Source: Candidatus Tayloriibacteriota bacterium (GTDB taxonomy: Bacteria > Patescibacteriota > Minisyncoccia > Phycocordibacterales > SIBU01). From it: a stretch of DNA of 56,733 bases. The DNA lies in contig JACPHR010000021.1 of NCBI GenBank assembly GCA_016188455.1, positions 1 to 56,733 of the forward strand. The letters are read 5' to 3'. Made by a program: the position numbers and the translations under genes. This document shows positions 1-56,733 of the stretch, in pieces; within the stretch, counting starts at the first letter, position 1; every line of letters starts with the position of its first letter. The notes under the pieces were generated by a model that had not been told where the DNA came from, ran no database searches, and worked only from the letters and a program-made list of their open reading frames with translations.

Positions 1-1029
1 AAACGCACTATTGAGCGTGACCGATATGGAGATATAAAGAAAACTGTGGAAAGAGACGGCAAACGTTATGCCGTAAAGCGAGACGGTAGCGAAGGACCGG
101 AGATTCCAGAAGCGCCCGAATTTCCCTCAGCGCTTAGAAAATGGGCGAGAAACGACATGACCCAGAGAGGCTACGAAATTATGTCTCTTATAAGACCGGA
201 GGCGCTCAAAATTCCAGCTCTTGCCCAAGTCATCCGCTATCCAATGATCTTTCAAAATATCCGTTACAACGAAAATGTTGCGTACCCAATTCGTAACGAC
301 CTGACCATTCGGAAAGATTACAAACTCTGGCGCTTCAGAGAGGACAATAAGCATCATGTACCGCCAAACACTGACATTGAAAGGGCTCGCGCTCTAAAGC
401 TTGCTAGAGAAGCTGCCCAAAAAGCTAGAAATGAGGCAAGAAAAATAGCAGGAAAATCAGCAACTGATATTGAAAACGCGGCCCGGGAAGCTTGGGAAGA
501 GACTATGGTTAACGAACTGCCTAATGACACTTTGAGGATGGCATATCTTAGAGATTGGCAAAATGATCGGGCGGCAAACGAAACACCTCGTGGAGACTTT
601 AGGAATCAAGGTTGGTGGCATCAAATATTGGATAGTAGCTCATATCTGGTTTATGCTCCAAAAGACGCTAGCGATATTGTAAGAGCCCAGGCCAGTATTC
701 TCGCCGCGTACATTAAAGATATTAATGGAGTGGCTGAAATGACCCAGGAAAATAAGGACGCCATAAACATATGGTTTGCCGACCGAAGAGGCAGGCAGAT
801 GCCAACGCCAAAACTTACTGGCGGGGAAGTAGAAGCTCTGGGATATAAAAATGGCATGGTTGAAATTGTTGATGAACACGGAAATAAAAAAGAGGTGTCA
901 CTCCAAGAAGTGCGTGAAAGACTTAGCCGAGTGGTGAAAATCGGAGACAAAATTGCTTTTGCGAGCGACCAAGCGAAGATTGGACTGCCAACGGCTGGCA
1001 TAGAGATTGGATCAGTAATCCCAAAATAA
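1..1029 (+). CDS. hypothetical protein, probably 5'-partial (ORF track lists 46..1029)
   Basis: Frame 1 has no stop from base 1 to the TAA at 1027-1029. The first listed start is GTG at 46, so the gene may begin upstream of the window. No family motif recognised. Confidence 0.4.
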   Translation, partial: KRTIERDRYGDIKKTVERDGKRYAVKRDGSEGPEIPEAPEFPSALRKWARNDMTQRGYEIMSLIRPEALKIPALAQVIRYPMIFQNIRYNENVAYPIRNDLTIRKDYKLWRFREDNKHHVPPNTDIERARALKLAREAAQKARNEARKIAGKSATDIENAAREAWEETMVNELPNDTLRMAYLRDWQNDRAANETPRGDFRNQGWWHQILDSSSYLVYAPKDASDIVRAQASILAAYIKDINGVAEMTQENKDAINIWFADRRGRQMPTPKLTGGEVEALGYKNGMVEIVDEHGNKKEVSLQEVRERLSRVVKIGDKIAFASDQAKIGLPTAGIEIGSVIPK

Positions 1030-1044
1030 TAAATAAGTAGAAAA

Positions 1045-2514
1045 ATGACGAACTATATTGACTATGTATTTAAATTGAAAGACACTCTGCAGCAACTGCC
1101 GCAAGCCGCACTTTTACCGTTCTCGGACGATGAGCCGATAATGGTTATCCGAGATGTTGGCTTAACTCATGAACTCATTATGCATGATGTGGGAGTGCTA
1201 TGCGAGGCAATTCGGCAAGTTATCACCAAAGAAATCGTAGTGGAAAACTTTGAAGAAACTCTGCGAGAGAAATTCTCTGATGATGGGCAGGAAAAATTGG
1301 CGGGCGTAGTCGCAGATATTAACGAGAAAATTTTTGTCAAACTCCTACCGGCCTTAGGCATGAAAGCCCTGCCGATAGTGCCGAAACCTGCGGTTGTTCC
1401 TGCGGCGGCGGAGTCCGCGACGCCGACGCCGCCTCCCCACGAGCCAGTAGTCTTCAAAGGATTCATTGGGCAACCGCGCCAAATCTACCAACAGCCGGTG
1501 AAAACCGCTACGGAGCCGCCAAGGCCGAAACCGCCGATTGTGGAAGTGAGCCATGAAAGAATGTCCGAAAAACCTTTGGATTCCTTTTTGAAAATGCTCT
1601 CGGATAAATTAAGCGAAAGGGAACTGCAGAACCGCTTTGACAAACTGCCTTACACCCTGAAGACCGCTTTGCGCTCCGTGGATTCGGCCAAAAAAGTGGT
1701 GGACATCGGCCGAAAATACGCTCTGCATGTGGACCAGCTCGGCGAACTGGGCGCGGAAACCGGTTTAGTGATTTTGGGCATCAGCCATCCGGCCCAATTC
1801 CTGCCGCGGCTCACAAGAAAGCTCGCCTTAAGCGAGGAAAAAGCCCGGCCAATCGCCCAAGAAATCAACACTGAGATATTTCTTAAAATCCGCGAGGCCC
1901 TAAAACAAATCAATGAGGAACCCGTACAGCCGCTTCAGGGCCTTCGGCCTGCCGCGCCGGCGCAAACAACGGGCGCTTGGCGCCCTTCGCCGCCGCCAGA
2001 ACATCAAGGTTCAACCTTGATGAAACCACGGCCTTCTCTTTCTTCTCCCCGACTTTCAAACTTGCGCACCAGCAACTTTCAAACTTCCGAGGCTTCTGAA
2101 GCCGAGGAGTCCCTTAACCGCGAAGCCATTTTGAAAGGCATTGAAAACCCGGTGCCGACTCCTTCGTCGCAAAACTCCTCAGGATCTCCGGCGAGTACGT
2201 CTCCGACCCGCCTAACAACTAACAACTCTGAACTAAAAACTGCTCCGGTTCCGCCGAATCTGCCGGGAGAAACCGAGGCGCCGCCGTTTACTGCCCAAAC
2301 CGCGCCCCAACCTCAAAAACCCCCCGAAGCCAAGCCCGAATCTCCAGTGCCTCCGTCTTCAGACTCTTCGCAACTTTCTAAACTTGCGGACTTACGCACT
2401 TCTCCAACTACTTCTGATGCAAACATCGTGGACCAGAAGCTTTCCGCCGTTGTCGCCGCCCCGAAATCCGAGAGTCAGTACGCGATGGACCCCTACCGCG
2501 AGCCGCTCGGCTGA
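1045..2514 (+). CDS. hypothetical protein with Pro/Ser/Thr-rich C-terminal half
   Basis: 489-aa ORF starting 15 nt after the previous stop. The N-terminal part looks globular and the C-terminal ~200 aa are low-complexity P/S/T-rich. No family recognised. Confidence 0.45.
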   Translation: MTNYIDYVFKLKDTLQQLPQAALLPFSDDEPIMVIRDVGLTHELIMHDVGVLCEAIRQVITKEIVVENFEETLREKFSDDGQEKLAGVVADINEKIFVKLLPALGMKALPIVPKPAVVPAAAESATPTPPPHEPVVFKGFIGQPRQIYQQPVKTATEPPRPKPPIVEVSHERMSEKPLDSFLKMLSDKLSERELQNRFDKLPYTLKTALRSVDSAKKVVDIGRKYALHVDQLGELGAETGLVILGISHPAQFLPRLTRKLALSEEKARPIAQEINTEIFLKIREALKQINEEPVQPLQGLRPAAPAQTTGAWRPSPPPEHQGSTLMKPRPSLSSPRLSNLRTSNFQTSEASEAEESLNREAILKGIENPVPTPSSQNSSGSPASTSPTRLTTNNSELKTAPVPPNLPGETEAPPFTAQTAPQPQKPPEAKPESPVPPSSDSSQLSKLADLRTSPTTSDANIVDQKLSAVVAAPKSESQYAMDPYREPLG

Positions 2515-2530
2515 AAGCCAGAGCGGCTTC

Positions 2531-2587
2531 GAAATGGAAAGTGGAAAAATTAAAATGGAAAATGACAAATCAAAATTTAAAATTGAA
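2531..2587. repeat. family-C inverted-repeat element, left arm (loaded copy)
   Basis: GAAATGGAAAGTGGAAAAATTAAAATGGAAAATGACAAATCAAAATTTAAAATTGAA. Its reverse complement matches the right arm at 2927-2982 and the arms at 6500-6617 and 47803-47936 (core TGTCATTTTCCAyTTTrAT). Confidence 0.7.
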
Positions 2588-2926
2588 TTCCGAAAACGTT
2601 TATATTCCTGGGTTCTGAAATTGATTAAATTTATAGACAAACTGCCAAGAAATTCCGGCAGTGATGTAATGGGAAAACAATTGTTGAGAAGCGGGACAAG
2701 TGTTCTTGCTAATTACATAGAAGCGGGTTCCGCGAGTTCTAAACGGGATTTTATAAACTTTTTTACTCATTCACTTAAATCAGCAAACGAGTCGGAAATC
2801 TGGCTTAACCTCTTAAGAGATACGAATAATGGCGATAAAATATAATCTGATTTCCTGTTAAGGGAACTGAAAGAAATTAGTAACATAATTGCCTCAAGTA
2901 TTTTGACCATGAAAGAGAAACGATAA
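2534..2926 (+). pseudogene. four-helix-bundle protein (23S rRNA intervening-sequence protein family) interrupted by an in-frame TAA
   Basis: The translation from ATG 2534 (..FRKRLYSWVLKLIKFIDKLP..GKQLLRSGTSVLANYIEAGSASSKRDFINFF..SANESEIWLNLL) resembles the intact paralog at 11620..11994. There is a TAA at 2843-2845, and the same frame continues SDFLLRELKEISNIIASSILTMKEKR to the TAA at 2924-2926, which is the expected C-terminal helix. Confidence 0.6.
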
Positions 2927-2982
2927 TTTTTCATTTTTTCAACTGTCATTTTCCACTTTAATATTTTATTTTTCATTTAAAC
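2927..2982. repeat. family-C inverted-repeat element, right arm (loaded copy)
   Basis: TTTTCATTTTTTCAACTGTCATTTTCCACTTTAATATTTTATTTTTCATTTAA, complementary to 2531-2587. Confidence 0.7.
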
Positions 2983-2985
2983 AAC

Positions 2986-3414
2986 ATGCGCTTCCAAGTC
3001 CCACAATTCATTGAGGTTGAAGACAAGATTTTCGGACCGCTGACGGTCAAGCAATTCATTTACCTGGCCGGCGGCGCCGGGCTCTGCTTTATCATCTATA
3101 CTTATCTGCCCTTCTACCTCGCCATCTTAGCCATTATTCCCGTGGCGACGCTCGCCGTCGCCTTGGCGCTCTACAAAGTCAACAACCGCGCTTTCATTTT
3201 CGTCATTGAAGCGGCTTTCAAATATCTTCTGGCGAACAAGCTTTACATCTGGAAGAAAACGGACAGAAAAATAGAAACCAGAAAAATAGAAAAAGAAGCG
3301 CCGGCAGTTTACGTGCCCAGACTCTCCGACAGCAAGCTCAAAGACTTGACTTGGAGTTTAGACATCAACGACAGCGCCAGCCTAGGAGCATCGGAGACGA
3401 TGCGGAAGGGCTAG
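2986..3414 (+). CDS. PrgI-family small membrane protein (T4SS-associated)
   Basis: The N-terminus MRFQVPQFIEVEDKIFGPLTVKQFIYLAGG followed by two adjacent TM helices is the signature I recall for PrgI-family proteins of Gram-positive conjugation loci. It lies upstream of a VirB4-like ATPase. Confidence 0.6.
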   Translation: MRFQVPQFIEVEDKIFGPLTVKQFIYLAGGAGLCFIIYTYLPFYLAILAIIPVATLAVALALYKVNNRAFIFVIEAAFKYLLANKLYIWKKTDRKIETRKIEKEAPAVYVPRLSDSKLKDLTWSLDINDSASLGASETMRKG

Positions 3415-3416
3415 CG

Positions 3417-3465
3417 CATTCATACCAATATACGAATTATACGAATGCTACAAATAACTACTAAT
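3417..3465. repeat. family-A (ATTAGTA/ATTCGTA-type) inverted-repeat element, left arm (loaded copy)
   Basis: CATTCATACCAATATACGAATTATACGAATGCTACAAATAACTACTAAT. It aligns with the left arms at 4575, 7580 and 46539, and is complementary to 3860-3908. Confidence 0.75.
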
Positions 3466-3846
3466 AAGGGGAAAAAGGTAGAGCTACTATACCCTGAACT
3501 ATCCTATAAGATAACTGGCGTTTGTTTCGCCGTACATAACGCGTTGGGACAATTCGCCCGAGAGAAACAGTATGGCGACTTGCTGGAGAAAAAATTTGCC
3601 GAAGCCGGAATGATATTTCAGAGGGAATTACTCGTTGGAAATATCGGCAACATTCTGGATTTTGTAGTAGAAAATAAAATCATTGTTGAACTTAAAGCGA
3701 AACGGCTGATACTTGCCGAGGATTATCGCCAACTGCAAAATTACCTCCAAGAATCCGGGCTACAACTCGGCTTGCTCATAAATTTCAGAAATAAATATCT
3801 AAAACCCGCACGGGTCGTTAGAATAGAAAAATATGTGGTAAAATAG
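3445..3846 (+). CDS. GxxExxY protein (PD-(D/E)xK-like; family known from 23S rRNA intervening sequences)
   Basis: ELLYPELSYKITGVCFAVHNALGQFAREKQYGDLLEKKF...VVENKIIVELKA...YRQLQNYL..GLQLGLLINF is the typical layout and ExxY core of this ~130-aa family. The first 7 codons lie inside the left repeat arm. Confidence 0.75.
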   Translation: MLQITTNKGKKVELLYPELSYKITGVCFAVHNALGQFAREKQYGDLLEKKFAEAGMIFQRELLVGNIGNILDFVVENKIIVELKAKRLILAEDYRQLQNYLQESGLQLGLLINFRNKYLKPARVVRIEKYVVK

Positions 3847-3859
3847 AAAAGCAATTTCT

Positions 3860-3908
3860 GTATCATTCGCAGTTATTAGTAGTATTAGTATAATTCGTAT
3901 ATTGGTAT
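3860..3908. repeat. family-A inverted-repeat element, right arm (loaded copy)
   Basis: GTATCATTCGCAGTTATTAGTAGTATTAGTATAATTCGTATATTGGTATG. Its last bases supply the ATG of the next ORF (3907). Confidence 0.75.
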
Positions 3909-4554
3909 GGCCAGTCCCACAAAGGCGACGCAGGAGTTCGTGCCGGTCAAAGAAGTCCGCGACGGCATTATCATTCTCAAAGACGGCTCGTTCCGCGCCG
4001 TTCTTATGACATCGTCCTTAAATTTCGCCCTCAAATCGGAGGATAATCAAAACGCCATCATCTTGCAGTTTCAAAACTTCCTCAATTCGCTTGATTTTTC
4101 CATCCAGCTGTTTATTGAATCCAGAAAGCTGGACATCAGGCCGTATCTGGCGCTCCTGGAAGGCCGATACAAAGAACAGGCGACCGACCTGATGAAGGTC
4201 CAGACCAGAGAATACATAGAATTCATTAAAAATTTCACGGAGAACGCGAGCATCATGACCAAAACTTTTTTCGTGGTCGTACCTTACGCGCCGGCGCCGC
4301 TCCAAGCCAAAGGCGGAGTGGTGGAGCTGGCCGGCAAACTGCTAACGCGTAAGGAGGCCGAAGAGAAAGTGGAGAAAAAGCAGGATACCTTTGAAGAAAA
4401 CCGCAGCCAGCTTTTGCAGCGGCTATCGGTGGTGGAGCAAGGCTTGCTGCGCTGCGGCATCAGGGCCGTGGAGCTAGGCACGGAAGAAGTGGTTGAGTTG
4501 TTTTATAAGATTTTCAATCCCGGCGACACCGAGAAGCCCATTCAGATAAATTAG
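3907..4554 (+). CDS. hypothetical protein resembling the N-terminal (non-ATPase) domain of Gram-positive VirB4/ConE proteins
   Basis: ATQEFVPVKEVRDGIIILKDGSFRAVLMTSSLNFALKSEDNQNAIILQFQNFLNSLDFSIQLF resembles the N-terminal region of conjugative VirB4-type ATPases. It has no Walker motifs and lies directly upstream of the ATPase gene. Confidence 0.45.
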   Translation: MASPTKATQEFVPVKEVRDGIIILKDGSFRAVLMTSSLNFALKSEDNQNAIILQFQNFLNSLDFSIQLFIESRKLDIRPYLALLEGRYKEQATDLMKVQTREYIEFIKNFTENASIMTKTFFVVVPYAPAPLQAKGGVVELAGKLLTRKEAEEKVEKKQDTFEENRSQLLQRLSVVEQGLLRCGIRAVELGTEEVVELFYKIFNPGDTEKPIQIN

Positions 4555-4574
4555 TCCCTAATTTATCTGAAGTT

Positions 4575-4682
4575 GATACCAATATACTAATGCATACGAA
4601 TCTACAAATAACTGCGAATGGAACTCACTCTTTTTCACATTAGTAGTTATTCGTAGTATTAGTATAATTAGCAGATTAGTAT
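4575..4682. repeat. family-A inverted-repeat element (empty, ~17-nt loop)
   Basis: Left arm GATACCAATATACTAATGCATACGAATCTACAAATAACTGCGAATG and right arm CATTAGTAGTTATTCGTAGTATTAGTATAATTAGCAGATTAGTAT. It fills the 3907..4554 / 4681..6501 spacer, and the ATG at 4681 lies at the arm end. Confidence 0.75.
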
Positions 4683-6501
4683 GAGTTTTTTAAATAATCT
4701 ATTCGGTAAAAAACAGAAGGCACCGGACATCGCCTCCATTTTACCTCAGGAAATCTACGAGGCCGGCGTGCTGGAGCTCAAAGACGTCATCGCGCCGTCG
4801 GCTTTGAAAGTAACCCCTAGGGCGCTTAACCTCGGCGACAAAATCGTCCGCACCTTTTTCGTCATTTCCTACCCGCGATTTCTTGCCGCCGGCTGGTTCT
4901 CGCCCATTATCAACCTTGATAAGGCCTTTGACATCGCCATCTTCGTCCACCCGATTGACACTGCCACGGTGCTCCGCCAGTTCCAGAAAAAAGTGGCCGA
5001 GGTCCAAAGCCAAATCAGCGGCCGGGAAAAGAAAGGCCTGGTCCGGGACCCGATGCTTGACACCGCTTATCAAGACCTTGAGCGGCTGCGCGACAACTTG
5101 ATGCAAGCGCAGGAGAAGCTCTTTGACGTCGGTCTCTACATTTCAATCTACGGGGACAACGAAACGGAGCTGGACAAGCTTGAATCAGAAATAAAGTCCC
5201 TTCTGGAATCAAAGCTAATCTACCTCAAACCCGCCCTCTTCCAGCAGGAGCAGGGTTTTAGGAGCGTTATGCCTATAGCCCAAGATGAGCTGATGATTCA
5301 TTCCAAACTCAACTCCGCGCCGCTCTCCTCTCTGTTTCCATTTACCTCTTTTGACCTGACCTCCGACAAAGGCATTCTCTACGGCATCAACCGGCACAAC
5401 TCTTCCCTGGTGCTCTTTGACCGTTTCAGTTTGGAAAACTATAACTCAATCGTGTTCGCCAAGAGCGGCGCGGGCAAGAGCTATATGGTTAAGCTTGAGA
5501 TTCTCCGAACACTGATGTTTGACACCGAGGTCATCGTCATTGACCCGGAGAGGGAGTACGAGTACATGGCCGAAGCCACCGGCGGCAAATACTTTACCAT
5601 TTCGCTCAACTCGCCCCACCACATCAACCCTTTTGACCTCCCCATACCTCGGGAAGACGAATCCAGCACGGACGTCTTGCGCTCCAATACCATAAATCTC
5701 GTCGGCCTCTTCAGAATTATGTTGGGCGGGCTGACCCCGGAAGAGGACGCTTTGATTGACCGCGCCATCAGCGAAACTTACGCTCTCAAAGACATCACGC
5801 CGGACTCTGATTTCAAAAACGTGGAGCCACCGCTGCTATCGGACTTTGAGCTGGTGCTCGCCGGCATGGAAGGCGGGGACTCGCTGGTCCAGCGCTTGAG
5901 CAAGTACACCCGAGGCACTTGGGCCGGCTTCATCAACAGGCCGTCAAACATAGATATTGATAGCAAATTCATCGTCTTCTCGCTCCGCGACATGGAAGAC
6001 GAACTCAAACCGGTGGCCATGTACATCGTGATGCACCACATTTGGACTGCCATCAGGAAAAACCTAAAGAAGCGGCTTATGGTTATTGACGAAGCCTGGT
6101 GGATGATGAAATCCGACGACACGGCCTCGTTTTTGCTCAGCTTGGCCAAGCGGGGACGCAAATATTACTTGGGTCTCGCCACTATCACCCAGGACGTGGA
6201 CGACTTCCTGAAATCCTCCTACGGCTTGCCCATCATCACCAACTCCTCCATTCAGATGCTTTTGAAGCAGTCGCCATCATCCATTGACCGGGTGCAAAAA
6301 GTCTTCAACCTCACCGACGAAGAAAAATACCTTTTGCTGGAGTCGGATGTCGGCGAAGGCATCTTTTTCGTCGGTCTGAAGCATGTGGCCATTAAAGTCA
6401 TCGCCTCATACACCGAAGACCAGATTATCACTTCCGACCCGTCGCAACTCTTGGCCATCAAAGAGGCGAAGAAAGACCTAGAGACATCGCAGGGGAATTG
6501 A
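4681..6501 (+). CDS. virB4: VirB4/TraC/ConE-like type IV secretion ATPase
   Basis: Walker A AKSGAGKSYMVK, Walker B-like RLMVIDEAWWMM and a long N-terminal VirB4-type domain (YPRFLAAGWFSPIINLDKAFDIAIFVHP). 606 aa. Confidence 0.8.
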   Translation: MSFLNNLFGKKQKAPDIASILPQEIYEAGVLELKDVIAPSALKVTPRALNLGDKIVRTFFVISYPRFLAAGWFSPIINLDKAFDIAIFVHPIDTATVLRQFQKKVAEVQSQISGREKKGLVRDPMLDTAYQDLERLRDNLMQAQEKLFDVGLYISIYGDNETELDKLESEIKSLLESKLIYLKPALFQQEQGFRSVMPIAQDELMIHSKLNSAPLSSLFPFTSFDLTSDKGILYGINRHNSSLVLFDRFSLENYNSIVFAKSGAGKSYMVKLEILRTLMFDTEVIVIDPEREYEYMAEATGGKYFTISLNSPHHINPFDLPIPREDESSTDVLRSNTINLVGLFRIMLGGLTPEEDALIDRAISETYALKDITPDSDFKNVEPPLLSDFELVLAGMEGGDSLVQRLSKYTRGTWAGFINRPSNIDIDSKFIVFSLRDMEDELKPVAMYIVMHHIWTAIRKNLKKRLMVIDEAWWMMKSDDTASFLLSLAKRGRKYYLGLATITQDVDDFLKSSYGLPIITNSSIQMLLKQSPSSIDRVQKVFNLTDEEKYLLLESDVGEGIFFVGLKHVAIKVIASYTEDQIITSDPSQLLAIKEAKKDLETSQGN

Positions 6502-6617
6502 AAATTAAAATATTAAAAATCAAAGTGACAATGAAAAGTTAAAAATTACTAATTCCTCGTATCCAGAAGTTTTTAATTTTAATCTGTCATTTTCCATTTT
6601 GATATTTCATTTTTCAT
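6500..6617. repeat. family-C inverted-repeat element (empty)
   Basis: Left arm GAAAATTAAAATATTAAAAATCAAAGTGACAATGAAAAGTTAAAAATT and right arm GTTTTTAATTTTAATCTGTCATTTTCCATTTTGATATTTCATTTTTCAT. It fills the virB4 / 6630 spacer. Confidence 0.75.
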
Positions 6618-6629
6618 ATTCACCTAGTT

Positions 6630-7574
6630 ATGGCACAAAAACTTTGGTCTGAAAACAAAGAGAAAAAGAAAGATGGACCAGACATCTCCAACACCGAGTG
6701 GGGTATGGTAATCTCGCTTCTTTTTATAGTTGACGGCATTCAAATCGGTCTTGACCTCTTGTTTCAAATAGGCGTTATTGTCAACCGCTTTATTGATGTC
6801 GTGGTGGGGTTCGCCTGGCCGACTTACCTCTACTTGCGCGGCGTGAACTTGAAAAGCGTGAAGGTGGTCGGTAGTATACTGCTGACTTTTTTCCTTGAGG
6901 AAATCCCCGATGTGGACGCTTTGCCGCTTTGGGGCGCCGACGGGCTCTTCGTGCTTTCTGTCACCAAAGCGGAAGAAAAAATTAAAGAGGAAACGGGGGT
7001 TGATGTTGAAAAAGCCGCGGCGCTTGCCGGAGGAGGGGGCACGGTGGAAAGTGAGGGGGGCGGTTTGGCCGCGGGCGAAGCGGCGGAAGCAGGCGGCGCG
7101 GCGGCCGAGGGGACGGCAGGGGCAAGAGGGGAAGCTGAAACTTTGGCAGAGGGTGAAGGGGTTGGAGCGGCTGAAGGAGGGGAAAGGGGCGGAGTGGAAG
7201 CCGAAGGGCCTCCTGGAGCGGCTGAAGGAGAAGGTGAAGAGGAAGAACAAAAAGAGGGAACGCAAGAACAAGCAAGAGAGAAAAAAGAAAAGGAGGGTGA
7301 GGAAACGCCGGAAGAAAAAAAGAAAAAAGAAGGAGAGGAAAAGGCTAAAGGGGAAGACAAGAAAAGACCTCGAGCTCGCGAGGAAGGTTTTGGTTTCGGC
7401 GGAGGTCAAGGGAGGAGGGAAGGCGCGGCGGGAGCGGGTTCCGACCCTCTCAATTTGCGAGGGGGGCCAGACGAAAGGCGAAAATCTGAAAAAGAGTCCG
7501 AGCGCTTGCACAGCAACCTTTTGGACCTGTCGCTCTCCTACGGCGAACGGAAGAAGCGGCAGGAAGAGGAGTAG
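6630..7574 (+). CDS. membrane protein with long Gly/Ala/Glu/Lys-rich disordered tail
   Basis: The N-terminal ~110 aa contain 3-4 hydrophobic helices. The remainder is GA-rich low complexity (GEAAEAGGAAAEG.., EEKKKKEGEEK). Operon context supports this frame; the other open frames here are artefacts of the purine-rich tract. Confidence 0.5.
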   Translation: MAQKLWSENKEKKKDGPDISNTEWGMVISLLFIVDGIQIGLDLLFQIGVIVNRFIDVVVGFAWPTYLYLRGVNLKSVKVVGSILLTFFLEEIPDVDALPLWGADGLFVLSVTKAEEKIKEETGVDVEKAAALAGGGGTVESEGGGLAAGEAAEAGGAAAEGTAGARGEAETLAEGEGVGAAEGGERGGVEAEGPPGAAEGEGEEEEQKEGTQEQAREKKEKEGEETPEEKKKKEGEEKAKGEDKKRPRAREEGFGFGGGQGRREGAAGAGSDPLNLRGGPDERRKSEKESERLHSNLLDLSLSYGERKKRQEEE

Positions 7575-7579
7575 ATAAA

Positions 7580-7690
7580 CATACCAATATACTAATGCAT
7601 ACAAATCTACGAATGGCTACTAATGTTACAACTGAGAGTCTGATTCGTAGTTATTAGTAGTATTAGTATAATTCGTATATTGGTATTGGT
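7580..7690. repeat. family-A inverted-repeat element (empty)
   Basis: Left arm CATACCAATATACTAATGCATACAAATCTACGAATGGCTACTAATG and right arm GATTCGTAGTTATTAGTAGTATTAGTATAATTCGTATATTGGTATTGGT. Confidence 0.75.
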
Positions 7691-7715
7691 GCCTGCCAAG
7701 TGATAAAATAGAACC

Positions 7716-8747
7716 GTGATGAAATACTTCTTTATTGCACTTTTGCTAATATCCGCCACATTAGTACCGAATGGTGTCTATGGACAGGCCTTCCAAAGCC
7801 TCGGCGGCGAGGCAAGTAATGTGACTGTGCGCACCGAACCGCCAGCGCCCGGGCCAAACCAGTTTGTCAGCGCCATTATTGAAAGTTACGCCACGGACCT
7901 CAACCGCGCCGACATTGCTTGGTTCCTCAACAACAAGTTGGAAAAGGAAGCCGTCGGCGCAAAAACCTTTCTGTTCAAAACCGGCAGAGCCGGCAGCGTC
8001 TCAAATATTTTGATTGTCATAAAAACGGCCGAAGGCGAAACTCTCCAGCAAGTTCTCAACATCCGGCCCGCGTCGCTTGACCTCGTCTGGGAGGCCCAGT
8101 CCTACACGCCGCCTTTCTACCGCGGCAAAGCCCTTTACCCCTATCAAGGAACGGTCAAGCTCGTGGCCATGCCGAATATCGTAACTGAAACCGGCGCGAC
8201 CGTAAGCGCTAAAAATCTTGTTTATACCTGGTCAGTGGATGGCGATGTTGTCACCAGACTTTCAGGCTACGGTAAGAATTTCATATTTTTTAACGGCTCT
8301 ATACCGCTCGGCCCCGCGACCATTGAAGTGGAAGCGGCGTCACTTGACAAAAAATACAAAGCCACGGGCTCGGTGACACTCAGCCCGCAGGGCTCGGAAG
8401 TTTTGGTTTATGAGGACAATCCGCTCTACGGCGTGCTTTACAATAAAGCGCTCGGGGGCAATGTCACGCTCCAAAACGAGGAGATTAAACTAGCCGGCAT
8501 CCCTTATTTCATCGGGGTGAAGGAGCGGGAGAACGCCGGTCTCGCTTACGAATGGCGGCTGAACAACGAGCTGGTCAGCGGCGGGGCCAAAAGCAGTCTG
8601 GCCTTCAAACAGAGCGGCGGCGCGGGCGGCACAGCCTTGGTCTCGCTTCAAATTTCCAATCCGGCTAAAATTTTCCAATTTGCCAACGTCAGTCTTTCCT
8701 TGTCCTTCGGCCAAAAATCAGCCCCCAACTTATTTGGAGCGCCATGA
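7716..8747 (+). CDS. secreted hypothetical protein
   Basis: Signal-peptide-like N-terminus MKYFFIALLLISATLVPNGVYGQA. Its stop overlaps the next start (ATGA at 8744-8747), indicating translational coupling with the pilin-like gene. Confidence 0.5.
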   Translation: MMKYFFIALLLISATLVPNGVYGQAFQSLGGEASNVTVRTEPPAPGPNQFVSAIIESYATDLNRADIAWFLNNKLEKEAVGAKTFLFKTGRAGSVSNILIVIKTAEGETLQQVLNIRPASLDLVWEAQSYTPPFYRGKALYPYQGTVKLVAMPNIVTETGATVSAKNLVYTWSVDGDVVTRLSGYGKNFIFFNGSIPLGPATIEVEAASLDKKYKATGSVTLSPQGSEVLVYEDNPLYGVLYNKALGGNVTLQNEEIKLAGIPYFIGVKERENAGLAYEWRLNNELVSGGAKSSLAFKQSGGAGGTALVSLQISNPAKIFQFANVSLSLSFGQKSAPNLFGAP

Positions 8748-9679
8748 GATTAAAAAAGCGTAAAAAAATATCAGAAAGGCTGGCGATATTCGGCTTCCTT
8801 ATTTTATTTTCCAGCATTTTGTCGGTGCCTGTGTTTTCAGCCTACGGCTTAGACTATGTGCCGCTGGCACCGATAGAGGGCACAACACTGACCTGCGCAC
8901 AACCTCCCTGCGGCACAAACTTAAGTTATTACCTCACCGGCCTATTTAAAGTCGGCATCGCCGTGGCGGGTGTTTTGGCGTTTCTGGTGATTGTCTGGGG
9001 CGGCTTCACCTATCTTTCCACCGATGTCATTACCGGCAAGGAGGAAGGCAAGGCGAGAGTGGAGCGCGCCTTAGGCGGCCTTATCATTGCCCTCGCGGCC
9101 TATATTCTTCTCAACACTATCAACCCGCAATTAGTTAAGCTTAACCTCAATTTCGGCCCGAGGGCGGAGCTGAGAGAGGGCTTGGCCAGACCAGCTGACC
9201 TTATTTCCGAGAACACGAATCTAAGAAGTATAGAAACGTTGACGGCGGATAGGGCTGAATTTAGAGGAATGAACGCGGCCCGGTTGAATCAAGAGATTCA
9301 GGCTTTGAACGCAGTTTCACAAACAAGAGGCTTAACAGCCGAGGAAGAAGAAAGACTGGTAGAGCTTGGCATAATAAGGGACGGTAGCACAGCAATGAAT
9401 AAAATTGACGAAGTACAAGGCACTATCACTTCTGGATTAGGTAGCTCTGGTTTACCCTCATCACTAGCCAGAGACGCGCGCGCTGCTTTAGAGCAGCTCC
9501 GGATTGAAGTCAACACACGCATAGCGGCAATGGCGGCTACCGGGGCAACCGTGGGACAAATGCAGGCAGTCCGAGACAGATTTAACACAGCAGCCAGATT
9601 GATAGAAGCCTGTATTACTTACAGAAAGAATATTGTAAATGACAATGCGCGGGCCAATTTCAATCGTTTCTGCAAATAA
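8744..9679 (+). CDS. T4SS pilin-like protein (TrbC/VirB2-type, CPR pilin family) with C-terminal extension
   Basis: Signal/TM region, a Cys pair (CAQPPC), then YLTGLFKVGIAVAGVLAFLVIVWGGFTYLSTD..GKEEGKARVERALGGLIIALAAYILLNTINP: two TM helices around a charged loop, as in VirB2/TrbC-like pilins. An extra ~180 aa follows. Confidence 0.6.
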   Translation: MRLKKRKKISERLAIFGFLILFSSILSVPVFSAYGLDYVPLAPIEGTTLTCAQPPCGTNLSYYLTGLFKVGIAVAGVLAFLVIVWGGFTYLSTDVITGKEEGKARVERALGGLIIALAAYILLNTINPQLVKLNLNFGPRAELREGLARPADLISENTNLRSIETLTADRAEFRGMNAARLNQEIQALNAVSQTRGLTAEEEERLVELGIIRDGSTAMNKIDEVQGTITSGLGSSGLPSSLARDARAALEQLRIEVNTRIAAMAATGATVGQMQAVRDRFNTAARLIEACITYRKNIVNDNARANFNRFCK

Positions 9680-9693
9680 CCTGTGTCAAAAAT

Positions 9694-9741
9694 ATGTCCA
9701 AAAAAACCGCCTTCATTATCATAATTATATTTGTCCTCCTT
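9694..9741 (+). repeat. direct repeat: duplicated first 16 codons of the gene at 10354
   Basis: ATGTCCAAAAAAACCGCCTTCATTATCATAATTATATTTGTCCTCCT matches 10354-10401 (ATGTCCAAAAAAACCGCCGCAATTATTATAATCGTCTTCGTCCTCCT) at about 40/48 positions. This copy hits TAA after 16 codons. Confidence 0.8.
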
Positions 9742-9748
9742 TAACTTC

Positions 9749-10249
9749 ATGACTGCGCCCAAACACAACTTTGCGTTTATAGATGCCCAGAATGTCCATT
9801 TGGGCATCCAGTCGCTCGGCTGGGAGCTTGATTGGGGACGATTCAGAGTGTATCTGCGGGATAAATACAAAGTAGCCGAAGCCTATTTGTTTCTTGGATA
9901 TGTACCTGACAATCAAAAACTGTACGAGTATTTGCAAAAATCCAGTTTCATTCTAATCTTCAAACCGCTAGTTTGGAACAAAGACGGAACCGTAAAAGGA
10001 AATTGCGATGCTGACTTAGTACTTCACACGATTCTTAAAATCAATGAGTACGATAAGGCAATTATTGTAACAAGCGACGGAGATTTTTACTCGCTCGTAA
10101 GACACCTTTACGAAAATGGTAAGCTACTTTTTGTCTTGAGTCCGTATGTAAAAACTTGCTCAAAACTTCTGCGAAGGGAAGCTAAAGAGAAAATTTACTC
10201 GATGGATAATCTGTGGCAGAAACTTGGACGAGAAAAGTTTAGAAAATGA
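9749..10249 (+). CDS. NYN (LabA-like, PIN-related) domain protein
   Basis: NFAFIDAQNVHLG...AYLFLGY...NCDADLVLH...AIIVTSDGDFYSLV is the typical acidic-residue pattern of NYN/LabA ribonuclease-like domains. Confidence 0.7.
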   Translation: MTAPKHNFAFIDAQNVHLGIQSLGWELDWGRFRVYLRDKYKVAEAYLFLGYVPDNQKLYEYLQKSSFILIFKPLVWNKDGTVKGNCDADLVLHTILKINEYDKAIIVTSDGDFYSLVRHLYENGKLLFVLSPYVKTCSKLLRREAKEKIYSMDNLWQKLGREKFRK

Positions 10250-10353
10250 AAACGCACCGCGCAGACACAAAGACTGCGAGATGCGTTTCCTTATGGATAC
10301 TGGAATAGTAGCAAACTGCAGAAAGAAGTCAAGCAAAAAGGTATAATAAACCC

Positions 10354-11589
10354 ATGTCCAAAAAAACCGCCGCAATTATTATAATCGTCTTCGTCCTCCT
10401 CATCGCCGGAGGTTTCCTGGCTTTCTATTTTTACGCCAACCAAGACCAGGACAACAACATCGTCGGGCCGGAGAGTCGCGGCAATATTTTCCCGACCAGC
10501 CCCGCCGCCGGAGGCGCCCAAACTCAGGGTGGCGCGGCGCCAAGCCCGCAACCGCCCGCCGAAAGCGGCACCCGGGCGGCACCGGTGCTTAAAGAACTTT
10601 CAGAGCGCCCTAGTGCTGGGGCGGTGGCGCTGGCCGCATCATCAACCGTACTCGTGCGTTTTGTTGAACGGGGCACGGGCAATGTCTATGAGGTCGGGCC
10701 GGCGCGAGATGGTGAAACCCGCCTCTCCAATACCACTGTGCCAAAAATAGAAGAGGTCTTGTGGCATAAGGACGGCAGAAAAGTCATCCTCCGTTACGCC
10801 GGCGATGACGGCGACTCCATCAAAACTTACAGCGCCTCTCTCGCCGCCAAAGCCTCAGGGGAAGCCGAGGACTCGCTCCAAGGAGCCTTTCTGACTGAAA
10901 ATATCCGGGCGGTGGCGGCAAATCCCGACCAAAACAAGCTGTTCTATCTCTTGCAAGACGCGGGCGGCAGCACCGGCATCATAGCAGAATTTGACGGCGC
11001 CAGAAAAACCCAAATCTTTGATTCGCTCCTACAGGAATGGCTTGTGGCATGGCCGACGCCAACGACTGTTGCCCTCACGAGCAAACCTTCCGCGGGGGTC
11101 CCGGGCTTTTTGTTTCTTTTGAACACCCGAACCGGCGCCCTGACTCGGGCCATATCGGGCATCAAGGGTCTAACGGCTCGGGTCAGCCCGACCGGCTCGC
11201 TGGTCCTTTATGGGGAAAGTCTCCCCCAAGGGCTTTCCTTAAAAATTTATCCTTTTAGTAACGCATCCTTGCGAGAAACGGCCGTGGCCACCCTGCCCGA
11301 AAAATGCCTTTGGTCAAAAAACGACCCGGGGGCTTTATACTGCAGCGTGCCGTCGTACCTGCCAACCGGCAACTACCCCGACGACTGGTACAAAGGGCTG
11401 GTGGCGTTCTCGGATGACATTTGGAAAATTGACAGCCGGACGGGGGCGGGAGAACTACTGGCAAAGCTTAAAGATAACACTGCAAAAGACATAGACGGCA
11501 TCAACCTGTTTATGAGCCCGAGAGAAGATTATCTTTTCTTCATCAACAAAAACGATTTTCATCTATGGAGTTTGCGGATTCAAAACTGA
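10354..11589 (+). CDS. membrane-anchored hypothetical protein (possible beta-propeller ectodomain)
   Basis: N-terminal TM helix (AAIIIIVFVLLIAGGFLAFYF), a Pro/Ala-rich linker and a ~330-aa beta-rich region. No family recognised. Confidence 0.5.
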   Translation: MSKKTAAIIIIVFVLLIAGGFLAFYFYANQDQDNNIVGPESRGNIFPTSPAAGGAQTQGGAAPSPQPPAESGTRAAPVLKELSERPSAGAVALAASSTVLVRFVERGTGNVYEVGPARDGETRLSNTTVPKIEEVLWHKDGRKVILRYAGDDGDSIKTYSASLAAKASGEAEDSLQGAFLTENIRAVAANPDQNKLFYLLQDAGGSTGIIAEFDGARKTQIFDSLLQEWLVAWPTPTTVALTSKPSAGVPGFLFLLNTRTGALTRAISGIKGLTARVSPTGSLVLYGESLPQGLSLKIYPFSNASLRETAVATLPEKCLWSKNDPGALYCSVPSYLPTGNYPDDWYKGLVAFSDDIWKIDSRTGAGELLAKLKDNTAKDIDGINLFMSPREDYLFFINKNDFHLWSLRIQN

Positions 11590-11624
11590 ATAACTTATGA
11601 CTAACAACTGAATTACTGAATGAC
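11585..11624. repeat. family-B (CTGAATGAC-type) inverted-repeat element, left arm (loaded copy)
   Basis: CTGAATAACTTATGACTAACAACTGAATTACTGAATGACC, complementary to 11994-12033. Same family as 14284-14379. Confidence 0.7.
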
Positions 11625-11994
11625 CATGAGAAGATTTAGATTTTTGGATTGGGATGTATACAAAGACGCACGACGATTGTTTGTTGTTATTCTGTCTATC
11701 GTAAAGAAACTCCCAAAAGAATATCGCTATGAAATAGGTAGCCAAATTATCCGTGCTTGTTTCTCTGTGGTACTAAACATTGCGGAGGGAAGTGGAAAAC
11801 ACTCTGAAGCTGAACTTAATCGTTTTTTTGATATAGCCCTTGGTTCTTTGTTTGAAACACTGGCTGCGGTAGATGTATTACGCGAATGCACCTTAGTTGA
11901 AGAAAAAGTATTTTTTGAAGTTGAAAAATTAGCAACAAGTATTTCCAACCAACTTGGTGGATTCAAAAAACACATACGAGGGGGTTCCATCTAG
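11620..11994 (+). CDS. four-helix-bundle protein (23S rRNA intervening-sequence protein / Avd-like family)
   Basis: 124 aa. F.FLDWDVYKDARRLF..I..KLPKEYRYEIGSQIIRACFSVVLNIAEGSGKHSEAELNRFFDIALGSLFETL..L is the characteristic pattern of this family. Confidence 0.8.
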   Translation: MTMRRFRFLDWDVYKDARRLFVVILSIVKKLPKEYRYEIGSQIIRACFSVVLNIAEGSGKHSEAELNRFFDIALGSLFETLAAVDVLRECTLVEEKVFFEVEKLATSISNQLGGFKKHIRGGSI

Positions 11995-12033
11995 TTATTC
12001 AGTCATTCAGTAATAAGTCGTTTGTCATTCAAT
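11994..12033. repeat. family-B inverted-repeat element, right arm (loaded copy)
   Basis: GTTATTCAGTCATTCAGTAATAAGTCGTTTGTCATTCAAT. Confidence 0.7.
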
Positions 12034-12498
12034 ATTTCTCTCGATATATTTAATCACCACTCTTCGCGACGCCCCTTGGCCGGTTGATTCCGTTTTAATA
12101 TCAGGCGACCCCGCCAGAAAGGAGTGAACGAGCATGCGCTCGTAGGCAGACATGGGGTCAAGCTCTATATCCACCTTGAAAGACCGCGCCCGTTCGCACA
12201 TCACTTTGGCCTTGGCTTTCAGGACTTCCAAGGTCTTATCATGGTAATCGTTGACGTCAATAAAAAACTTTTCAGGCGCCTCATCTCCGGCCTGTTTGGC
12301 CGCAATCCTGCGAACAATGTAATTGAAAGCCCCCAAATGCTCGCCGTTCTGGCCGATAAGCAAAGGCGACTCGTCGGTGCGCACCAGGAAACGCACGTGG
12401 TTTGATTGCGGATTTTCAATCCGCTCAATGCTTTCAAAGCGCACATTCATGAGCTTTAAAAGACCTTCCATGATTGCCTTGGCGTCGGGGCCTGCCAT
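12025..12498 (-). CDS. jag: Jag/KhpB-type KH + R3H RNA-binding protein
   Basis: KH-like LLIGQNGEHLGAFNYIVR and C-terminal R3H region (ERMLVHSFLAG..IKTESTGQGASRRVVI). Conserved position downstream of yidC. Confidence 0.75.
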   Translation of the reverse strand: MAGPDAKAIMEGLLKLMNVRFESIERIENPQSNHVRFLVRTDESPLLIGQNGEHLGAFNYIVRRIAAKQAGDEAPEKFFIDVNDYHDKTLEVLKAKAKVMCERARSFKVDIELDPMSAYERMLVHSFLAGSPDIKTESTGQGASRRVVIKYIERNIE

Positions 12499-12534
12499 GG
12501 CACCACTATACTACAAGGCATGAGAAAACGCCCG

Positions 12535-12641
12535 TCCCGTTAGAAAGTCCTGCAAAATTACTGTTCACTGTATACTAAAGCCGCGGAAGAAAAAACAAGA
12601 GAGCTGCGGCCAAATTTTTGTTGGTGAGACTTCTAACGGGA
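12535..12641. repeat. family-E (CCCGTTAGAAG-type) stem-loop element
   Basis: Arms TCCCGTTAGAAAG (12535-12547) and ACTTCTAACGGGA (12629-12641). Related copies at 14476-14588 and 32612-32732. Confidence 0.6.
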
Positions 12642-12683
12642 CCCGTATTGTTAAAAGCCCTCTAAAATCGTGAAATTGAACGG

Positions 12684-12716
12684 CTGACCAGTCAACCTGG
12701 CAGGTTGACTGGTCAC
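12684..12716 (-). terminator. hairpin immediately downstream of yidC
   Basis: CTGACCAGTCAACCTGGCAGGTTGACTGGTCAC has a 13-14 bp stem starting 3 nt after the yidC stop. There is no clear U-run, so its terminator function is uncertain. Confidence 0.4.
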
Positions 12717-12718
12717 TA

Positions 12719-13510
12719 CTAATTCTGCTCTTTCTTATTCGTAGCTATTAGCATATTAGTATCCATTGGTATATTGGTATGGCGTGAGCCAAAAAAAGAC
12801 CGCCTGACGTAAAGCTCCTGGCCAATGGCAAAAAGGTTGCTGGTAATCCAGTAAAGAGAAACCGCGCCAGGAAGATTGAAAGCAAAGACCCCGACAAGGG
12901 CTGGCAGGAAGTAACGCATTTGGAAATTAAGGTTTCTGGCGAAATCATCCTTCATAGAAACTCCAGGCGCTTTAGGCTTTATGGCCGGCATAGAGAATCG
13001 AACTTGAAAATACTGGCTGACGGAAACCAGAATCGCAAGCAAGAGAGAGCCTTTGGTAATATCAACAAAGCCCAAAAAATACATGGTAACTTTAGGGGCG
13101 GAAACTAAAGGGTACAGCAAGTCAGTTTTAATTTCAGGCAAGCCGCCGCTGTAAAAAATATAGTAGAGGGCAAAAATGATGGGGATTTGGATAAGCACCA
13201 GAAAAAAAGTGGAAAAAGGGTTAACCTTTTTTTCTTTGTAGAAAGCCATGGTCGCCTTGGCGTGGGCTTCTCGGTCGCCTTTGTGTTTTTCTTTCAGAAG
13301 AGCGAGGTCGCTTTCAAGCGCTTTCATCTTAAGCTGGGTCCTCGTGGCTTTTTGTGAAAGCGGAAAGAGAATGAGCTTGACTAGGAAGGTAAAAACAACC
13401 ACCGAGATTCCGGCGTCGGCCCAGGGCATGATACTCATGAGAAAAATCAGGCCGTTGTAGAGTGGTTGGTATACGACAAGATTAAAAAAATGACTGAGCA
13501 TGACAAACAC
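12719..13510 (-). CDS. yidC: YidC/Oxa1-family membrane protein insertase
   Basis: Short Gram-positive-type YidC: VVFTFLVKLILFPLSQKATRTQLKMKAL, PFSTFFLVLIQIPIIFALYY, NLFAIGQ. Conserved rnpA-yidC-jag order. The last ~20 codons are encoded by a family-A repeat arm. Confidence 0.85.
   Translation of the reverse strand: MFVMLSHFFNLVVYQPLYNGLIFLMSIMPWADAGISVVVFTFLVKLILFPLSQKATRTQLKMKALESDLALLKEKHKGDREAHAKATMAFYKEKKVNPFSTFFLVLIQIPIIFALYYIFYSGGLPEIKTDLLYPLVSAPKVTMYFLGFVDITKGSLLLAILVSVSQYFQVRFSMPAIKPKAPGVSMKDDFARNLNFQMRYFLPALVGVFAFNLPGAVSLYWITSNLFAIGQELYVRRSFFGSRHTNIPMDTNMLIATNKKEQN
12735..12782. repeat. family-A repeat, solo right-arm-type copy overlapping the yidC 3' end
   Basis: TTATTCGTAGCTATTAGCATATTAGTATCCATTGGTATATTGGTATGG aligns with the right arms at 3860, 7642, 33212 and 53422. 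Confidence 0.7.
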
Positions 13511-13560
13511 TATAATACTAAAATAAGAATTATACTAATCCTACAAATAGCTGCGAACTA
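13511..13560. repeat. family-A repeat, solo left-arm-type copy
   Basis: TATAATACTAAAATAAGAATTATACTAATCCTACAAATAGCTGCGAACTA resembles the left arms at 4575 and 7580. Confidence 0.5.
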
Positions 13561-13564
13561 TAGA

Positions 13565-13678
13565 GCACAAAACACAATATCCAAAATCCAAACAAAACAC
13601 AGATGTTCAGAACACGAACCAAGCATTGTTTGTGAAATTTGGAATGTTTTGTGTTTTGTTTGGATTTTGTGTATGTAC
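13565..13678. repeat. family-D stem-loop (AAAATCCAAACAAAACACA-type) in the rnpA-yidC spacer
   Basis: The left arm ..CCAAAATCCAAACAAAACACAG is complementary to the right arm TGTTTTGTGTTTTGTTTGGATTTTGTG (19-nt perfect core). Confidence 0.6.
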
Positions 13679-13708
13679 GCGCTTTGCGTTTTGTTGATAA
13701 TGTGAGTG

Positions 13709-14050
13709 TCAACCAATAACCCCCGACTTTTTTAATATCGTTTGTATCTCAGGATTTAACCCCGAGAGTGCCCGAGCATCAATTTTCTTTTTGATAAAGA
13801 AGGCGGACAGACTACCCGGCCTGGCGATAGGAAGAAACGAGTGGAGAACGCCGTAGACTCGGCGTTTTATGCCGTTTCTCCTGACCGCGCTTTTCTCAAG
13901 TTTTTTAGGCACCGCCACGGAAAATTTCGCCGGCTTATCGTTGTTGCCAAAAAAAACCCGAAGCGAAAAACCTGCCGAGTGATAACTTCGGCCTTTTCGC
14001 ATAAGAACCTTGAAAAGGTCCCGGCTGACCTTTCGTTTCGCGGGAATCAT
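13709..14050 (-). CDS. rnpA: ribonuclease P protein component
   Basis: 113 aa and basic. FSLRV..., KFSVAVPKKLEKSAVRRNGIKRRV is the RnpA signature region. Located between rpmH and yidC. Confidence 0.8.
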   Translation of the reverse strand: MIPAKRKVSRDLFKVLMRKGRSYHSAGFSLRVFFGNNDKPAKFSVAVPKKLEKSAVRRNGIKRRVYGVLHSFLPIARPGSLSAFFIKKKIDARALSGLNPEIQTILKKSGVIG

Positions 14051-14148
14051 CGGAGTAGAATAAAGATTAAAGAATCGCGATTCAAGAATAAAACAAGAAA
14101 AACCCGCCTCCAGTTATCTCTTACTTGAATCTTAAATCGTGAATCTGT

Positions 14149-14283
14149 TTATATCGCAAGTTTCTTTCGGCCTTTTTGCCGCCGCCGAGCGACTATTGCT
14201 CGGCCGCCCGGTTTTTTCTGCCGCGCCAAAAAGCCGTGGGTTCTGGCGCGCTTCTTCTTTTTAGGTTTGTAGGTGAAGCTCAT
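14149..14283 (-). CDS. rpmH: 50S ribosomal protein L34
   Basis: Not in the ORF track (44 aa). Hand translation gives [44 protein letters not shown], the classic L34 pattern (..R..THGF..R......GR.V...RR.KGRK.L). It lies upstream of rnpA. Confidence 0.85.
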
Positions 14284-14379
14284 GATGAATGACAAATCAC
14301 TGATAACTGAATGACTGAATGACAAACACCTTTATTGTGTGATTCAGTAATTCAGTTATAAGTTATCAGTTATTCAGTG
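14284..14379. repeat. family-B inverted-repeat element (empty) in the rpmH-dnaA spacer
   Basis: Left arm GATGAATGACAAATCACTGATAACTGAATGACTGAATGACAAAC and right arm GTGTGATTCAGTAATTCAGTTATAAGTTATCAGTTATTCAGTG. Confidence 0.7.
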
Positions 14380-14387
14380 TCCCCACT

Positions 14388-14426
14388 TTGTCCACATATT
14401 ATAAACATATCTGACGATTTTCCACA
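14388..14426. promoter_or_regulatory. DnaA-box-like 9-mers upstream of dnaA
   Basis: TTGTCCACA (14388-14396) and TTTTCCACA (14418-14426) each have one mismatch to TTATCCACA. Confidence 0.45.
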
Positions 14427-14475
14427 AGTTTGACGGCGGTTAAATAAGTATATAATGGGAAACACTTTAACATGG

Positions 14476-14588
14476 TCCCGTTAAAAGCTTACAAACAGCC
14501 CTTATAACATTTTTATGCCAAGCCGCGCAGATTTAATAAATAATAAAGCGTACGGAAACGACTGGGTCGTTCCCCGCTTCTAACGGGA
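14476..14588. repeat. family-E stem-loop element ending at the dnaA start codon
   Basis: Arms TCCCGTTAAAAGC (14476-14488) and GCTTCTAACGGGA (14576-14588). The last A is the A of the dnaA ATG. Confidence 0.55.
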
Positions 14589-15934
14589 TGGACAACGAGC
14601 AACTCTGGAAAAATGTGTTGGTGGAAATTGAACTGGCGGTCTCAAAAGCCAATTTCAATACCTGGTTTAAAGACACCCGGATCCTCAAGCAAGAGGAAGG
14701 GGTGGTCTTCGTATCGGTGCCCAACACCTTCGCCAAAGACTGGCTTTTCAACAAATACCACAAGATAATCATGAAAGCTTTGCGAAATCTGGCGGAGCAT
14801 ACCCGGGCGCTGGAATACGTCATTACCAAAGAAGAGCCGAAACAGAAAGAGCTTGAGCCGGCTCGGGGTGCTTTCTTGGCGGGCGCGCCGGAGCTGCCGC
14901 TTCAAGATTTTTACGTTGATAAAGACAACAATTTAAACCCCAGATACACTTTTGAATCTTTCGTGGTGGGGCCTTTCAACGAACTGGCCCACGCGGCGGC
15001 CCAAGCGGTGGTGAAAAAACCGGGCGCCGCCTACAACCCGCTTTTTATTTACGGCAACACCGGCCACGGCAAGACTCACCTTATCCAGGCCATCGGCAAT
15101 TACATTAAAAATCAAACCGCTGGCAAAAAAGTCTTTTACGTCACGTCGGAAAAATTCACCATTGATTACGTCAATTCGGTTCAAGCCAACAAGGCCAACC
15201 TCTTTAAAGAGCGGTACAGAAAATACGACGTGCTTATCATGGACGACATTCAATTTTTCTCCAACAAGGAACAAACCCAGGAGGAGCTATTTCATCTTTT
15301 CAATTCAATGTACGAGAGCAACAAACAAATCGTTTTTTCCTCCGACAAGCACCCCAACTTTATCCCTAATCTGGCGGACCGCTTGAAATCCCGCTTCGCG
15401 GCCGGCATGATTGTGGATATTCCGACCCCCGATCGCGAATCCCGCTTGGCCATTCTCAAAACAAAAGCGCGGCTTTCTGCCGTGTCCATCGCCGATGAAG
15501 TGCTGGAGCATTTGGCAACCACGATTGACGGCAACATCCGCGAACTGGAAGGCATGCTCAATGTTTTGGTCTGCCAATCACAGCTCAAAGGCAAAGAGCT
15601 CGGCTTAGGTGAAGTGAAACATCTCATTAAGAACAGCGCCAAACCGAAAAAGGCGGTGTCGGTAAAGGAGGTGACCAAGGCCGTGGCCAGCTTCTTCAAT
15701 ATTGAGGAAGAGGATATCTACGAAAAGACCCGCCGAAAGGAAGTGGTAAAGCCCCGCCAGCTCGTGATGTACATCCTGCGGGAAGATTTCAGCGTGTCTT
15801 ACCCTTTGATCGGCCAAAAGCTAGGCGGCCGCGACCACACGACAGTTATTCATTCCTGCGAGAAAATAAAAAATGAGTTGAAGTTAAACGCGGCGCTCGG
15901 CCAAGAGATTGACCAGATTCGAACCTTGCTCTGA
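14588..15934 (+). CDS. dnaA: chromosomal replication initiator DnaA
   Basis: AAA+ Walker A GNTGHGKTHL, Walker B VLIMDDIQF and the C-terminal DNA-binding signature SYPLIGQKLGGRDHTTVIHSCEKI. Confidence 0.95.
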   Translation: MDNEQLWKNVLVEIELAVSKANFNTWFKDTRILKQEEGVVFVSVPNTFAKDWLFNKYHKIIMKALRNLAEHTRALEYVITKEEPKQKELEPARGAFLAGAPELPLQDFYVDKDNNLNPRYTFESFVVGPFNELAHAAAQAVVKKPGAAYNPLFIYGNTGHGKTHLIQAIGNYIKNQTAGKKVFYVTSEKFTIDYVNSVQANKANLFKERYRKYDVLIMDDIQFFSNKEQTQEELFHLFNSMYESNKQIVFSSDKHPNFIPNLADRLKSRFAAGMIVDIPTPDRESRLAILKTKARLSAVSIADEVLEHLATTIDGNIRELEGMLNVLVCQSQLKGKELGLGEVKHLIKNSAKPKKAVSVKEVTKAVASFFNIEEEDIYEKTRRKEVVKPRQLVMYILREDFSVSYPLIGQKLGGRDHTTVIHSCEKIKNELKLNAALGQEIDQIRTLL

Positions 15935-16161
15935 CAAGACGCCAAGGACAGCCTGGGGAAAAGTTTTGGGTAAAATGTGAACAAAAGATGTGAACAAAAG
16001 TTATCCTGGCTGGCGTTAAAACCAATCTCAACATCTTACCCCTCGCTTTCCCCAGATTATCCTTATCACCTTTTCCCAAAAACCTCTGCTAAACAAAGTT
16101 ATGTTAGGTAAAAACTATTTATCCCCAATGTTAATAGTAGTAACTGTATTTAATAAAGAAT
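15935..16161. promoter_or_regulatory. candidate oriC (dnaA-dnaN spacer with DnaA-box-like repeats and an AT-rich tract)
   Basis: TGTGAACAA occurs twice (15976-15984 and 15989-15997; reverse complement TTGTTCACA), plus TTATCCTTA (16057-16065) and TTATCCCCA (16119-16127). An AT-rich tract runs from about 16100 to 16160. Confidence 0.5.
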
Positions 16162-17259
16162 ATGAAAGTTGAATGTGTACAGAATAAACTGAGCGAGGCT
16201 TTGTACCAAGCGGAAAAAATTACCGGCAAAAATTTAAACCTGCCGGTGCTCTCGTGCGTTTACATTGAAGCGAAAAAAGGCCACCTTTTGTTGCGCGCCA
16301 CCAATCTAGACCTTGGCTTTCAGAGTACTGTGCCGGCCAAAGTGGATGCTGAAGGAATAGTAGCTGTGCCGGCCGGCGCCTTAAGCACCTTCATTGCCAA
16401 CCTTCCGCGGGAAAAAAGCGTTAAACTGGAAAGCAGCAGCACGCTTTCAGTCATTACCCATAAAAGCCGAAGCACCATCAAATGCCTGCCTCACGAGGAT
16501 TTCCCGACGATTCCCGAACTGCCGAAAACCGAAGTCCGCGAAATGCCAGCCAAGGATTTTGTTTCGGGCCTTAAGGCGGTCTGGTACAGCTCGTCAATTT
16601 CAAGCATTAAGCCGGAGCTCTCCAGTGTGTGCGTCTACCCGGAAGAACATGAGATGGTTTTCGCGGCTACTGATTCTTTTCGGCTGGCCGAAAAAAAGAT
16701 AAAGACCAAAGGACTAAAGGAATTTGAGCGCGTGCTCATCCCTTTCAAAAATGTGGCGGAAATTATCAGAGTGCTCGAGCGGGCGGAAGGGGTGGTTGAA
16801 ATCCGCTTCAGCAAACACCAGATAGCTTTCGCTTTTGACGGCACCTATCTCACCTCCCGGGTGGTTGACGGCACCTTTCCCGATTACCGCCAGATTATTC
16901 CCAAAGAATTTAAAACCGAAGCGGTGCTCTTGAAGGAAGACCTGATACAATCTCTGAAAATCAGCACCATTTTCAGCGACGCTTTCAACCAGGTGAGCAT
17001 GTCCATCGCGCCGAGCGCGAAGCGTTTTTCCCTGACCGCCAAAAACGCCTCTCTCGGAGAAAATACCACCACCCTTGACGCCGCCCTGTCGGGCGCCGAT
17101 GCCGAAGCCAATTTCAATTTCCGCTACATAGCCGACTGCCTCCAGGCCATCGGTGCCGACAGCGTCTCTCTCTCCTTCGCCGGCCCGAGCCGGCCAGTGG
17201 TCATCCGCGGGGTTTCGGACAAGAGTTTTACTTATCTGGTGATGCCGATGAACAGGTAG
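16162..17259 (+). CDS. dnaN: DNA polymerase III beta sliding clamp
   Basis: 365 aa, three-domain length, canonical position after dnaA. LRATNLDLG, DSFRLAE and the C-terminal ..YLVMPMN.. are typical of DnaN. Confidence 0.9.
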   Translation: MKVECVQNKLSEALYQAEKITGKNLNLPVLSCVYIEAKKGHLLLRATNLDLGFQSTVPAKVDAEGIVAVPAGALSTFIANLPREKSVKLESSSTLSVITHKSRSTIKCLPHEDFPTIPELPKTEVREMPAKDFVSGLKAVWYSSSISSIKPELSSVCVYPEEHEMVFAATDSFRLAEKKIKTKGLKEFERVLIPFKNVAEIIRVLERAEGVVEIRFSKHQIAFAFDGTYLTSRVVDGTFPDYRQIIPKEFKTEAVLLKEDLIQSLKISTIFSDAFNQVSMSIAPSAKRFSLTAKNASLGENTTTLDAALSGADAEANFNFRYIADCLQAIGADSVSLSFAGPSRPVVIRGVSDKSFTYLVMPMNR

Positions 17260-17327
17260 TATGCGAATGGCGTTCACTAATACGCACCCTCGAACAAGCT
17301 TAGTTTGGCATTCGTATCATTCGCATA
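17259..17327. repeat. family-A-like short palindromic element downstream of dnaN
   Basis: GTATGCGAATGGCGTTCACTAATACGC...GGCATTCGTATCATTCGCATA. Confidence 0.5.
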
Positions 17328-17361
17328 GAGATTTTTCATACTTTCTCTACCCCCTATACCT

Positions 17362-17401
17362 GTCCATTGATAAGATTGCTATAGCAATCTTATCAATGGA
17401 C
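17362..17401. terminator. 40-bp perfect palindrome between convergent dnaN and PBP1A
   Basis: GTCCATTGATAAGATTGCTATAGCAATCTTATCAATGGAC. Its position fits a bidirectional terminator, but there is no U-run. Confidence 0.45.
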
Positions 17402-17567
17402 GGTTGACGGCTTGTCAGTTTGTCGGGAGGAGATTTACCTTAAACGGGGATTTGGCCTCCCCGCGGTTGAGGACGCTGTCGTAAACCACAACCCGGATTT
17501 CATTTTCGGCCGAGAGGTTTTCCATATCGGCCGGCGCGAAACTGAGACTCCACGGGAGGCGGTTGGC

Positions 17568-20045
17568 CTAGCCGATGAAGTTATCGTTTATGAAATAGTC
17601 AATTTTTGCCACGGGGAACTTCCCCGTGATGTTTAGGGCAATAACCGCGTTTTGATTTTTAGAGTAAACCAGATTCGGGTTCGGGTTAATGAAGCTAACT
17701 TTTGGCGCGAACTCCGGACGGTGCATGGAGTCTTCCGCCGTCGGCATAACCGCCGACGTTTCCTCAACGATATGGTTTTCTGCCACCCATTTTCTTATCG
17801 GGTATTCCCAAAGCTTGAACTGCGGGTCGTCCGCCGGATTGCTTGGCGGCGGTCCGTTGGGGTTGTTTTTATCGAGCCAATAGAGAATGGAATGAATTTG
17901 TTTGACCACCCGCTCCTCGCGCAGCTCCAGCGGCGTAAACTCGGTGGCCCTTTCGCCGGAAAGTTTGTTGACGAAGTAGGCCTGACCGCCCTGCCAGAAG
18001 CCGTTGAGCACCGGCTTCAGTGCCGTTTTATCTTCAATCGCCGCCGGTTTCTTCCAAGTTTCCACCGGGTATTGTTTAAGCGTCTCTTTGATAAAGGCGT
18101 TCCAAAACGGCGCCACGATAAAGCCGGCGATTTTTTTCACCATCGGGCTGTTGTCGTTGTTGCCAGCCCAGGCTCCCACGGCGAGGTTCGGCGTGTAGCC
18201 CAGTATCCAGGCGTCGCGGTAGTCGTTGGTGGTGCCGGTTTTGGCGGCCACGGGCCTGCCTTCTATGTACAACGTTCCGTGAACTCCGAATTCAGGAGCG
18301 CGCGCCGCGTCATCGCTTAAGATGTCATTTATCAAAAGGGCGGTTTGCTCGGGCAGGACCTTTATGGGGCGCGGTTCAAAGGATTCCAGTACTTTGCCGG
18401 TCTTATCCTCAACGCGCAAAATTCCTTGGTACGGATTTCTGAAGCCGCCCGCCGCCAACACCGAATAGGCTTCGGTCATATCCATCAAAGACACTTCGCC
18501 GCCGCCCAAGACCAAGGTCAGGCCGTACTGGCCGACGTTGGTGAGGCTTTTGATGCCCATGTCTTTCGCCAGACGGAGCGAATCTTTGAGGCCGGCGAGA
18601 TAAAGCACTTTAATGGCGGGGATGTTTCTTGATTGCGCCAAGGCGTTTCGGAGGCTGATGGGGCCGAGATATTTACCGTCAAAATTTTCCGGCATGTAGC
18701 ATTTGTCCTCGTTGCCTTTGATTATCGGCGCGCCGTCTGGGTTACAGTCGGTGTCAAATTCGGTGGCCAGGTCAAAAACCATCGTATCTGGAGTGTAGCC
18801 TTTATTGAAAGCTTCGGCGTAGACAATCGGCTTAAAAGACGAGCCGGGCTGGCGATGGGCGAGGGCGACGTTAAAGTTGCCGTCAATTTCTTTGTCAAAA
18901 TAATCCCGCGAGCCGAGCATCGCGAGAATTTGGCCGGTTTTCGGGTCAAGTGCCACCAAGGAGAGGTTTTCGGCGTTGAAATTTTTCTTATTGTCCGGGG
19001 CGAACTGCTTGGCCAGCGCCTCGGCTTTTTGTTGCAGGCCGTAATCAAGGGTGGTCGTAACCCTAAGGCCGCCTCGCTCAATGGCGGCTTGGCCGTAAGT
19101 GTCCTCCAGGTATTGGCGGATGAACATCACGAAGTGGGGCGCCTTAATGCCGAGATTTTCCTGCGATCTGAAAGTGGATGTACACCTTGTTACCGGTTCT
19201 TTAATAGAAGGGATGGATTTTTCCGCCGCAGCCCCAACGTATTTCTGGTTAGTTGTTGAACTAGGGAAACAAACAACCTCTTTTTTTGCGCTGTCATATT
19301 CAGCTTGACTTAGGAATTTCTTTTCAAGCATTTTTGAAAGAACCAGATTTTTTCTGTCCTCAAGCTGTTGTTTGTTGTTGCCGTAAGGAGAGTAATAACT
19401 GGGAGCGTTGGGCAGAGACGCTAGGTAAGCCGCCTCGGCGATGCTCAGGTCCAGGGCTTTTTTGCCGAAATAAGTTTCGCTGGCTTCTTCAATGCCGTAG
19501 ACAGTGCCGCCGTAAGGCGCGTCGTTTAGGTACAAATCCAGAATCTCGGTTTTTGAAAGCAACCGTTCAAGCTTAAACGCCAAAATCCACTCTTTGAGCT
19601 TTCTGGAAATCTTTTTTTCCGTGGTCAGCAGGGAATTTTTCACCACTTGCTGAGTGATGGTTGAACCGCCCTGGCTGAAGCTCCCCGCCCCGATGTTGGC
19701 GAGGACGGCCCGGAAGATTGAAGTGAGCTTGATGCCGCGGTGCTCGTAAAAATCGCTGTCCTCAATCGCCACCGTGGCGTTTTTGATGTTTCGGGAAATC
19801 TCATTGTCCAAAACGACGCTTCTTTTGACACCGCGATTGAGGTCGTAGAGGAGGATTTCGCCCGTGCGGTCGTAGATTTTGGTTGATTGGCTGACCTTGC
19901 GCTCGCTGAAGGCGGAGAGGTCGGGGAGGGTGAAGGTTGAAACCCATAAGAAAAGAGTGCCGACGGCAAAAAAACCCAAAACCCCCGTCCACAAGGCTAT
20001 TTCCTTAAGGCGATGTTTCCGTAGTTTGAGAATGCGGCGGCGCAT
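17568..20045 (-). CDS. bifunctional class A penicillin-binding protein (PBP1A-type glycosyltransferase/transpeptidase)
   Basis: N-terminal TM helix, GT51 motifs (EDSDFYEHRGI, GGSTITQQ, RKLKEW) and transpeptidase motifs SSFKP (SxxK), SRN and KTGTT. Confidence 0.9.
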   Translation of the reverse strand: MRRRILKLRKHRLKEIALWTGVLGFFAVGTLFLWVSTFTLPDLSAFSERKVSQSTKIYDRTGEILLYDLNRGVKRSVVLDNEISRNIKNATVAIEDSDFYEHRGIKLTSIFRAVLANIGAGSFSQGGSTITQQVVKNSLLTTEKKISRKLKEWILAFKLERLLSKTEILDLYLNDAPYGGTVYGIEEASETYFGKKALDLSIAEAAYLASLPNAPSYYSPYGNNKQQLEDRKNLVLSKMLEKKFLSQAEYDSAKKEVVCFPSSTTNQKYVGAAAEKSIPSIKEPVTRCTSTFRSQENLGIKAPHFVMFIRQYLEDTYGQAAIERGGLRVTTTLDYGLQQKAEALAKQFAPDNKKNFNAENLSLVALDPKTGQILAMLGSRDYFDKEIDGNFNVALAHRQPGSSFKPIVYAEAFNKGYTPDTMVFDLATEFDTDCNPDGAPIIKGNEDKCYMPENFDGKYLGPISLRNALAQSRNIPAIKVLYLAGLKDSLRLAKDMGIKSLTNVGQYGLTLVLGGGEVSLMDMTEAYSVLAAGGFRNPYQGILRVEDKTGKVLESFEPRPIKVLPEQTALLINDILSDDAARAPEFGVHGTLYIEGRPVAAKTGTTNDYRDAWILGYTPNLAVGAWAGNNDNSPMVKKIAGFIVAPFWNAFIKETLKQYPVETWKKPAAIEDKTALKPVLNGFWQGGQAYFVNKLSGERATEFTPLELREERVVKQIHSILYWLDKNNPNGPPPSNPADDPQFKLWEYPIRKWVAENHIVEETSAVMPTAEDSMHRPEFAPKVSFINPNPNLVYSKNQNAVIALNITGKFPVAKIDYFINDNFIG

Positions 20046-20107
20046 ACCCGCCTATCATAACATGAGGACAGGAGATTTTAACAAACATTTTGTGTTAGAA
20101 TGGCGGG

Positions 20108-21307
20108 ATGGAAAATCAGGATAAAATTGACGAACTTCTTACCCGCGGGGTGGAGCGAGTTTACCCAAGCAAGGAATTTCTTAAAGCAAGGCTAGAGAGC
20201 GGTCAACAATTGACCATATATTATGGTATTGATCCGACTAGCCCGACTCTTCATCTGGGGCACGCCGTCAACTTGCTAAAATTGCGGGCCTTTCAAGATT
20301 TGGGCCACCAGGTTATCATTCTTTATGGAGGCTTTACCGCTCAAATCGGAGACCCTACTGACAAATTGGCCACGCGTCAGCCGCTTTCCTCGGGGCAAAT
20401 TAAAAAAAACGTATCTAGATACAAAAAGTTGATCGGCAAAGTGCTTAATTTGAAGAAAGCCAATATCCGATTTTTAGACAACGAGCAATGGAGTAACAAA
20501 CTTAAACCAAGGGATTTAATGGATCTGGCATCAAAGTTTACGGTGCCGCAACTCTTGGAGCGCGACATGTTTCAAGAGCGGATCAAACAAGGGAAAGAAA
20601 TCCGCCTGCATGAGTTTCTTTATCCGTTATTCCAAGCTTATGACGCTGTTACCATGGATGTTGATATCCAGCTTGGCGGTAATGACCAGACCTTCAACAT
20701 GCTCGCCGGGCGGACCTTGATGCGTAAAATGAAGAACAGAGAAAAAGCCGTGCTTGCCATGAAGATGCTGGTGGACCCAACGGGTAAAAAGATGGGCAAG
20801 ACCGAAGGTAACATGGTTTCTCTAGATGAAAAACCCGATATGATGTTCGGTAAAATTATGAGCTGGCCGGACGACATGATTGTCCTGGGTTTTGAACTAT
20901 GCACGGCCACTCCACTCGCGGAGGTTACTCGGGTAAAAACCGATTTAGCCGGGGGTAAAAACCCACGCGACTCAAAACTTTTGCTAGCCGAGTCTGTTGT
21001 GGCAATTTATCACGGCGTTCCCAAGGCGAAACGCGCCAGAGAAAATTTTCTCAAGACATTCAGCGAAGGGAAAACTCCCGATGACATCAGGGAGTTCAAA
21101 TCCACTGCTGGCTCGCTCCTTTCCGACTGCCTGCTAACGGCGGGAATCATTTCTTCCAAAGCAGAGTGGCGGCGGCTTGTTGGCGAGAATGCCGTAAGCA
21201 TGATTTCACCGGACGGGACGACGAAAATTGCCGACTTTAATTTTAAAGTCGGCAATTCCGCGGTTTTTAAAATCGGCAAGCACCGGTTTTTGAGAATTGT
21301 CTCATAG
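20108..21307 (+). CDS. tyrS: tyrosine--tRNA ligase
   Basis: HIGH motif (PTLHLGHAV), GDPT.K, KMSKS-type KKMGKTEGN and a C-terminal S4-like domain. Confidence 0.9.
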   Translation: MENQDKIDELLTRGVERVYPSKEFLKARLESGQQLTIYYGIDPTSPTLHLGHAVNLLKLRAFQDLGHQVIILYGGFTAQIGDPTDKLATRQPLSSGQIKKNVSRYKKLIGKVLNLKKANIRFLDNEQWSNKLKPRDLMDLASKFTVPQLLERDMFQERIKQGKEIRLHEFLYPLFQAYDAVTMDVDIQLGGNDQTFNMLAGRTLMRKMKNREKAVLAMKMLVDPTGKKMGKTEGNMVSLDEKPDMMFGKIMSWPDDMIVLGFELCTATPLAEVTRVKTDLAGGKNPRDSKLLLAESVVAIYHGVPKAKRARENFLKTFSEGKTPDDIREFKSTAGSLLSDCLLTAGIISSKAEWRRLVGENAVSMISPDGTTKIADFNFKVGNSAVFKIGKHRFLRIVS

Positions 21308-21395
21308 CCTTTTCTCATAGCCCTTGGAAAAATTCCCTCCTTTCTATTTGAATAAATAAACCATGGTCTAGTTATTCAAATAAGGTGAAAGAACC

Positions 21396-21420
21396 AAAAA
21401 CTCCCCATGGGGAGTTTTTT
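21396..21420. terminator. rho-independent terminator (bidirectional shape)
   Basis: AAAAACTCCCCATGGGGAGTTTTTT is a GC stem flanked by A- and T-runs. It lies downstream of tyrS and of the small minus-strand ORF at 21423..21518. Confidence 0.7.
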
Positions 21421-21422
21421 GA

Positions 21423-21518
21423 TTACAGCAAGTCCACCTCCTCCTCGTCGCCTAAATCTGGCGACGCTTCTTCCATCAAATCGGGGTCCAACGGCTTGTC
21501 CTCATCCTCGCTATCCAT
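21423..21518 (-). CDS. possible 31-aa highly acidic peptide
   Basis: Hand translation gives MDSEDEDKPLDPDLMEEASPDLGDEEEVDLL*. The stop is directly followed by the terminator at 21396-21420. Not in the ORF track (<60 aa) and no homology assessed. Confidence 0.25.
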   Translation of the reverse strand: MDSEDEDKPLDPDLMEEASPDLGDEEEVDLL

Positions 21519-21677
21519 AGGCAAGAGATTAATTGGTAATGGATTATTTTCTCTGAGCCGAAAAATTTTCTAAGAAAGTAACCCTAGTGCCATAGTTGTA
21601 TCAAAAATAGTTTTTTTTGCAAACAAAGGGTACCTGTGGATAAGGTCGCTCGCGTACTTGCCCGCGAGGACGCGGAT

Positions 21678-21710
21678 AAATCCGCCCCGACGCACGTCGG
21701 GGCGGATTTT
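21678..21710 (-). terminator. terminator hairpin directly after ruvC
   Basis: AAATCCGCCCCGACGCACGTCGGGGCGGATTTT has an 11-bp GC-rich stem with a flanking T/A run. Confidence 0.65.
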
Positions 21711-21711
21711 C

Positions 21712-22206
21712 CTACGCTCGGCTTGCCATTGTCAAATGTTTTTCTCGCGCGAAGTAGGTAAGACCCAAGGCGATGGCGTCGTACTCGTCGTCCTCTTTGA
21801 TTTTTTTCTTGACCGCCAAGAGTTTCTCCACCATAAATTTCACCTGCTCTTTGGTGCATCGGCCGTAACCGGTAACCGCCACTTTCACTTCAAGCGGCGT
21901 GTACTCGGCGACTTGGAGTCCGGCTCGCGACGCTTCGTAGATAATGGCGCCGCGGGCTTCGGAGACGAGCATGGCGGTTTTTTGGTTGCCGGCGAAGAAA
22001 AGTTTTTCAATAGCGAGGTATTTGGGCTTGAATTTTTTTATAACGCGCACGATTTCTTTTCCAAGCACCGCCAAGCGAGCAGGGTGTTTCTCCTCTCGCA
22101 ATGTCTTGAAGCATTCCGAAAACAGTAAAACTTCCTTGACGGATATTTTTTCCAGCACGGCCAACCCTATTTTTTCATAGCCAGGATCCACTGCTAAAAT
22201 TCTCAT
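21712..22206 (-). CDS. ruvC: crossover junction endodeoxyribonuclease RuvC
   Basis: MRILAVDPGYEKIGLAVLE.., ..AIEKLFF.., ..DDEYDAIALGL.. are the RuvC catalytic acidic motifs. Confidence 0.9.
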   Translation of the reverse strand: MRILAVDPGYEKIGLAVLEKISVKEVLLFSECFKTLREEKHPARLAVLGKEIVRVIKKFKPKYLAIEKLFFAGNQKTAMLVSEARGAIIYEASRAGLQVAEYTPLEVKVAVTGYGRCTKEQVKFMVEKLLAVKKKIKEDDEYDAIALGLTYFAREKHLTMASRA

Positions 22207-22305
22207 AAGAGAATTTTAGCAGTAACCGGCGACAATTAACAATTGACCTTTGACAGTCAAATATTAAAGATTAATGGTCAAAAGCAGAAGTTTTCATAAA
22301 GGCAG

Positions 22306-22872
22306 TCATTCCGCGTTTATGAAAACTTCCTGCACCTCGTCATTCTCCTCAAGTTCCTCCACCAGTTGCTGAAGCCTTTTCAAATCGGTTTCTTCCAGGG
22401 GTATAGTGATTGTCGGTTTCCATTTCCCGTAATTATTCGTGTCATTCGCGCCCATTAGTGCATTGGTGTCGTGTTTTTTGAATGCCCACAGGGCGCTTCC
22501 TTGTCCGGCGAGCGTGAAGCCGTGCTTCCCCAGAATAAATTTAATTTCCTGAGCCGCCTTGTTGCGGTTCTCGGTCAGGGCTTCAATGATAAGCGCGCAT
22601 CCGCCCGGGCCATAAGCCTCGTATGTAATTCCTTCAAGCACCGCAGAATTATCAGTGGCTTTTTTAATCGCCCGCTCGATATTATCATTTGGCATGTTCT
22701 CCGCCTTAGCTCGCTCAATCATGGCCTTTAGCCCGGGTGATTCTCGATTGCCTTTGGCTTTTTTCGCCTCCGCCGCTATCAGTTTGCCGTACTTAGAAAA
22801 TGCCCTGCTCTTCTGAGCGTCGGTTTTTTCCTTTTGTCTTTTTATCTGCGACCATTTATTATGCCCGGACAT
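22306..22872 (-). CDS. yebC: YebC/PmpR-family transcriptional regulator (short form)
   Basis: MSGHNKWSQIKRQK..D..K...F.K........A.., ENMPNDNIERAIKKA, YEAYGPGGCALIIEALTENRN. The C-terminal domain is shortened and contains a repeat-like insert (see findings). Confidence 0.85.
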   Translation of the reverse strand: MSGHNKWSQIKRQKEKTDAQKSRAFSKYGKLIAAEAKKAKGNRESPGLKAMIERAKAENMPNDNIERAIKKATDNSAVLEGITYEAYGPGGCALIIEALTENRNKAAQEIKFILGKHGFTLAGQGSALWAFKKHDTNALMGANDTNNYGKWKPTITIPLEETDLKRLQQLVEELEENDEVQEVFINAE

Positions 22873-23015
22873 GGAATAGTTGATAGTAAGTAGCCTTAGC
22901 TCACCTTATTAGCAGAGCTTTTCAAGTTTTCACCAGGACTTCCCTTTGTCGTTTCTCTTTTTTGAATTACAGTGCATTCTGATGTTCTCAAGAACATCAG
23001 AACATGCTTGAAATT

Positions 23016-23213
23016 TCAATTTGAGAGCCGTTCTACCGCTTCTCGGATTTTTTCCTGCCACTGTCCGGTATGAACAAAGCGCCTAACATTTGGGATATCT
23101 CTTAAAAGTTGGCCTCGCGTTCTTACTTTTTTTGCTATAGCAGCCCAAGTTGTCTCAAGAATACGGTCAACCGCTTCTTCGTCAAGCGATTCAGGTTTTA
23201 CATTAACGCGCAC
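23016..23213 (-). CDS. hypothetical protein (start uncertain; frame open further upstream)
   Basis: 65-aa ORF with a GTG start. The same frame stays open well upstream and overlaps 23264..23608. A hairpin at 22978-23003 follows the stop. Confidence 0.3.
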   Translation of the reverse strand: MRVNVKPESLDEEAVDRILETTWAAIAKKVRTRGQLLRDIPNVRRFVHTGQWQEKIREAVERLSN

Positions 23214-23263
23214 GGTAAGCGGAATGGCGAAACCGGCATTGCCAATCCATTCGCAATCAATTA

Positions 23264-23608
23264 CTACAACCGAATTCTTTCCGCATGTTGCTTCGGAGTT
23301 TCTTGGGCATTTGCACCAGATTCTTTTTCTTTGGTGTCCAGCGGCGCGCTCGGGACGGATTTTTCTTCTACGGCGACCCTAAACACTGCTATATCTTTAG
23401 CTTCTTTGGCCGTTTGTTCTCTGACGGAGACGGCGAGACCATGCTCCTGGCAGAAGTCTTGAAACGCGTTCGCTTCTTCTCTTGTGCTGAAAGTAAGGGT
23501 GCCGGTATGAACGTCAATGTTGTCCGCCGAGCCGAGGTCGCGGGCCAAGGCGAGCATTTGTTTTGTTTCCGTCTTTTCAATTTCCGGTGTTGAGATTTGT
23601 TCTCGCAT
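23264..23608 (-). CDS. hypothetical protein
   Basis: 114-aa ORF between ruvB and yebC on the same strand. No family recognised. Confidence 0.35.
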   Translation of the reverse strand: MREQISTPEIEKTETKQMLALARDLGSADNIDVHTGTLTFSTREEANAFQDFCQEHGLAVSVREQTAKEAKDIAVFRVAVEEKSVPSAPLDTKEKESGANAQETPKQHAERIRL

Positions 23609-23681
23609 AGAGATACATTATCACACCTCGTTTGTGTGTTGCAACCCCTACCTTCCTTTGCGGCGCATAGAGAGGTGTGAC

Positions 23682-24734
23682 TTACAAAAGCGTCCGTTTG
23701 ATGCCGTTTAGATGTTCAAAAGCTTTGGGAGTGGCGGTGCGGCCGCGCGCCGTGCGTTCAATGAGGCCGAGCTGCAGGAGGTAGGGTTCGTGCACCTCTT
23801 CAATGGTTGATTGTTCTTCTGAGAGCGCGGCCGAGAGAGTGTTCAGTCCCACCGGCCCGCCGCCGAATTTTTCAATAATGGTTGAAAGCAGCGCCCGATC
23901 AGAGGGTTGAAGTCCAAGCGCGTCCACTCCCAAAAGTTCAAGTGCCTTTTCGACGGTTTGCATATCAAGCACGCCGCGTTGTATCTGCGCAAAGTCGCGA
24001 CAACGTTTGAGAAGGTAATTGGCGGTGCGCGGGGTAAATCTGCTTCTCTTGGCGATTTCTTTTGACGCCGTTTTTTCCACTTCCACTCCCAGAATTTTAG
24101 CCGAGCGCTTGATAATCTCTTCAATTTCTTCCGGCGTATAAAATTCCAGCCGAAAAACGCCGCCGCCGAAGCGGGAGCGAAGAGGGGAGGAGAGAAGCGC
24201 GATGCGAGTGGTGGCCGCAATCAAAGTAAAAGGAGGCAATTCAAGCTGAATGGTTCGGGCTGATGGCCCTTTGCCGATAATAATATCAAGCTTTCCCGAT
24301 TCCATGGCGGGGTAGAGAATTTCCTCAATGGCTTTATTCAAACGATGAACTTCGTCAATAAAAAGCACGTCGCCCGGCGAGAGATTGGTGAGTACTGACG
24401 CAAGATCGCCGACTTTTTCAATAGCGGGGCCCGATGTGACTTTGATTTGGGCGCCGATTTCTTTGGCAATGAGATGGGCGAGGGTGGTTTTGCCAAGACC
24501 GGCTGGGCCGTAGAAGAGCAGATGCTCCGGCGGGTGTTTTCGCTCGCCGGCGGCGGTCAAAAGTATCCGCAGATTTTCCTTAATGTTTTTTTGGCCGATA
24601 TAATCGTTCCAACGGCTCGGTCTAAGGGCCTGGTCGAGGAAGATTTCTTCACCCAAAAGGGCTTTTTCCGCCGGGGGGTCCTCGATTTTTTCACTCTTTT
24701 TGCTCACACGAGACCTGTTAAGGATTCTTGACAT
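23682..24734 (-). CDS. ruvB: Holliday junction branch migration helicase RuvB
   Basis: Walker A GPAGLGKTTLA, Walker B LFIDEVHRL, sensor regions and winged-helix C-terminus (PRGTPRIANRLL-type: TPRTANYLLKR). Confidence 0.95.
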   Translation of the reverse strand: MSRILNRSRVSKKSEKIEDPPAEKALLGEEIFLDQALRPSRWNDYIGQKNIKENLRILLTAAGERKHPPEHLLFYGPAGLGKTTLAHLIAKEIGAQIKVTSGPAIEKVGDLASVLTNLSPGDVLFIDEVHRLNKAIEEILYPAMESGKLDIIIGKGPSARTIQLELPPFTLIAATTRIALLSSPLRSRFGGGVFRLEFYTPEEIEEIIKRSAKILGVEVEKTASKEIAKRSRFTPRTANYLLKRCRDFAQIQRGVLDMQTVEKALELLGVDALGLQPSDRALLSTIIEKFGGGPVGLNTLSAALSEEQSTIEEVHEPYLLQLGLIERTARGRTATPKAFEHLNGIKRTLL

Positions 24735-25398
24735 AAAAACTTTTGTGTGCTAAACTCTTCTCGGTTAGAGATTTGTCGCGTCTGACGTATTTTTTGGAAA
24801 ACTTCCACTTCTTCCTTCCAAGATATAAATCTCTAAGCAATTGCCCCCCACTTTTGATTTCACCCTCACAAGGGAGAAATTGAGTTGTCTCACAAACAAA
24901 GGCAAAGATGAAATCAAAAGTGGGGGGTTCCTAGTATTTTTTTGAGGACATTCTGGTTACCCCGTTCGCGGGGTTGGCTGGGGTTATCCTTGGGAATCTA
25001 CTTAACTTTTAGTACGGATATTAAAAGCATTGCTTAGAGATTTATGTTTTGGAAGACCTGCCCGCCCAAGTTTTGTCTGACAAAACTTGGGCGGGGTGAT
25101 TTCTTCGGCCTCTCCTATAGTACCCCCGCCATTTTCTAAAGGCAACGGCTAAAAACTTTCTAACAGGAAAAATACGCAGGGGCAAGTTCTCTGTCCTTTC
25201 TTCTTTTTATCAAGTTTCTTAACTTGATATTCCAGCGAGGGTGGTTCTCCGAGCGGGTTAGCGGAGCAATCGTAAAAAATCAGAAAATTTTAGGAAAATG
25301 AAACTGTTTGACCCCGCATTGCAGGGGGGGGTTCATTTTCGGTCAAGAAATTTTCTTGATTTTTGAGATTGCGGAGCGCTTCAAAGAACTATCCAAGC
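24735..25398 (+). other. 664-bp non-coding island with nested long helices (candidate structured RNA or nested palindromic elements)
   Basis: There is no credible ORF. The outer helix 24816-24844 / 25027-25055 (~29 bp with two G-U pairs valid only on the plus strand) encloses a 19-bp perfect hairpin (24844-24862 / 24909-24927) and a C(UUCG)G hairpin (24960-24973). Further hairpins lie at 25059-25097, 25208-25228 and 25293-25341. Confidence 0.35.
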
Positions 25399-27075
25399 CT
25401 ACTCTTTCTCCAAATCCACCACTCTTCCAAGCTCTTTAAGCGAGGTAACGCCCGCCAGCACTTTCATAATGCCGTCCTCTTTCATGGTCAGAATGCCTTG
25501 GGGCAAGGCGGCCTTTTGAATTTCCCGCTCGCTTGGGTTTTGGCGGACGACCGCTTCTATGGCTTCGTTCATCAAAATGGCCTCGTAAATGCCGATTCTG
25601 CCCTTAAAACCGGTGTGGTTGCAGGCATCGCAGCCGACCTCAATCCACATTTTTGTCCGATTCGCAATCGTCGCCTTGTTTTTGATTAGAGCCAGAGCAT
25701 TGTCAATCAGGATTTTCTCTTTGCCCGCGATTGTCGCCTCCTTTCGGCATTCAACGCAGAGTTTGCGGACCAATCGTTGGGCCATGGAAACATTGATGGC
25801 CGAGGACATCGTCTTGACGTTGACGCCCAGGTCTATCAGGCGGGGGAAAGTGCCGGCGGCGGTGTTGGTGTGGAGGGTGGAAAAAACCAAGTGGCCAGTC
25901 AGGGCGGCGTTGACGGCGATTTCGGCCGTCTCGTTGTCGCGAATTTCGCCGACCATGATAATGTCCGGGTCTTGGCGCAAGGCGCTCCGCAAGCCCTCAA
26001 GAAACGAGTAGCCCTTTTCAACGTTAGTCTGGGTTTGCACAATGCCGGGCAGGTGGTACTCAATCGGGTCTTCAATGGTGATGATTTTTATGTCCGCGGT
26101 GTGGACTTTACGCAGGAAGGCGTAGAGCGTCGTCGTCTTGCCGCTGCCGGTGGGTCCGGTGGTCAATATCATGCCGTAGGGTTTGGCTATCTCATGCTCA
26201 AGGGTGGCGAGCAGTTTCGGTTCAATGCCCAACTCTTCAATCGGCACGGCGATTGATTTTGGGTTTAGGATTCTCATGACAATGGACTCGCTGTAAGCGC
26301 CCGGCAGGAGCGAAGTCCTGATTTCAATATCGTCCTCGTTTATTTTGACGCTGAAACGACCGTCCTGGGCTTCGGTTTTGACGTTAAGTTTCAGTCCCGA
26401 GAGCAGTTTGATGCGCGAATTTATCAGGGCGTAGGTTTCTTTGTCAAACTTCAGGATGTCGTTTAACACTCCGTCCAGGCGATAACGCAGTCTCGCGTAA
26501 TCCTCCTCCGGCTCTATATGAACGTCGGAGGCTTTGGTGGCCAGCGCGCCCGCCAGGATAATTTCAATCAAGCGGGAAATTCTGTAGCTCTTTTTTTCCG
26601 CCAAAATGCCTTCAATCAGTTTGGCGATATCGCTTATGGAGTGAACCTTGCCTAAAAAAGCAGCGATTTCATCACTCGACACATCAAGGGCGCCAGCGGT
26701 GGACTCGGTTGAGTAGGACAGTTCCTTGTAGTGGCTCCAGGCTTTCGCCAGACTTTCACCAGTGGCGGTAAAGACGGTGACGAAGAAGCCGGCCTCGGTG
26801 AGAGCTTTGAGAGCGGTCTTGGTTTCTTCGGCGGCGGGGGAGATGACGGCCACCTGGACTTTTTTCCCGACCAGATTGAAAGCCGCGACCCCGGCCCTTC
26901 GGGCGGTTTCTTCTTTGATGAGCCGGAGGGCGTCGGTGTTGATGGGCATCAGGGCAAGGCTGATGTATTCAACGCCGTACTTCTCGGCGATTATTTTGGC
27001 AAAATCCTCCTCTTCTTTCTTGCGCCACTCTTCCAATTTTTGCTTTTGTTTGTCCTCGTCAAATTGGATTGTCAT
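25399..27075 (-). CDS. pilB: type IV pilus assembly ATPase PilB (GspE family)
   Basis: Walker A GPTGSGKTTTLY, Asp box, Walker B IIMVGEIRD, His box LVFSTLHTN and the tetracysteine CVEC..C.AC. Confidence 0.9.
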   Translation of the reverse strand: MTIQFDEDKQKQKLEEWRKKEEEDFAKIIAEKYGVEYISLALMPINTDALRLIKEETARRAGVAAFNLVGKKVQVAVISPAAEETKTALKALTEAGFFVTVFTATGESLAKAWSHYKELSYSTESTAGALDVSSDEIAAFLGKVHSISDIAKLIEGILAEKKSYRISRLIEIILAGALATKASDVHIEPEEDYARLRYRLDGVLNDILKFDKETYALINSRIKLLSGLKLNVKTEAQDGRFSVKINEDDIEIRTSLLPGAYSESIVMRILNPKSIAVPIEELGIEPKLLATLEHEIAKPYGMILTTGPTGSGKTTTLYAFLRKVHTADIKIITIEDPIEYHLPGIVQTQTNVEKGYSFLEGLRSALRQDPDIIMVGEIRDNETAEIAVNAALTGHLVFSTLHTNTAAGTFPRLIDLGVNVKTMSSAINVSMAQRLVRKLCVECRKEATIAGKEKILIDNALALIKNKATIANRTKMWIEVGCDACNHTGFKGRIGIYEAILMNEAIEAVVRQNPSEREIQKAALPQGILTMKEDGIMKVLAGVTSLKELGRVVDLEKE

Positions 27076-27168
27076 ACTGACATTCTAGCGTCTTTCACCT
27101 TCCCGCACAACGGCAATTATTTTTAGACGGCTCACGTTAACAGGTTAATTAAAATCAATTTCTAAAAC

Positions 27169-27208
27169 ATGCTACCTAACTCAGGCGTACGCCTGAGTTA
27201 GGTAGCAT
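27169..27208. other. 40-bp perfect palindrome in the pilB-upstream divergent spacer
   Basis: ATGCTACCTAACTCAGGCGTACGCCTGAGTTAGGTAGCAT. It could be an operator or a stem-loop element. Confidence 0.4.
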
Positions 27209-27371
27209 AGCGGGAGTTTCCCAATGAGAAAGTTTCCAATTTAGCCGGCCCAGGTTAACATATTGACAGCAACGATAAACTATGATAGTATTTCAGCAGT
27301 AGTAAACGGCAGAAATTCATTTAAACCGGGTGCCGATAAATGGCACCCACATCCCAGAAAGGCGGTTGCAG

Positions 27372-27599
27372 GTGAAAAAGTTTTTGTTCCTCGCATTTGT
27401 TTTGGCAATGGTTTGCGCCGCCGGCGGTTGCGCCTGCGGTCCCTACTCTGGTTCGGGTTACTACCCGACGTACGGGCCATATGAATACGTCTACCCGAGT
27501 TATGGGTACCGTTACCACTCCTACTATCCCAGCTACGGCGGGCATCATAACCACAGCGGGCATCACCACGGCGGGGGTCATCACGGCGGGCATCGCTAG
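27372..27599 (+). CDS. small secreted/lipoprotein-like Tyr-Gly-His-rich peptide
   Basis: GTG start with signal peptide VKKFLFLAFVLAMVCAAGGC. The mature ~55 aa are GPYSGSGYYPTYGPYEYVYPSYGYRYHSYYPSYGGHHNHSGHHHGGGHHGGHR. A terminator follows at 27616-27642. Confidence 0.5.
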   Translation: MKKFLFLAFVLAMVCAAGGCACGPYSGSGYYPTYGPYEYVYPSYGYRYHSYYPSYGGHHNHSGHHHGGGHHGGHR

Positions 27600-27615
27600 C
27601 CAAAAGTTTCGCAGG

Positions 27616-27642
27616 GCGTCTCGATTTTCGGGACGCTTTTTT
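27616..27642 (+). terminator. rho-independent terminator
   Basis: GCGTCTCGATTTTCGGGACGC followed by TTTTTT. Confidence 0.7.
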
Positions 27643-27646
27643 CTTT

Positions 27647-27716
27647 CCCAGTAGTATAAATTGGCATCGCAAGGCGAAGCCTTGCTTGGAATATAATGCC
27701 AATTTTCACTACTGGG
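27647..27716. repeat. 70-nt compound hairpin upstream of tsaE
   Basis: The outer arms are CCCAGTAGTATAAATTGGCAT and ATGCCAATTTTCACTACTGGG. The inner hairpin is GCAAGGCGAAGCCTTGC. Confidence 0.5.
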
Positions 27717-27735
27717 TTTGTGCTACAATCTCGGA

Positions 27736-28200
27736 ATGGAATTTACGAGCACAAGCTCGGCGGACACGAAAAAGTTTGCCGCCGAATTTATCAATAAAAA
27801 AAAAGCCCCGCCCCCGCCCGCGGCGGGCGGGGGCGGGGCCACTGTCGTCGGTCTTTACGGCAACCTCGGCTCGGGTAAGACCACTTTCGTTCAGTGTGTC
27901 GCCGAACTTTTAGGCGTTGCCGAGCCCGTTACCAGCCCGACTTTTGTCATTCTAAAAACCTATAAACTAAAAACTAAAAACTATAAACTTCTCCATCACC
28001 TTGACGCGTACCGATTGAAAAGCGGGGACGATCTCCGCAAGCTTGGGTTTGAAAAACTGCTCCGCGACAAAACCAGCCTTATTCTTATAGAATGGGCCGA
28101 CCGCGTCGCGGGTATCCTTCCGCCCGGCCATATCAAAGTTTATTTTGAGTTTGTGGATGATAAGACTCGCCGACTCAGCTTCGTGTCAGGGGTCAGTTGA
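27736..28200 (+). CDS. tsaE: tRNA t6A37 biosynthesis ATPase TsaE
   Basis: Walker A GNLGSGKTTF, SPTFVI and HLDAYRL are the YjeE/TsaE signatures. It contains a GC-palindrome-encoded insert (APPPPAAGGGGA). Confidence 0.8.
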   Translation: MEFTSTSSADTKKFAAEFINKKKAPPPPAAGGGGATVVGLYGNLGSGKTTFVQCVAELLGVAEPVTSPTFVILKTYKLKTKNYKLLHHLDAYRLKSGDDLRKLGFEKLLRDKTSLILIEWADRVAGILPPGHIKVYFEFVDDKTRRLSFVSGVS

Positions 28201-28259
28201 CGCACGGTTATATTTCTGATAGAACAAGTGAAGTAAACACCGAAAGAGTGAAAGGACGG

Positions 28260-28604
28260 ATGAAAACTCTATGCGGCATGATTACTTGGTTACTTCTCTG
28301 TGGCTGCGCACCCATCCATTATATTACCGTGCACAATGGCACTGGCAAGTACGCGGACATTGAGCAGACGGGCGGGGGGAAAAGAAAAATACCGGTCAAA
28401 AATTTGCAGGCAGGTGACTTATACACGATAGAACTGCGATTACATCCCCGGCAACGCACTGTTTTCATAGCCACGCTTCACAACGGAGATTCCCAGCGCC
28501 ACTTTTGCCGTTTGGAGGTTTCCTGCGGCTCAAAAGAATACCACACCGTTAATCTTTGGGAAGTTGACCAAGGAGTCCCTCTCACGCGGATAGAGTGGCC
28601 CTAA
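28260..28604 (+). CDS. hypothetical protein with signal/lipoprotein-like N-terminus
   Basis: ATG 28260 is preceded by AAAGGA. The N-terminus is MKTLCGMITWLLLCGC. A terminator lies at 28634-28658. Confidence 0.45.
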   Translation: MKTLCGMITWLLLCGCAPIHYITVHNGTGKYADIEQTGGGKRKIPVKNLQAGDLYTIELRLHPRQRTVFIATLHNGDSQRHFCRLEVSCGSKEYHTVNLWEVDQGVPLTRIEWP

Positions 28605-28633
28605 GGCTCTCTTGGCAAAGAGCGCGCGCCTGG

Positions 28634-28658
28634 CCGAACCGTAATGGTTCGGTTTTTT
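28634..28658 (+). terminator. rho-independent terminator
   Basis: CCGAACCGTAATGGTTCGG followed by TTTTTT. Confidence 0.7.
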
Positions 28659-28708
28659 ATTTATTGTCTACAGCATATCCGCCGCTGAAGTTTTTATGGA
28701 AAGTTTGC

Positions 28709-28981
28709 CTAGAGGTGGTGGCGCAGAGCGTTCTCCAGTTTTTCAATGTGGTCTGTTGAGAGGTGGTGTTGGCCCGGATGTTCCTTAAGCCAGTTGATGC
28801 CTTTTTTCAACTCATCTTTACTGATGCCAGAACCCGAGCCTTCCTCGTCAATATCGCCGCGAAAAGTTTCCTTTATCTGTCCCAGTTGGTGTTCCGAAAA
28901 ACCCTCCTTGTCTTTCAAGTGGTAAAGCACTTTTTTGAATTCGTGATGCGAAACGCGGTCACTACCGCCAAAAATTCCCAT
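28709..28981 (-). CDS. hypothetical protein (His-rich; possible EF-hand-like acidic loop)
   Basis: 90-aa ORF. DIDEEGSGSGISKDEL is a loosely EF-hand-like loop. No firm family. Confidence 0.4.
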   Translation of the reverse strand: MGIFGGSDRVSHHEFKKVLYHLKDKEGFSEHQLGQIKETFRGDIDEEGSGSGISKDELKKGINWLKEHPGQHHLSTDHIEKLENALRHHL

Positions 28982-29234
28982 AGTTTTTGAATGATTACTC
29001 CTATTAGCTTAAGTATATCATTTCAAGATATTTTGTCATGGGTTAATCGGAGAATTATTTTGCTCTCTTTAACTATAAGCTAATTCGCACGAATTAGCCT
29101 AGGCGTATAAAAACCTAAAACCTAAAAACAAAATCGACTTTTTTATTTGCCGCGGAGTGCTAAAATTGTCATATGGCTTTATTCATAATTCCTTATTGCC
29201 ATTTCCACCTACGCCGAGGCTTCGGCGGACAAGC

Positions 29235-31799
29235 ATGATTCATGATTCTAAAACTAAACTCCGTTTAGTTTTGCTTGACGCCCACGCCATTTTGCACCGG
29301 GCCTATCACGCTCTGCCTGATTTTTCGTCGAGCAAAGGCGAACCGACGGGAGCACTTTACGGCCTCTCGAGCATGCTCATCAAAATTATCGCCGACTTGA
29401 AGCCGGACTACATGGCGGCGGCTTATGACCTGCCCAAAGCCACCTTCAGGCACGAAGCCTACAAGGAGTACAAAGCCGGCCGCGCCAAAGCCGACCCGGA
29501 ACTGGTTTCCCAAATCAAGCGCTCGCGGGATATTTTTGAAGCCTTTACCATTCCCATATACGACAAGGAGGGATTTGAAGCCGACGACATTCTCGGTACC
29601 ATAGTAGAATTGGTCAAAGGTCAAAGGTCAAAGGTCAAAGGTTTTGATTTGGACATTATCATCGCTTCGGGGGACATGGATACGCTTCAACTGGTAGATG
29701 ATAAAAAGGTGCGGGTCTATACTTTGAAAAAGGGCATTGCCGATACGATTCTTTATGACGAAGACTCGGTAATTAAGCGCTTTGGTTTTCCGCCCAAGCT
29801 TTTACCCGACTATAAGGGCTTGCGAGGCGACCCGTCGGACAACATTATTGGCGTCAAAGGTGTCGGCGAGAAGACTGGCGGCATTTTAGTCAGCCGCTTT
29901 GGCACCATTGAAGAGCTGTACGGCAAGCTCAAAAAAAGCGACAACAGTTTTAAGGCCGCGGGTATCACGGACAGAGTCATCGCCCTGCTCAAAGCAAACG
30001 AAGAAGAGGCCGAGTTTAGTAAAATGCTGGCGCTCATCCGCCGTGATGCGCCGATTGATTTTGCCTTGCCGGAGAAGCCCTGGCGGCAGTCGCTTGATAT
30101 GGGCAAAGTCATCAAGCTTTTTTCAGAGCTTGAGTTTCGGACGCTCGGCGCCAGGCTCACGCAAGCGCTTGTCGGGAAGAGTCAGGAAAAGAATCAAGAA
30201 TCAGGAATCAAGAATTACGAAAGAGAAAAGGAGGGTCAGCAGAAAGAGGGAAAAGGTGCAAAAGGAGAAGTGGCAAATGCCGCGGACGGAGGGCTTTTTA
30301 CAAATATTGCGAATACCATTCCGGCACCCGACCCCGAATCCCTTGCCGAGACCGCCATAGCTTTATGGCTCATCAATTCCAACATCACCAACCCGACATT
30401 AGAGGATATTTTAAACTTTAGCGGCGCCAAGAATTTCGCCGAGGCAAGGACAGCCGTTTTTAAACGACTGGCAGAACTAAAACTTACCGCCGTCTTTGAA
30501 ACTATTGAGAAGCCCTTGATACCCGTTGTCCGCGGTATGAAAGAGCGCGGTATCGGCGTTGACGCGGCGCAGCTTAAAAAACTTTCCAAAGAATACCACC
30601 ATACTCTCGCGGGCCTGCAGAAAAAAATCTGGAAGCTGGCGGGGGAAGAATTTAACGTCAGTTCGCCGAAGCAGCTTGCCGTCGTGCTTTTTGAAAAGCT
30701 TGGTCTCAAAGCCAAAAACCAGAAGAAAACCGGCACGGGTTTGCTTTCCACCAAAGAGTCCGAGCTTGAAAAACTGCGCGAGGCGAACCCCATCATCAAT
30801 CTTATTTTGGAATATCGCGAGCTCGCCAAACTGCTAGGCACCTACATAGACCCTGTAGCGCTCGCGGACTCGCACGGAGCAGGCGCCATTCCCTGGGCGA
30901 TTGATGAGAGGGGTCGTTTACACGCCACCTTTTTGCAGGCGGGCACTACCACCGGCCGGATGGGTTGCGAAAATCCCAATCTTCAGAACATCCCGAACAA
31001 AACCGAGCTCGGCAGAAAAATCAGGCGCGCTTTCGCGGCCGCGCCCGGTTTCTCCTTGGTCGCTTTTGACTATTCTCAAATTGAACTGCGCATCGCCGCT
31101 TTTCTTTCCGGCGACCGGAAACTTATTGAGATTTTCAAACAAGGCGCTGACGTGCACACGGCGGTGGCCTCCGAAGTGTTCGGCGTGCCCGGCGACAAGG
31201 TCCACCCGGAGATGCGCCGCAAGGCCAAAGTTATCAACTTCGGCGTGATGTACGGTATGGGCGTCAACGCTTTGCGGGCCAATCTGGGCGGCGACCCGTC
31301 TGCGGGTTCAGGGCAGGCCAGCCGCGAGGAGGCCCAAAAGTTTTACAACGACTATTTTGCAAAATTCTCCGGCCTGGCTCGCTACCTTGAGGCGGTCAAA
31401 GCGGAGGCGAGACGGCGCGGCTTTACCGAAACTTTTTTCGGCCGCCGCCGCTACTTCCTGGGCATCACTTCCAAGCTGCCTTTTATCCGCGCCTCGGCCG
31501 AGCGGCAGGCGGCGAACGCGCCGATTCAGGGCACCGAAGCCGATATCATCAAGCTCGCCATGATAAATGTTGACCGCTTCATTGAAAAATCTGGATTGCG
31601 CGGCAAGGCCTATCTTTTATTGCAGGTGCATGATGAACTGGTCTATGAGATTGAGGCGGGGCTGGTGAAAAAAACGGCTCCCGAGATTAAAAAAATAATG
31701 GAGAACGTTTTGCCGCCCAAGGACATCAAGGGCGTGCCGATTGCGGTGGACGCCTCGGTGGGGAAGAATTGGGGTAGCATGCTTCGCCTCGCGGACTGA
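29235..31799 (+). CDS. polA: DNA polymerase I (5' nuclease + polymerase; vestigial/absent 3'-5' exonuclease domain)
   Basis: 5'-nuclease N-terminus (LLDAHAILHRAYHAL, GVKGVGEKT) and polymerase motifs A DYSQIELR, B RRKAKVINFGVMYG and C LQVHDELV. The start is taken at ATG 29235 (the ORF track starts at 29157). Confidence 0.9.
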   Translation: MIHDSKTKLRLVLLDAHAILHRAYHALPDFSSSKGEPTGALYGLSSMLIKIIADLKPDYMAAAYDLPKATFRHEAYKEYKAGRAKADPELVSQIKRSRDIFEAFTIPIYDKEGFEADDILGTIVELVKGQRSKVKGFDLDIIIASGDMDTLQLVDDKKVRVYTLKKGIADTILYDEDSVIKRFGFPPKLLPDYKGLRGDPSDNIIGVKGVGEKTGGILVSRFGTIEELYGKLKKSDNSFKAAGITDRVIALLKANEEEAEFSKMLALIRRDAPIDFALPEKPWRQSLDMGKVIKLFSELEFRTLGARLTQALVGKSQEKNQESGIKNYEREKEGQQKEGKGAKGEVANAADGGLFTNIANTIPAPDPESLAETAIALWLINSNITNPTLEDILNFSGAKNFAEARTAVFKRLAELKLTAVFETIEKPLIPVVRGMKERGIGVDAAQLKKLSKEYHHTLAGLQKKIWKLAGEEFNVSSPKQLAVVLFEKLGLKAKNQKKTGTGLLSTKESELEKLREANPIINLILEYRELAKLLGTYIDPVALADSHGAGAIPWAIDERGRLHATFLQAGTTTGRMGCENPNLQNIPNKTELGRKIRRAFAAAPGFSLVAFDYSQIELRIAAFLSGDRKLIEIFKQGADVHTAVASEVFGVPGDKVHPEMRRKAKVINFGVMYGMGVNALRANLGGDPSAGSGQASREEAQKFYNDYFAKFSGLARYLEAVKAEARRRGFTETFFGRRRYFLGITSKLPFIRASAERQAANAPIQGTEADIIKLAMINVDRFIEKSGLRGKAYLLLQVHDELVYEIEAGLVKKTAPEIKKIMENVLPPKDIKGVPIAVDASVGKNWGSMLRLAD
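29612..29641 (+). repeat. tandem heptamer (GGTCAAA x4) inside polA
   Basis: GGTCAAAGGTCAAAGGTCAAAGGTCAAAGG encodes VKGQRSKVKG in frame. Confidence 0.85.
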
Positions 31800-31889
31800 C
31801 GTGGACTAACCCTCCTTCGTCCAAGACTTCGGACGGGCACGGCGCGGACTGACGCGGAAGGGGAAATGGCGGGCTTTTTCTTATCCTCG

Positions 31890-31938
31890 CATTATTCGTA
31901 TTGATTAGTATCATTCGTGCCATTAGTATATTAGTATC
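31890..31938. repeat. family-A repeat, right-arm-type copy immediately upstream of ATG 31942
   Basis: CATTATTCGTATTGATTAGTATCATTCGTGCCATTAGTATATTAGTATC. Confidence 0.65.
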
Positions 31939-31941
31939 TTT

Positions 31942-32586
31942 ATGTTGTATCTTATTCACGGTTCCGACACGGACAAAACCCGCGAGAAGGCGCGGGAGCT
32001 TGTCGCGAGCTTGCAAAAGAAAAAGCCGGAGGCAGAGGTTTTCCGGCTGGGTTCGGATAATTGGAACGAGGCGCGGTTTGATGAATTTATTTCCTCGCAA
32101 GGTTTGTTTGAGCGGAAGTTCATCGTTTTTGCCAATCGGCTGCTTGAAAACAAGGAAGCCAAGGCGGCAGTGACGGAAAAACTGCCCGCCATTCAGCAGT
32201 CCGAGAACATTTTCATTTTTCTTGAAGGGGCTGTAGACAAAGCAACCCTGCTGGAAATTGCCGAGGCGGCCGAAAAAGTCCAGGTTTTTGAGAAAACTGA
32301 GAAAGAAAGGTTTAACGTCTTTTCTCTGGCCAACGCTCTGCGGGCGCGCGACCGCCGAGGACTTTGGGTCAGCTATCAAAAAGCCGTGAGAAACGGCGCC
32401 TTGCCCGAGGAGTTGTCCGGCGTCTTGTTTTGGCAGATTAAGACCTTGTTGGCAACGGGCTCCAGAAATTTTTCTCCGGCGGAGCTTGAAACTTTGGCTC
32501 TAAATATAGTCAGGCTTTATCACGACGCCCACCGCGGTCTCGTTGACTTTGAAACCGGCCTTGAGCGTTTTGTCTTAACCGTGTAA
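31942..32586 (+). CDS. probable DNA polymerase III delta subunit (short HolA-like)
   Basis: MLYLIHGSD....R.KA.EL...L.......EVFRL and its length resemble the short delta subunits of reduced genomes. The similarity is weak. Confidence 0.45.
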   Translation: MLYLIHGSDTDKTREKARELVASLQKKKPEAEVFRLGSDNWNEARFDEFISSQGLFERKFIVFANRLLENKEAKAAVTEKLPAIQQSENIFIFLEGAVDKATLLEIAEAAEKVQVFEKTEKERFNVFSLANALRARDRRGLWVSYQKAVRNGALPEELSGVLFWQIKTLLATGSRNFSPAELETLALNIVRLYHDAHRGLVDFETGLERFVLTV

Positions 32587-32611
32587 AATATATTCTAATG
32601 GATCCCGTTAG

Positions 32612-32732
32612 TCCCGTTAGAAGCCGCGGTCACGGTATAAGTAGTCAAAAATATAAAATGAAATTTGGTAAAAATGTTTATCAATATAACCTTAGCAAGA
32701 GCGCGCTGACCGCGACCTGCTTCTAAACGGGA
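32612..32732. repeat. family-E stem-loop element ending at start codon 32732
   Basis: Arms TCCCGTTAGAAGC (32612-32624, with an extra TCCCGTTAG at 32603) and GCTTCTAAACGGGA (32719-32732). The inner stem is CCGCGGTCA / TGACCGCG. Confidence 0.55.
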
Positions 32733-33136
32733 TGGAACAAATACGGTTTGTTTGGAATATGATGTATCGCGTCTGGCCGCCATGCATCAGGACGGCGGAG
32801 CGCCTCGGTTTTCACAATTTCCGGCAAAAGTATTTTCTCGGCCATTTGAACGCCAATTACAACAAGGACAATTTTATCGCCTTTCTCGCGGCGCAGGGCT
32901 TTGAACGCGCCAAAATCGCCTGGCGCGACCCCGGAGAAGTCTTGAGCATGAGAAAAATCCACCGCGACATTTTTCAGTACCACATTAGGCTCTTCATTGA
33001 CGGCGAAATCCGCGCCCACTACGAATACTCGCCCGAATCTCATCCGCTTGACCACTTTTTTGAAGTTCGTTTTGACCCGGAAACCGAATTTTTTAAGCGA
33101 CTTTTAGGGGACTACCTGATTGTCTCGGAAAAGTAA
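32732..33136 (+). CDS. hypothetical protein
   Basis: 134-aa ORF. Its start ATGGAACAA mirrors the dnaA start context ACGGGATGGACAA. No family recognised. Confidence 0.4.
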   Translation: MEQIRFVWNMMYRVWPPCIRTAERLGFHNFRQKYFLGHLNANYNKDNFIAFLAAQGFERAKIAWRDPGEVLSMRKIHRDIFQYHIRLFIDGEIRAHYEYSPESHPLDHFFEVRFDPETEFFKRLLGDYLIVSEK

Positions 33137-33211
33137 AGTTTAAGAGCGACACCGCAGGGCATTAACCCTGCGGGTAGCCCCGAACTCACCCTGCGCTCCG
33201 CGCAGGATATT

Positions 33212-33258
33212 GAATTCGTAGCTATTCGTATCATTCGCACCATTTGTATATTGGTATG
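33212..33258. repeat. family-A repeat, right-arm-type solo copy
   Basis: GAATTCGTAGCTATTCGTATCATTCGCACCATTTGTATATTGGTATG. Confidence 0.65.
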
Positions 33259-33316
33259 TTTGTCTAATAAAAAGACCTGTCTGACACAGGTCTCGCGCTA
33301 TCGTCAACTATAACCA

Positions 33317-34456
33317 TTAACACACCGCTTCCTCGCGCCACGGAATTTTTTCGCCGTGCAGTATCGGCACCACTTCGCCGATTTTCTCCGGCATGGTTGA
33401 AGGCCTGGCGGCGCATTTGGTGAGCCGAATTTTCTTTTTGCCCGGCGGCAGGCGATACAAACCGCAAGGAATGTTTCGGCAGGCGAAATTTTGGAAATGT
33501 TCAAACGAGCCGATTGCCTCAAATCCCATGGCATAAATGGCCAATGCCAATCGGCCGGGGTAACAGCCGCCGCAACCGTCCTCGCAGGCTTTCGCTTTGT
33601 CAAAATCGTGCGGCGCCCTGTCGGTGCCGAGCCCTATCCGATTATTGCCTCCGGCAACCTGCTGGAGCAGTTTTTGCCGATGTGGTTCTTCCCTCTGCAA
33701 AAGCGGCCAGCAGACGAATGAAGGGTTGGAACCGCGTCTGAATGTACCCTCTCGCACCGAGCCGCGCTGGAAAATCCTGTTGCGGCTGTAGACGAAGTGC
33801 TGCGGCGTCAACGTGGCCCATGTGGGCTCGTTGTTTCTCTCGGCTTCCGCCATGTAATCCGCCGCCGTTCCGTCAGTGATGTGTTCAAGACAAACCCGCA
33901 GTTTGGGGAAACGCTTTCGCAGTTCGGGCATTTCTTCCGAAATGAAGACGCGCGGCGCGTCAAACGGGTCAATGCGGTCGCCTACCGTCTCGGCGTGAAG
34001 CAGCAGGGGTATGTCCTCCTCTTCCATCCTTTCGTAAATAGGATAGCCGTTTCGGAATCGCGTCAGCGCCCTGGCCGTGTTGGTTGAACCGTTGTTCGGC
34101 ATGTATTTGCAGGCTCGCCAAATTCTTCGCCTGTAACCCTCAACGATTTCATCAGCCTTGGCTTCGTCGGTGAGGTAGTAGGTAAATAGGGCGTCAAACT
34201 CGGCGCCGGCCGGCAACTCCGAGAGCACTTCGGCGCGGTAATCGAGGCCCAGGCGGATGGAGGTTATCGGCGGTTCGGTATTGCACATGATAAGGGCGCC
34301 GCCGAACTCGTCTAGCAGGTCGGGCAGGGTGAGCTCTAGCAAGCCTGTTTTTTTCTGGCGCAAGTGGACATGGCCGTCAAATGTGCCGGTCAGTTCCACT
34401 GTTGTTCCGTCTGGGATTTTGTTCATAGTTTTGCAAGGTTCAATTTTTTCTAACAC
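33317..34456 (-). CDS. pyrC: dihydroorotase (class II, E. coli PyrC-like)
   Basis: DGHVHLR, ..KYMPNNGSTN.., LLLHAE, LEHITD, ATLTPQHF, GLGTDRAPH and GCGGCY are colinear with homodimeric-type PyrC motifs. The alternative start ATG 34426 is likely. Confidence 0.8.
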   Translation of the reverse strand: MLEKIEPCKTMNKIPDGTTVELTGTFDGHVHLRQKKTGLLELTLPDLLDEFGGALIMCNTEPPITSIRLGLDYRAEVLSELPAGAEFDALFTYYLTDEAKADEIVEGYRRRIWRACKYMPNNGSTNTARALTRFRNGYPIYERMEEEDIPLLLHAETVGDRIDPFDAPRVFISEEMPELRKRFPKLRVCLEHITDGTAADYMAEAERNNEPTWATLTPQHFVYSRNRIFQRGSVREGTFRRGSNPSFVCWPLLQREEPHRQKLLQQVAGGNNRIGLGTDRAPHDFDKAKACEDGCGGCYPGRLALAIYAMGFEAIGSFEHFQNFACRNIPCGLYRLPPGKKKIRLTKCAARPSTMPEKIGEVVPILHGEKIPWREEAVC

Positions 34457-34523
34457 TTAATCCATACTAACTTTTGCAAAAGAAAAAGCAAGCTGTGGAA
34501 GCTTGCTTGTAAGACTAGATAAT

Positions 34524-35633
34524 TCAGGAGCGGTTGACGGAGATGTTTAAGTCGCCGATTGATTTGACCCCATCGCACTCCATGAATTTCAAGAGTCCCT
34601 TATTAATCCGCCGCGGCAGGCCCGGTCCCTCATAGATGAAGCCGGTGTAAACTTGAACTAGGCTTGCGCCTGCCGCTATCTTATCCCACGCATCCTCGGC
34701 GCTAAAGATGCCGCCCACGCCGATGATGGGAAGCGACGGAAACTGCTTGTGAATGTGCTTGACGATTTCCAGTGACTGGCGACGAAGCGGTTTGCCGCTT
34801 AAACCGCCGACCTCTTTAGCAACTTCGCCGTTTGTTTTGAGACCGTCCCGACTGGTAGTGGTGTTTGTGGCCACGATGCCGTCAATGCCGACTTCGTTTA
34901 TCACCGTGAGAATGTCATCAATTTCTTCAACCGTGAGGTCCGGGGCGATTTTGACCAGAATCGGCTTTGGCCTCTCATGTGGCCGCCTCGGCGCTTTGAG
35001 ATTTTGCCTTTGGATTCCTTCAAGCAAGGCCTTGAGAGCCTCCCGTTTCTGCAGACTGCGAAGCCCGGGGGTGTTTGGCGAGCTGGGATTGATCACGAAG
35101 AAGTCGCCGTAATCATAGAGCTTTAAAAACGTGTAGCAATAATCAGCGACCACCGCCTCCAGGTCGTCCACCGGCACTATTTTTGATTTGCCGATATTGA
35201 TGCCGAGCGGCACGCCGGGCCGGCGCGCGCGGCCGAGACGGTAGGCAACCTCTTCCGCGCCCGGGTTGTTGAAGCCCATGCGGTTTATCAGCGCTTCATC
35301 TTCCGGCAGGCGGAAAATGCGCGGCTTCGGATTGCCGTCCTGCTTCATGGCGGTGATACCGCCCATCTCCAGAAAGCCAAAGCCGAGCGATTCAAAGCCG
35401 CGGAGCGCTAAGCCTGCTTTGTCCATGCCCGCCGCCAAGCCGACCGGATTGGCGAAAGTCAGATCAAAGAGTTTTTGCTCCAGCCTTTTATCGTGGACGG
35501 TGTGGGCGCTTCTTACGAGAGCGCTGAGAACGGGCGTGTTGCCGACCCGTCTGAGCATTGACAGGACGCGGTCGTGAATTTCTTCCGAGTCATGCTGGAA
35601 GAGCAGGGGACGAACCAATTTGTCATAGAACAT
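34524..35633 (-). CDS. pyrD: dihydroorotate dehydrogenase, class 2 (quinone-type)
   Basis: Close colinearity with E. coli PyrD: N-terminal extension, NPVGLAAGMDK, RIFRL..EALINRMGFNN, catalytic-Ser region INPSSPNTPGLR, KIAPDL and GGLSG. Confidence 0.9.
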   Translation of the reverse strand: MFYDKLVRPLLFQHDSEEIHDRVLSMLRRVGNTPVLSALVRSAHTVHDKRLEQKLFDLTFANPVGLAAGMDKAGLALRGFESLGFGFLEMGGITAMKQDGNPKPRIFRLPEDEALINRMGFNNPGAEEVAYRLGRARRPGVPLGINIGKSKIVPVDDLEAVVADYCYTFLKLYDYGDFFVINPSSPNTPGLRSLQKREALKALLEGIQRQNLKAPRRPHERPKPILVKIAPDLTVEEIDDILTVINEVGIDGIVATNTTTSRDGLKTNGEVAKEVGGLSGKPLRRQSLEIVKHIHKQFPSLPIIGVGGIFSAEDAWDKIAAGASLVQVYTGFIYEGPGLPRRINKGLLKFMECDGVKSIGDLNISVNRS

Positions 35634-35724
35634 AGAAACTCCTCCGTTTTGTTGTGATTACAGTCGTTTCCGCTAGCCGGGCTATTTTTAGCACCCCAGG
35701 GAACAAAAGTCAATTTTGCCTTTA

Positions 35725-35758
35725 TTCTACTATCCAAGCGATCGCCTGGATAGTAGAA
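35725..35758. repeat. family-F palindrome centred on GCGATCGC
   Basis: TTCTACTATCCAAGCGATCGCCTGGATAGTAGAA. The second copy at 48614-48647 has a paired A/T to T/A exchange. Confidence 0.7.
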
Positions 35759-35801
35759 ATCTTTAGCGAAGTGGTTGGCGAATTTGTAAAGAGTCAGATT
35801 T

Positions 35802-35876
35802 TGGTGCCTCTGGTAGGAATCGAACCTACATAACTGGCTTAGAAGTCCAGTGTTCTATCCATTAAACTACAGAGGC
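35802..35876 (-). tRNA. tRNA-Arg (anticodon TCT), CCA encoded
   Basis: Hand fold: GCCTCTG TA GTTT AATGGATA GAAC A CTGGA CTTCTAA GCCAG TTAT GTAGG TTCGATT CCTAC CAGAGGC A CCA. Confidence 0.85.
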
Positions 35877-36063
35877 GTCAGGTGAGTCGGGCGGGCCCGC
35901 CCGAACGACCGGAGTCATCCGGTCGGGCGGGAAGCCCGCAGTTCTAGCCATTGAACCACGAGGGCGGGTAAACCGACAACTACAACTTACAACAAAAACT
36001 GCGAAAACAAAAGCTTACCACATTGTTTGGTTATCCAGTTATAAGTTACCGGTTAGAGATTTT

Positions 36064-36396
36064 TCATCTTGACGGGTCAACCGAGGGGGGATTTTTTCTC
36101 AACTGGTTAAAGGCGGCGCTTTTAGTTTTGAAAAAACCGGCGGTTTTATCAAGAAGCGCCGCTGTTGCAGTCGCCGAGTTGCCCGAGGCTTTTTTCTCCG
36201 CCGGCAAAAACTCGCCCCGGCTGATGTCCCGATAGATTAAAAAACTGCTGATGAATGCCATAATCGCAAGAAGCAAAAAAGCGACCACCATGATTTTCCA
36301 ATGAAAGAGAATCCTGACTTCGCGCGGCATGGGTGCCGGCTTATTGCCGTGATAAAATTTTTCCCAAACCGCCTGAAAAAAATTATTGAAAGTCAT
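36064..36396 (-). CDS. hypothetical single-pass membrane protein (last gene of the pilMNO cluster)
   Basis: 110 aa with one TM helix (IMVVAFLLLAIMAFISSFLIY). It starts 8 nt after the pilO-like stop. Confidence 0.4.
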   Translation of the reverse strand: MTFNNFFQAVWEKFYHGNKPAPMPREVRILFHWKIMVVAFLLLAIMAFISSFLIYRDISRGEFLPAEKKASGNSATATAALLDKTAGFFKTKSAAFNQLRKNPPSVDPSR

Positions 36397-36404
36397 AAAT
36401 TAAA

Positions 36405-36992
36405 TTATTTCAGTTTTAAAACGGCGATATCCAGAGTGCCTTTCCAATGTGGAGCGAGAAGGCTGGGCTTTTTTGAAGCACCGGCGGCTGTTTCGCCGGA
36501 AACTTTTTCCAAATCGACTCTGCCTAGATTCACTTTGAAAGGCAAAAGCTCAACCAGCGCCGCAAAACGGTAGACGTCAGACCAAGTGCCCCCGACTTCA
36601 ACGGTGGCGTTCACCGCCTCAAAAATATCGGGCGACAGAGGGGCGGCCGGGCCAACCGACACGGAAAGAACTTGCGGCGCGAGATTGTTTTCGGCGCCTA
36701 AAGACTCAATTGAATCCAGAAACTCCACCACGCCGTCCTTGGGGATGAAGTGTCCGTCGAGCTGCTCGCGCAAAGAGGCCGTTTGGGAAAAAGTTTCCTT
36801 GACTGATTTCAGGTTCGCTTTTTCTTCGTTGAAAGTCTCAACTGCGCTGGTCAGTGCCGCCAGTCGCTGATTTTTTTGCCTGACCGTTACGAATAGATAA
36901 GAATAAACGGTTACCAATAGGAGGTTCAGGCCTAAAGCCAGTAAAAAAACTCTCCAAGCTTTTTCTTTGATGATTGTGTTTAAAATGTTCAT
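36405..36992 (-). CDS. pilO: PilO-like type IV pilus assembly protein
   Basis: The start is taken at ATG 36992, 1 nt after the pilN stop. It has an N-terminal TM helix, a coiled-coil and an alpha/beta domain, and follows pilM-pilN. Confidence 0.55.
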   Translation of the reverse strand: MNILNTIIKEKAWRVFLLALGLNLLLVTVYSYLFVTVRQKNQRLAALTSAVETFNEEKANLKSVKETFSQTASLREQLDGHFIPKDGVVEFLDSIESLGAENNLAPQVLSVSVGPAAPLSPDIFEAVNATVEVGGTWSDVYRFAALVELLPFKVNLGRVDLEKVSGETAAGASKKPSLLAPHWKGTLDIAVLKLK

Positions 36993-36993
36993 G

Positions 36994-37530
36994 TTACTTG
37001 GTTTTGGCCATAATGGAAAAATTAATATCGGCGGCGGACACAAAGTTGGACACCGGCACGGACACTTCGGCAAAAGTCTTTTCCCGCTTGAGCGTCCGCT
37101 CGAACGACAACAACGCCTCTCTGTCTTTCGCCACTCCCAAGACGGCGACTGCCGGGCTCCCGCCTTCGGCGCGCTTGATGCTGACCCCCATGATTTTAAT
37201 GCCCGCTGTTTTTTGGCGGGTGATATCGCGGATCAGTTCGTAGAAATAAAAAACCGGTCGTTCCTCCTTAAACACCGCCGCCTTTTGGCCGGTGAGCTTT
37301 AAAAGGCTTGCCGAATTATCCCTGCCCCCCGTAGCAATCTCCGCTTTGAGAACGTCGGCTCTTTTAAGAATGACCGCCTCCTTCTGAAACGACAGAAAAA
37401 GCGAAGGCAGCAGGGCGACAGAAGCCACGGCGGAGAGGGCGGCGAGAAAAAGCAAACTGGTAGCGGCCAGCCTCAGCCGGTACTCGCGGTTTATCGCCTG
37501 CTGTTCTTCCTGGGGTAAGAGGTTAAACAT
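36994..37530 (-). CDS. pilN: PilN-like fimbrial assembly protein
   Basis: MFNLLPQEEQQAINREYRLR followed by a TM helix is the canonical PilN N-terminus (INLLP motif). Confidence 0.65.
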   Translation of the reverse strand: MFNLLPQEEQQAINREYRLRLAATSLLFLAALSAVASVALLPSLFLSFQKEAVILKRADVLKAEIATGGRDNSASLLKLTGQKAAVFKEERPVFYFYELIRDITRQKTAGIKIMGVSIKRAEGGSPAVAVLGVAKDREALLSFERTLKREKTFAEVSVPVSNFVSAADINFSIMAKTK

Positions 37531-37649
37531 GGTATGCGAATAGCCTTAACGAATAGGCACACACGAATAATTCAACACTCGTTTCATTCGCATCCATTCG
37601 TAAATTAGTATTATATATTCGTATCATAGAATCAATTCTTATATTGGCA
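37531..37649. repeat. family-A-type palindromic element filling the pilM-pilN spacer
   Basis: GGTATGCGAATAGCC..ACGAATAATTC..TTTCATTCGCATCCATTCGTAAATTAGTATTATATATTCGTATCATAG..TATATTGGCAT. Confidence 0.6.
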
Positions 37650-38729
37650 TCATATATCTTGCGGTAACGCCAAGCCAATGGCGCTGGCGTAATCAAGGGA
37701 GTCAAGAAAAGGGATGGCTGGGATGTGGCGGTCATAGGCGAAAGCGTTCCGCCAAACATCCGCCACTTCAACCGGAATCTGCACGGCCGTTGAAAGATAT
37801 TCGTCAAAGCCAGCCAAACTGGCGTCTCGGCCGCAGAGAATTATTTTCTCGATTTTTCTGTCAGCCGCGCCTTGGGGTTTTTGGCGTGTTTGCCAGTAGA
37901 TAAAAAGCTTGTTGACCTCGTCTTTGATGGCGGAAACCGTGTTCATGAGAGAGAAAAATAACTCCATGTTTTTGCGATTTTTTACGAAACCCCGCTCCTC
38001 TTTCAGCCGCCGCGCGGCTTCCGCGTCTACCGAGAAATGTTTTTCAAGCGCGGCGGTCAAAGCGTCGCCGCCGATGGCAACCGACAAATTAAATTGCACC
38101 GCGCCGCGGCTGGCAATGGAGAGGTCGGTACCGGTTTCCCCGACGTTAACAATCAAAAAGGTGCCGAGGTCGCCTTTGGCAATCACCGCTCTGCTTGCCG
38201 CGGCGGAGCCAATGCTGAAAGCAAGCGGTTTTAAACCGGCCGATTTGATAATCTCAAGATAAGTTGCCACCATCTTCTTGGGCAAAACTGAAACACTGAC
38301 CTCAATGCGGTCCGCATCGGCGGAGTCCGGAATGACAACGTAATCAAAGACGGCGTCAGCCGCCGACATTGGCACATTTTCCTCAAGCCGAAGCTCAATG
38401 GCTTGGCGGAGGTCGGTAACGGCTCTTTTCGGCAATTCGGTTTTGAAAAGATAGGCTTTTTCTTCGGGCAATGAGACACTGACAAATTCCATGGAAAGTG
38501 CCTTTTGGAGCGAACGGAGGCTCTCCGTCACGGCCGATTTGTCGTTGATGTAGCCTTCTTTTATGGCGCCCGAAGGAATGGCCCGCGCGCCAAAGCGGCC
38601 CAAGACCAAGCCCCGGCGAACCTTGGCGAACTCAATGGCATGCGCCGCCCGCTCGGAGATGGCGAGACCCATCGGCCGCATTGCCAAAAACGCGGGAACC
38701 GGAAAAAAATCTGAAAAACTGCTTTTCAT
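37650..38729 (-). CDS. pilM: type IV pilus assembly protein PilM (actin-like ATPase)
   Basis: 359 aa with an actin/FtsA-like fold pattern (GLAISERAAHAIEF.., VNVGETGTDLSI.., GGDALT.., ILCGRDASLAGF). Confidence 0.85.
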   Translation of the reverse strand: MKSSFSDFFPVPAFLAMRPMGLAISERAAHAIEFAKVRRGLVLGRFGARAIPSGAIKEGYINDKSAVTESLRSLQKALSMEFVSVSLPEEKAYLFKTELPKRAVTDLRQAIELRLEENVPMSAADAVFDYVVIPDSADADRIEVSVSVLPKKMVATYLEIIKSAGLKPLAFSIGSAAASRAVIAKGDLGTFLIVNVGETGTDLSIASRGAVQFNLSVAIGGDALTAALEKHFSVDAEAARRLKEERGFVKNRKNMELFFSLMNTVSAIKDEVNKLFIYWQTRQKPQGAADRKIEKIILCGRDASLAGFDEYLSTAVQIPVEVADVWRNAFAYDRHIPAIPFLDSLDYASAIGLALPQDI

Positions 38730-38772
38730 GTGAAGAGCCAGCGAGCCGGCGAGGCTCGAGGCTTCGGATATA

Positions 38773-39405
38773 TTATACTATGTCGTCAGTTTCCGCGGAA
38801 TGGGGACTCTTGGAAGCCCGCCGACCTTTGACGAAGTCCGCGAGGTTGGGAAGCATGGAAAAAAATATAATGATAAGGACTATAGGCAAAATGTAGCGGT
38901 CAATGTCGGGGATAAATTTGCCCAAACCGTAGCCGAGCGTGAGCAGACCGACGCTCCAGCCCAATCCCCCGATTATGTTGTAGAGGAGAAATGTCCTATA
39001 AGACATGAGGCCGACGCCGGCGAGTATCGGCGCGAAAGTGCGGACAATCGGCACGAAGCGCGCCAGCACAATGGTTTTTTTGCCGTGCCGCTTGTAGAAA
39101 ACTTTGGTGCGCTCCAAATAGATTTTTTTAAAAAATCGCGAGTCCTCTCGGCTGAAAAGTTTCGGCCCGACCTTGCGCCCGAAGCCGTAGCCGACGGAAT
39201 CGCCCGCTATAGCGGCAACGGCCGCGCCGACAAGCAGCACCCAAAAATTGAGATAGCCTTGGGAGGCGACAAGACCGGCGGTAAAAAGGAGCGAGTCGCC
39301 CGGCAGAAAAAAGCCGAAGAAAAGTCCCGACTCGGCGAAGATAATGGCAACGATACCGAGCGTGCCGAGGGTTTTAATGAGAAAGATGGGTTCTAAAAAA
39401 TGCAT
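38773..39405 (-). CDS. DedA-family (VTT domain) membrane protein
   Basis: FAESGLFFGFFLPGDSLLFTAG...AAIAGDSVGYGFGRK.G is the DedA signature. Confidence 0.85.
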   Translation of the reverse strand: MHFLEPIFLIKTLGTLGIVAIIFAESGLFFGFFLPGDSLLFTAGLVASQGYLNFWVLLVGAAVAAIAGDSVGYGFGRKVGPKLFSREDSRFFKKIYLERTKVFYKRHGKKTIVLARFVPIVRTFAPILAGVGLMSYRTFLLYNIIGGLGWSVGLLTLGYGLGKFIPDIDRYILPIVLIIIFFSMLPNLADFVKGRRASKSPHSAETDDIV

Positions 39406-39486
39406 ATACGATGCTAATATACGAATTGATGTGAATGATACGAATCAAATCTGAAAATCATGATTCGTGATTCCTAATTCTTGATT
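39406..39486. repeat. family-A-related palindromic element in the spacer between dedA and the tRNA-binding protein gene
   Basis: ATACGATGCTAATATACGAATTGATGTGAATGATACGAATCAAATCTGAAAATCATGATTCGTGATTCCTAATTCTTGATTC. Confidence 0.6.
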
Positions 39487-39825
39487 CTATTTTGCTCTAG
39501 TTCCGGGCGGCACATATACTGACGGTTCAAGGAGCGAAAATCCGCCGTCATCCGTTGAGACGGCCAAAAGCATGCCGTTACTTTCATGGCCTTTGATAAC
39601 TCGCGGCTCCAGGTTGGCGACGAACAGGCACCGCTTGCCCACCAAGGCCGTCGGCTCGGGGAAATAAAGCGCGATGCCGGAGATAACCTGCCGCGGTTTT
39701 TCTTCTCCGAGATTAACCCTGAGACGCAAAAGTTTATCGGTTTCCGGCACTTTTTCAACCGAAAGAATTTGCCCGACTCGGATGTCAACTTTTTTGAAAT
39801 CCTCCAACGATATTGAAGTTGTCAT
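39487..39825 (-). CDS. tRNA-binding domain protein (CsaA/Trbp111/EMAPII-like OB fold)
   Basis: F.KVDIRVGQILSVEKVPETDKLLRLRVNLGEE.PRQVISGIA..Y.PE.LVGKR.LFVANL.PR...G..S.GMLLA is the typical pattern. Confidence 0.8.
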   Translation of the reverse strand: MTTSISLEDFKKVDIRVGQILSVEKVPETDKLLRLRVNLGEEKPRQVISGIALYFPEPTALVGKRCLFVANLEPRVIKGHESNGMLLAVSTDDGGFSLLEPSVYVPPGTRAK

Positions 39826-40202
39826 TTTTTCTTTTCTAAAAAACTTTTCAGGATAAGCGCCGCCGCGGAGGCGTCATGCATCGCGGTTTTGCCTTGAAGG
39901 CGCTTCGCTTCCGCGCTGGTCATAAACTCGGGCTCAAAAAAAACCGGCAAACCGACCGCGCTCTCCAACGCACTCTTAAACCGCCGTACGGCTTCCATAA
40001 TAACATTGTCTTGGCCTTTGAAATTTTTGGACTCGCCCAAAACGACCGCGCCGATTTTTTTATTGTTAACAATTTTTTTAATATCCGCCAGAACTTTTTT
40101 ATCGTTCGGCAAAACCAAAAGAGGCAGGGCGAACCGCCCCTCCTCGTCTGAAACTGCTACGCCCACCCGCTTTGTGCCGTAATCAATACCGAGGTAACGC
40201 AT
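39822..40202 (-). CDS. ruvX: Holliday junction resolvase-like pre-16S rRNA nuclease RuvX/YqgF
   Basis: MRYLGIDYGTKRVGVAVSDE... and ..VVLGESK..G.. are YqgF motifs. Confidence 0.85.
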   Translation of the reverse strand: MRYLGIDYGTKRVGVAVSDEEGRFALPLLVLPNDKKVLADIKKIVNNKKIGAVVLGESKNFKGQDNVIMEAVRRFKSALESAVGLPVFFEPEFMTSAEAKRLQGKTAMHDASAAALILKSFLEKKK

Positions 40203-40422
40203 ACCAAGACATTATACATGGTAGGCAAAACTTACCCCAGCACCAAAAGTCATACGGGCTCGCGCTTCGCCCGGCAAGGGATGTGGCTATTCGCCACCCG
40301 CGCTCACCCTGGTATTGGTGCGGGGTTATTATCCACAAACCACATAACACCGCCGAAGCGGCGGATTCTGTGGGCGGATAATAAATTGCAAATAGGGTTT
40401 TTTTTGCTATCATGCAAATCAT

Positions 40423-40507
40423 GGAAGGGTCGGATAATGGTATTCCACCGGTCTTGAAAACCGGCGCCGGCAACGGCTTGCGAGTTCGAGTCTCGCCCCT
40501 TCCGCCA
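40423..40507 (+). tRNA. tRNA-Ser (anticodon TGA), long variable arm, CCA encoded
   Basis: Hand fold: GGAAGGG TC GGAT AATGGTA TTCC A CCGGT CTTGAAA ACCGG (variable arm CGCCGGCAACGGCTT) GCGAG TTCGAGT CTCGC CCCTTCC G CCA. Confidence 0.85.
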
Positions 40508-40657
40508 TGAACCGAGAGGACTGCTAAACGCAGTCCGAGCGGCTCATCATTAGCGTGATAGAGGCGAGACTCGAACGGCAGAGCAAAATTTTCAGCAGAA
40601 AATTTTGGGAGCCGGTGCCCAGACCAATTTTTGCGGCGGCAAAAATTTAGTCGCGGG

Positions 40658-40679
40658 CGAGTCTCGCCCCTTCCGCCAT
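40658..40679 (+). repeat. 22-nt direct repeat of the tRNA-Ser 3' end (att-like)
   Basis: CGAGTCTCGCCCCTTCCGCCAT is identical to 40487-40508. The intervening 150 nt contains an inverted T-arm copy (GGCGAGACTCGAAC, about 40563-40576). Confidence 0.8.
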
Positions 40680-40723
40680 TAAATATTTAGTATCGTATAG
40701 ACCCGAGTGCTATAATTAAAAAT

Positions 40724-42151
40724 ATGGCGATAATTTATTTGGTACAATCCACTCTTGATAAAACAAAAATCTACATCGGAAAAACCGATAGATCTTTGGC
40801 GGAAAGAAGAAAAGAACATGAGGATAAAGCAGCTAATCATAGTTCTACTAAGTTTCATTGCGAATTATTAAGGAAAGGGCTTGATAATTGGGAGTGGCGG
40901 ATACTTGAAACTCTCGATCCTGCTGCAAATGTTTTTGAAAGAGAAAAATATTGGATGCAAAAATTTGATGCACTTCCAATTGATCTATTAAATACAGCAT
41001 CAACAAATAGCAACACTGAAACGAAGCGTAAAAAAGCAGATACTCTCGCTCGTGCTGTTGGAGGTAAGAATGTTTGGAAAAGCGCCAGTGCCAAGAAATG
41101 GATGATATTGTCTGGAAAATTGAAACCGCTAGAGAATACTGAAACAAAGATTAAGTATGAAGGATTGCTTGATGCTGAGCGAAAAACTGGAGAAACAAGG
41201 GGTGCGATCAAAAAATCCTGTGATACAGGAATACCAACTTCTCGTGGCAAGCTTTATGCGTGGTTAGATATCAAGGGAAATCTAAAACTAACCGAAAACC
41301 ATATTAAGAAAGTTCCTAGGTTAAAGAGAGTTAAAAACAAAACCACGGGAGAAATTTATAATTCATTAGCAGATGCTGCCAAAAACATCGGCGTATCAAT
41401 GAACATAATTAGAGACGCATGTAATGGTAAATACAAAACTACAAAAGGTCAGATAGTTTGTTTTTTGGATGACAATGGGAACGAAGTATTAACCGAAACT
41501 CACAAAAATACCTTACTTCGGTTAGAAGAAAAAAAGAAAATTGGATTTGTGGCTTGGCGTATAGAAGATAAAAATCGCAGTAAACCTTATATATTTGACT
41601 CAATTCTTGAATTGATAAACTCAATAAAAAGGGACTCTGGCGAGGAGCTTTCTCGGAGTCATATCCTTGATATTTGCAAGGGTAAAAGACAGCACGACCA
41701 AGGTTGGAGAGTAGCATACTACGACAAAGAAAAGAAAGAACCTATTTTCAGAAACAAGCATCTACTACCAATTAGGGAAAAAATTCGTGGGGTAATCTGT
41801 TTAAATGATAATAAAGTTTTTTCAAATGCAACTGAGGCTGGCAAATTTTACAATTTAGAAAGTGGCCAAATACTGCTTTGTTGCGCCCGGAAATTAAAAA
41901 GTACAGGGAGAAATTTAAAAACAAAATACAAGTTTGCACACACCGACAAAGAAGGAAAACCGATCTTAACCCCATTACACAGTGAATCAGATTCCTGGCT
42001 CGGCAAGAAAATATTTTGCCCCGGGTTGGGAAAAGAATTTAGATCTGTGGCAGAATTTTGCAGAGAAACAAATATCCCAGCGAAACGTGTAAGTAAATAC
42101 CTAAAAGGGAAAAATATTGATCTTGGTGGCCTAACACTTGTTCAGGTGTAA
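40724..42151 (+). CDS. GIY-YIG homing-endonuclease-like protein with about five NUMOD1/HTH-like DNA-binding repeats
   Basis: The N-terminus has IIYLV..(11)..IYIGKT, R..EH and E.EKYWM (GIY-YIG). Repeated ~35-aa modules follow (..F.S...A.K..G.S...I...C.GK..). The gene is markedly AT-rich relative to its surroundings. Confidence 0.7.
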   Translation: MAIIYLVQSTLDKTKIYIGKTDRSLAERRKEHEDKAANHSSTKFHCELLRKGLDNWEWRILETLDPAANVFEREKYWMQKFDALPIDLLNTASTNSNTETKRKKADTLARAVGGKNVWKSASAKKWMILSGKLKPLENTETKIKYEGLLDAERKTGETRGAIKKSCDTGIPTSRGKLYAWLDIKGNLKLTENHIKKVPRLKRVKNKTTGEIYNSLADAAKNIGVSMNIIRDACNGKYKTTKGQIVCFLDDNGNEVLTETHKNTLLRLEEKKKIGFVAWRIEDKNRSKPYIFDSILELINSIKRDSGEELSRSHILDICKGKRQHDQGWRVAYYDKEKKEPIFRNKHLLPIREKIRGVICLNDNKVFSNATEAGKFYNLESGQILLCCARKLKSTGRNLKTKYKFAHTDKEGKPILTPLHSESDSWLGKKIFCPGLGKEFRSVAEFCRETNIPAKRVSKYLKGKNIDLGGLTLVQV

Positions 42152-42320
42152 TTTAGTCGAGCCTACTCTTTATATTATAGTCAATGATATCTCTTTCTTT
42201 GTTTAATTTTGGTTTCGGTACCTCAAATCACTCCGGATGCTCTTTGTAGGTGACTCTTAATTTCCGTATACTATTGTCAATATCCCCGAATTTAAGAAGG
42301 GGATTTGATAAAATAAATTT

Positions 42321-42566
42321 ATGCACAAAGTGCCGGCGGATTTACGAAAAGTCCTTGCCTCTTCCAAAGCGGCGAGAGCCGCATGGGAGGATAGTACGCC
42401 ACTTGCGCGCAATGAGTGGCTCTGCTGGATTCTGTCCGCGAAGTATGCAAAGACGCGAAGCCGCCGGACCGAAAGGACGCAGAAGGAACTTATAGACGGA
42501 AAACGCAGGCCTTGTTGCTTCGCAGGTTGTATTCATCGCTCCAAATATGTTGAAAACAGCAAATAA
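42321..42566 (+). CDS. YdeI/OmpD-associated family protein
   Basis: VPADLRKVLASSKAARAAWEDSTPLARNEWLCWILSAKYAKTRSRR.E......L..GKRRPCCF is the typical pattern of this small family. Confidence 0.65.
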   Translation: MHKVPADLRKVLASSKAARAAWEDSTPLARNEWLCWILSAKYAKTRSRRTERTQKELIDGKRRPCCFAGCIHRSKYVENSK

Positions 42567-42581
42567 TATCACACAACATTT

Positions 42582-42890
42582 ATGAAGCCGCGAATTTCAG
42601 TGTTAACAATCGGCGTGAACGACCTGAAAAAGTCGCTTAGATTTTATCGTGACGGACTTGGGTTGAAAACAGAAGGTATTGTCGGAGAGGAATACGAGTA
42701 CGGAGCAGTGGTATTTTTTGATTTGCAACACAGCATAAAGCTGGCGCTTTATCCGAGAAAAAACCTCGCCCGCGATGTGGGCATTAAAGAAACCCTCGCA
42801 AGCGCAACAGAATTGAGCATCGGACATAATGTGAATAGCAAAAAAGAAGTTGACGCCGTGATGGCGCGAGCAAAAAAAGCCGGCGCTCAA
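42582..42890 (+). pseudogene. VOC (glyoxalase/bleomycin-resistance) family gene, 3'-truncated
   Basis: The first ~103 aa (ISVLTIGVNDLKKSLRFYRDGLGL.., ..VFFDL.., ..SIGHNV.SKKEVDAVMARAKKAGAQ) fit a VOC fold. After about 42890 the ORF continues to 43127 as unrelated sequence that overlaps a minus-strand ORF. Confidence 0.5.
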
Positions 42891-42978
42891 GCACGAGTAC
42901 CGGCAACAGGTTTGCCTATCTTCCCTCCTCTTAATCTGTCAAAAGAGTGGTGCATGAAACGTCGTCGTGACGGCAGCT

Positions 42979-43206
42979 CTACTCGGTGCCAAAATGCTTC
43001 TCTTGCAAGACTCGCACTTCGTCAGAGCTCAAACCCTCCAGAACCGCCAACCGTCCGGAAGTGTCTTCATAGAGCATTCCCGATCCAGAGGGTAACGCGC
43101 CAAGCGCTCGTTGTGCGCTTGCTCTGATCGCGTCACCAGTGTCTTTATTCTGAATCGTGATACCCTCGCCAAAGTCTGGATGCCATACTGAGATACTGGG
43201 ATTCAT
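42979..43206 (-). CDS. hypothetical protein
   Basis: 75-aa ORF with no family recognised. It lies in a decayed region. Confidence 0.25.
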   Translation of the reverse strand: MNPSISVWHPDFGEGITIQNKDTGDAIRASAQRALGALPSGSGMLYEDTSGRLAVLEGLSSDEVRVLQEKHFGTE

Positions 43207-43300
43207 TGCTTATCCTTTCTTTTTGAACCTTTGAACCAGAATCAGCTTAACAATTATAACCCGCTTGTCAATATTTACTTACTACCTGCAAGAAGGTATA

Positions 43301-43675
43301 ATGTCTTCAGAAAAAGAGAGAAAGGTTAAAAGTATGTGCATCTCATATATACCCCCAAAGTTAGGCTTACTTGACAGACCGCTCCCAACTCATGAACCTT
43401 TGACAAGAGATACCATCCCCAGACTCCGATTCCCCGATGCGTTTGCAAAATTCCGGGATCATCTTGGACTTTTGCATTTGCCATCACCGCGGAGGCTGGA
43501 AGATGACAATCTCCGATGGGCTGTTGCTGAAATGCAACTTGAGAGAAAACGGGAAAGAGAAAAGGAGGAAGCGAGAAGACGCGAGAGTCTAGACGCATTC
43601 CTAAACCTAAACAAACAAGCAGCGAAAGACTTCGATGTACGAATAGCTGAATACCTCATTCTCAAAAAGAAATGA
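43301..43675 (+). CDS. hypothetical protein
   Basis: ATG 43301 is preceded by AGAAGG 4 nt upstream. It encodes 124 aa, and a strong terminator follows at 43701-43729. Confidence 0.45.
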   Translation: MSSEKERKVKSMCISYIPPKLGLLDRPLPTHEPLTRDTIPRLRFPDAFAKFRDHLGLLHLPSPRRLEDDNLRWAVAEMQLERKREREKEEARRRESLDAFLNLNKQAAKDFDVRIAEYLILKKK

Positions 43676-43700
43676 TGGTGAAACGAAGGTGGGTCAGACA

Positions 43701-43729
43701 CAAAAGAGACTGTTTTCAGTCTCTTTTTT
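43701..43729 (+). terminator. rho-independent terminator
   Basis: AAAAGAGACTGTTTTCAGTCTCTTTTTTT. Confidence 0.75.
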
Positions 43730-43846
43730 TAATCCGAGAAGACCAATCCTGCTATATCGTGTCTTAGCATGAAAAGGCCGATGTATTAGTGCGTGAACTG
43801 TTGCACTGTCGTCTCTTTTTCACCGCATAGGTCATAGAATGAACAA

Positions 43847-43885
43847 CCACGCCACCTGCCTGCCTACGGCAGGCAGGTGGCGTGG
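43847..43885. other. GC-rich 18-bp-stem perfect palindrome
   Basis: CCACGCCACCTGCCTGCCTACGGCAGGCAGGTGGCGTGG. Confidence 0.5.
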
Positions 43886-44457
43886 TGCTCTGCGGGCGGC
43901 ACTATTGTTCTCATCATGCTCGCTGTCTTCCTCGCTGTTTTTGCACTGTCCGCCGTCGAAGGCACAGAGTTTAGAGTTACCACTAAACGCGGATATGGGT
44001 GCGCCTCGGTCGCCGTGAGGACGGAGAAAAGAGCAATCAAAAATGATAAACTAATAGTGCTCTTTTCGGAGACTGAAACGGCGAAGCAAAACCAAAAATT
44101 TCCCTTCCATTTCTTTTTCCGCTTCGCGGCGGAGGAATCCGCGCGGGCGAGTCCGTCGCCCCGCCTCCTTCTCCTTACAGGAGCAGTACACCTTTTGGAT
44201 ATTTTGTTTCGCTTCGCTCACAAAATCTCTCAAAAGGTCTTGCGAAAGTGTCCCACACTTTCTTACCCCAGAAAAATAGTGGCGGGGCGCATCATTTCAG
44301 ATTTCGCTCTTTGCCCTTCCGTAGCTTTATGCGAAGGAGGGTTTTGGATTTGTGTATCAGATTTGGTAAAATAATTTCAAGAGTTTGCGAGGGTTTTAAT
44401 TCGGGAGCAATCGTGGACGAACAAACTCCGTTCGAGCCATCTTTAAGATACGCCGCA

Positions 44458-44925
44458 ATGAAAATTTCTGTTAAAGCCATAATCTTTGACTGGGGCAGAA
44501 CACTTTTTGATTCGGAAACCAAAAAAGAATTTTCGGAAGCGGAGAAAATATTGGCGTTGTGCAAAGGCCGAGGGTATCGGCTTGCTGTCGGTTCGCTCAC
44601 AAGTATTCATTCAAACGCGACTCTGGAGGAAAGAAAAAAACAAATAGAAGACTTCCCACTCCGAAAATATTTTGAAATTGTTGCCGTGACAGACACCGAC
44701 AAAGACAAAAGTTTTGATGAAATTGTCCAAAAGTTTAATCTGCCGAGGGAGGAAATTTTAATTGTTGACGATAGAACGGTCCGAGGCATACAGTACGGTA
44801 ATTTAAGAAATCATCCTACTGTATGGCTGCAGAAAGGAAAGTTCGCGAACGAGTTGCCAAATGAAGAAACAAAATCTCCGACATTTATTATTCACTCTCT
44901 TGAAGAATTGCTAGACATTATCTAG
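44458..44925 (+). CDS. HAD-like hydrolase
   Basis: The start is taken at MKISVKAIIFDWGRTLFD (degenerate motif I). RLAVGS.. and ILIVDDRTVRG (motif IV-like) are also present. The upstream part of ORF 44248.. looks non-coding. Confidence 0.6.
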   Translation: MKISVKAIIFDWGRTLFDSETKKEFSEAEKILALCKGRGYRLAVGSLTSIHSNATLEERKKQIEDFPLRKYFEIVAVTDTDKDKSFDEIVQKFNLPREEILIVDDRTVRGIQYGNLRNHPTVWLQKGKFANELPNEETKSPTFIIHSLEELLDII

Positions 44926-44929
44926 AGAC

Positions 44930-46024
44930 ATGAAATCTCGCTGGTTAAAAGTTAAAAAACTGCTCAAAGCGGAAAAATGTGACGCGCTTTTGGTGATAAA
45001 CGCCGAAAACAACGGACAGCCGGGGACGAGATATCTCTCGGGCTTTTCGGGGTCATCGTCGGTGTTGCTGATTACAAAAGAGAAAAAAATACTGGTGACC
45101 GACAGCCGTTACACTGTGCAGGTGCGACAGGAAGCGAAGGGATTTGAAGTAACAATTTTAAAGCCGCGCGAAACTTTTAGGGTTATTTTGAAACATCTCG
45201 CGGCAAAACTTCACCTGAAAAAAATTCTCATTGACGGCGGCATCACTTCCTACGCTTCAGTTGAGAGCCTAAAAAAAGCCGTGCCGAAAATGAAGGTGAC
45301 TTCAAAAAACGGGCTCCTTCAAGAATTGCGGATTGTTAAAGACAAGCAGGAAATCGCTCTTCTTAAAAAAGCGGCGGCTATCGCTTCACGGGCTTTCCTA
45401 AAATTTCTGCCGTCAGTCAAAGCGGGCGTGTTGGAAAAATCCCTTGCGGCACGGCTTGAAGCGATTTGCAAAGAAGAAGGCGCGGACAAAATGGCTTTTG
45501 ACACCATTGTGGCCTCGGGCGGGCGGGCCGCTCTGCCCCACGCCCGCCCTTCGGGCAAGAAACTCCGAAAAGGAGAACTGGTGGTGATTGACTGGGGTGT
45601 CCGCTACCAGGGCTATGTTTCGGATATGACCCGTACGATAGCCATCGGCAAAATTGCTCCGCGCTTGCGCGAGATTTACGAGGCGGTGCGCGGGGCGCAG
45701 GAGAGGGGATGCCAGGCGGCGCGGGCGGGGCTACCCGCCCGCGCCCTTGACGCCGCCTGCCGGGAAACTCTTAAAGAACACGGGCTTGAAAAATATTTCG
45801 CCCATGCCGCGGGCCACGGCATCGGCATGGAAATCCACGAACTGCCGGTGGTTGGACCGAAACAAAACGAGCCGCTTCCGGCGGGCGCCGTCATCACCTG
45901 CGAGCCGGGCGTTTATATCCCACGGCTTGGCGGCGCGCGGATTGAAGACAGTCTTATTATCACCAAACGCGGAGTAGTCAGTCTCACAAAAGCATTAACG
46001 AAAAAGCTTATAATTATCAACTGA
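44930..46024 (+). CDS. M24-family Xaa-Pro aminopeptidase (PepP-like)
   Basis: Creatinase-like N-domain plus pita-bread metal ligand motifs: DWGVRYQGYVSDMTRT, HAAGHGIGMEIHE, CEPGVY and RIEDS. Confidence 0.9.
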   Translation: MKSRWLKVKKLLKAEKCDALLVINAENNGQPGTRYLSGFSGSSSVLLITKEKKILVTDSRYTVQVRQEAKGFEVTILKPRETFRVILKHLAAKLHLKKILIDGGITSYASVESLKKAVPKMKVTSKNGLLQELRIVKDKQEIALLKKAAAIASRAFLKFLPSVKAGVLEKSLAARLEAICKEEGADKMAFDTIVASGGRAALPHARPSGKKLRKGELVVIDWGVRYQGYVSDMTRTIAIGKIAPRLREIYEAVRGAQERGCQAARAGLPARALDAACRETLKEHGLEKYFAHAAGHGIGMEIHELPVVGPKQNEPLPAGAVITCEPGVYIPRLGGARIEDSLIITKRGVVSLTKALTKKLIIIN

Positions 46025-46056
46025 CAACTACAAACTTTTGCTGTAAACTTATAGGC

Positions 46057-46527
46057 ATGACTCCAGCGAAAAAAGAGCCTCTTGTTTGGGAAACGTTTGA
46101 GTACGTCTATCGTGAAAAAAGCGCTGATTGGTATTGGGCGGTGAGCATCATTGCCGTTTCCATGGCCGTTACTTCGGTTTTGTTTAACAATGTACTCTTC
46201 GCCATCTTCATCGCCTTGAGCTTTTTCACCTTGATGCTATACGCCAAGCGCAAGCCTCATCTGTTGCAGATAAGACTGGACGAGCGAGGCATCCAGGAGG
46301 GCCGAGCGCGCCACCCTTACTCGTCCATTGAATCGTTTTGGGTTGAGAGCCGATTCGGCGATTTCAAAATTATCATAAAGTCCAAAAACAAAGCCTCGCC
46401 TTACATCATCATCCCGATTGAAGACGTCAACGCCGATGAAGTGCGGAATCATCTCAAAAAATATCTGCCGGAGGAGGAACACAGCGAGCCGCTGGCGAAG
46501 AGGATTATGGAATACCTCGGTTTTTAA
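46057..46527 (+). CDS. hypothetical membrane protein (two TM helices + small C-terminal domain)
   Basis: WYWAVSIIAVSMAVTSVLF and NVLFAIFIALSFFTLMLY are followed by a ~85-aa soluble domain (possibly bacterial PH-like). Confidence 0.5.
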   Translation: MTPAKKEPLVWETFEYVYREKSADWYWAVSIIAVSMAVTSVLFNNVLFAIFIALSFFTLMLYAKRKPHLLQIRLDERGIQEGRARHPYSSIESFWVESRFGDFKIIIKSKNKASPYIIIPIEDVNADEVRNHLKKYLPEEEHSEPLAKRIMEYLGF

Positions 46528-46538
46528 GAAAAAACCCT

Positions 46539-46585
46539 GATACCAATATACTAATTGGTACGAATCTACGAATGGCTACGAAAAT
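46539..46585. repeat. family-A repeat, left-arm-type solo copy
   Basis: GATACCAATATACTAATTGGTACGAATCTACGAATGGCTACGAAAAT. Confidence 0.65.
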
Positions 46586-46661
46586 AAGAGAAAGGAATCC
46601 CCTAAAGGCGATTTCTTTTTTGGTTTTACATTTTTCGCTTTTCGTTTTACACTTCACAGAC

Positions 46662-46733
46662 GCCCTCATAGTTTAATGGATAGAATGCAAGATTGCGGAT
46701 CTTGCGATCGAGGTTCGATTCCTCGTGGGGGCA
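46662..46733 (+). tRNA. tRNA-Arg (anticodon GCG), CCA not encoded
   Basis: Hand fold: GCCCTCA TA GTTT AATGGATA GAAT G CAAGA TTGCGGA TCTTG CGAT CGAGG TTCGATT CCTCG TGGGGGC A. Confidence 0.8.
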
Positions 46734-46865
46734 CCCGACCAGAAAATGTCAAGTTCTCTCGGCATTTTCTGTGTCGCTGGAGGACCCCGAGGAATCGAAG
46801 GACGGAGCGAGCGAAGGCGAGCGAGTCGGGGTCGCGGGCGAGTACAGCAGTGCGAGACCCGTGAC

Positions 46866-46885
46866 CGATTCCTCGTGGGGGCACC
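46866..46885 (+). repeat. 20-nt direct repeat of the tRNA-Arg(GCG) 3' end
   Basis: CGATTCCTCGTGGGGGCACC is identical to 46716-46735. The 130-nt insert contains an inverted T-arm copy (CCCCGAGGAATCGAAGG, about 46786-46802). Confidence 0.8.
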
Positions 46886-46912
46886 GAAAAAGGTGGCTGA
46901 TACCTTTAATTT

Positions 46913-47503
46913 ATGGCACGGATACCAATTAAAGAACTGAAAAAAGACATTGTCCTAAAAACCACGCTTTGCGGGACGCCTTTTACCTTTCATACCACAT
47001 GGGGACTTTTCAGCCCGGAAAAAATTGATGAGGGCACCATGGCGCTCTTGGAGCATGTTGTTGTCAAAGAGGGCGACGCTATTTTAGATTTGGGTTGCGG
47101 CTACGGCGCTCTCGGCATTCCGCTGGCGAAATTGGCTTCGGGTGGTACCACGCATATGGTAGATAAAGATTTTGTGGCGGTGGAATACGCGGAGAAAAAC
47201 GCCTTGCTTAACAATGTAAAAAATGTTGAGGTCTACTTAAGCAACGGCTTTGACCAAGTGCCTCGGGACACCCGTTTTGACACTATCGTCTCCAATCTTC
47301 CCGCCAAGATAAGCAAGGAATTTTTCTGGATACTGTTTGAAGAAGCCCGTCAGCGACTATCGCCCGGAGGCACTTTTTATGCGGTTACCATTGCCGGTCT
47401 CCGCCGATTCGTGGAAAGAAATTTCAAAACGATTTTCGGCAATTATGAACTGCTGGCGAGCAAGGGCACATATTTCGTGGCCAAAGCGCAAAACAACTCA
47501 TGA
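46913..47503 (+). CDS. class I SAM-dependent methyltransferase (MTS / RsmC-RsmD-like small-domain type)
   Basis: ILDLGCGYGALGI (motif I), VDKD..AV (motif II) and FDTIVSNLP (NPPY-like motif IV). Confidence 0.8.
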   Translation: MARIPIKELKKDIVLKTTLCGTPFTFHTTWGLFSPEKIDEGTMALLEHVVVKEGDAILDLGCGYGALGIPLAKLASGGTTHMVDKDFVAVEYAEKNALLNNVKNVEVYLSNGFDQVPRDTRFDTIVSNLPAKISKEFFWILFEEARQRLSPGGTFYAVTIAGLRRFVERNFKTIFGNYELLASKGTYFVAKAQNNS

Positions 47504-47504
47504 C

Positions 47505-47535
47505 AAACGCCCCCCCGCAAAGCGGGGGGCGTTTT
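47505..47535. terminator. bidirectional rho-independent terminator between the methyltransferase gene and rpsT
   Basis: AAACGCCCCCCGCAAAGCGGGGGGCGTTTTT. Confidence 0.8.
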
Positions 47536-47545
47536 TCCATTTTGC

Positions 47546-47800
47546 TTATTTGAGCAAGCGCGCCATTTGGGACTTTTTTCTGGCGGCGGTGTTTTGGTGG
47601 AGGGTGTGCATCTTAGCCGCCTTATCAATAGCCTTGTAAACTTGCGGCAGAAGAGCTTTGGCTTCGGCCACTTTTTTCGCCGCCGCCAGCTTTTTAATTT
47701 GCTTGGTCAGTTTTCGGACGGCTTCCGCTCGGCGCGCGTTAAACACCCGCCTGCGAAGCGAGGCTCGATGGGCTTTTTTGGCTGAAGAAGTAATGGCCAT
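47546..47800 (-). CDS. rpsT: 30S ribosomal protein S20
   Basis: MAITSSAKKAHRASLRRRVFNARR.......K........A........KAIDKAAK.....N.AARKKS is the S20 pattern. Confidence 0.9.
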   Translation of the reverse strand: MAITSSAKKAHRASLRRRVFNARRAEAVRKLTKQIKKLAAAKKVAEAKALLPQVYKAIDKAAKMHTLHQNTAARKKSQMARLLK

Positions 47801-47802
47801 AT

Positions 47803-47936
47803 AAAAACTTAAAAGTTAAAAATCAAGATTTAAAATTGAGTACCCAGCAATCTAACATGTCTCTTGGTAAAAAACAAGGTCTCAAAATTTTTAATTTTAA
47901 TCTGTCATTTTTCACTTTGATATTTACATTTTGAAT
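47803..47936. repeat. family-C inverted-repeat element (empty) upstream of ruvA
   Basis: The right arm CTCAAAATTTTTAATTTTAATCTGTCATTTTTCACTTTGATATTTACATTTTGAAT is nearly identical to 6569-6617. The left arm is AAAACTTAAAAGTTAAAAATCAAGATTTAAAATTGAG. Confidence 0.7.
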
Positions 47937-47954
47937 TATGTTACTATGTATATC

Positions 47955-48530
47955 ATGATTTCCCATCTTAAAGGAAGAATAATGGACGCGGGAGAGCGAT
48001 TTGTAGTTTTGGAAACCAACGGGGTAGGCTACAAAGTTTTCGTGACGTCGGAGACTCTGCGCGTCCTGCAAAAGCCGTCCGGCGAAACGAGCCTGTGGAC
48101 TTATCTCGCCGTGCGGGAAAACGCTCTGGACCTCTACGGCTTCACGGCCAAAGACGAACTTGAATTTTTTGAACTGCTCATTACCGTCTCCGGCATCGGT
48201 CCGAAAACCGCCCTTGGCATTTTAAGCGTTACCACTATAAAAAATCTCCGCCAGGCCATCGCCTCGGGCGAAACGGCGCATCTGACAAAAGTGTCCGGCA
48301 TTGGCAAAAAAGTGGCGGACAAAATCGCGCTTGAGCTCCGCGACAAGCTTGATTTTCTAGAGAGCGAAAAAGATACAGGCGACATGCGCGACGAATCGGA
48401 CACCATTGAAGGACTCAAGGCTTTAGGCTACAGCGAGCGCGAGGCGCGAGAGGCGCTGAAGAAACTGCCGAAAAAAATCTCTGGCACGAGCGAAATGGTG
48501 AAGCAAGCGTTAAAATTGCTCGGGGAATAA
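47955..48530 (+). CDS. ruvA: Holliday junction DNA helicase subunit RuvA
   Basis: MISHLKGRI......VVLETNGVGYKV, HhH motifs (LLITVSGIGPKTALGIL, KVSGIGKKVADKIALEL) and C-terminal domain III (GLKALGYSEREAREAL). Confidence 0.9.
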   Translation: MISHLKGRIMDAGERFVVLETNGVGYKVFVTSETLRVLQKPSGETSLWTYLAVRENALDLYGFTAKDELEFFELLITVSGIGPKTALGILSVTTIKNLRQAIASGETAHLTKVSGIGKKVADKIALELRDKLDFLESEKDTGDMRDESDTIEGLKALGYSEREAREALKKLPKKISGTSEMVKQALKLLGE

Positions 48531-48613
48531 CGGCGAAGAGTTTTGGGAAATAAATATCCTCTGAACTTAAGCTGACACTTTACTCTGAAAGCATAATTTT
48601 GTCCAAGAGAATA

Positions 48614-48647
48614 TTCTACTATCCTAGCGATCGCCAGGATAGTAGAA
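48614..48647. repeat. family-F palindrome centred on GCGATCGC (second copy)
   Basis: TTCTACTATCCTAGCGATCGCCAGGATAGTAGAA. Confidence 0.7.
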
Positions 48648-48704
48648 TAAAAGAAAGGCCTCGCGACGAATCGCAAGGCCGTTGTGAATGAAAGAGTACG
48701 ATGC

Positions 48705-48929
48705 TTAGAGGTCGAATTCTCCTCCTTTGACACCCTTAATGAAGGCGGTCCATTCATTATGAGTGAAGAAAAGAGTTTTCCTGTGCTCGTCCTTACTATC
48801 GCGCAGGGCAACTCCCTGTTCCTTCATAGCCACCTGAACGCACCAGTGATCATGTCTGCGGTTGGTCCAGGAGGATGTACGAAAATCAGAATCTTGGACG
48901 GGGAATTCCTTTTTTTCTTTGTTTTTCAC
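48705..48929 (-). CDS. DUF397-like small protein
   Basis: FRTSSWTNRRHDHWCVQVA....GVALRDSKDEHRKTLFFTHNEWTAFIKGVKGGEFD matches the W.KSS.S...CVEVA...V.VRDSKDP....L.F....W..F....K.GEFD pattern I recall for actinobacterial DUF397 proteins. Confidence 0.6.
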   Translation of the reverse strand: MKNKEKKEFPVQDSDFRTSSWTNRRHDHWCVQVAMKEQGVALRDSKDEHRKTLFFTHNEWTAFIKGVKGGEFDL

Positions 48930-49090
48930 GCTAAGTCCTTTCTATGTTTTTGTTGAACTGCCAATATAAAACTAGCAGAAAATGTCGCGAAAAGATGCAT
49001 TTCTGATATAATTGAGGGCATAGAGCGGGAATATCCTATAATCATAGGCACACTTAAGAGATTTAATATCCGACCTTTTCGCCGACAAGA

Positions 49091-49822
49091 ATGCTTGAAC
49101 ATCACTTAAAAGCAGCCGGATTGAACGAAAAAGAAGCCAGCGTGTACCTGGCGATTCTTGAACTGGGCGAATCATCCGTCCAGAGAATCGCCGATAAGGC
49201 GGGTATAAAAAGAACGACAGTATATGATGTCATTGAATCTCTGAAGGAAAAAGGACTGATCGGCAATACTCTTAAAGGCAAGCGGCGAAAATTCTTTGTG
49301 GACGATCCACGCGGAATTTTAAGGATGCTTGACGAGAAGAGAAATAAAATTGAGAAAATCATTCCTGATCTGCTTTCTAAGTCGGGAGCGTTCGATAAAA
49401 AACCCCGTTCCCGTTTCTTCGAGGGAATCGAGAGCATGAAGGAGATCTATCATGACATTCTCAAGCACTCCGATGCTCCAATAAAATCCTGGATGACTGA
49501 AGCATCCCTTGATATGTTTGATCGGGATTTCATTGAATTCTTCAACTCAAATCGCATTAAAAACAAAATATGGGCGCAGATGATCGGCCCTGACACGCCG
49601 CGACTGCGGGAATTTCAAAATCAAGATGCGAAATTCTTGAGAAAAACAATTCTGGACCGGCACAAAGTGTTTCCTTTCGGAGTAGAAATTACTTTATACG
49701 GCAATGGGTCAATAGGCATGATTTCCTTTGAGGAAAAAATCGGACTGATTTTTGAAAGCCAGAAACTCTCTTTGGCTTTGCAAAATGCGTTCGACGGGCA
49801 TTGGACATTCCTTGGAGGGTAG
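49091..49822 (+). CDS. TrmB-family HTH transcriptional regulator
   Basis: L...GLNEKEASVYLAILELGESSVQRIADKAGIKRTTVYDVIESLKEKGLI is the TrmB-type winged helix, followed by a C-terminal effector-like domain. Confidence 0.65.
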   Translation: MLEHHLKAAGLNEKEASVYLAILELGESSVQRIADKAGIKRTTVYDVIESLKEKGLIGNTLKGKRRKFFVDDPRGILRMLDEKRNKIEKIIPDLLSKSGAFDKKPRSRFFEGIESMKEIYHDILKHSDAPIKSWMTEASLDMFDRDFIEFFNSNRIKNKIWAQMIGPDTPRLREFQNQDAKFLRKTILDRHKVFPFGVEITLYGNGSIGMISFEEKIGLIFESQKLSLALQNAFDGHWTFLGG

Positions 49823-49850
49823 TCAACAGGAATAAAAGAAAAACGGCCCC

Positions 49851-49993
49851 GCGACGAATCGGACGCCATTGAAGGACTCAAGGCTTTAGGCTACAGCGAG
49901 CGCGAGGCGCGAGAGGCGCTGAAGAAACTGCCGAAAAAAATCTCTGGCACGAGCGAGCGCATCAAGCAGGCGCTGAAAATTTTAGGGAAATAA
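49851..49993 (+). pseudogene. orphan duplicate of the ruvA 3' end (domain III fragment)
   Basis: 143 nt align to 48388-48530. The first 106 nt have a single mismatch and the last 37 nt are diverged (SERIKQALKILGK* versus SEMVKQALKLLGE*). The terminator at 49997-50021 follows. Confidence 0.8.
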
Positions 49994-49996
49994 TAA

Positions 49997-50021
49997 ACGC
50001 CAGGTGTGGTTAACCTGGCGT
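49997..50021 (+). terminator. terminator hairpin after the ruvA-3' duplicate
   Basis: ACGCCAGGTGTGGTTAACCTGGCGT followed by a TT tail (weak). Confidence 0.5.
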
Positions 50022-50039
50022 TGATCATGCAATGGGGTA

Positions 50040-50357
50040 TCATTGCATGACAATATACTGTTCTGGCATTATCGTTTTGGGCGTAATCAAGCGGGTGGCA
50101 ACGAACCGGTCCCCTTTCTTGAGGCTGGGGAACCTTTGTTGGTCAATCTTCGATGTCACCACAATGTAACCAAGCAACGTGTCCTTGAGAACCGAAGTTG
50201 CGGTGAGGACATGGTTGGACCCAATAACGGTGTACTCCATGTCGGGATGCAAAACCCGGACGGCATGACTGGCAGCAACGAAATTCAGAAAAATGAGTTC
50301 CGCCGTGAGCGCGAGACAGAGGCCTTTGAGTAGTGTTTTGAGTACTATTTTTTCCAT
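50040..50357 (-). CDS. hypothetical protein with N-terminal hydrophobic segment
   Basis: The start is taken at MEKIVLKTLLKGLCLALTAELIFLNFVAA. 105 aa, no family recognised. Confidence 0.35.
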   Translation of the reverse strand: MEKIVLKTLLKGLCLALTAELIFLNFVAASHAVRVLHPDMEYTVIGSNHVLTATSVLKDTLLGYIVVTSKIDQQRFPSLKKGDRFVATRLITPKTIMPEQYIVMQ

Positions 50358-50485
50358 AACTGTACTTTCGAGGTTGAGGTTTATCAAAAACGAAGCCATT
50401 TTTAAGAGCTTCCACAGAAAGGATAGCATACCCAATAAGTATTGTCAATACCTTATAAAACCTTTATTTAGACTATTATTACGCT

Positions 50486-51772
50486 ATGGAAAAACTGCGA
50501 GGACTTATTAAAAAAATCATACCGAGAAAATTGTTTTTAACACTTCAGTCTCCGTACCATTATTTATTGGCTTGGCTTGGAGCGATTGTTTATCGCTTCC
50601 CCTCCCGCTATATTAAAGTGGTGGCGGTAACGGGCACCAAAGGCAAAAGCTCGGTGGTGGAATTGGTAAACGCCGTTCTTGAAGAGGCCGGTTTCAAAAC
50701 GGCGCTTCTCGGCACCATCAGGTTTAAGGTGGGCGACGAAAGCAAGCCCAATCTTTACAAGATGACCACGCCGGGGCGGTTTTTCGTTCAGCAATTTTTG
50801 CGCCGGGCGGTTGACGCGGGCTGTCAATACGCCGTCATTGAAATGACTTCGGAGGCGGCGCGGCAGTTTCGGCACAAGTTCATTACCCTTGACGCCCTGA
50901 TTTTCACCAACCTGTCGCCCGAGCACATTGAATCGCACGGCTCGTACGAAAAATACGTGGAAGCGAAACTGGCTATCGGGAAAGCCTTGGAAACTTCCTC
51001 AAAAAAGAATCGGGTGCTTGTGGTGAACGGCGATGAAAAAGAAGCGGTAAAATTTCTGGCGCTCGCTATCCCGCGAAAACTGACCTACTCGCTTGCCGGT
51101 GCCCAGCCCTATGAAAGCCATGCGGGCGGTTTGTCGCTTACCTTTGAGCGACAGAAAATTGTCTGCCGGCTAGAGGGCGTTTTTAATATTTACAACTGCC
51201 TCGCCGCCGCCGCCTTCGGACAAAGTCAGAACATCTCGCCAAAAATTATTAAAAGCGCTTTGGAAAAAGTGGTGGTCATCAAAGGGCGGGTTGAGCATAT
51301 TGATTGCGGCCAGAATTTCACGGTGATTGTTGACTACGCCCACACGCCGGATTCGCTTGAGAAGCTCTATCAGGCTTTCCCGAGCGGCAAAAAAATTGCC
51401 GTGCTGGGAAATACTGGTGGTGGCAGAGATGTGTGGAAACGGCCCGTCATGGCGGGCATTGCCGAAAAGTATTGCGATGAAATAATCCTCACTAACGAGG
51501 ACCCGTACGACGAAAACCCGCGGGCAATCGTGGCACAAATGGCGGCCGGCATGAAAAAACACAAGCCGGAAATTATCATGGACAGGCGGCAGGCGATTAG
51601 TGCCGCCCTTCGACTCGCCCAGAGGCTCGCTCAGGACACTAATCAAAACAATCCGATCGTTTTGATTAGCGGCAAGGGTACCGATCCGTTTATCATGGGG
51701 CCAAACAGCAGTAAAATGGTCTGGGACGACGCGACGGTGGTACGGGAAGAGTGGCAAAAATTGGCGCGCTAA
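50486..51772 (+). CDS. murE: Mur ligase, most likely UDP-N-acetylmuramoyl-L-alanyl-D-glutamate--2,6-diaminopimelate/L-lysine ligase
   Basis: P-loop VTGTKGKSS, TSEA.., DYAHTPDSLEKLY and a short N-terminal domain. The amino-acid specificity is not determinable by eye. Confidence 0.8.
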   Translation: MEKLRGLIKKIIPRKLFLTLQSPYHYLLAWLGAIVYRFPSRYIKVVAVTGTKGKSSVVELVNAVLEEAGFKTALLGTIRFKVGDESKPNLYKMTTPGRFFVQQFLRRAVDAGCQYAVIEMTSEAARQFRHKFITLDALIFTNLSPEHIESHGSYEKYVEAKLAIGKALETSSKKNRVLVVNGDEKEAVKFLALAIPRKLTYSLAGAQPYESHAGGLSLTFERQKIVCRLEGVFNIYNCLAAAAFGQSQNISPKIIKSALEKVVVIKGRVEHIDCGQNFTVIVDYAHTPDSLEKLYQAFPSGKKIAVLGNTGGGRDVWKRPVMAGIAEKYCDEIILTNEDPYDENPRAIVAQMAAGMKKHKPEIIMDRRQAISAALRLAQRLAQDTNQNNPIVLISGKGTDPFIMGPNSSKMVWDDATVVREEWQKLAR

Positions 51773-51774
51773 AT

Positions 51775-52035
51775 TTACTGCTCGTTATACTGATGCAAAA
51801 TTGACGCAACCAAGGTCTGATACGGCAGGCCTTTTTCTGCCGCTTTCACTTTGAGTTTATGGAGGTCCCGTTCCGCCAAACGAATATTGATATTTTTTGA
51901 CCTATTGGAAGAACCGCGCGCGTAAGAACGGTAGCGTTCCATTTCCTTCTTCACATTCGGCACAGACTTAAAACTGCCCCGTTCAATGGTTTCAAGCAGC
52001 TCCTTTTCCTCTTTGTCCAGTTCGTAGTATTTCAT
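51775..52035 (-). CDS. brnA: BrnA/CopG-type RHH antitoxin
   Basis: LDKEEKELLETIERGSFKSV... and NINIRLAERDLHKLKVKAAEKGLPYQTLVASILHQY are typical of antitoxins paired with BrnT. Confidence 0.65.
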   Translation of the reverse strand: MKYYELDKEEKELLETIERGSFKSVPNVKKEMERYRSYARGSSNRSKNINIRLAERDLHKLKVKAAEKGLPYQTLVASILHQYNEQ

Positions 52036-52045
52036 AATTTTGTTT

Positions 52046-52327
52046 TTATTTTTTACGCTTCACTATATATTTCTTTTTCGCTTTGCGGCTCGGGATAATT
52101 GTTTTAAGAAAAATCCTTTCTTTATCCTCCGCGAAAGGCACCAGATACGCGTAGCCGCCGACTGCCACCACAAAAACTTTTTGTCCCGGATACCGCCTAG
52201 TATTGGGGTTCGGAATAATATCGAGCAGCCCCCCTTCCTCAAGCGCTACCCGAATGTCTTCAAATCCGATTTCCCGTTCGCGCCGAAGCCGTTCGTTCTT
52301 CTCCGCGTTCCAGTCAATATATTTCAT
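52046..52327 (-). CDS. brnT: BrnT-like (DUF497) ribonuclease toxin
   Basis: The start is taken at ATG 52327. IDWNAEKNERLRREREIGFEDI.. and ..RIFLKTIIPSRKAKKKY resemble the BrnT pattern F.WD..KN..N..KHG.SFEE...RIISAR.A.K.E...Y. The toxin lies upstream of the antitoxin with a 10-nt gap. Confidence 0.55.
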   Translation of the reverse strand: MKYIDWNAEKNERLRREREIGFEDIRVALEEGGLLDIIPNPNTRRYPGQKVFVVAVGGYAYLVPFAEDKERIFLKTIIPSRKAKKKYIVKRKK

Positions 52328-52458
52328 TATACAGCCAATGATATACAATCCATATGAATTGTCAATATATACGTTGTGGATAAAACCGAGATGGAGAGTG
52401 TCCATCTGCGGCTTTTTAAAACTTGCGGCTAAAAGTTATAAGCTATAAACTTTTCGAT

Positions 52459-53397
52459 ATGCCCGAATTGCCCGAAGTGCACACCACAGCCACTATGCTT
52501 CAAAAGCTCTTGCCGGGCTTGCGCATTAAAGCCGTCTGGACCAATTATGACAGTCCTCATCAGAGAGGCAAAGACAACATCAAAGACCCGAAATTTTTCA
52601 GGCGCTTCGCCCGAAAAATTTCGGGCGCCCGTTTCAAAAAAATTTATCGGCGCGGCAAAAATGTCTTACTTGACCTGGACAACGGCCAAACTATTTTAAT
52701 TCACATGAAAATGACTGGACATCTTTTGTACGGAAAGTACAAAAAAATAACCAATAACCAAAAAACAATAACCAAAAAAGAAGAATGGCGGGTGGTGGAG
52801 GAGGGGCCCCTACAAGATTTAAAAAATCAGTTTATCCGTTTTGTCATCGCTCTTTCAAACGGCAAACATCTGGCCCTCTCCGACATGAGAAGATTCGCCA
52901 AGGTCACCATTATTGCCACTAAAAAAATCACAGAGTCGGAACATTTAAAAAAGCTCGGCCCTGAACCGCTTGACCCAAAATTTACTTTCGCCAAGTTTCG
53001 CCAGCGACTTATGACTAACCCGCGCGGCAAAATCAAGCAGGTTTTAATGGACCCGAAAGTGGTCGCCGGCATCGGCAACATTTACTCGGACGAGACGCTT
53101 TACCTAGCCAGCATTCATCCTTTAAGTATTGTCGGGAAGGTGCCCGAAAAAGCTCTCCGCGAGCTTTTTCGGGCCATGAAAAAAATTCTGGCCAAAGGCA
53201 TTGACTTAGGCGGCGACTCAACTTCAGACTACCGAAACCCGTTTGGCGTTCACGGAAAATTCCACCATCACCATCAAGCCTACCGAAACACCGGCAACCC
53301 CTGCTCCAGAAAAAGTTGCGGCGGCACAATTCACCGCGTCAAACTCGGCGGCCGGAGCGCCCACTTTTGCAATATTCATCAGTACGAGTATAATTGA
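52459..53397 (+). CDS. mutM: formamidopyrimidine-DNA glycosylase (Fpg/MutM; Nei not excluded)
   Basis: N-terminal MPELPEV, H2TH region (LMDPKVVAGIGNIYSDETLY) and the C-terminal zinc finger C..K.CGG.I......GGRS.HFC..HQ. Confidence 0.85.
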   Translation: MPELPEVHTTATMLQKLLPGLRIKAVWTNYDSPHQRGKDNIKDPKFFRRFARKISGARFKKIYRRGKNVLLDLDNGQTILIHMKMTGHLLYGKYKKITNNQKTITKKEEWRVVEEGPLQDLKNQFIRFVIALSNGKHLALSDMRRFAKVTIIATKKITESEHLKKLGPEPLDPKFTFAKFRQRLMTNPRGKIKQVLMDPKVVAGIGNIYSDETLYLASIHPLSIVGKVPEKALRELFRAMKKILAKGIDLGGDSTSDYRNPFGVHGKFHHHHQAYRNTGNPCSRKSCGGTIHRVKLGGRSAHFCNIHQYEYN

Positions 53398-53421
53398 TAA
53401 CAATAATAATTTCGCATTTAA

Positions 53422-53472
53422 CATTAGTAGTTATTCGTAGCATTAGTATGATTCGTATATTAGTATCGGTAC
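53422..53472. repeat. family-A repeat, right-arm-type copy immediately upstream of ATG 53476
   Basis: CATTAGTAGTTATTCGTAGCATTAGTATGATTCGTATATTAGTATCGGTAC. Confidence 0.65.
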
Positions 53473-53475
53473 TTT

Positions 53476-54474
53476 ATGCATGAAGACGTAAAATGGCTCT
53501 TCGGCCTTCTCATCCTCTTCGCCGCCTTTTGGCTGGCCTCGGGCGGTTTGAGCAAATCCGCCTCCCCCAAACCATTTCTGGAACCGGTAATAGAGAGTGG
53601 TGGCAACGGCGCGGTTTTTAACTTCGCCCATATCGGCAACAATTCGGCCGACTCCATAAACTACGTCTCTCGGACAAATACGACGCAAAGCCGCCAGGGG
53701 CTGGCCAAGAAACTGACCGCCCTAGATGAAATCAAGCAGGTCATCCTTGATGCCGGCATCCAAGCGAGTGAAATTCAAAAGGAACTTAACACCTTGGAAG
53801 AAGCCAGCCACGCTTCTCCCTTGACTGGCAAGCTTGCCATTGTCGGCAGAGCCGCCGGTGCGGGCGCCGCCGGCGAATATATCGCTCTTCGGGCGTCACC
53901 CCAAAATAAAGACAAGGTTCTCCTTACCGGCCTGCGTCTTCAAAGCTCGGCGAGCGGCCAAGGCGCCGATATCCCGAAGGCTGCGCCTCTTGTCTTCCAA
54001 AATCAACTTAACCGAGAAGAACCGGTGTACCTGAAACCCGGCGATAGCGCTTACATCATCACCGGCCGCTCGCCTTTGGGCCTCTCTTTTAGGCTCAACA
54101 AATGCACGGGCTTTTTCAGCCAGCATCAAACCTTCAATCCGAGCCTGCCCAGCCGATGCCCGAAGCCGCGGGAAGAAGACCTGCCGGTAAGCGGTACCGT
54201 CTACAATGATGCTTGCCGCAACTACATCAACTCGCTTTCAAGCTGCCGCGTCGTTACCTCTCCGCCGCTGACCCTCTCGCCGGAATGCCAACGCTATGTT
54301 ACCGAAGAAATCAACTACACCAAATGCGTGGAGCGCCACAAAAATGACGCCGACTTTTACGACCCTTCGTGGCGCGTCTATCTCAACCGCGCCGACAAGC
54401 TCTGGAAAACCAGCCGCGAGCTGATTCACCTCGTTGACCAGAACGGCAAAGTGATTGACGCCATCACCTATTAA
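53476..54474 (+). CDS. secreted hypothetical protein (possible lamin-tail-domain-like region, Cys-rich C-terminus)
   Basis: N-terminal TM/signal (WLFGLLILFAAFWLASGG). ..GEYIALRASPQNKDKVLLTGLRL.. resembles LTD motifs. Several Cys residues lie in the C-terminal third. Confidence 0.45.
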   Translation: MHEDVKWLFGLLILFAAFWLASGGLSKSASPKPFLEPVIESGGNGAVFNFAHIGNNSADSINYVSRTNTTQSRQGLAKKLTALDEIKQVILDAGIQASEIQKELNTLEEASHASPLTGKLAIVGRAAGAGAAGEYIALRASPQNKDKVLLTGLRLQSSASGQGADIPKAAPLVFQNQLNREEPVYLKPGDSAYIITGRSPLGLSFRLNKCTGFFSQHQTFNPSLPSRCPKPREEDLPVSGTVYNDACRNYINSLSSCRVVTSPPLTLSPECQRYVTEEINYTKCVERHKNDADFYDPSWRVYLNRADKLWKTSRELIHLVDQNGKVIDAITY

Positions 54475-54959
54475 CGATTGAGTATTCGGGCCAAGGCAAT
54501 GCCCGCGGCAACTGAAACGTTGAAGGACTCTTTCAAACCGCGGGTGACAATTTCGGCCACCGCGTCGCATTGCTTCAGGACGGCGCGGGGAATACCCAGA
54601 ACCTCATTGCCAAAAATAAATGCCGCCGGATAACGAGGTTTAATTTTTCTGTAATCTCCGGCGTTTGCCGTCTGTTCAAGAGCGACGATAAACGTCTGGC
54701 GACTCTTGAGAAACCGGAGGGCTTGCGAGATTCGCGGAAAGTGTTTCCAGGCGACGGTTCGCTCGGCGCCCAAGGCGGTTTTAGCGAAATCCTTGCGCCA
54801 CCGGCCAAAACGGTCCACAGGCAAAGGGCTGAGACCCGTGAGCAGTATGGCCGATACGTCAAGGCAATCCGCGGTGCGGAAAATCGAGCCGACGTTATAG
54901 ACGCTGCGCAGGTTATGGAGCACTATGAATACTTCTTTGTTTCTCGGGGTTAATTTCAT
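54471..54959 (-). CDS. SpoU/TrmH-family RNA 2'-O-methyltransferase
   Basis: VLHNLRSVYNVGSIFRTADC.., FIFGNEVLGI.. and ..IVTRGLKESFNVSVAAGIAL are SPOUT motifs 1-3. Confidence 0.85.
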   Translation of the reverse strand: MKLTPRNKEVFIVLHNLRSVYNVGSIFRTADCLDVSAILLTGLSPLPVDRFGRWRKDFAKTALGAERTVAWKHFPRISQALRFLKSRQTFIVALEQTANAGDYRKIKPRYPAAFIFGNEVLGIPRAVLKQCDAVAEIVTRGLKESFNVSVAAGIALARILNR

Positions 54960-54998
54960 GCTAAACCATACTATGATATAATCGGCTGTAAGAAAAGC

Positions 54999-55406
54999 AT
55001 GTTAAGCGTTTTCCCCAGCTTGTTTTCATACGCCCTGGTCGTGCCGCTCGCTTTCAGACTGATCGTCGGGCTGACTTTTCTTTGGTTTGGCTTTTCCAAA
55101 CTGACCGGCGAGCGGCGAAAGAACAAAACGGCAATGTTTGAAACCGTCGGCCTGAAGCCGGGAAACTGGTACCTGTGGGCAGTCGCTGTTTTGGAAATCC
55201 TCGGCGGCCTCGCGCTCGTCATCGGCTTTCTGACGCAGGCGGCCACTTTGGTTTTGTCCGCCATCGCTTTGGGAGCCATCGGCATCAAACGCCGACAGCC
55301 CGCTAAAATTTCCAGCAGTCTCGGTTTTCTGTGTCTGCTTTTCGTCATCACGCTCTCGCTTTTGTTTTTAGGCCCGGGTTTTTACGCCTTTGATTTGCCG
55401 CTCTAG
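54999..55406 (+). CDS. DoxX-family membrane protein
   Basis: Four TM helices. R...G..F...G..K and LEILGGLALVIGFLT are DoxX-like. Confidence 0.75.
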   Translation: MLSVFPSLFSYALVVPLAFRLIVGLTFLWFGFSKLTGERRKNKTAMFETVGLKPGNWYLWAVAVLEILGGLALVIGFLTQAATLVLSAIALGAIGIKRRQPAKISSSLGFLCLLFVITLSLLFLGPGFYAFDLPL

Positions 55407-55536
55407 AGACTTGAATAAAGCGGCTTTTTCCAGTATCGTGTTCCAATCGCGCCCATAGCTCCCGCCTTCGTCCCGCACAATGCGGGACTATGGACGGGCA
55501 AGCAGTTTGACCTCGCTATGGGCTTCATAAGAATAC

Positions 55537-55609
55537 GCGCCCATAGCTCAGTTGGTAGAGCACCTGCCTTTTAAGCAGAGGGTCGCAGGTTCGATTCCTG
55601 CTGGGCGCA
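55537..55609 (+). tRNA. tRNA-Lys (anticodon TTT), CCA not encoded
   Basis: Hand fold: GCGCCCA TA GCTC AGTTGGTA GAGC A CCTGC CTTTTAA GCAGA GGGTC GCAGG TTCGATT CCTGC TGGGCGC A. Confidence 0.85.
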
Positions 55610-55660
55610 CACGCCAGAAAAATCTTCACTGCTGAAGATTTTTCTGGACGTGCGCGGGAC
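55605..55660 (+). repeat. 56-nt tRNA trailer hairpin, copy 1 (after tRNA-Lys)
   Basis: GCGCACACGCCAGAAAAATCTTCACTGCTGAAGATTTTTCTGGACGTGCGCGGGAC has one mismatch to 56142-56197. It starts inside the acceptor 3' strand. Confidence 0.85.
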
Positions 55661-56072
55661 AGAGGCATGTTCGGTCAGCGGGCCGAACAGCCGAGTCCGG
55701 GTCGGGAAATTTTACTCGTGACGACGAGTAAAATATTCCTGACCACAAGACGAAAGATCTAAACTGCTTTAGATTTTTCGATAACGGTGTGAGCCGGAGC
55801 AGTGTTCGGCGTTTCGCCGAACCGCGAGGCGGAGTCGCGAGTTCCGAGACCGACGGGGCGAGGAAACTTGTGACCACAAGTGAACCTAATAAAATTGACA
55901 ATTAGTGATTCTGTTCCAACCGTGGAATATTACAGTAAAAATTATTATTTATGCCAAAATTAACTAATCAAGAAATTAAGGAGAATGGGTATTACTGGAC
56001 AATTAGCAATATGACCCCCCACCAGAAAATATGCTTATAACAATCTCTTGTTCGGCGCACCATTAAAAATAC

Positions 56073-56146
56073 GCGCGTTTAGCTCAGTTGGTCAGAGCAC
56101 CTCGTTTACACCGAGGGGGTCGGGAGTTCAAATCTCTCAGCGCGCA
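56073..56146 (+). tRNA. tRNA-Val (anticodon TAC), CCA not encoded
   Basis: Hand fold: GCGCGTT TA GCTC AGTTGGTCA GAGC A CCTCG TTTACAC CGAGG GGGTC GGGAG TTCAAAT CTCTC AGCGCGC A. Confidence 0.85.
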
Positions 56147-56197
56147 CACGCCAGAAAAATCTTCACTGCTGAAGATTTTTCTGGACGTGCACGGGAC
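56142..56197 (+). repeat. 56-nt tRNA trailer hairpin, copy 2 (after tRNA-Val)
   Basis: GCGCACACGCCAGAAAAATCTTCACTGCTGAAGATTTTTCTGGACGTGCACGGGAC. Confidence 0.85.
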
Positions 56198-56253
56198 GAG
56201 TCGGGTGAGAAGCTTCGTGGCCACTGAATTAATATTAATCCAAAAAATAAATT

Positions 56254-56550
56254 ATGCTCCGCCAAATTGAATGTATCATATCGGGCCGAGTCCACGGCGT
56301 GCTCTATCGGGATTTCGCCCGCCGCAAAGCTCGCGGCCTCGGCCTTGTCGGCATGGTGGAAAATCTGCCAGACGGCACGGTGCACGTGGTCGCCCAAGGG
56401 GACGAGTCCGAACTCAATCGTTTTATCGCGGACTTGGAGCGAGGCAGTATCTTTTCCCGCGTTGATAAGGTTATAGTAAAGTGGTCCAACGCCGAACAGG
56501 CTTTTTCCGACTTCACTATTCGTTATAATAACCTTTCCGACCGATTTTGA
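56254..56550 (+). CDS. acyP: acylphosphatase
   Basis: ISGRVHGVLYRDFARRKARGLGLVGMVENLPDGTVHVVAQG is the V.G.VQGV.FR...........G.V.N..DG.V signature. Confidence 0.85.
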   Translation: MLRQIECIISGRVHGVLYRDFARRKARGLGLVGMVENLPDGTVHVVAQGDESELNRFIADLERGSIFSRVDKVIVKWSNAEQAFSDFTIRYNNLSDRF

Positions 56551-56599
56551 TAGGCAAACATGCGAATATACGAATTTATAACAATTTATAACAAGGTAA

Positions 56600-56733
56600 T
56601 TAGACGGAAACGTAACCAAAATAGACGCTGATAAAGAGTTTGAATAAGTTGTCGTTTCGATGATTGAATCGGTACTCCACCTCTTTAAGATACATCGGGA
56701 AATGATATTTGGAAACCCCGCGATAATTGTAAA
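56600..56733 (-). mobile_element. 3' end of an IS1595-family (ISXO2-like) transposase gene, running off the window
   Basis: The minus-strand translation from the window edge is YNYRGVSKYHFPMYLKEVEYRFNHRNDNLFKLFISVYFGYVSV*. The ..GVS.K.L..YL.E.EFR.N.RN.. motif is the conserved C-terminus I recall for IS1595 transposases. Confidence 0.5.

Follow-up and report, generated by a model that had tools for sequence, protein, structure and literature searches.

Intervening sequences (IVSs) of rRNA genes are known to combine a stem with a small gene. In Coxiella, the 23S IVS includes a 28-bp stem, cut by RNase III, and an ORF for a four-helix-bundle S23p protein; tandem GACAGAT heptamers stand directly before the ATG of this decaying ORF (PMC4990558). 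PF05635 ORFs were also reported in insertions of CPR rRNA genes, 16S as well as 23S (PMC11270868). Where rRNA IVSs and their S23p/four-helix-bundle ORFs come from, and what they do, is still called unclear more than 25 years on (PMC4990558). A different type of repeat, the TAACTGA heptamer, occurs in intergenic direct repeats in Beggiatoaceae, Cyanobacteria and Bacteroidetes (MacGregor 2015, PMC4679880); a protein binding these arrays was sought among S1, Csp and CsrA (PMC4679880).

Here we describe elements of IVS-like architecture located between protein-coding genes in a contig of 56,733 nt, further called the window. We found no published description of such operon-junction cassettes.

Hairpins at the junctions of a secretion operon

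The source organism is a tiny, uncultured Paceibacteria/CPR bacterium, and the host operon is a conserved secretion operon. All five consecutive spacers within 2515-7715 are filled by long imperfect hairpins; arms, folds and ORFs were recovered at the spacers where the original prediction had placed them. Two of the five elements are loaded, i.e. carry an ORF (2531-2982 and 3421-3909), and three are empty (4575-4682, 6498-6621 and 7581-7686). The host genes around them (2986-6501, plus strand) are a PrgI/VirB3-like gene (2986-3414), the VirB4 N-domain ORF (3907-4554) and the VirB4 ATPase ORF (4681-6501). The claim that every spacer is filled held for these five; the same gene run also has spacers without such a hairpin, at 1030-1044, 8744-8747, 9680-9730 and 10250-10353.

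The loaded element 2531-2982 (family C, plus strand; arms at about 2532-2590 and 2926-2978) is made of A-rich 7-nt units (AAAATGG/AAAATGA), with 80% complementarity in the 44-nt arm pair 2532-2575/2936-2978. Its cargo is a four-helix-bundle (23S_rRNA_IVP) pseudogene at 2534-2926, plus strand (TIGR02436, E=2.7e-21; PF05635, E=2.1e-16), which has its ATG within the left arm and a single in-frame TAA at codon 104 (2843-2845). A small GC hairpin (2515-2529) separates the upstream stop codon (2512-2514) from the left arm of this element. The other loaded element, 3421-3909 (family A, plus strand), has arms 3421-3465 and 3865-3909, 45 nt long and 89% complementary, composed of ATACNAAT/ATTNGTAT units; it carries an intact gene at 3445-3846, plus strand, for a GxxExxY/PDDEXK_3 protein of 133 aa (TIGR04256, E=5e-21; PF13366). 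The start codon of this gene is again within the left arm, and residues E61, D72, E82 and K84 (catalytic E/D/ExK) are unchanged across six homologues.

All three empty hairpins are on the plus strand, and for each of them none of 200 shuffles folded as stably. Hairpin 4575-4682 (family A; -29.4 kcal/mol, z=-4.3; 73.5 bits by covariance model) separates the two ORFs of the split VirB4, with ATG 4681 at the arm end. Hairpin 6498-6621 (family C; -26.4 kcal/mol, z=-5.8) includes the upstream stop TGA 6499-6501 in its stem base, the next ATG being at 6630. Hairpin 7581-7686 (family A; -32.8 kcal/mol, z=-4.1; 75.6 bits) is flanked by stop 7572-7574 and start 7716/7719. In all five elements 0-21 nt separate the stop codon from the left base of the stem downstream of it; ATG 3907 of the VirB4 N-domain gene and ATG 4681 are within the last stem pairs, and the other starts are 7-30 nt beyond the stem. 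The geometry expected from first reading of the sequence, arms abutting stop and start with these two ATGs inside an arm, was thus recovered.

Arm families and further copies

The arms, 35-55 nt long with 26-33% GC, are tandem arrays of units of 7-10 nt, 4-7 per arm in a full element; the number of units is variable (3-6) and unit variants are shuffled. The unit of family A is ATACNAAT plus 1-2 nt, with period 9-10; the period is 7 in family C and about 8 in the third family, B, so that the strict heptads assigned earlier had to be given up. Arm likeness no better than AT-richness would give had been named beforehand as ground for rejection; we saw instead 10 matches to ATACCAATATAC with at most one mismatch against 0.10 expected from dinucleotide-preserving shuffles, and 17 occurrences of ATTMGTAKNATTMGTA against 0.34 expected. 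Arm identity within the window is 72-88% and no pair of copies is near-identical; nothing in the window points to current activity of the elements.

Beyond the five junctions we saw a sixth element (11585-12030) and at least eight full or degenerate copies elsewhere in the window. The sixth, a loaded element of family B on the plus strand, has TAACTGA-type arms and closes the run of same-strand genes; its TAACTGA-type array (11585-11625) ends at the ATG of an intact four-helix-bundle ORF (11620-11994, plus strand; TIGR02436, E=4e-25; PF05635), and an orthologous copy of the element is present in the relative L201. An empty hairpin of the same TAACTGA-type family fills the rnpA-dnaA (origin) spacer (14286-14376; z=-5.4, none of 200 shuffles folding equally well), where the minus strand of 14338-14376 reads TAACTGA/TAACTTA/TAACTGA; family B arms thus include TAACTGA itself and close variants. 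Family C has one more empty copy (47802-47935) between divergent genes, 88% identical to the arm 6567-6614. There is also a hairpin of a fourth arm family with AAAATCCAAAC units (13577-13674), which adjoins a solo family-A arm (13515-13559).

Degenerate copies of family A were found on the plus strand upstream of tRNA-Arg (46538-46628; covariance model E=0.009) and at 53380-53468 (48 bits, E=4.5e-6; outside the training set), where the right arm stops 8 nt short of ATG 53476. On the minus strand they were found in the intercistronic spacer downstream of pilM in the minus-strand pilus operon (37523-37613; E=0.03) and at 39409-39505, in the intercistronic spacer 39406-39486 (E=0.045). A right arm of family A stands alone at 31894-31938 (plus strand), 3 nt short of ATG 31942; other solo arms like it are at 12737-12781 and 33214-33258. 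Solo arms positioned immediately upstream of starts (31894, 53423) suggest that the arms may have a function on their own.

At E<0.05 the 57 kb of the window gave seven copies with the covariance model; 80 other species, searched over 1.11 Mb, gave the training member only. Genuine family-A arms were present at about 45 metagenome loci. The elements are therefore multi-copy, as the arm model had been expected to reveal, and lineage-restricted.

Insertion, turnover and the link between arms and cargo

Across 79 related Paceibacteria the same junctions usually measure -4 to 24 nt: the B4N-B4C spacer is ≤24 nt in 62 of the 79 loci, and the PrgI-B4N spacer in about three quarters of them. In the window and in a minority of genomes these junctions are 45-660 nt long. 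Since the junctions of relatives are short and the protein termini at the junctions are conserved (..EKPIQIN-stop / MSF..LFGKK), the hairpins are insertions exactly between stop and start, not ancestral spacer; the split of VirB4 into two ORFs is ancestral.

In 14 genomes, 27 elements at junctions had 22 or more spanning pairs, the arm motif differing genome by genome. Different arm families occupied the same junctions in 13 other species and in a 91%-identical sibling, L100 (amino acid identity of VirB4), in which all four junctions on its contig are filled, three of them by other families; this indicates a fast turnover of the elements. Presence/absence polymorphism, looked for on the suggestion of the original prediction, was evident, as both filled and short junctions occur among related genomes. 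On independent contigs, most family-A empties leave 0-18 nt to the ORF on each side, and the flanking genes are co-directional for 20 of 22. Loaded elements were seen in 9 of 171 T4SS junctions versus 2 of 549 other co-directional junctions. Neither the window nor 20 metagenome loci of family A included an rRNA gene; the elements are located between protein-coding ORFs.

Two types of cargo occur, four-helix-bundle PF05635 proteins and GxxExxY proteins of the PD-(D/E)XK nuclease fold, and all full-length partners examined encode one of the two. In the literature consulted the status of IVS ORF is documented for the four-helix-bundle family only, not for GxxExxY proteins. The cargo is always oriented like the upstream gene (25 of 25 ORFs), which insertion in the host operon and transcription as a part of it would explain. 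Spanning pairs are more numerous for cargo genes (median 37) than for 492 size-matched control ORFs (median 17); 84% of the former and 27% of the latter have at least 25. The architecture is not universal to PF05635, since a cyanobacterial plasmid homologue of the four-helix-bundle protein is without arms.

It had been proposed that the hairpins spread independently of their cargo; the data contradict this. Loaded family-A elements from independent samples had GxxExxY cargo in five of five cases, and the four clades of four-helix-bundle proteins differ in arm motif, each clade keeping its own from genome to genome and even from phylum to phylum (AACT[GT]A-type arms are shared by a clade in Paceibacteria, Gottesmanbacteria and Nitrospinae). 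As the arm motif tracks the cargo clade, the empty hairpins look like ORF-less, MITE-like derivatives of loaded cassettes rather than an independent family.

Compensatory change was visible in a part of the stem: the two outermost pairs covary (10 double-change cells versus 3.7±1.7 in shuffles, none of 500 shuffles reaching 10), whereas unit-centre positions showed no covariation. The comparison of sense with antisense stability, a test for selection at the RNA level, gave a trend only, which was not significant (18 versus 9, mean -2.2 kcal/mol, p=0.095). Family-A empties occur in both orientations to transcription (12 versus 7), as judged by a conserved C.A / U.G asymmetry of the alignment.

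Possible origin and relation to known elements

With a probability of about 0.6, we consider these elements to be selfish IVS-type cassettes, together with their ORF-less derivatives, which colonise stop-start junctions. A full element would be a small promoterless gene between two inverted arms, having its start codon in or at the 5′ arm; its insertion site would lie exactly between the stop and start codons of neighbouring genes, and it would be transcribed with the host operon. The arms would pair as a long stem, the base of which is predicted to re-appose the stop of the upstream gene to the start of the downstream one. Such an insert could be tolerated if RNase III cuts it out, as in rRNA IVSs, or else if the terminating ribosome melts the stem base and frees the downstream start, thus keeping translational coupling. 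Loss of the ORF would leave empty hairpins of 70-170 nt, outnumbering loaded copies as MITEs outnumber their parents. The encoded proteins presumably act on the arms of their own elements.

The elements could also be thought of as REP/BIME-like cis-regulatory modules that serve the host by setting differential mRNA stability, processing, internal promoters or coupling, with ORFs as incidental passengers. They do lie flush at junctions of many operons, solo right arms stop 3-8 nt before start codons, and right arms contain TATAAT-like hexamers with one promoter-like match (10/12 at 3866-3894); start-proximal TAACTGA arrays were proposed to be sites of a post-transcriptional regulator in Beggiatoaceae (PMC4679880). 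Still, a host function of this kind is unlikely, given that the same highly conserved operon runs element-free, with 0-24-nt junctions, in most related species, that close siblings have unrelated arm families at the same junction, that copies decay (pseudogene cargo, degenerate arms) and that the promoter scan gave a weak excess, 10 sites versus 5.4±2.5 in shuffles. Derivatives of DNA transposons (MITEs or passenger-carrying ‘mobile insertion cassettes’) moved in trans by an unseen transposase seem improbable to us as well. Here the arms would be terminal inverted repeats read as double-stranded DNA, the hairpin would be irrelevant, and the junction bias would arise from AT-rich targets and purifying selection; inverted termini, the many ORF-less copies, lineage-restricted families, polymorphism, the absence of significant strand asymmetry in stability and the occurrence of empties in both orientations agree with this. 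No transposase was found among the 40 window proteins scanned, but the window is one contig, and the transposase could be encoded elsewhere in the genome. However, no direct target-site duplication is visible in the flanks of 25 family-A copies, which are inverted-complementary (CG..CG, TG..CA, AG..CT) and covary; complementarity is not confined to the tips but spans the full arm as far as a small loop; across phyla, arm motifs go with clades of a cargo that is not a transposase; and target spacers of 1-16 nt would be hard to hit by random insertion.

Growth in place, with junction microsatellites expanding by slippage, turning palindromic by template switching and capturing ORFs later, would account for tandem arrays with variable unit number and shuffled unit variants, and for the host stop codon being itself the first unit in several elements (e.g. 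TAGCTT.. in L066); TAACTGA arrays, too, show indels in 7-nt steps (PMC4679880). We give it little credence: one family has conserved termini (CG-ATACCAATATAC...) at many unrelated loci in many samples, the link of arm motif to cargo persists from phylum to phylum, and such growth cannot produce a conserved gene of 120 aa. As to similarity and pairing being a by-product of AT-rich low-complexity intergenic sequence, the spacers do have 26-31% GC versus about 49% in the genome, yet the covariance model detects copies in independent samples; the shuffles described above, both of arm matches and of the folds of four empty hairpins, refute it, and its chance of being right is negligible.

If the elements are selfish cassettes of IVS type, the IVS architecture in protein-coding operons, with empties and with arms tracking cargo, casts IVSs as a single niche of a selfish cassette with a wider range. 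Host junctions which were ancestrally 0-16 nt, without a Shine-Dalgarno sequence, tolerate inserts of 100-500 nt, a natural experiment that bears on translational coupling and mRNA processing in not-yet-culturable CPR bacteria; the elements also offer hundreds of natural variants for comparative work. They also inflate the ‘intergenic’ DNA of genomes that are very compact, cause breaks in assemblies and can lead gene callers astray; the fast-evolving families of arms could serve as strain markers. The PF05635 protein encoded between TAACTGA-type arrays is a candidate for the factor behind intergenic heptamer repeats. More tentatively, rRNA IVSs, the heptamer arrays before starts in cyanobacteria, Beggiatoaceae and Bacteroidetes, and the CPR junction hairpins may, though this is doubtful, be one class, an ‘intervening sequence for operons’. 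The encoded protein, be it the four-helix-bundle protein, whose solved relative 2GSC is pentameric, or the PD-(D/E)XK nuclease GxxExxY, would then specifically recognise the unit array of its own arms, and the stem would hide the insert from gene expression via RNase III excision or via ribosome passage from stop to start, the latter being a prokaryotic counterpart of termination-dependent ribosome shunting.

Short non-autonomous intergenic inverted repeats that are co-transcribed with genes, form mRNA hairpins and show presence/absence polymorphism include Neisseria Correia/NEMIS, ERIC and REP/BIME. Correia elements, reported as RNase III substrates and promoter donors, have defined terminal inverted repeats with a TA duplication; REPs are GC-rich and tied to RAYT transposases. 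The junction elements resemble MITE-type palindromes in their terminal inverted repeats, many short ORF-less intergenic copies and polymorphism, but neither a direct duplication nor, among the full-length partners examined, a transposase gene was seen; unlike Correia and REP, they have arms built as unit arrays and parents encoding a four-helix-bundle or PD-(D/E)XK protein. REP/BIME with RAYT, which has palindromes of 20-40 nt with a conserved GTAG-type head and goes with a Y1 (IS200-like) transposase, is ruled out by the GC content, length and unit-array structure of the arms, and no Y1 transposase was among the scanned proteins. Integron cassettes are promoterless co-oriented small ORFs, each with an imperfect attC hairpin repeat, and ORF-less cassettes exist; however, each ORF has one attC, on its 3′ side, attC needs IntI and attI, and the cassettes are arrayed. 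We rejected this assignment, since the ORFs here have an arm on either side and the elements are scattered among housekeeping genes. The group I intron of Nostoc tRNA-Leu(UAA) has a P6b stem-loop whose units are degenerate heptanucleotides that expand and contract. This stem-loop is reported always to use one of two repeat motifs and is located in RNA removed from the host transcript (PMC4476775); it differs from the elements here in belonging to a self-splicing intron, without an ORF and without an operon-junction setting. Enterobacterial RU elements are reported as MITE-like palindromic repeats (PMC2759123).

Similarity to TAACTGA arrays is confined to family B, which holds TAACTGA and its variants; families A and C are built of other units. 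Both kinds of arrays end a few nucleotides before starts, occur within operons and vary between close relatives by indels and presence/absence, but the TAACTGA arrays were described as direct repeats, with one inverted case in 170 sets, and with no hairpin and no associated gene (PMC4679880). With the rRNA IVSs of Coxiella burnetii and Leptospira the elements share an inverted-repeat stem, a loop ORF of PF05635 starting at the 5′ arm and prone to decay, ORF-less versions and, presumably, transcription within the host transcript. The ORFs 2534-2926 and 11620-11994 start beside or in the 5′ arm, and the terminal inverted repeats make a long enclosing stem (z from -4.1 to -5.8); with the tandem units, this bears out the likeness to 23S rRNA IVSs that was noticed at the outset, the IVS of Coxiella being a documented case. 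The elements described here differ from rRNA IVSs in their site, which is the stop/start junction of a protein-coding operon and not an rRNA helix, in their longer arms of several motif families and in their second type of cargo, the GxxExxY protein.

Hairpins of the window and their surroundings

All five spacers between 2515 and 7715 fold as one long imperfect hairpin spanning nearly the entire spacer, with arms of 38-45 nt that are 70-89% Watson-Crick complementary. Two of them are loaded, carrying a cargo ORF in the loop: at 2531-2982 a four-helix-bundle gene (TIGR02436/PF05635) interrupted by one in-frame TAA, and at 3421-3909 an intact GxxExxY/PDDEXK_3 gene. The hairpin potential is strong: the three ORF-less, or empty, hairpins (4575-4682, 6498-6621 and 7581-7686) fold at -26 to -33 kcal/mol (z = -4.1 to -5.8), and none of the shuffles was as stable. 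For the arm 12-mer ATACCAATATAC, the window has 10 occurrences where 0.1 would be expected. Ungapped and blastn self-comparison served poorly as a hairpin finder, being noisy and missing gapped stems.

The folds, the arm complementarity and the excess of ATACCAATATAC bear out the original observation that five consecutive spacers are filled by hairpins. Its wider wording, that every spacer of the operon is filled, is true of these five; four other spacers of the same plus-strand gene run have no such element. Similarly, a description of the arms as arrays of heptads suits family C (A-rich arms, period 7 nt), but not family A (ATTNGTA-type units, 9-10 nt) or family B (TAACTGA-type, about 8 nt). 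Only family-B arms contain stops in all three frames.

The distribution of elements extends well outside 2515-7715. A family-B loaded element with an intact four-helix-bundle gene occupies 11585-12030; a family-B empty hairpin is at 14286-14376, a hairpin of a fourth arm family at 13577-13674 and a third family-C copy at 47802-47935. A covariance model built from the family-A copies gave seven matches at E<0.05 in the window and pointed to four degenerate copies, two of which (37523-37613 and 39409-39505) are in minus-strand operon junctions; the others are at 53380-53468 and 46538-46628. In 1.11 Mb from 80 other species its sole match was its own training member; each arm family is thus lineage-restricted. 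Neither near-identical element copies in the window nor a transposase among the scanned window proteins was seen. Arrays of CTAAAAAC / CTATAAAC-type units (27953-27996, 29108-29133, 52429-52458 and 52745-52770), one of them inside an annotated TsaE ORF (27718-28200), could represent a fifth family in the form of solo arms.

The 56.7-kb contig, which the window covers in full, belongs to Paceibacteria (Parcubacteria, CPR), and its nearest public loci are labeled Taylorbacteria, Paceibacterota and similar. The plus-strand run starts with two unknown genes (46-1029 and 1045-2514), followed by a PrgI/VirB3-like gene (2986-3414), a VirB4 N-domain ORF (3907-4554), a VirB4 ATPase ORF (4681-6501; NF045971, E=1.9e-106), a membrane protein gene present in relatives too (6630-7574) and an unannotated ORF (7716-8747). 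The replication origin lies inside the window at 12.0-17.3 kb (jag, yidC, rnpA / dnaA, dnaN); the first three (jag/R3H, yidC and rnpA) are minus-strand genes, the last two (dnaA and dnaN) plus-strand genes. Given this origin region (12028-17256), the T4SS-like operon is 2-14 kb away from the probable oriC, with its genes oriented towards that site. The 537-nt rnpA-dnaA spacer contains DnaA-box-like TTGTCCACA and TTTTCCACA along with the TAACTGA-type hairpin 14286-14376.

Several other repeats and structures were noticed. Between ruvB and a PilB-like ATPase gene, 560 nt (24815-25372) are taken up by nested hairpins with almost perfect pairing: the arms 24815-24841/25029-25055 (93% complementary) surround 24843-24928, and further hairpins follow at 25061-25095 and 25266-25372. 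The stretch matches no Rfam family above threshold; it might represent a structured RNA not yet recognised, or an element of some other type. A 37% GC island (40423-42151) beside tRNA-Ser encodes a 475-aa GIY-YIG + NUMOD homing-endonuclease-like ORF (40724-42148); with a 96% copy of the tRNA-Ser 3' end at 40658-40682, it looks like a mobile element integrated at this tRNA gene. Downstream of tRNA-Arg (GCG; region 46662-46897) the 3' end of this gene recurs twice, first inverted, giving the hairpin 46714-46799, then as a partial direct copy at 46861-46897. The ~1.3 kb between the two copies of a 144-nt direct repeat (48387-48530 and 49850-49993, 90% identical) could have been inserted; the first copy is the ruvA 3' end. 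The same palindrome, CCAGAAAAATCTTCACTGCTGAAGATTTTTCTGG, follows both tRNA-Lys and tRNA-Val (55557-55660, 56094-56197) and might serve the two as a terminator or as a hairpin for processing.

Insertion at stop/start junctions

For comparison we took 80 loci around VirB4 orthologues (77-91% amino acid identity), one per species, and located the neighbouring genes. Wherever both parts of VirB4 could be located, which was in 79 Paceibacteria loci, they are separate ORFs for a ~215-aa N-domain and a ~606-aa ATPase, usually with a gap of 1-16 nt or a 4-nt overlap; this arrangement resembles TrsD/TraD + VirB4 of some Gram-positive systems. Two in-frame VirB4 halves flank the hairpin at 4575-4682, as if the insertion had split the gene; this explanation was rejected, as the halves are separate in every relative, with gaps down to -4 to 1 nt.

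The termini of the two halves (..GDTEKPIQIN* and MSF..LFGKK..) are conserved among relatives. In 62 of the 79 loci the gap between them is -4 to 24 nt, often just 1-5 nt, and the junction between PrgI and the N-domain ORF follows the same pattern. Expanded junctions are confined to the window and a scattered minority of species; expansions of 45-170 nt are hairpins, those of 400-660 nt a hairpin plus an ORF. Counting elements that have 22 or more spanning base pairs, we found 27 at junctions, distributed over 14 genomes, each genome with an arm motif of its own (e.g. ATACGAA, GAGTTAn, CAACnnA, GCTTnTAGCTT, AAAATnA, CTAATT). The elements occupy stop/start junctions precisely, and in several of them the first arm unit is the host stop codon. 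Loaded elements occupy 9 of 171 sites at three T4SS junctions against 2 of 549 other co-directional junctions of the same loci (about 15-fold commoner); one of these two sits immediately upstream of PrgI.

Gain and replacement have been repeated. In a metagenomic sibling from the Hainich aquifer, L100 (VirB4 ATPase and N-domain 91% and 87% identical to those of the window), all four visible junctions are filled, three by arm families other than those of the window. Junctions loaded in the window carry empty hairpins in this sibling. With other families present, and empties in place of loaded elements, the junction sites must have been hit repeatedly, with fast turnover.

The T4SS junctions of relatives showed other features as well. 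In locus L001 (9837-10268) an ORF for a DUF559 protein (Vsr-like endonuclease), which has a GGAGG of its own, stands between VirB4 and the next gene; L078 (2657-3388) has a Gp49-like toxin + HTH antitoxin pair upstream of PrgI. All of these are selfish-looking small genes. In eight loci (L002, L012, L014, L015, L025, L027, L031 and L079) TATAAT precedes the PrgI ATG by about 4-12 nt, without a Shine-Dalgarno sequence, which suggests an internal promoter giving leaderless or very short-leader mRNA. Several relatives without unit-array elements have another class of intergenic hairpin, with arms of 50-90 nt and GC of 40-53% (L015 9822-9941, L021 9052-9160, L025 9821-9995, L034 13907-14094 and L017 15213-15332), in L015 and L025 directly after VirB4.

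A scan of metagenomes for the family-A terminus returned 120 loci, about 45 of which have genuine arms (several ATTNGTA units): about 30 are empty (70-110 nt) and three loaded. The empties, found among unrelated genes, mostly leave gaps of 0-18 nt to the end of the upstream ORF and to the start of the downstream one; the flanking genes are co-directional for 20 of 22. The termini read CG-ATACCAATATAC ... GTATATTGGTAT-CG, and a search for a direct target-site duplication at family-A copies found none. The two flanking pairs are instead inverted-complementary and covary (CG/CG, TA/TA, AG/CT, TG/CA), with double changes in 10 cells versus 3.7+/-1.7 in shuffles (none of 500 as high). Covariation is confined to these two outermost stem pairs; inside the arms the unit cores are invariant and give no signal, and at the unit centre pairing is no more frequent than by chance (29 Watson-Crick pairs, 25.6 expected). 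The stem is thus a chain of 3-4-bp blocks with unconstrained positions between them.

Arms and their cargo

Arm motif and cargo are linked. The cargo is GxxExxY in all five loaded family-A elements (the window, L001, L086, L122 and L192); these proteins are 47-55% identical, with E61, D72 and E82-x-K84 invariant. A comparison of 21 four-helix-bundle cargos distinguished four clades, with one arm motif per clade: KQLLRSGTS with A-rich arms, RFRFLDWxVYKD with AACT[GT]A-type heptamers, DLIVWQKS with AGCT-based units and a fourth clade with AAGAnTTA units. The pairing of RFRFLDWxVYKD with AACT[GT]A is common to Paceibacteria, a Gottesmanbacteria genome and a Nitrospinae contig, where the cassette is again flush between a stop and the following ATG. 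Stems flanking cargo genes have a median of 37 spanning pairs against 17 for size-matched control ORFs, the latter value showing the high background of arms-only RNAfold constructs. An intermediate, in locus L066, is a 202-nt element sharing its first ~45 nt with its loaded neighbour.

These observations contradict the proposal that the hairpin spreads independently of its cargo: arms and cargo are one unit, and, with arm motif tied to cargo clade, the empty hairpins are most plausibly interpreted as derivatives of the cassettes that lack the ORF. We consider it somewhat probable (roughly 0.6) that the elements are selfish intervening-sequence-type cassettes; MITE-like ORF-less derivatives accompany them.

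Cargo orientation depends on the host operon, being that of the upstream gene in 25 of 25 cases, as would befit a promoterless gene relying on host transcription; a promoter scan gave a weak excess (10 sites versus 5.4+/-2.5 in shuffles). The GxxExxY cargos of the window and L001 are 48% identical while host genes are 83-90% identical so the two cargos may be non-orthologous; dS between them is saturated, which makes dN/dS unusable. A sequence search for a solved structure of GxxExxY found none; the window four-helix-bundle protein matches 2GSC, a solved Xanthomonas S23p-family protein.

Possible mechanism and known systems

The long stem may render the insert harmless. Ancestral junctions leave no room for a Shine-Dalgarno sequence (e.g. 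TAAtATG), so translation of the downstream genes is presumably coupled to that of the genes before them. In the elements 0-21 nt separate the upstream stop from the stem base, and the start of the downstream gene is in the stem base or 7-30 nt past it. By analogy with rRNA intervening sequences (IVSs), the stem-loop could be removed by RNase III; otherwise, a terminating ribosome might melt the stem base and expose the start codon on the opposite strand, keeping the coupling. Cargo translation would likewise need the stem opened or cut, as the start codon of the cargo lies within the 5' arm. The structure may act as RNA or as DNA: sense hairpins tend to be only slightly more stable than antisense (18 versus 9, p=0.095; G.U pairs 78 versus 66), and family-A empties, judged by a C.A / U.G asymmetry that is conserved close to the stem base, lie in both orientations (12 versus 7, read off the alignment).

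As to movement, we hypothesize from the invariant catalytic residues that the GxxExxY nuclease is a candidate actor on its own arms. The preference for the T4SS-like operon may reflect its several very tight junctions within unusually conserved coding sequence, and conserved flanks might let elements pass between related genomes by homologous recombination, as with rRNA genes.

Rfam gave no match at E<=1 for 2400-7800, and no publication linking heptamer arrays, IVS proteins and operon junctions was found in the full-text literature searched, though other journals may hold one. A plasmid search for relatives in cultured organisms found only two distant Pseudanabaena four-helix-bundle genes; the one examined has no arms, which limits generality.

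The closest known kind of element is the rRNA IVS with an S23p ORF. The Coxiella 23S IVS (428 nt, with a 28-bp terminal stem) encodes a decaying S23p (four-helix-bundle) ORF, has tandem GACAGAT heptamers in its 5' stem just before the ATG and is cut by RNase III in the stem (PMC4990558); CPR 16S/23S insertions, too, are reported to contain PF05635 ORFs (PMC11270868). The window elements have the same anatomy in a different niche, and it is by location, which defines an IVS, that they fall outside the class: there are no rRNA genes in the window or in 20 family-A metagenome loci. Family-B arms, in turn, contain TAACTGA and variants, the heptamer of direct repeats in Beggiatoaceae, Cyanobacteria and Bacteroidetes; those repeats are described as abundant just upstream of start codons and inside ribosomal-protein operons, with no mechanism or binding protein identified (PMC4679880). 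The elements therefore link two unexplained literatures, that on the origin of rRNA IVSs and that on intergenic heptamer arrays.

What the first reader, a model, noticed from the sequence alone, without database searches (positions are those of the whole stretch)
2986..11589. Minimal Gram-positive-type T4SS-like gene set without relaxase, coupling protein or obvious VirB6, next to the replication origin
The co-directional genes encode, in order:
- a PrgI-like 2-TM protein;
- a VirB4-N-terminal-domain-like protein with no ATPase domain;
- a full VirB4-type ATPase;
- a membrane protein with an acidic disordered tail;
- a secreted protein translationally coupled (ATGA overlap at 8744) to a VirB2/TrbC-like pilin carrying an unusual ~180-aa C-terminal extension;
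- after an inserted NYN gene, a membrane-anchored beta-rich protein.
No relaxase, VirD4/TcpA, oriT-like nick site or integrase is visible, and the locus sits about 3 kb from rpmH-dnaA. This looks like a chromosomal, non-conjugative derivative: a candidate cell-cell contact, DNA-uptake or effector-delivery apparatus in an episymbiont-like organism. The separate VirB4-N-like ORF ahead of the ATPase is an unusual split or duplication.
Basis: partly seen in the sequence, partly recalled or inferred. Interest (0 to 1): 0.7.

Follow-up and report, generated by a model that had tools for sequence, protein, structure and literature searches.

The report
Known Patescibacteria type IV secretion locus
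This is the chromosomal type IV secretion-like gene cluster that ultra-small Patescibacteria (here a Parcubacteria/Paceibacteria-type organism) carry next to their replication origin; the system is real and probably important, but its make-up, its lack of conjugation genes and its position near dnaA were already published in 2023-2025, and its function is still unknown.

Summary
They are PrgI/VirB3, a TrsD-like VirB4-N-terminal protein, a CD1110-type VirB4 ATPase, a small membrane protein, a secreted protein, a VirB2-like pilin-domain protein and a membrane-anchored beta-rich protein.

Two points are wrong.
- "No VirB6" is an edge artefact. The window is a whole contig, and bases 1-1029 are the 3' end of a gene whose counterparts in relatives are polytopic TrbL/VirB6-like proteins.
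- The separate VirB4-N ORF is not an odd split. It is the TrsD family, the commonest VirB4 partner in Patescibacteria, and it also occurs in a Bacillota megaplasmid.

The order VirB6-up2-PrgI-TrsD-VirB4-(small membrane)-triIg-pilin-propeller-yidC-rnpA-rpmH-dnaA recurs in 80 Paceibacteria genomes. No relaxase, coupling protein or integrase was found in the 56.7-kb window or among gene families recurring within ~9 kb upstream in 41 relatives.

Wang 2023, Quinonero-Coronel 2025 and a 2025 review already describe this system, so it is already known.

Modest additions from this work:
- the secreted partner models as three Ig-like domains;
- the last partner models as a tethered beta-propeller;
- the single pilin carries a near-orphan C-terminal module, replaced between close relatives.

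The parts
1..1029 (+). 3' end (343 codons, no start in the window) of an extended VirB6/TrbL-like gene: the hydrophilic C-terminal tail only. The transmembrane domain lies beyond the contig end.
   Evidence: The frame is open from base 1. It aligns to residues 907-1159 of the 1195-aa polytopic protein L001:2733-6320 (E 9e-28) and to the tail of the L082 orthologue. That orthologue has 6 hydrophobic helices and matches the family HMM at E 2e-105. Family members pass Pfam TrbL PF04610 (28.5 and 31.9 bits against a gathering score of 25.9). Four of 30 members hit TrbL, the top family.
1045..2514 (+). Conserved soluble protein ('up2') between VirB6 and PrgI: a helical domain (two copies here by my reading of the sequence), Pro-rich linkers, and an invariant C-terminal DPYRE motif. 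Function unknown.
   Evidence: Found at this position in 59 of 80 loci by blastp and 42 of 80 by tblastn. D482, Y484 and E486 are invariant and R485 is nearly invariant. No hydrophobic helix. No Pfam, NCBIfam or PDB match.
2534..2845 (+). Inserted accessory gene, not part of the conserved module: four-helix-bundle '23S rRNA intervening sequence protein'.
   Evidence: PF05635, 52.4 bits. It is absent at this position in most related loci, and IVP genes sit at varying intergenic positions elsewhere.
2986..3414 (+). PrgI family protein (VirB3 equivalent), a small membrane protein.
   Evidence: PF12666, 39.5 bits against a gathering score of 27. Present in 79 of 80 loci, median 57% identity.
3445..3846 (+). 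Inserted accessory gene, not part of the conserved module: GxxExxY / PD-(D/E)XK nuclease-superfamily protein.
   Evidence: TIGR04256, 75 bits; PF13366, 77 bits. Among the 80 loci only L001 has it. L082 has a 78-aa remnant.
3907..4554 (+). TrsD-type protein: a stand-alone homologue of the N-terminal part of VirB4, with no ATPase domain.
   Evidence: NCBIfam VirB4_plasma positions 101-233 (E 4e-11), CD1110 positions 2-119 (E 6e-8), TrsD NF041427 (E 1e-3). The 93%-identical orthologue in L082 carries PF26593 TraC-like. Present in 79 of 80 loci, median 63% identity. hhalign gives 99.4% probability to the 274-aa gene upstream of a Pontibacillus VirB4.
4681..6501 (+). VirB4-type ATPase of the CD1110 family (the MPF_FATA class in the nomenclature of PMC12102498), short form. 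It covers profile positions 185-733.
   Evidence: NF045971, 357 bits against a cut-off of 325. P-loop_TraG and AAA_10. Walker A AKSGAGKS is readable in the translation; Walker B LMVIDE at residue 466. 77-91% identical in 80 Paceibacteria genomes and 27-37% to Bacillota/Actinomycetota plasmid VirB4.
6630..7574 (+). Small membrane protein (hydrophobic helices in about 125 aa) with a lineage-specific Glu/Gly/Ala-rich tail of 189 aa (net charge -17).
   Evidence: Hydropathy and composition. A 110-200-aa membrane ORF occupies this slot in most of the 68 loci compared, and about 12 loci have no room for one; phmmer links many of them to the window protein. The long tail is seen only here, in L001 and in L082. 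No Pfam or NCBIfam hit.
7716..8747 (+). Secreted protein of three tandem Ig/FnIII-like beta-sandwich domains, with its stop overlapping the pilin start (ATGA).
   Evidence: AlphaFold2 mean pLDDT 90.8. Foldseek gives only generic tandem-Ig matches (Hoc, SiiE, SGBP-B). N-terminal hydrophobic segment. Present in 73 of 80 loci. Overlap confirmed.
8744..9679 (+). VirB2/T4SS_pilin-domain protein: signal peptide, two hydrophobic helices with a basic loop (residues about 36-132), then a 176-aa C-terminal extension predicted to be extracytoplasmic.
   Evidence: PF18895, 18.6 bits here. 42 of 42 orthologues hit PF18895 and 4 hit TrbC/VirB2. Hydrophobic segments at 13-31, 66-84 and 109-127. It is the only pilin-core gene in the 56.7 kb. 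The extension shows no similarity in the closest relative or in the 80 loci, and has 6 relatives in 1.84 billion representative proteins.
9731..10249 (+). Inserted accessory gene, not part of the conserved module: NYN-domain protein.
   Evidence: PF01936, 57 bits. Absent from all 80 genome loci. Shared only with the close relative in L082-L084.
10354..11589 (+). Membrane-anchored beta-propeller: TM helix 3-28, disordered linker 31-74, propeller 79-408.
   Evidence: AlphaFold2 mean pLDDT 88.0. Foldseek gives generic WD40/TolB/acylaminoacyl-peptidase propellers. Present in 60 of 80 loci at this position.
11620..11994 (+). Inserted accessory gene, not part of the conserved module: second four-helix-bundle IVP protein.
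   Evidence: PF05635, 89.6 bits.

Best explanation
This is the vertically inherited, chromosomal type IV secretion system of a Paceibacteria/Parcubacteria-type Patescibacterium. It descends from the monoderm (MPF_FATA, CD1110-like) conjugation machinery but is no longer linked to DNA-processing genes.

Shown by sequence and structure prediction:
- A membrane/cytoplasmic motor is encoded. It consists of a VirB6-like polytopic protein (cut by the contig end), PrgI/VirB3, a TrsD-type VirB4-N-terminal protein and a VirB4 ATPase with intact Walker motifs.
- A set of envelope or surface proteins is encoded. It consists of a small membrane protein, a secreted three-Ig-domain protein, one VirB2-like pilin-domain protein with a variable outward-facing C-terminal module, and a tethered beta-propeller.
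- The motor is very conserved and the exposed parts are very variable.

Inferred from what is known of other T4SSs: VirB4, held at the membrane by PrgI, TrsD and VirB6, energises assembly of an envelope-spanning channel. It probably extracts the pilin-domain protein from the membrane to build a surface fibre or display structure. The Ig-domain protein and the propeller would serve as wall-spanning or contact scaffolds.

Inferred function: contact-dependent exchange with the host cell (export of proteins, or import of host molecules), not conjugation. The substrate is unknown.
For: Family assignments.

Conservation and position:
- The same gene order sits at the same chromosomal site (between ksgA and yidC-rnpA-rpmH-dnaA) in 80 Paceibacteria genomes.
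- Median VirB4 identity is 80%, against DnaA 63%, DnaN 50% and YidC 47% in the same genomes.
- Against the closest relative: VirB4 94%, TrsD 93%, DnaA 90%, tri-Ig 79%, propeller 79%, pilin core 58%, pilin extension no similarity, VirB6 tail 26%.

No conjugation module:
- No relaxase, VirD4/TcpA or integrase was found among the window ORFs. The larger or ambiguous ones were scanned against Pfam. The rest I judged only by reading the first 90 residues printed.
- None appears among the gene families recurring within ~9 kb upstream in 41 relatives.
- GC content of the locus matches its flanks.

Structure models: tri-Ig pLDDT 90.8 and TM-tethered propeller pLDDT 88.

Literature:
- In Southlakia epibionticum the homologous T4SS (SEML1_0006-0019, with pilins and no recognisable relaxase or coupling protein) is essential for epibiotic growth (PMC10633639).
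- PMC12102498 reports the same repertoire (VirB4, TrsD, PrgI/VirB3, VirB2-like pilins, few relaxases) and the dnaA/rnpA/rpmH/ksgA neighbourhood in Paceibacteria.
Against: - No experiment exists for any Paceibacteria T4SS.
- No VirB8-like or VirB1-like component was recognised in the locus.
- A coupling protein could lie elsewhere in the genome. PMC12102498 found VirD4-like genes in most Patescibacteria genomes, usually far from virB4. Only one 56.7-kb contig is available here.
- A 176-aa extension on the pilin may be incompatible with VirB2-type polymerisation.
- The comparison of VirB4 with DnaA identity is biased, because the 80 loci were chosen as the best VirB4 matches.
- The window ORFs not scanned against Pfam were judged only by eye from their N-termini.
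Confidence: 0.75

Rival explanations
1. An ordinary integrated conjugative element, or its remnant, whose relaxase, coupling protein and integrase lie just outside the contig.
For: The contig ends inside the locus, so upstream content of this genome is unseen. VirB4 is of the CD1110 type found on conjugative plasmids and ICEs.
Against: In 41 related genomes with ~9 kb of upstream sequence examined, the recurring upstream genes are VirB6-like, two surface proteins, ksgA and a UvrD-type helicase. None is a relaxase, coupling protein or integrase. The locus sits at the same chromosomal site in 80 species-level genomes. GC content equals that of the flanks. PMC12102498 finds relaxases in only 103 of 3,035 genomes, and transfer of VirB4 between classes is rare.
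Confidence: 0.04
2. An import machine: a T4SS-derived apparatus that takes up DNA, nucleotides or other host molecules, by analogy with the H. pylori ComB system.
For: Patescibacteria lack nucleotide, amino-acid and lipid synthesis. The PNAS perspective and the FEMS review both raise uptake as a possibility. No coupling protein or relaxase is present.
Against: There is no direct evidence. In S. epibionticum a comEC deletion abolishes competence but not viability while the T4SS is essential, so the essential role is not ComEC-dependent DNA uptake. No comEC or other competence gene turned up among the ORFs examined.
Confidence: 0.15
3. A surface-structure assembly system only: VirB4 builds an adhesive fibre, or displays the pilin-fused variable module, and nothing is translocated.
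For: There is a single long pilin-domain gene, translationally coupled to an Ig-repeat protein. The outward-facing module is near-orphan and hypervariable. One orthologue each carries YkuD, Peptidase_M15_4, CHAP or He_PIG domains in that position. No coupling protein was found.
Against: A VirB6-like channel component with a long cytoplasmic tail is conserved, which suggests translocation. The genome also encodes type IV pili for adhesion (pilB, pilM, pilO).
Confidence: 0.12

Closest known systems
The Patescibacteria-clade T4SS (Quinonero-Coronel et al. 2025, PMC12102498; Southlakia epibionticum SEML1_0006-0019, Wang et al. 2023, PMC10633639)
   Same: MPF_FATA-type VirB4. A TrsD-like gene next to it. 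PrgI/VirB3. A VirB2-like pilin gene nearby. VirB6. No relaxase or coupling protein nearby. Location near dnaA, dnaN, rnpA, rpmH and ksgA, as reported for Paceibacteria.
   Different: Saccharimonadia and Microgenomatia carry arrays of 2-11 short pilins. This clade has one long pilin-domain protein in 63 of 66 loci. No peptidase or lysozyme gene follows virB4 here, unlike S. epibionticum. The tri-Ig protein, the tethered propeller, the small membrane protein and the DPYRE-motif protein were not named in the parts of those papers I read.
Conjugative MPF_FATA systems of Bacillota: pCF10 Prg/Pcf; pGO1/pSK41 Trs (TrsD-TrsE)
   Same: PrgI family protein directly before VirB4 and a VirB6-type polytopic protein before that (pCF10 layout). 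The VirB4 passes the same NCBIfam family (CD1110) as PrgJ. Per PMC12102498, a separate TrsD gene occurs in the pGO1 subclass.
   Different: pCF10 has a full-length 796-aa VirB4, a VirD4-like coupling protein, a relaxase, a PrgK hydrolase, PrgL and LPXTG adhesins. None of these was found here. Direct hhalign of the TrsD, pilin and VirB6 families against single pCF10 proteins was not significant.
Pontibacillus sp. ALD_SL1 megaplasmid locus NZ_CP062975 (351.8-361.4 kb), with NCBIfam 'Mbov_0395 family pilin-like' and 'Mbov_0397/CD1110 VirB4' families
   Same: Layout: pilin-like gene, 779-aa gene, 116-aa gene, 274-aa TrsD-like gene, short VirB4. VirB4 is 34% identical to the window's. The TrsD-like gene gives hhalign 99.4% (E 7e-22). 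The pilin core gives hhalign 97% (E 6e-11). PLSDB types the record as non-mobilizable.
   Different: The pilin is short (151 aa) with no extension. A large peptidoglycan endopeptidase follows VirB4. The locus is not next to the replication origin genes. The match of its 779-aa protein to the VirB6-like family is weak.
Helicobacter pylori ComB DNA-uptake T4SS
   Same: A T4SS without relaxase or coupling protein, used for something other than conjugation. It is cited as the precedent for import.
   Different: ComB is a diderm VirB2-4, 6-10 system working with ComEC. No homology beyond VirB4-class ATPases was tested here.

Membership tests
Patescibacteria-clade T4SS (MPF_FATA-derived) | VirB4 ATPase of the MPF_FATA/CD1110 type | tested here: met
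   NF045971, 357 bits against a cut-off of 325. P-loop_TraG, AAA_10.
Patescibacteria-clade T4SS (MPF_FATA-derived) | VirB4 belongs to the monophyletic Patescibacteria clade | tested here: inconclusive
   No tree was built. By similarity, the best 80 matches in GTDB species genomes are 77-91% identical. Those whose titles name a lineage name Patescibacteria-group lineages; several are titled only 'bacterium' or 'uncultured bacterium'. The best plasmid-borne non-CPR VirB4s are 27-37% identical.
Patescibacteria-clade T4SS (MPF_FATA-derived) | TrsD-like and PrgI/VirB3 genes next to virB4 | tested here: met
   Found in 79 of 80 related loci.
Patescibacteria-clade T4SS (MPF_FATA-derived) | VirB2-like pilin gene near virB4 | tested here: met
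   The window protein is sub-threshold (18.6 against 26.6 bits). 42 of 42 positional orthologues hit PF18895.
Patescibacteria-clade T4SS (MPF_FATA-derived) | No relaxase or coupling protein adjacent; chromosomal site near dnaA/rnpA/rpmH | tested here: met
   The window ORFs not scanned against Pfam were judged by eye. The rest of the genome is unavailable.
Conjugative T4SS / ICE of monoderms | Relaxase, VirD4/TcpA coupling protein, and (for ICEs) integrase and att sites | tested here: not met
   None was found in the 56.7-kb window or among the gene families recurring upstream in 41 relatives. att repeats were not searched for.
Conjugative T4SS / ICE of monoderms | VirB1-like wall hydrolase and VirB8-like (NTF2-fold) component in the cluster | tested here: not met
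   No hydrolase domain or VirB8-like hit in the locus proteins scanned. The two unknown partners modelled are Ig repeats and a propeller. The small membrane protein and up2 were not modelled.
TrsD/TraD family (NF041427) / Pfam TraC-like PF26593 | Score above the family cut-off | tested here: inconclusive
   NF041427 gives 18.6 bits against a cut-off of 200. The 93%-identical orthologue in L082 is listed with PF26593 TraC-like in precomputed Pfam. That model did not appear in my own Pfam scan.
TrsD/TraD family (NF041427) / Pfam TraC-like PF26593 | About 200-aa protein encoded just upstream of virB4, homologous to the VirB4 N-terminus and lacking the ATPase domain | tested here: met
   No similarity to the 606-aa VirB4 itself.
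VirB2/TrbC pilin | Signal peptide plus two hydrophobic helices separated by a short basic loop | tested here: met
   Hydrophobic segments at 13-31, 66-84 and 109-127. Loop GKEEGKAR.
VirB2/TrbC pilin | Small mature protein consisting essentially of the hairpin | tested here: not met
   311 aa with a 176-aa extension. Family median is 340 aa.
VirB2/TrbC pilin | Polymerises into a T4SS pilus | not testable with these tools
   Needs imaging or biochemistry.
VirB6/TrbL | Polytopic membrane protein (5 or more helices) matching TrbL profiles, encoded in the cluster | tested here: inconclusive
   The window holds only the tail. Orthologues in relatives have about 5-8 hydrophobic segments by hydropathy, signal peptide included. 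Some pass PF04610; 4 of 30 hit it. No PDB sequence match.

The most novel reading that the evidence does not exclude
In this Paceibacteria clade the T4SS has a single pilin-domain protein whose outward-facing C-terminal module (about 140-300 aa) is swapped or diverges beyond recognition between genomes whose VirB4 is 94% identical. The module is near-orphan in 1.84 billion proteins. In single orthologues it is a peptidoglycan-active enzyme (YkuD, M15, CHAP). It could be a host-specificity or host-wall-remodelling module displayed along, or delivered by, a T4SS fibre. That would be a pilin-fused effector or adhesin, a mode I did not find described in the T4SS literature I read.
Probability: 0.2. 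Interest if true: 0.6.

Novelty: already known. Interest (0 to 1): 0.27.

Why it matters
The Patescibacteria T4SS matters. It is nearly universal in a huge, mostly uncultured radiation and is essential in the one species tested, and its substrate and direction of transport are unknown. This locus adds no new kind of system.

What it does add:
- The apparent lack of VirB6 is a contig-end artefact.
- A fuller parts list for the Paceibacteria version: extended VirB6, a DPYRE-motif protein, a small membrane protein, a tri-Ig protein, and a tethered propeller.
- The motor is more conserved than DnaA, while the surface-exposed pilin module turns over completely between close relatives. That pattern is expected of a host-contact organelle.

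Tried and rejected
- Exact look-up of the window's VirB4 in public assemblies found nothing.
- Profile searches of the VirB6-like, TrsD, tri-Ig, propeller and up2 families against PDB sequences gave nothing useful: only low-complexity noise, or weak Ig and TolB hits.
- hhalign of the TrsD family against pCF10 PrgJ was not significant. The same holds for the pilin family against PrgF and PrgG, and for the VirB6-like family against PrgH. Single-sequence templates are a weak test.
- BLASTP of the TrsD-like protein against the 606-aa VirB4 showed no similarity, so the duplication idea was rejected.
- Member-by-member Pfam scans of the up2 family gave nothing.
- The promoter and terminator scan was not clearly above shuffled expectation and was not used.
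- Rfam found only five tRNAs.
- I considered the 314-aa membrane protein as the missing VirB6. I rejected this because it has only a few hydrophobic helices in about 125 aa, and because a true TrbL-like gene lies upstream in relatives.
- The long antisense ORFs at 6624-7604 and 6830-7360 are, in my judgement, by-products of the low-complexity Glu/Gly/Ala-rich coding stretch.

Full report
**Observation.**
- 2986-3414 is a PrgI family protein (PF12666, 39.5 bits against a gathering score of 27).
- 3907-4554 (215 aa) matches only the N-terminal part of VirB4 profiles: NF045975 positions 101-233, E 4e-11; NF045971 positions 2-119, E 6e-8; TrsD NF041427, E 1e-3.
- 4681-6501 (606 aa) passes NCBI's cut-off for CD1110-family VirB4 (357 against 325 bits) over profile positions 185-733. 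It keeps a Walker A motif (AKSGAGKS) and Walker B (LMVIDE).
- The ATGA overlap at 8744-8747 is real.
- 9731-10249 is an NYN gene.
- rpmH (14149-14283, minus strand, identified by eye) and dnaA (14588-15934) lie about 3 kb beyond the last gene.

**The missing VirB6 is an edge artefact.**
- Frame 1 is open from base 1 to 1029, so a gene is cut by the window edge.
- The window's own protein is on record with a longest contig of 56,733 bases, so the window is a whole contig.
- The 342 residues encoded at the edge align to residues 907-1159 of a 1195-aa protein in the closest GTDB genome locus (L001; E 9e-28).
- They also align to the tail of the orthologue in a closer metagenomic relative (L082; E 4e-26).
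- Both orthologues have a hydrophobic N-terminal segment (complete in L001 only), several further hydrophobic helices, then a long hydrophilic tail.
- A protein of this family lies immediately upstream of the 1045-2514 homologue in 41 of 41 related loci with full upstream sequence.
- TrbL/VirB6 (PF04610) is the top Pfam family among members (4 of 30).
- Database homologues pass its gathering score (28.5 and 31.9 against 25.9 bits), and others nearly reach TrbL_4.
- So an 'extended VirB6' is part of the locus, and the window shows only its tail.

**The separate VirB4-N ORF.**
- It shows no similarity to the 606-aa VirB4, so it is not a duplication.
- Together the two proteins tile a full-length VirB4 profile.
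- Its 93%-identical orthologue in L082 is listed under Pfam PF26593 'TraC-like'.
- The best-covered annotated hit among plasmid-borne VirB4s (34% identity) is on a Pontibacillus megaplasmid. It is preceded by a 274-aa gene that matches the TrsD family at hhalign probability 99.4%.
- That locus also has a pilin-like gene matching the pilin core at 97%.
- The arrangement is therefore ordinary for this T4SS subclass.

**Conservation and context.** A VirB4-based scan of 185,579 species genomes returned at least 543 relatives.
- The best 80 are 77-91% identical. Those whose titles name a lineage name Patescibacteria-group lineages: Taylor-, Zambryski-, Campbell- and Nomurabacteria, Paceibacterota, and many MAGs labelled 'uncultured Candidatus Saccharibacteria'. 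Several are titled only 'bacterium' or 'uncultured bacterium'.
- The order up2-PrgI-TrsD-VirB4-(small membrane protein)-triIg-pilin-propeller-(jag)-yidC-rnpA-dnaA-dnaN recurs throughout.
- Upstream lie the VirB6-like gene, a 550-840-aa secreted protein with discoidin and Ig domains, a roughly 300-aa TSP3-repeat membrane protein, ksgA and a UvrD-type helicase.
- The GxxExxY, NYN and IVP genes are lineage-specific insertions.
- Median identities are VirB4 80, TrsD 63, DnaA 63, PrgI 57, DnaN 50, YidC 47, pilin 37, tri-Ig 33 and propeller 33%. The caveat is that the loci were chosen by VirB4 similarity.
- The rest of the window is housekeeping plus type IV pilus genes (pilB, pilM, pilO).
- I found no relaxase, VirD4/TcpA, integrase or comEC there. 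Most large ORFs were scanned against Pfam; the remainder I read by eye.
- GC content of the locus equals that of its flanks.

**The uncharacterised partners.**
- The 343-aa secreted protein models confidently (pLDDT 90.8) as three tandem Ig/FnIII-like domains. It gives only generic structural matches.
- The 411-aa protein models (pLDDT 88) as a TM helix, a 44-residue disordered linker and a beta-propeller. It resembles WD40, TolB and peptidase propellers.
- The 314-aa protein is a member of a fast-evolving family of 110-200-aa membrane proteins that fills the slot after VirB4 in most loci. Its Glu/Gly/Ala-rich tail is confined to this lineage.
- The 489-aa up2 protein has no hydrophobic helix, belongs to no known family, and ends in an invariant DPYRE motif.

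**The pilin.**
- Every one of 42 positional orthologues hits PF18895 T4SS_pilin, and four also hit TrbC/VirB2.
- The window has a single pilin-core gene, as do 63 of 66 related loci. This contrasts with the pilin arrays reported for Saccharimonadia and Microgenomatia.
- Most orthologues carry a C-terminal extension that varies in length and sequence. Single members carry YkuD, Peptidase_M15_4, CHAP or He_PIG domains there.
- Against the closest relative (VirB4 94%, DnaA 90%), the pilin's first 171 residues are 58% identical. The last 141 show no similarity at all, nor do they in any of the 80 loci.
- A full HMMER scan of 1.84 billion representative proteins found only six relatives of the extension. 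Four of these (220-302 aa) align at about the same position as in the window protein.
- After signal-peptide cleavage, the two-helix hairpin should place this module outside the cell. This is an inference from topology.

**What is already known.**
- Wang et al. 2023 (PMC10633639) showed that the S. epibionticum T4SS (SEML1_0006-0019) is essential for epibiotic growth. It resembles Gram-positive conjugative systems, has essential pilins, and lacks recognisable relaxase and coupling proteins.
- Quinonero-Coronel et al. 2025 (PMC12102498) surveyed 3,035 genomes. They report a monophyletic Patescibacteria VirB4 clade within MPF_FATA and the repertoire TrsD, PrgI/VirB3, VirB6 and VirB2-like pilins (PF18895). 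They also report few relaxases, and proximity to dnaA, dnaN, rnpA, rpmH and ksgA in Paceibacteria and Microgenomatia.
- A 2025 review (PMC12857230) and a 2024 perspective (PMC11665869) state that the function is unknown. They speculate on effector delivery or uptake of host molecules.
- Every headline point of the finding is therefore in print.

**Mechanism.**
- Shown: homology, topology, synteny, and the gradient from a conserved motor to variable surface parts.
- Inferred: VirB4, docked through PrgI, TrsD and VirB6, powers assembly of a channel. It probably also powers a fibre or display structure built from the pilin-domain protein. The tri-Ig protein (translationally coupled to the pilin) and the tethered propeller would act as envelope or contact scaffolds.
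- The role would be contact-dependent exchange with a host cell rather than conjugation. I put about 0.75 on this general reading.
- Export versus import, or a display-only function, cannot be decided here.
- An ICE reading is very unlikely given the fixed chromosomal site across 80 genomes and the housekeeping genes upstream in relatives.

**Verdict.** The locus is real, correctly recognised in outline, and biologically important, but it is already known. The only modestly new points are the parts list for the Paceibacteria version and the near-orphan, rapidly replaced outward-facing module on a single long pilin.

Noticed in passing
window 2534-2845, 3445-3846, 9731-10249, 11620-11994; L082 9248-9898: Four small accessory genes (two PF05635 four-helix-bundle 'IVP' proteins, a GxxExxY/PD-(D/E)XK protein and an NYN protein) sit in intergenic gaps of the T4SS operon. 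IVP genes occupy different gaps of the same operon in at least 10 of 80 related genomes. The closest relative has an IS200-like Y1 transposase in yet another gap. The operon seems to be a repeated landing site for small, possibly mobile genes.
   Followed up: partly
window 8744-9679 compared with L082 11032-12144: The pilin C-terminal 141 aa has no detectable similarity in a genome whose VirB4 is 94% and DnaA 90% identical. It has only six relatives in 1.84 billion representative proteins. The VirB6 tail (26%), up2 (50%) and the small membrane protein (49%) are also far more diverged than their neighbours.
   Followed up: yes
L081 (Pontibacillus sp. ALD_SL1 megaplasmid NZ_CP062975, 351.8-361.4 kb): A Bacillota replicon typed as non-mobilizable carries this gene order: an 'Mbov_0395 family pilin-like' gene, a 779-aa gene, a 116-aa gene, a TrsD-like gene, a short CD1110 VirB4, then a peptidoglycan endopeptidase. 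VirB2-like pilin genes are therefore not unique to Patescibacteria among monoderm T4SSs, contrary to a statement in recent reviews.
   Followed up: partly
window 1045-2514 and orthologues (alignment A9): A conserved soluble protein between VirB6 and PrgI has an invariant C-terminal DPYRE motif and no known family. It might be a docking motif or a substrate or adaptor of the system.
   Followed up: partly
window 14282-14378: Short tandem repeats ATGACTGA (x5.6) and ATTCAGTT (x4.9) lie between rpmH and dnaA. They may be origin-region elements.
   Followed up: no
window 25399-27075 (-), 36405-38729 (-): Type IV pilus genes lie on the same contig: a PilB-type ATPase (T2SSE), PilM, a 178-aa gene between them that may be PilN (no Pfam hit), and PilO.
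   Followed up: partly
window 40423-42151: A 475-aa GIY-YIG/NUMOD homing-endonuclease-like gene lies next to tRNA-Ser, in the lowest-GC stretch of the contig (about 0.41 against about 0.49).
   Followed up: no
window 6624-7604 (-), 6830-7360 (-), 6895-7578 (+): Long overlapping ORFs occur in other frames and on the other strand across the Glu/Gly/Ala-rich tail of the 314-aa gene. In my judgement they are artefacts of low-complexity coding sequence, not genes.
   Followed up: partly
L001-L080, upstream of the VirB6-like gene: Two further co-directional conserved genes precede VirB6 in about 40 of 41 relatives. One is a 550-840-aa secreted protein with discoidin (F5/8 type C) and Ig-like domains. 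The other is a roughly 300-aa membrane protein with a bacterial TSP3 repeat. They are probably adhesin-like parts of the same locus, and they lie beyond this contig's end.
   Followed up: partly

Follow-up and report, generated by a model that had tools for sequence, protein, structure and literature searches.

The locus lies in a 56,733-nucleotide stretch of DNA from a Candidatus Tayloriibacteriota bacterium, which we analyzed at its full length and refer to as the window. The features at the locus, numbered from the first letter of the window, are as follows.

8744..9679, plus strand: pilin-like gene, 311 aa, the left neighbour of the insertion site, with a weak T4SS_pilin match below the Pfam cut-off.
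9694..9744, plus strand: R1 mini-ORF, consisting of the upstream copy (9694-9741) of the first 48 nt of gene X and then a TAA stop at 9742-9744.
9749..10249, plus strand: NYN (LabA-like) nuclease gene, 166 aa, Pfam PF01936 at E = 3e-15, stop codon at 10247-10249.
10240..10298, minus strand: predicted ~60-nt antisense small RNA, with the 5' tail AUCCAUAAGGAAA, a hairpin and a U-run.
10305..10332, minus strand: sigma-70-type promoter of the antisense RNA, with -35 TTGACT at 10332-10327, -10 TACTAT at 10310-10305 and a 16-nt spacer with TG.
10336..10353, plus strand: the trail between the conserved core and R2, with TATAAT at 10342-10347, 6 nt 5' of the gene X ATG.
10354..10401, plus strand: R2, the downstream 48-nt copy and present working 5' end of gene X.
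10354..11589, plus strand: gene X, 411 aa, whose protein begins MSKKTAAIIIIVFVLLI and has an N-terminal membrane anchor.

An earlier sequence-only reading of this DNA had noticed that the start of gene X is present twice, and its coordinates (pilin stop, 14-nt gap, ATG at 9694, TAA at 9742, gene X at 10354) are correct; the pilin-like ORF stops at 9677-9679, 14 nt before the ATG at 9694. Where it had estimated a match of about 40 of 48 between R1 and the first 16 codons of gene X, we computed an ungapped identity of 39/48 (39/47 across 9694-9740). The similarity runs from the ATG itself through codon 16, there are 612 nt between the copies, and a repeat search of the window recovers the pair independently, as family D9. 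The first 18 nt, ATGTCCAAAAAAACCGCC, are identical in R1 and R2; when we searched the 56.7 kb for this 18-mer with up to three mismatches, only the R1 and R2 sites matched, as compared to 0.22 matches predicted from shuffles. The closeness of R1 and R2 (39/48) is comparable to that of orthologous gene X starts between related genomes (33-42/48). The sequence-only reading had set two other origins against a duplication, a generic motif and an independent gene, and neither agrees with the data: chance or a generic signal-peptide motif is ruled out by the 18-mer statistics and the orthologue comparison, and an independent conserved small gene is ruled out by the finding that the mini-ORF is never present without NYN.

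The R1 ORF encodes MSKKTAFIIIIIFVLL in 16 codons and ends 4 nt 5' of the NYN ATG. R1 is restricted to NYN-carrying genomes, and its ORF, stop and 4-nt spacing are retained in three lineages, while the peptide sequence is not conserved across the three. Purifying selection on the peptide is unsupported, as SNPs in the L089 population are densest in R1 and every change there is nonsynonymous. The retained frame, stop and spacing suggest that R1 may serve as a leader ORF. We also considered the template and variable repeats of a DGR, which a nearby Avd-like gene had suggested, and rejected this origin because the mismatches are not adenine-specific (eight R1/R2 differences are T>G, T>C, C>A, C>T, T>C, A>G, A>C and T>C); the Avd-like 23S-IVS protein gene is moreover missing from relatives that have the same repeat, which argues against a DGR.

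To place the duplication in its genomic context, we compared the locus with related genomes, in which the order pilin-like gene, gene X, R3H/jag, yidC is conserved. Gene X has 74 homologues and is conserved in one Patescibacteria clade, with no family matched in Pfam; the pilin-like orthologues are hypervariable among relatives (26-55% identical). In four lineages (L083, L084/85, L086 and L087/88; gene X 57-70% identical) the site is empty: the pilin-like gene is followed after 2-18 nt by gene X, the 48-mer is single copy, and neither the NYN gene nor the mini-ORF is present. In three lineages (the window, L081 and L089-L094) the site is filled, with the same architecture and homologous junctions. 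Because four lineages are empty and three are filled, these relatives show that the cassette inserted after codon 16 of gene X and that the gene start was duplicated, as the sequence-only reading had proposed, and the adjacency of a pilin-like gene and gene X without NYN that it looked to relatives for is found in the four empty lineages. L081 and L089 have homologous trails (GGTATnnAA..AAACCC), and the TATAAT in the trail of the window is a possible outward promoter that would give a leaderless gene X mRNA.

The protein encoded between the copies scores 57.4 bits against PF01936 (cut-off 24.2), and its profile matches PDB 2qip at E = 9e-12. The acidic residues D12, D87, D89, D110 and D112, as expected of an NYN active site, are invariant across 21 homologues. 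In an AF2 model (pLDDT 84.4) the predicted fold is PIN-like alpha/beta, and Foldseek aligns it with 2qip (TM 0.72) and with the MARF1 NYN domain (TM 0.61-0.63). We found more than 1100 homologues. The region upstream of NYN has no conserved promoter or RBS, and homology between loci begins ~12-18 nt (4-6 codons) inside the ORF. When the protein was compared with Pfam, NCBIfam and PADLOC, no transposase family was matched. The bacterial group of NYN proteins was listed as of unknown function in a 2017 classification of the PIN-like superfamily (PMC5499597), and neither cassette behaviour nor an associated RNA is described for this group there or in our full-text literature searches. These searches returned no paper that ties NYN/LabA proteins to antisense RNAs, toxin-antitoxin function or mobility in Patescibacteria.

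The sequence-only reading held that the 612 bp contain only the NYN gene. The NYN gene is there; however, the interval also contains a conserved antisense RNA gene, which including its promoter spans 10240-10332 on the minus strand. We found a ~92-nt 3' module common to all 81 NYN loci examined, and on the minus strand its order is sigma-70 promoter, hairpin, U-run. In the window the hairpin has 15 bp (10248-10290) with one conserved U.C mismatch, and the RNA covers the NYN stop codon at 10247-10249. To determine which strand folds, we counted the hairpin pairs in an alignment of 78 distinct modules: read as minus strand there are 914 Watson-Crick pairs, 103 G.U and 0 A.C, as compared to 0 G.U on the plus strand. 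In this alignment 94.7% of cells are paired, compensatory changes occur in 11 of 14 pairs, and 0 of 500 shuffles equal it; the minimum free energy is -26.1 kcal/mol (z = -6.6). A covariance model of the module scores 80.7 bits in the window and also matches relatives outside the training set, among them one homologue at 48% identity. A promoter scan picks the same sigma-70 promoter independently; the positions conserved in the 78 sequences are TTGAC, TG and TAnnnT (TTGAC-17-TGnTAnnnT), and the -35 box is the right limit of the sequence that is conserved between loci. Thus, it is the minus strand on which the hairpin folds, and the same strand has a conserved promoter and U-run. Based on the promoter, hairpin, U-run, minus-strand G.U bias and covariation, the module is predicted to encode a previously undescribed antisense RNA of ~60 nt. 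Rfam scans (gathering thresholds and E ≤ 10) returned tRNAs and noise only, with no family for the module, and a covariance search of the window found no second copy and no orphan module. A small ORF starting from a conserved RTG after the hairpin was considered and rejected, as several loci have ATA or GTA instead.

To identify how the cassette behaves elsewhere, we searched 185,579 species genomes and found 463 related stretches; in Patescibacteria, Bacteroidota and other groups the cassette occupies loci that are unrelated to one another. The insert is 0.66 kb and the conserved unit, the NYN ORF plus the module, is ~590 nt. Among 81 loci, homology is confined to the NYN ORF and module, and the flanks are unrelated. 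At 22 of these 81 loci the cassette is bracketed by imperfect, locus-specific repeats of 23-200 nt, so other NYN genes do lie between duplicated ends, as the sequence-only reading had anticipated, and a second filled/empty pair (L028/L095) shows the same behaviour as the window. In a control comparison (350-nt flanks, score ≥20) we found repeats at 12 of 74 NYN loci as compared to 10 of 304 control ORFs (Fisher p = 2e-4), which agrees with the earlier suggestion that a broader mechanism leaves long duplications of target ends; overall, the repeat-bracketed share is 16-27% of NYN loci and ~3% of other genes. Because the control genes with flanking repeats include MazF, a methylase fragment and an IS200 transposase, the signature is not specific to NYN. 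Every repeat includes a gene start, a gene stop or a terminator, and both neighbours therefore remain intact. Plasmid and phage collections contain no cassette match at E ≤ 1e-10. One IMG/VR contig carries a relative at 48% identity.

Duplicated gene ends are the classic mark of islands carried by integrases, which regenerate tRNA or gene ends, and an integrase or Xer-like recombinase supplied in trans and working at an att site overlapping the gene start would explain why the same site is filled in three lineages. Between R1 and R2, however, there are only the NYN gene and the RNA gene, with no transposase or recombinase, and in the window there is no integrase gene within or beside the cassette. 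The repeats differ from locus to locus in sequence, length and the gene feature that they contain, with no common att core, and variable filler separates the conserved core from the repeats: unrelated sequence of 0-146 nt on the left and of 4 to 76 nt or more on the right. We found no conserved termini abutting the repeats in the cassette copies. We therefore regard a recombinase in trans as highly improbable.

The positions of the repeat edges bear on a different possibility, in which the NYN nuclease cuts naive alleles near gene boundaries and repair copies in the cassette together with the duplication. Of 16 well-defined cases, 10 have a repeat edge no more than 9 nt from a start or stop codon, in L028 the edges are sharp and lie 3 nt 5' of the ATG, and in the pairs L015/L019 and L061/L063 synteny breaks exactly at the cassette edge, with shared flanks on one side only. 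Such homing-like behaviour would also fit diverged lineages that are filled at the same site with empty alleles between them, and mosaic NYN alleles. Against this, the nearest solved relatives (MARF1 NYN and 2qip) are RNases or of unknown function, classical homing makes no duplications, the sites share no DNA target motif, and the edge clustering could stem from selection and differential decay; we give this explanation very little weight. An RNA or cDNA origin through a template-switching reverse transcriptase, prompted by repeats that start at an ATG or TSS, is ruled out by orientation, as the duplicated segment has the same orientation as NYN in the window and the opposite one in L028. At the junctions of the best-preserved cases there is no microhomology above 1-2 nt. 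Among the cassette loci we found no demonstrably fresh insertion with a long, 100% identical repeat; the sole perfect repeat (29/29, at L002) is a hairpin and possibly a generic motif.

To follow the history of the alleles, we compared NYN with its hosts. NYN protein identity is 87.1% between the window and L081, 86.7% between the window and L089, and 83.9% between L081 and L089. A single ancient insertion before all seven lineages, with at least three precise losses between R1 and R2 and an NYN gene that is merely more conserved, would agree with the homologous junctions in all three filled lineages, and direct repeats do allow the cassette to be excised precisely, with gene X made whole again. 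However, NYN stays flat (87/87/84%) over the lineage pairs in which host proteins drop from 80-86% to 58-61%, and between the window and L081 the 5' part of NYN is 97-98% identical at the nucleotide level, as compared to ~61-90% (mostly 70-85%) for gene X. The closest relative of NYN changes inside the gene, after ~10080. These data show the NYN alleles to be recombinant mosaics, with distances that do not follow those of the hosts, and horizontal exchange is therefore required. Vertical inheritance alone is, in our judgement, very unlikely.

The repeats themselves carry a similar record. In the window and L081, 1 of 48 positions splits both R1 copies from both R2 copies, and the remaining differences are singletons specific to one lineage; because only this position separates the R1s from the R2s, the duplication was near-perfect at its origin. 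In the L089 lineage R1 and R2 are 43/48 identical to each other, as compared to 36-39 to the copies of other lineages, and they have derived states in common; therefore, gene conversion or joint import is required there. These shared states would also fit a Campbell-type route. Here, R1 and R2 of a donor would recombine to release the cassette as a circle with one gene X start, and a single crossover with the homologous gene X start of a recipient would insert it, automatically between two copies. Such a circle accounts for repeats that vary in length and are imperfect from the outset and for the occupancy of the same site in distant lineages with no recombinase; for pairing, it could rely on the conserved island at the very start of gene X (18 nt). 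Yet it leaves the first arrival at many unrelated loci unexplained, the window and L081 copies were near-identical at their split and not donor/recipient mosaics, and no circular form was observed. With 48 bases, of which 18 are perfect, the match would barely reach or fall short of the length that RecA-mediated crossover usually needs. Taken together, we consider this route unlikely.

The repeat at ruvA, which the sequence-only reading had brought under the same logic, exists in the window; however, it is a sharp mosaic (104/105, then 25/39) in which one copy looks donor-derived, and it points to homology-anchored import over plain duplication. The same logic does not extend to the tRNA genes, where the similarity of tRNA-Lys and tRNA-Val is a common hairpin trailer and not a target duplication.

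We favour, with a probability of roughly 0.6, the reading that a recombinase-less cassette of NYN and antisense RNA was inserted by host processes and left a true target duplication. The cassette would consist of an NYN-family (PIN-like) nuclease gene and a convergent, constitutively promoted antisense RNA of ~60 nt that has its terminator hairpin in common with NYN and covers the stop codon of that gene; an arrangement of this kind resembles a 3'-overlapping type I toxin-antitoxin or an antisense-controlled nuclease module, in which NYN may have a toxin-like role. The cassette would have arrived in the operon of the pilin-like gene and gene X, 48 nt into gene X, and these 48 nt would have been copied in situ; up to the split of the window and L081 the two copies would have stayed essentially identical. 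R2 would then preserve gene X, probably expressed from the TATAAT at the right edge of the cassette, while R1 would become a 16-codon leader ORF whose translational coupling may let the promoterless NYN be translated. Insertion by host replication or recombination is favoured because the cassette lacks a transposase and conserved ends and its duplications vary in length; the molecular route may have been a template switch or a staggered break with fill-in, perhaps with a one-sided homology anchor. In gene-dense genomes an event would survive only if its duplication includes a gene end or an intergenic signal, and the filled allele would later move between lineages by DNA uptake and homologous recombination. 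A bolder and rather doubtful proposal is that this is a new kind of minimal recombinase-less element that enters at gene boundaries and copies tens to hundreds of target bases, perhaps triggered by its nuclease at transcription or translation starts, and whose duplicated, conserved gene end is a portable homology arm for homing into the same site of lineages with flanking genes too divergent for recombination.

Bacteria of the Candidate Phyla Radiation have genomes of ~1 Mb with hardly any intergenic space and few classical mobile elements, and how they acquire genes is poorly understood. The locus offers a clean, datable case of gene gain in this group, and it illustrates how long duplications of target-gene ends let an insertion enter an operon with neither neighbour killed. 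Our analysis further reveals that LabA-like NYN nucleases are widely paired with a structured antisense RNA. If the pairing is a toxin-antitoxin-like or defence module, it would provide the first testable function for bacterial LabA-like NYN proteins and would extend antisense-controlled toxin systems to Patescibacteria and Bacteroidota.

Among known systems, insertion sequences and transposons differ from the cassette in having a transposase, conserved ends and a fixed duplication length. Genomic islands that duplicate att sites are similar in that direct repeats of a gene end bracket the insert and the target gene stays intact; in contrast, the cassette has no integrase, a cargo of 0.6 kb and variable, locus-specific repeats with no common att core. 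Like integron cassettes, it has a promoterless ORF of ~0.5-0.7 kb followed by an imperfect hairpin that folds on the bottom strand. Its consensus, however, contains no R'/R'' cores (RYYYAAC...GTTRRRY), no IntI is nearby, and there are no arrays, the module being single copy per locus and one per window; unlike attC, the hairpin is surrounded by a sigma-70 promoter and a U-run, indicating an RNA, and target duplications bracket the cassette. A lone nuclease gene among conserved genes, filled and empty alleles and mosaics recall free-standing homing endonucleases, although NYN is not a known homing family, the sites are many and unrelated, and the target is duplicated. In homology-facilitated illegitimate recombination in transformable bacteria, recipient DNA is usually deleted. 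The cassette is like the products of this process, or of a template switch, in that there is no dedicated recombinase, the junctions are without conserved ends and one side is possibly homology-anchored (the ruvA mosaic and the one-sided flanks); it differs in that tens to 200 nt are recurrently duplicated and not deleted.

With respect to its parts, the protein resembles LabA-like NYN proteins (PF01936, COG1432; 2qip; MARF1) in Pfam score, invariant acidic residues and predicted fold. Type I toxin-antitoxin systems with 3'-overlapping antisense RNAs include txpA/RatA and bsrG/SR4 of B. subtilis, and nuclease toxins are found in SymE/SymR and RalR/RalA. Compared in silico with these, the cassette likewise pairs a protein gene with a convergent, cis-encoded RNA that has its own promoter and overlaps the gene at the 3' end through a common terminator hairpin, and it is small, patchy in distribution and horizontally mobile. 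It departs from them in encoding a soluble 166-aa NYN nuclease, not a hydrophobic peptide of <60 aa, and in lacking a conserved promoter for the protein gene. The loop and the U.C mismatch of the hairpin are conserved in sequence, which could equally mean recognition by a protein, as in type III systems.

We read the ORFs over positions 9000-11400 of the window and found that a short mini-ORF, 14 bases past the end of the pilin-like ORF, repeats the start of a downstream gene, gene X:

9679 (+), end of the pilin-like ORF
9694-9744 (+), 16-codon mini-ORF ATGTCC...CTT TAA, product MSKKTAFIIIIIFVLL
9749-10249 (+), NYN ORF
10354-11589 (+), gene X, 411 aa, protein start MSKKTAAIIIIVFVLLI

The two copies (R1, 9694-9741, and R2, 10354-10401) match at 39 of 48 positions without gaps, the first 18 and the last 8 bases being identical; the left boundary lies exactly at the ATG and there is no similarity beyond the repeat. 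The shared 18-mer occurs at two sites only, R1 and R2, with up to three mismatches allowed (0.22 expected), and the pair was also recovered by a repeat search of the window, as family D9. The ORF between the copies has a clear NYN domain (Pfam E = 3e-15). These data confirm the sequence-only reading that a duplicated gene X start surrounds an NYN gene.

To compare this site across lineages, we took relatives of gene X from metagenomes and assemblies (L-numbers denote loci from other genomes; filled loci carry the NYN gene and empty ones lack it). In four lineages (L083, L084/85, L086 and L087/88), with gene X 57-70% identical to that of the window, the site is empty: gene X follows the pilin-like gene after 2-18 nt, there is a single 48-mer, and both the NYN gene and the mini-ORF are absent. 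In two lineages besides the window, L081/82 (gene X 80% identical) and L089-L094 (58%), the site is filled, in the order pilin-like gene, 16-codon remnant plus TAA, 4 nt, NYN gene, noncoding stretch and gene X. All three filled lineages have homologous sequences at the left joint (TTAAyTTm ahead of the NYN ATG) and at the right joint (GGTATnnAA..AAACCC ahead of the gene X ATG), and from these joints we infer that the three stem from one founding insertion. With the empty sites as outgroups, 1 of 48 positions separates the R1 copies from the R2 copies of the window and L081, and the rest are singletons. Thus, R1 and R2 were virtually identical at the window-L081 split and near-perfect when made, and later decayed to 39-42/48. 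The earlier proposal of an insertion into the gene X start with duplication is borne out by the four empty lineages with one 48-mer and the three filled lineages with homologous joints. A 23S-rRNA-intervening-sequence (four-helix-bundle, Avd-like) gene at 11620-11994, between gene X and the R3H/jag gene, is missing at that place in L081, L086, L087 and L089, and therefore counts as a second insertion, specific to the window and lying 30 nt downstream of gene X.

A search with the NYN protein gave more than 1100 homologues, 58-87% identical to it. We found 463 matching stretches in 185,579 species genomes, mainly in Patescibacteria and also in Chitinophagaceae, other Bacteroidota, Cloacimonadota and one gammaproteobacterial MAG. 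Across 80 loci fetched for comparison (81 counting the window), nucleotide homology covers window positions 9761-10340 only and the flanks are unrelated; the conserved core runs from about 12-18 nt (4-6 codons) inside the ORF to about 90 nt beyond it. The protein belongs to the LabA-like NYN family, a bacterial group given as function unknown in a 2017 classification of the PIN-like superfamily (PMC5499597). It has five invariant aspartates, its predicted structure (pLDDT 84) superposes on 2qip (TM 0.72) and on the MARF1 NYN RNase domain (TM 0.61-0.63), and the PADLOC NYN model matches it weakly. No conserved promoter or RBS was found upstream of the ORF.

The part of the core beyond the ORF, the 3' module, is present at 81 of 81 loci with a constant length (91-96 nt in full-length copies). 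Its minus-strand order is CTTGACA, ~17 nt including TG, TAnnnT, ~8-12 nt, AUCCAyAAGAAAA, a 15-bp stem and then UUUUCAUUU; the stem has a single conserved mismatch (U.C) and a loop of the UUUCGU type. The conserved TTGAC, TG and TAnnnT are exactly the defining positions of a sigma-70 promoter with an extended -10, and a generic promoter scan independently found:

10332-10305 (-), sigma-70 promoter TTGACT-16-TACTAT with TG

In the stem, 94.7% of cells are paired and compensatory changes occur in 11 of 14 pairs; 0 of 500 shuffles were as good, and slid controls gave 37-58%. There are 103 G.U pairs when the minus strand is folded and 0 when the plus strand is folded, and because these non-Watson-Crick pairs fit the minus strand alone, it is the folding strand. 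The window module folds at -26.1 kcal/mol (z = -6.6). A covariance model from the module alignment scores 80.7 bits at 10244-10334 (-), with no other match in the window; on relatives outside the training set it scores 81.5 bits in L081 and 73 bits in L089-94, and it has no match at empty-site loci. No Rfam family matches the module. From the promoter, the covarying minus-strand hairpin and the covariance-model matches, we predict that the cassette encodes an ~60-nt RNA antisense to the 3' end of the NYN mRNA, which would cover the NYN stop codon, with both transcripts using one bidirectional terminator hairpin. The NYN gene had been taken as the sole content between the copies; the gene is there, but so is this conserved module. 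On L097 (IMGVR_UViG_3300021440_001248), a contig classed as viral, an NYN homologue at 1087-1592 (48% protein identity) has the module after it (53.6 bits, outside the training set). Since the module is kept beside so divergent a homologue, the protein-RNA association is old.

We aligned the 700 nt upstream of NYN to the 700 nt downstream at every locus, with shuffled controls, and found direct repeats well above shuffles at 22 of 81 NYN loci (23-200 nt, about 78-100% identical, different at each locus). When flanks were set to 350 nt and a score of at least 20 was required, repeats flank 12 of 74 NYN ORFs versus 10 of 304 other ORFs of at least 100 aa in the same DNA, the window's own NYN ORF being among these ten (odds ratio 5.7, p = 2e-4), and 4 of 183 ORFs not adjoining NYN. 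The upstream copy ends 0-146 nt ahead of the NYN ATG, the downstream copy in compact cases starts 4-76 nt past the -35 box, and the filler between cassette core and repeats is not conserved. Every repeat covers a gene boundary or intergenic signal, a geometry that keeps both neighbour genes intact.

Sequence duplicated around the NYN cassette
5' end of downstream gene: window, L032, L071, L031, L074
3' end of upstream gene: L046, L063, L037, L057
5' end of divergent gene: L028
3' end of convergent gene: L007, L045
Terminator hairpins: L012, L035, L055, L052

L028 has an inverted cassette flanked by two copies (41/43) of the first 43 nt of a PIF1-like helicase gene; L095, with a helicase 82-83% identical and the same FAD-oxidase neighbour, has one copy and no NYN gene and is the empty partner of L028. 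In 10 of 16 well-defined cases (e.g. window 9694, L032 2873, L028 2916, L046 2039, L057 663), a start or stop codon is found no more than 9 nt from one edge of the repeat. In four cases of a duplicated 5' gene end (window, L032, L071, L028), the repeat begins 0-6 nt before the ATG, and the young L028 insertion has a sharp edge that precedes the ATG by 3 nt and follows the TATAAT of its empty relative by 9 nt. These edges may reflect the mechanism, or equally selection plus differential decay. Control genes with flanking repeats include accessory ones (MazF, an N6-methylase fragment, an IS200 transposase, an ArsR regulator); therefore, the signature is general to gene insertion in these genomes, with NYN a frequent passenger.

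Because the repeat began as a near-perfect copy of resident sequence, the best-supported class of route to the duplication is a replicative or illegitimate event in which the target is used twice. For example, a nascent strand could jump to incoming DNA and rejoin upstream of its departure point, or a staggered break could be filled in; selection would purge every outcome harming a gene. We rejected a dedicated transposition system, there being no transposase, conserved ends or fixed length, and excluded an integrase with a common att site, a DGR and integron attC. A cDNA route is out, as the duplicated segment and NYN point the same way in the window and opposite ways in L028. In a Campbell-type single crossover, a circle with one repeat copy would integrate, which accounts for spread among homologous sites but leaves arrival at new loci unexplained.

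The same logic had been proposed for ruvA and for tRNA genes in the window. At ruvA we found:

48387-48530 and 49850-49993, last 144 nt of ruvA, both copies stopping at the ruvA stop
48531-49849, 1.3-kb insert
48705-48929 (-), DUF397 gene
49091-49822, TrmB-like HTH gene

The gene-end repeat around an insert holds; however, it does not look like a plain duplication, with 104/105 identity over the first 105 nt and 25/39 over the last 39 nt to the stop codon. This mosaic suggests that incoming DNA carried its own ruvA end and was homology-anchored on that side. The right junction has a third partial copy at 48646-48673, and the insert possibly came from two successive insertions. Among NYN loci, L015 and L019, from related genomes, share 90.6% identity over 2.8 kb and lose it exactly where the module ends, with L061/L063 similar; both pairs are colinear over one flank and the cassette, and their similarity is gone 1-10 nt from the module end. 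L060 versus L070 and L004 versus L002 differ by an extra stretch of DNA (~1.8-2 kb) inserted immediately 5' of the NYN start (breakpoints in all four pairs around locus positions 2950-3600). The one-sided shared flanks with breaks at the module end point the same way, to homology-anchored entry, and the extra DNA at the NYN start shows that cassette edges are recombination hot spots.

At the tRNA genes, a 3'-end repeat is seen for tRNA-Ser(tga), and the tRNA-Lys/tRNA-Val similarity was rejected as a target duplication, being a shared trailer or terminator. These and other repeats of the window are:

40423-40507, tRNA-Ser(tga); its last 21 nt plus 4 nt (40487-40511) recur 171 nt downstream at 40658-40682 (24/25), after a 146-nt filler with an inverted T-arm copy inside
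40724-42151, GIY-YIG/NUMOD homing-endonuclease-like gene after this repeat
55537-55660 and 56073-56197, tRNA-Lys(ttt) and tRNA-Val(tac), with one shared ~52-nt hairpin trailer (CACACGCCAGAAAAATCTTCACTGCTGAAGATTTTTCTGGACGTGC) after each
3422-3466/3860-3908, 4576-4620/4634-4682, 7581-7625/7638-7686 and 12732-12780/13515-13559, paired AT-rich intergenic repeats of heptamer-like units (TACGAAT, TACTAAT, TACAAAT), often inverted
31889-31937, 33209-33257 and 37616-37650, further repeats of this kind
3445-3846, PD-(D/E)XK (PDDEXK_3) nuclease gene bracketed by one such pair
2936-2976, 6577-6617 and 47887-47934, AT-rich motif TTTTCAnCTGTCATTTTCCAyTTTrATATTTyATTTTTCAT, just 5' of several genes including ruvA and a PrgI-like gene, which may be a lineage-specific promoter or leader

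Among host proteins, the window and L081 are the closest pair (gene X 80%, R3H 86%), followed by L086 and L084 (68-75%), L087 (62-69%), and L089 and L083 (56-65%). NYN identities (window-L081 87.1%, window-L089 86.7%, L081-L089 83.9%) do not follow this order. In sliding nucleotide comparisons, the window is 87-98% identical to L081 from the first R1 base to ~10080 and 63-75% thereafter; its identity to L089 is 65-87% over the first part and rises to 80-88% over the last third. The NYN region (9751-10260) is thus a recombinant mosaic, its 5' two-thirds 90-98% identical to L081 and its 3' third nearer the far more distant L089. Gene X nucleotide identity is about 61-90% to L081 (mostly 70-85%) and about 42-75% to L089, and the 3' end of the pilin-like gene is unalignable. 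Because the mosaic NYN departs from host order, we conclude that the cassette was swapped between lineages by homologous recombination at the same site. Filled lineages are separated by empty ones, and R1 and R2 of L089 share derived states (43/48 to each other, 36-39 to other lineages' copies), which calls for gene conversion or for both copies having been imported together. One idea that fits is that R1, beside the hypervariable pilin gene, may be the sole left-hand homology for exchange. Plasmid and phage collections yielded no relatives and IMG/VR one distant relative only; therefore, free-DNA uptake is the likeliest vehicle of spread.

Gene X now uses R2 as its working start. Transcription coming from upstream would end at the hairpin, and a TATAAT (10342-10347) located 6 nt ahead of the gene X ATG, with homologous counterparts in L081 and L089, could give a leaderless transcript. 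In all three filled lineages, R1 keeps its ATG, 16 codons, stop and 4-nt gap to the NYN ATG, a geometry with which translation of the promoterless NYN gene could be coupled to the operon. The R1 peptide is not conserved. In the L089 population, R1 has 2-3 changes per 48 nt, all nonsynonymous, R2 has 0/48, the module plus the trail up to R2 (10336-10353 in the window) 0/116, and NYN 1-4/501. Selection on R1 acts, if anything, on ORF geometry alone.

In the literature and Rfam, we found no description of the cassette, its RNA or its insertion signature; its chief value lies in the RNA-nuclease pairing and in a tractable case of gene gain in Patescibacteria. We rate the insertion as recombinase-independent gene insertion with long target duplication; integrase-borne islands leave similar gene-end duplications, but here there is neither an integrase nor a common att site. 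We rate the cassette as a putative antisense-regulated selfish or defence-type nuclease module. The NYN-RNA pair should not be classed as a type I toxin-antitoxin member, as the defining small-peptide toxin is absent and NYN toxicity is putative; its working would nevertheless resemble that of type I toxin-antitoxin systems of the 3'-overlap class, or of antisense-controlled nuclease genes.
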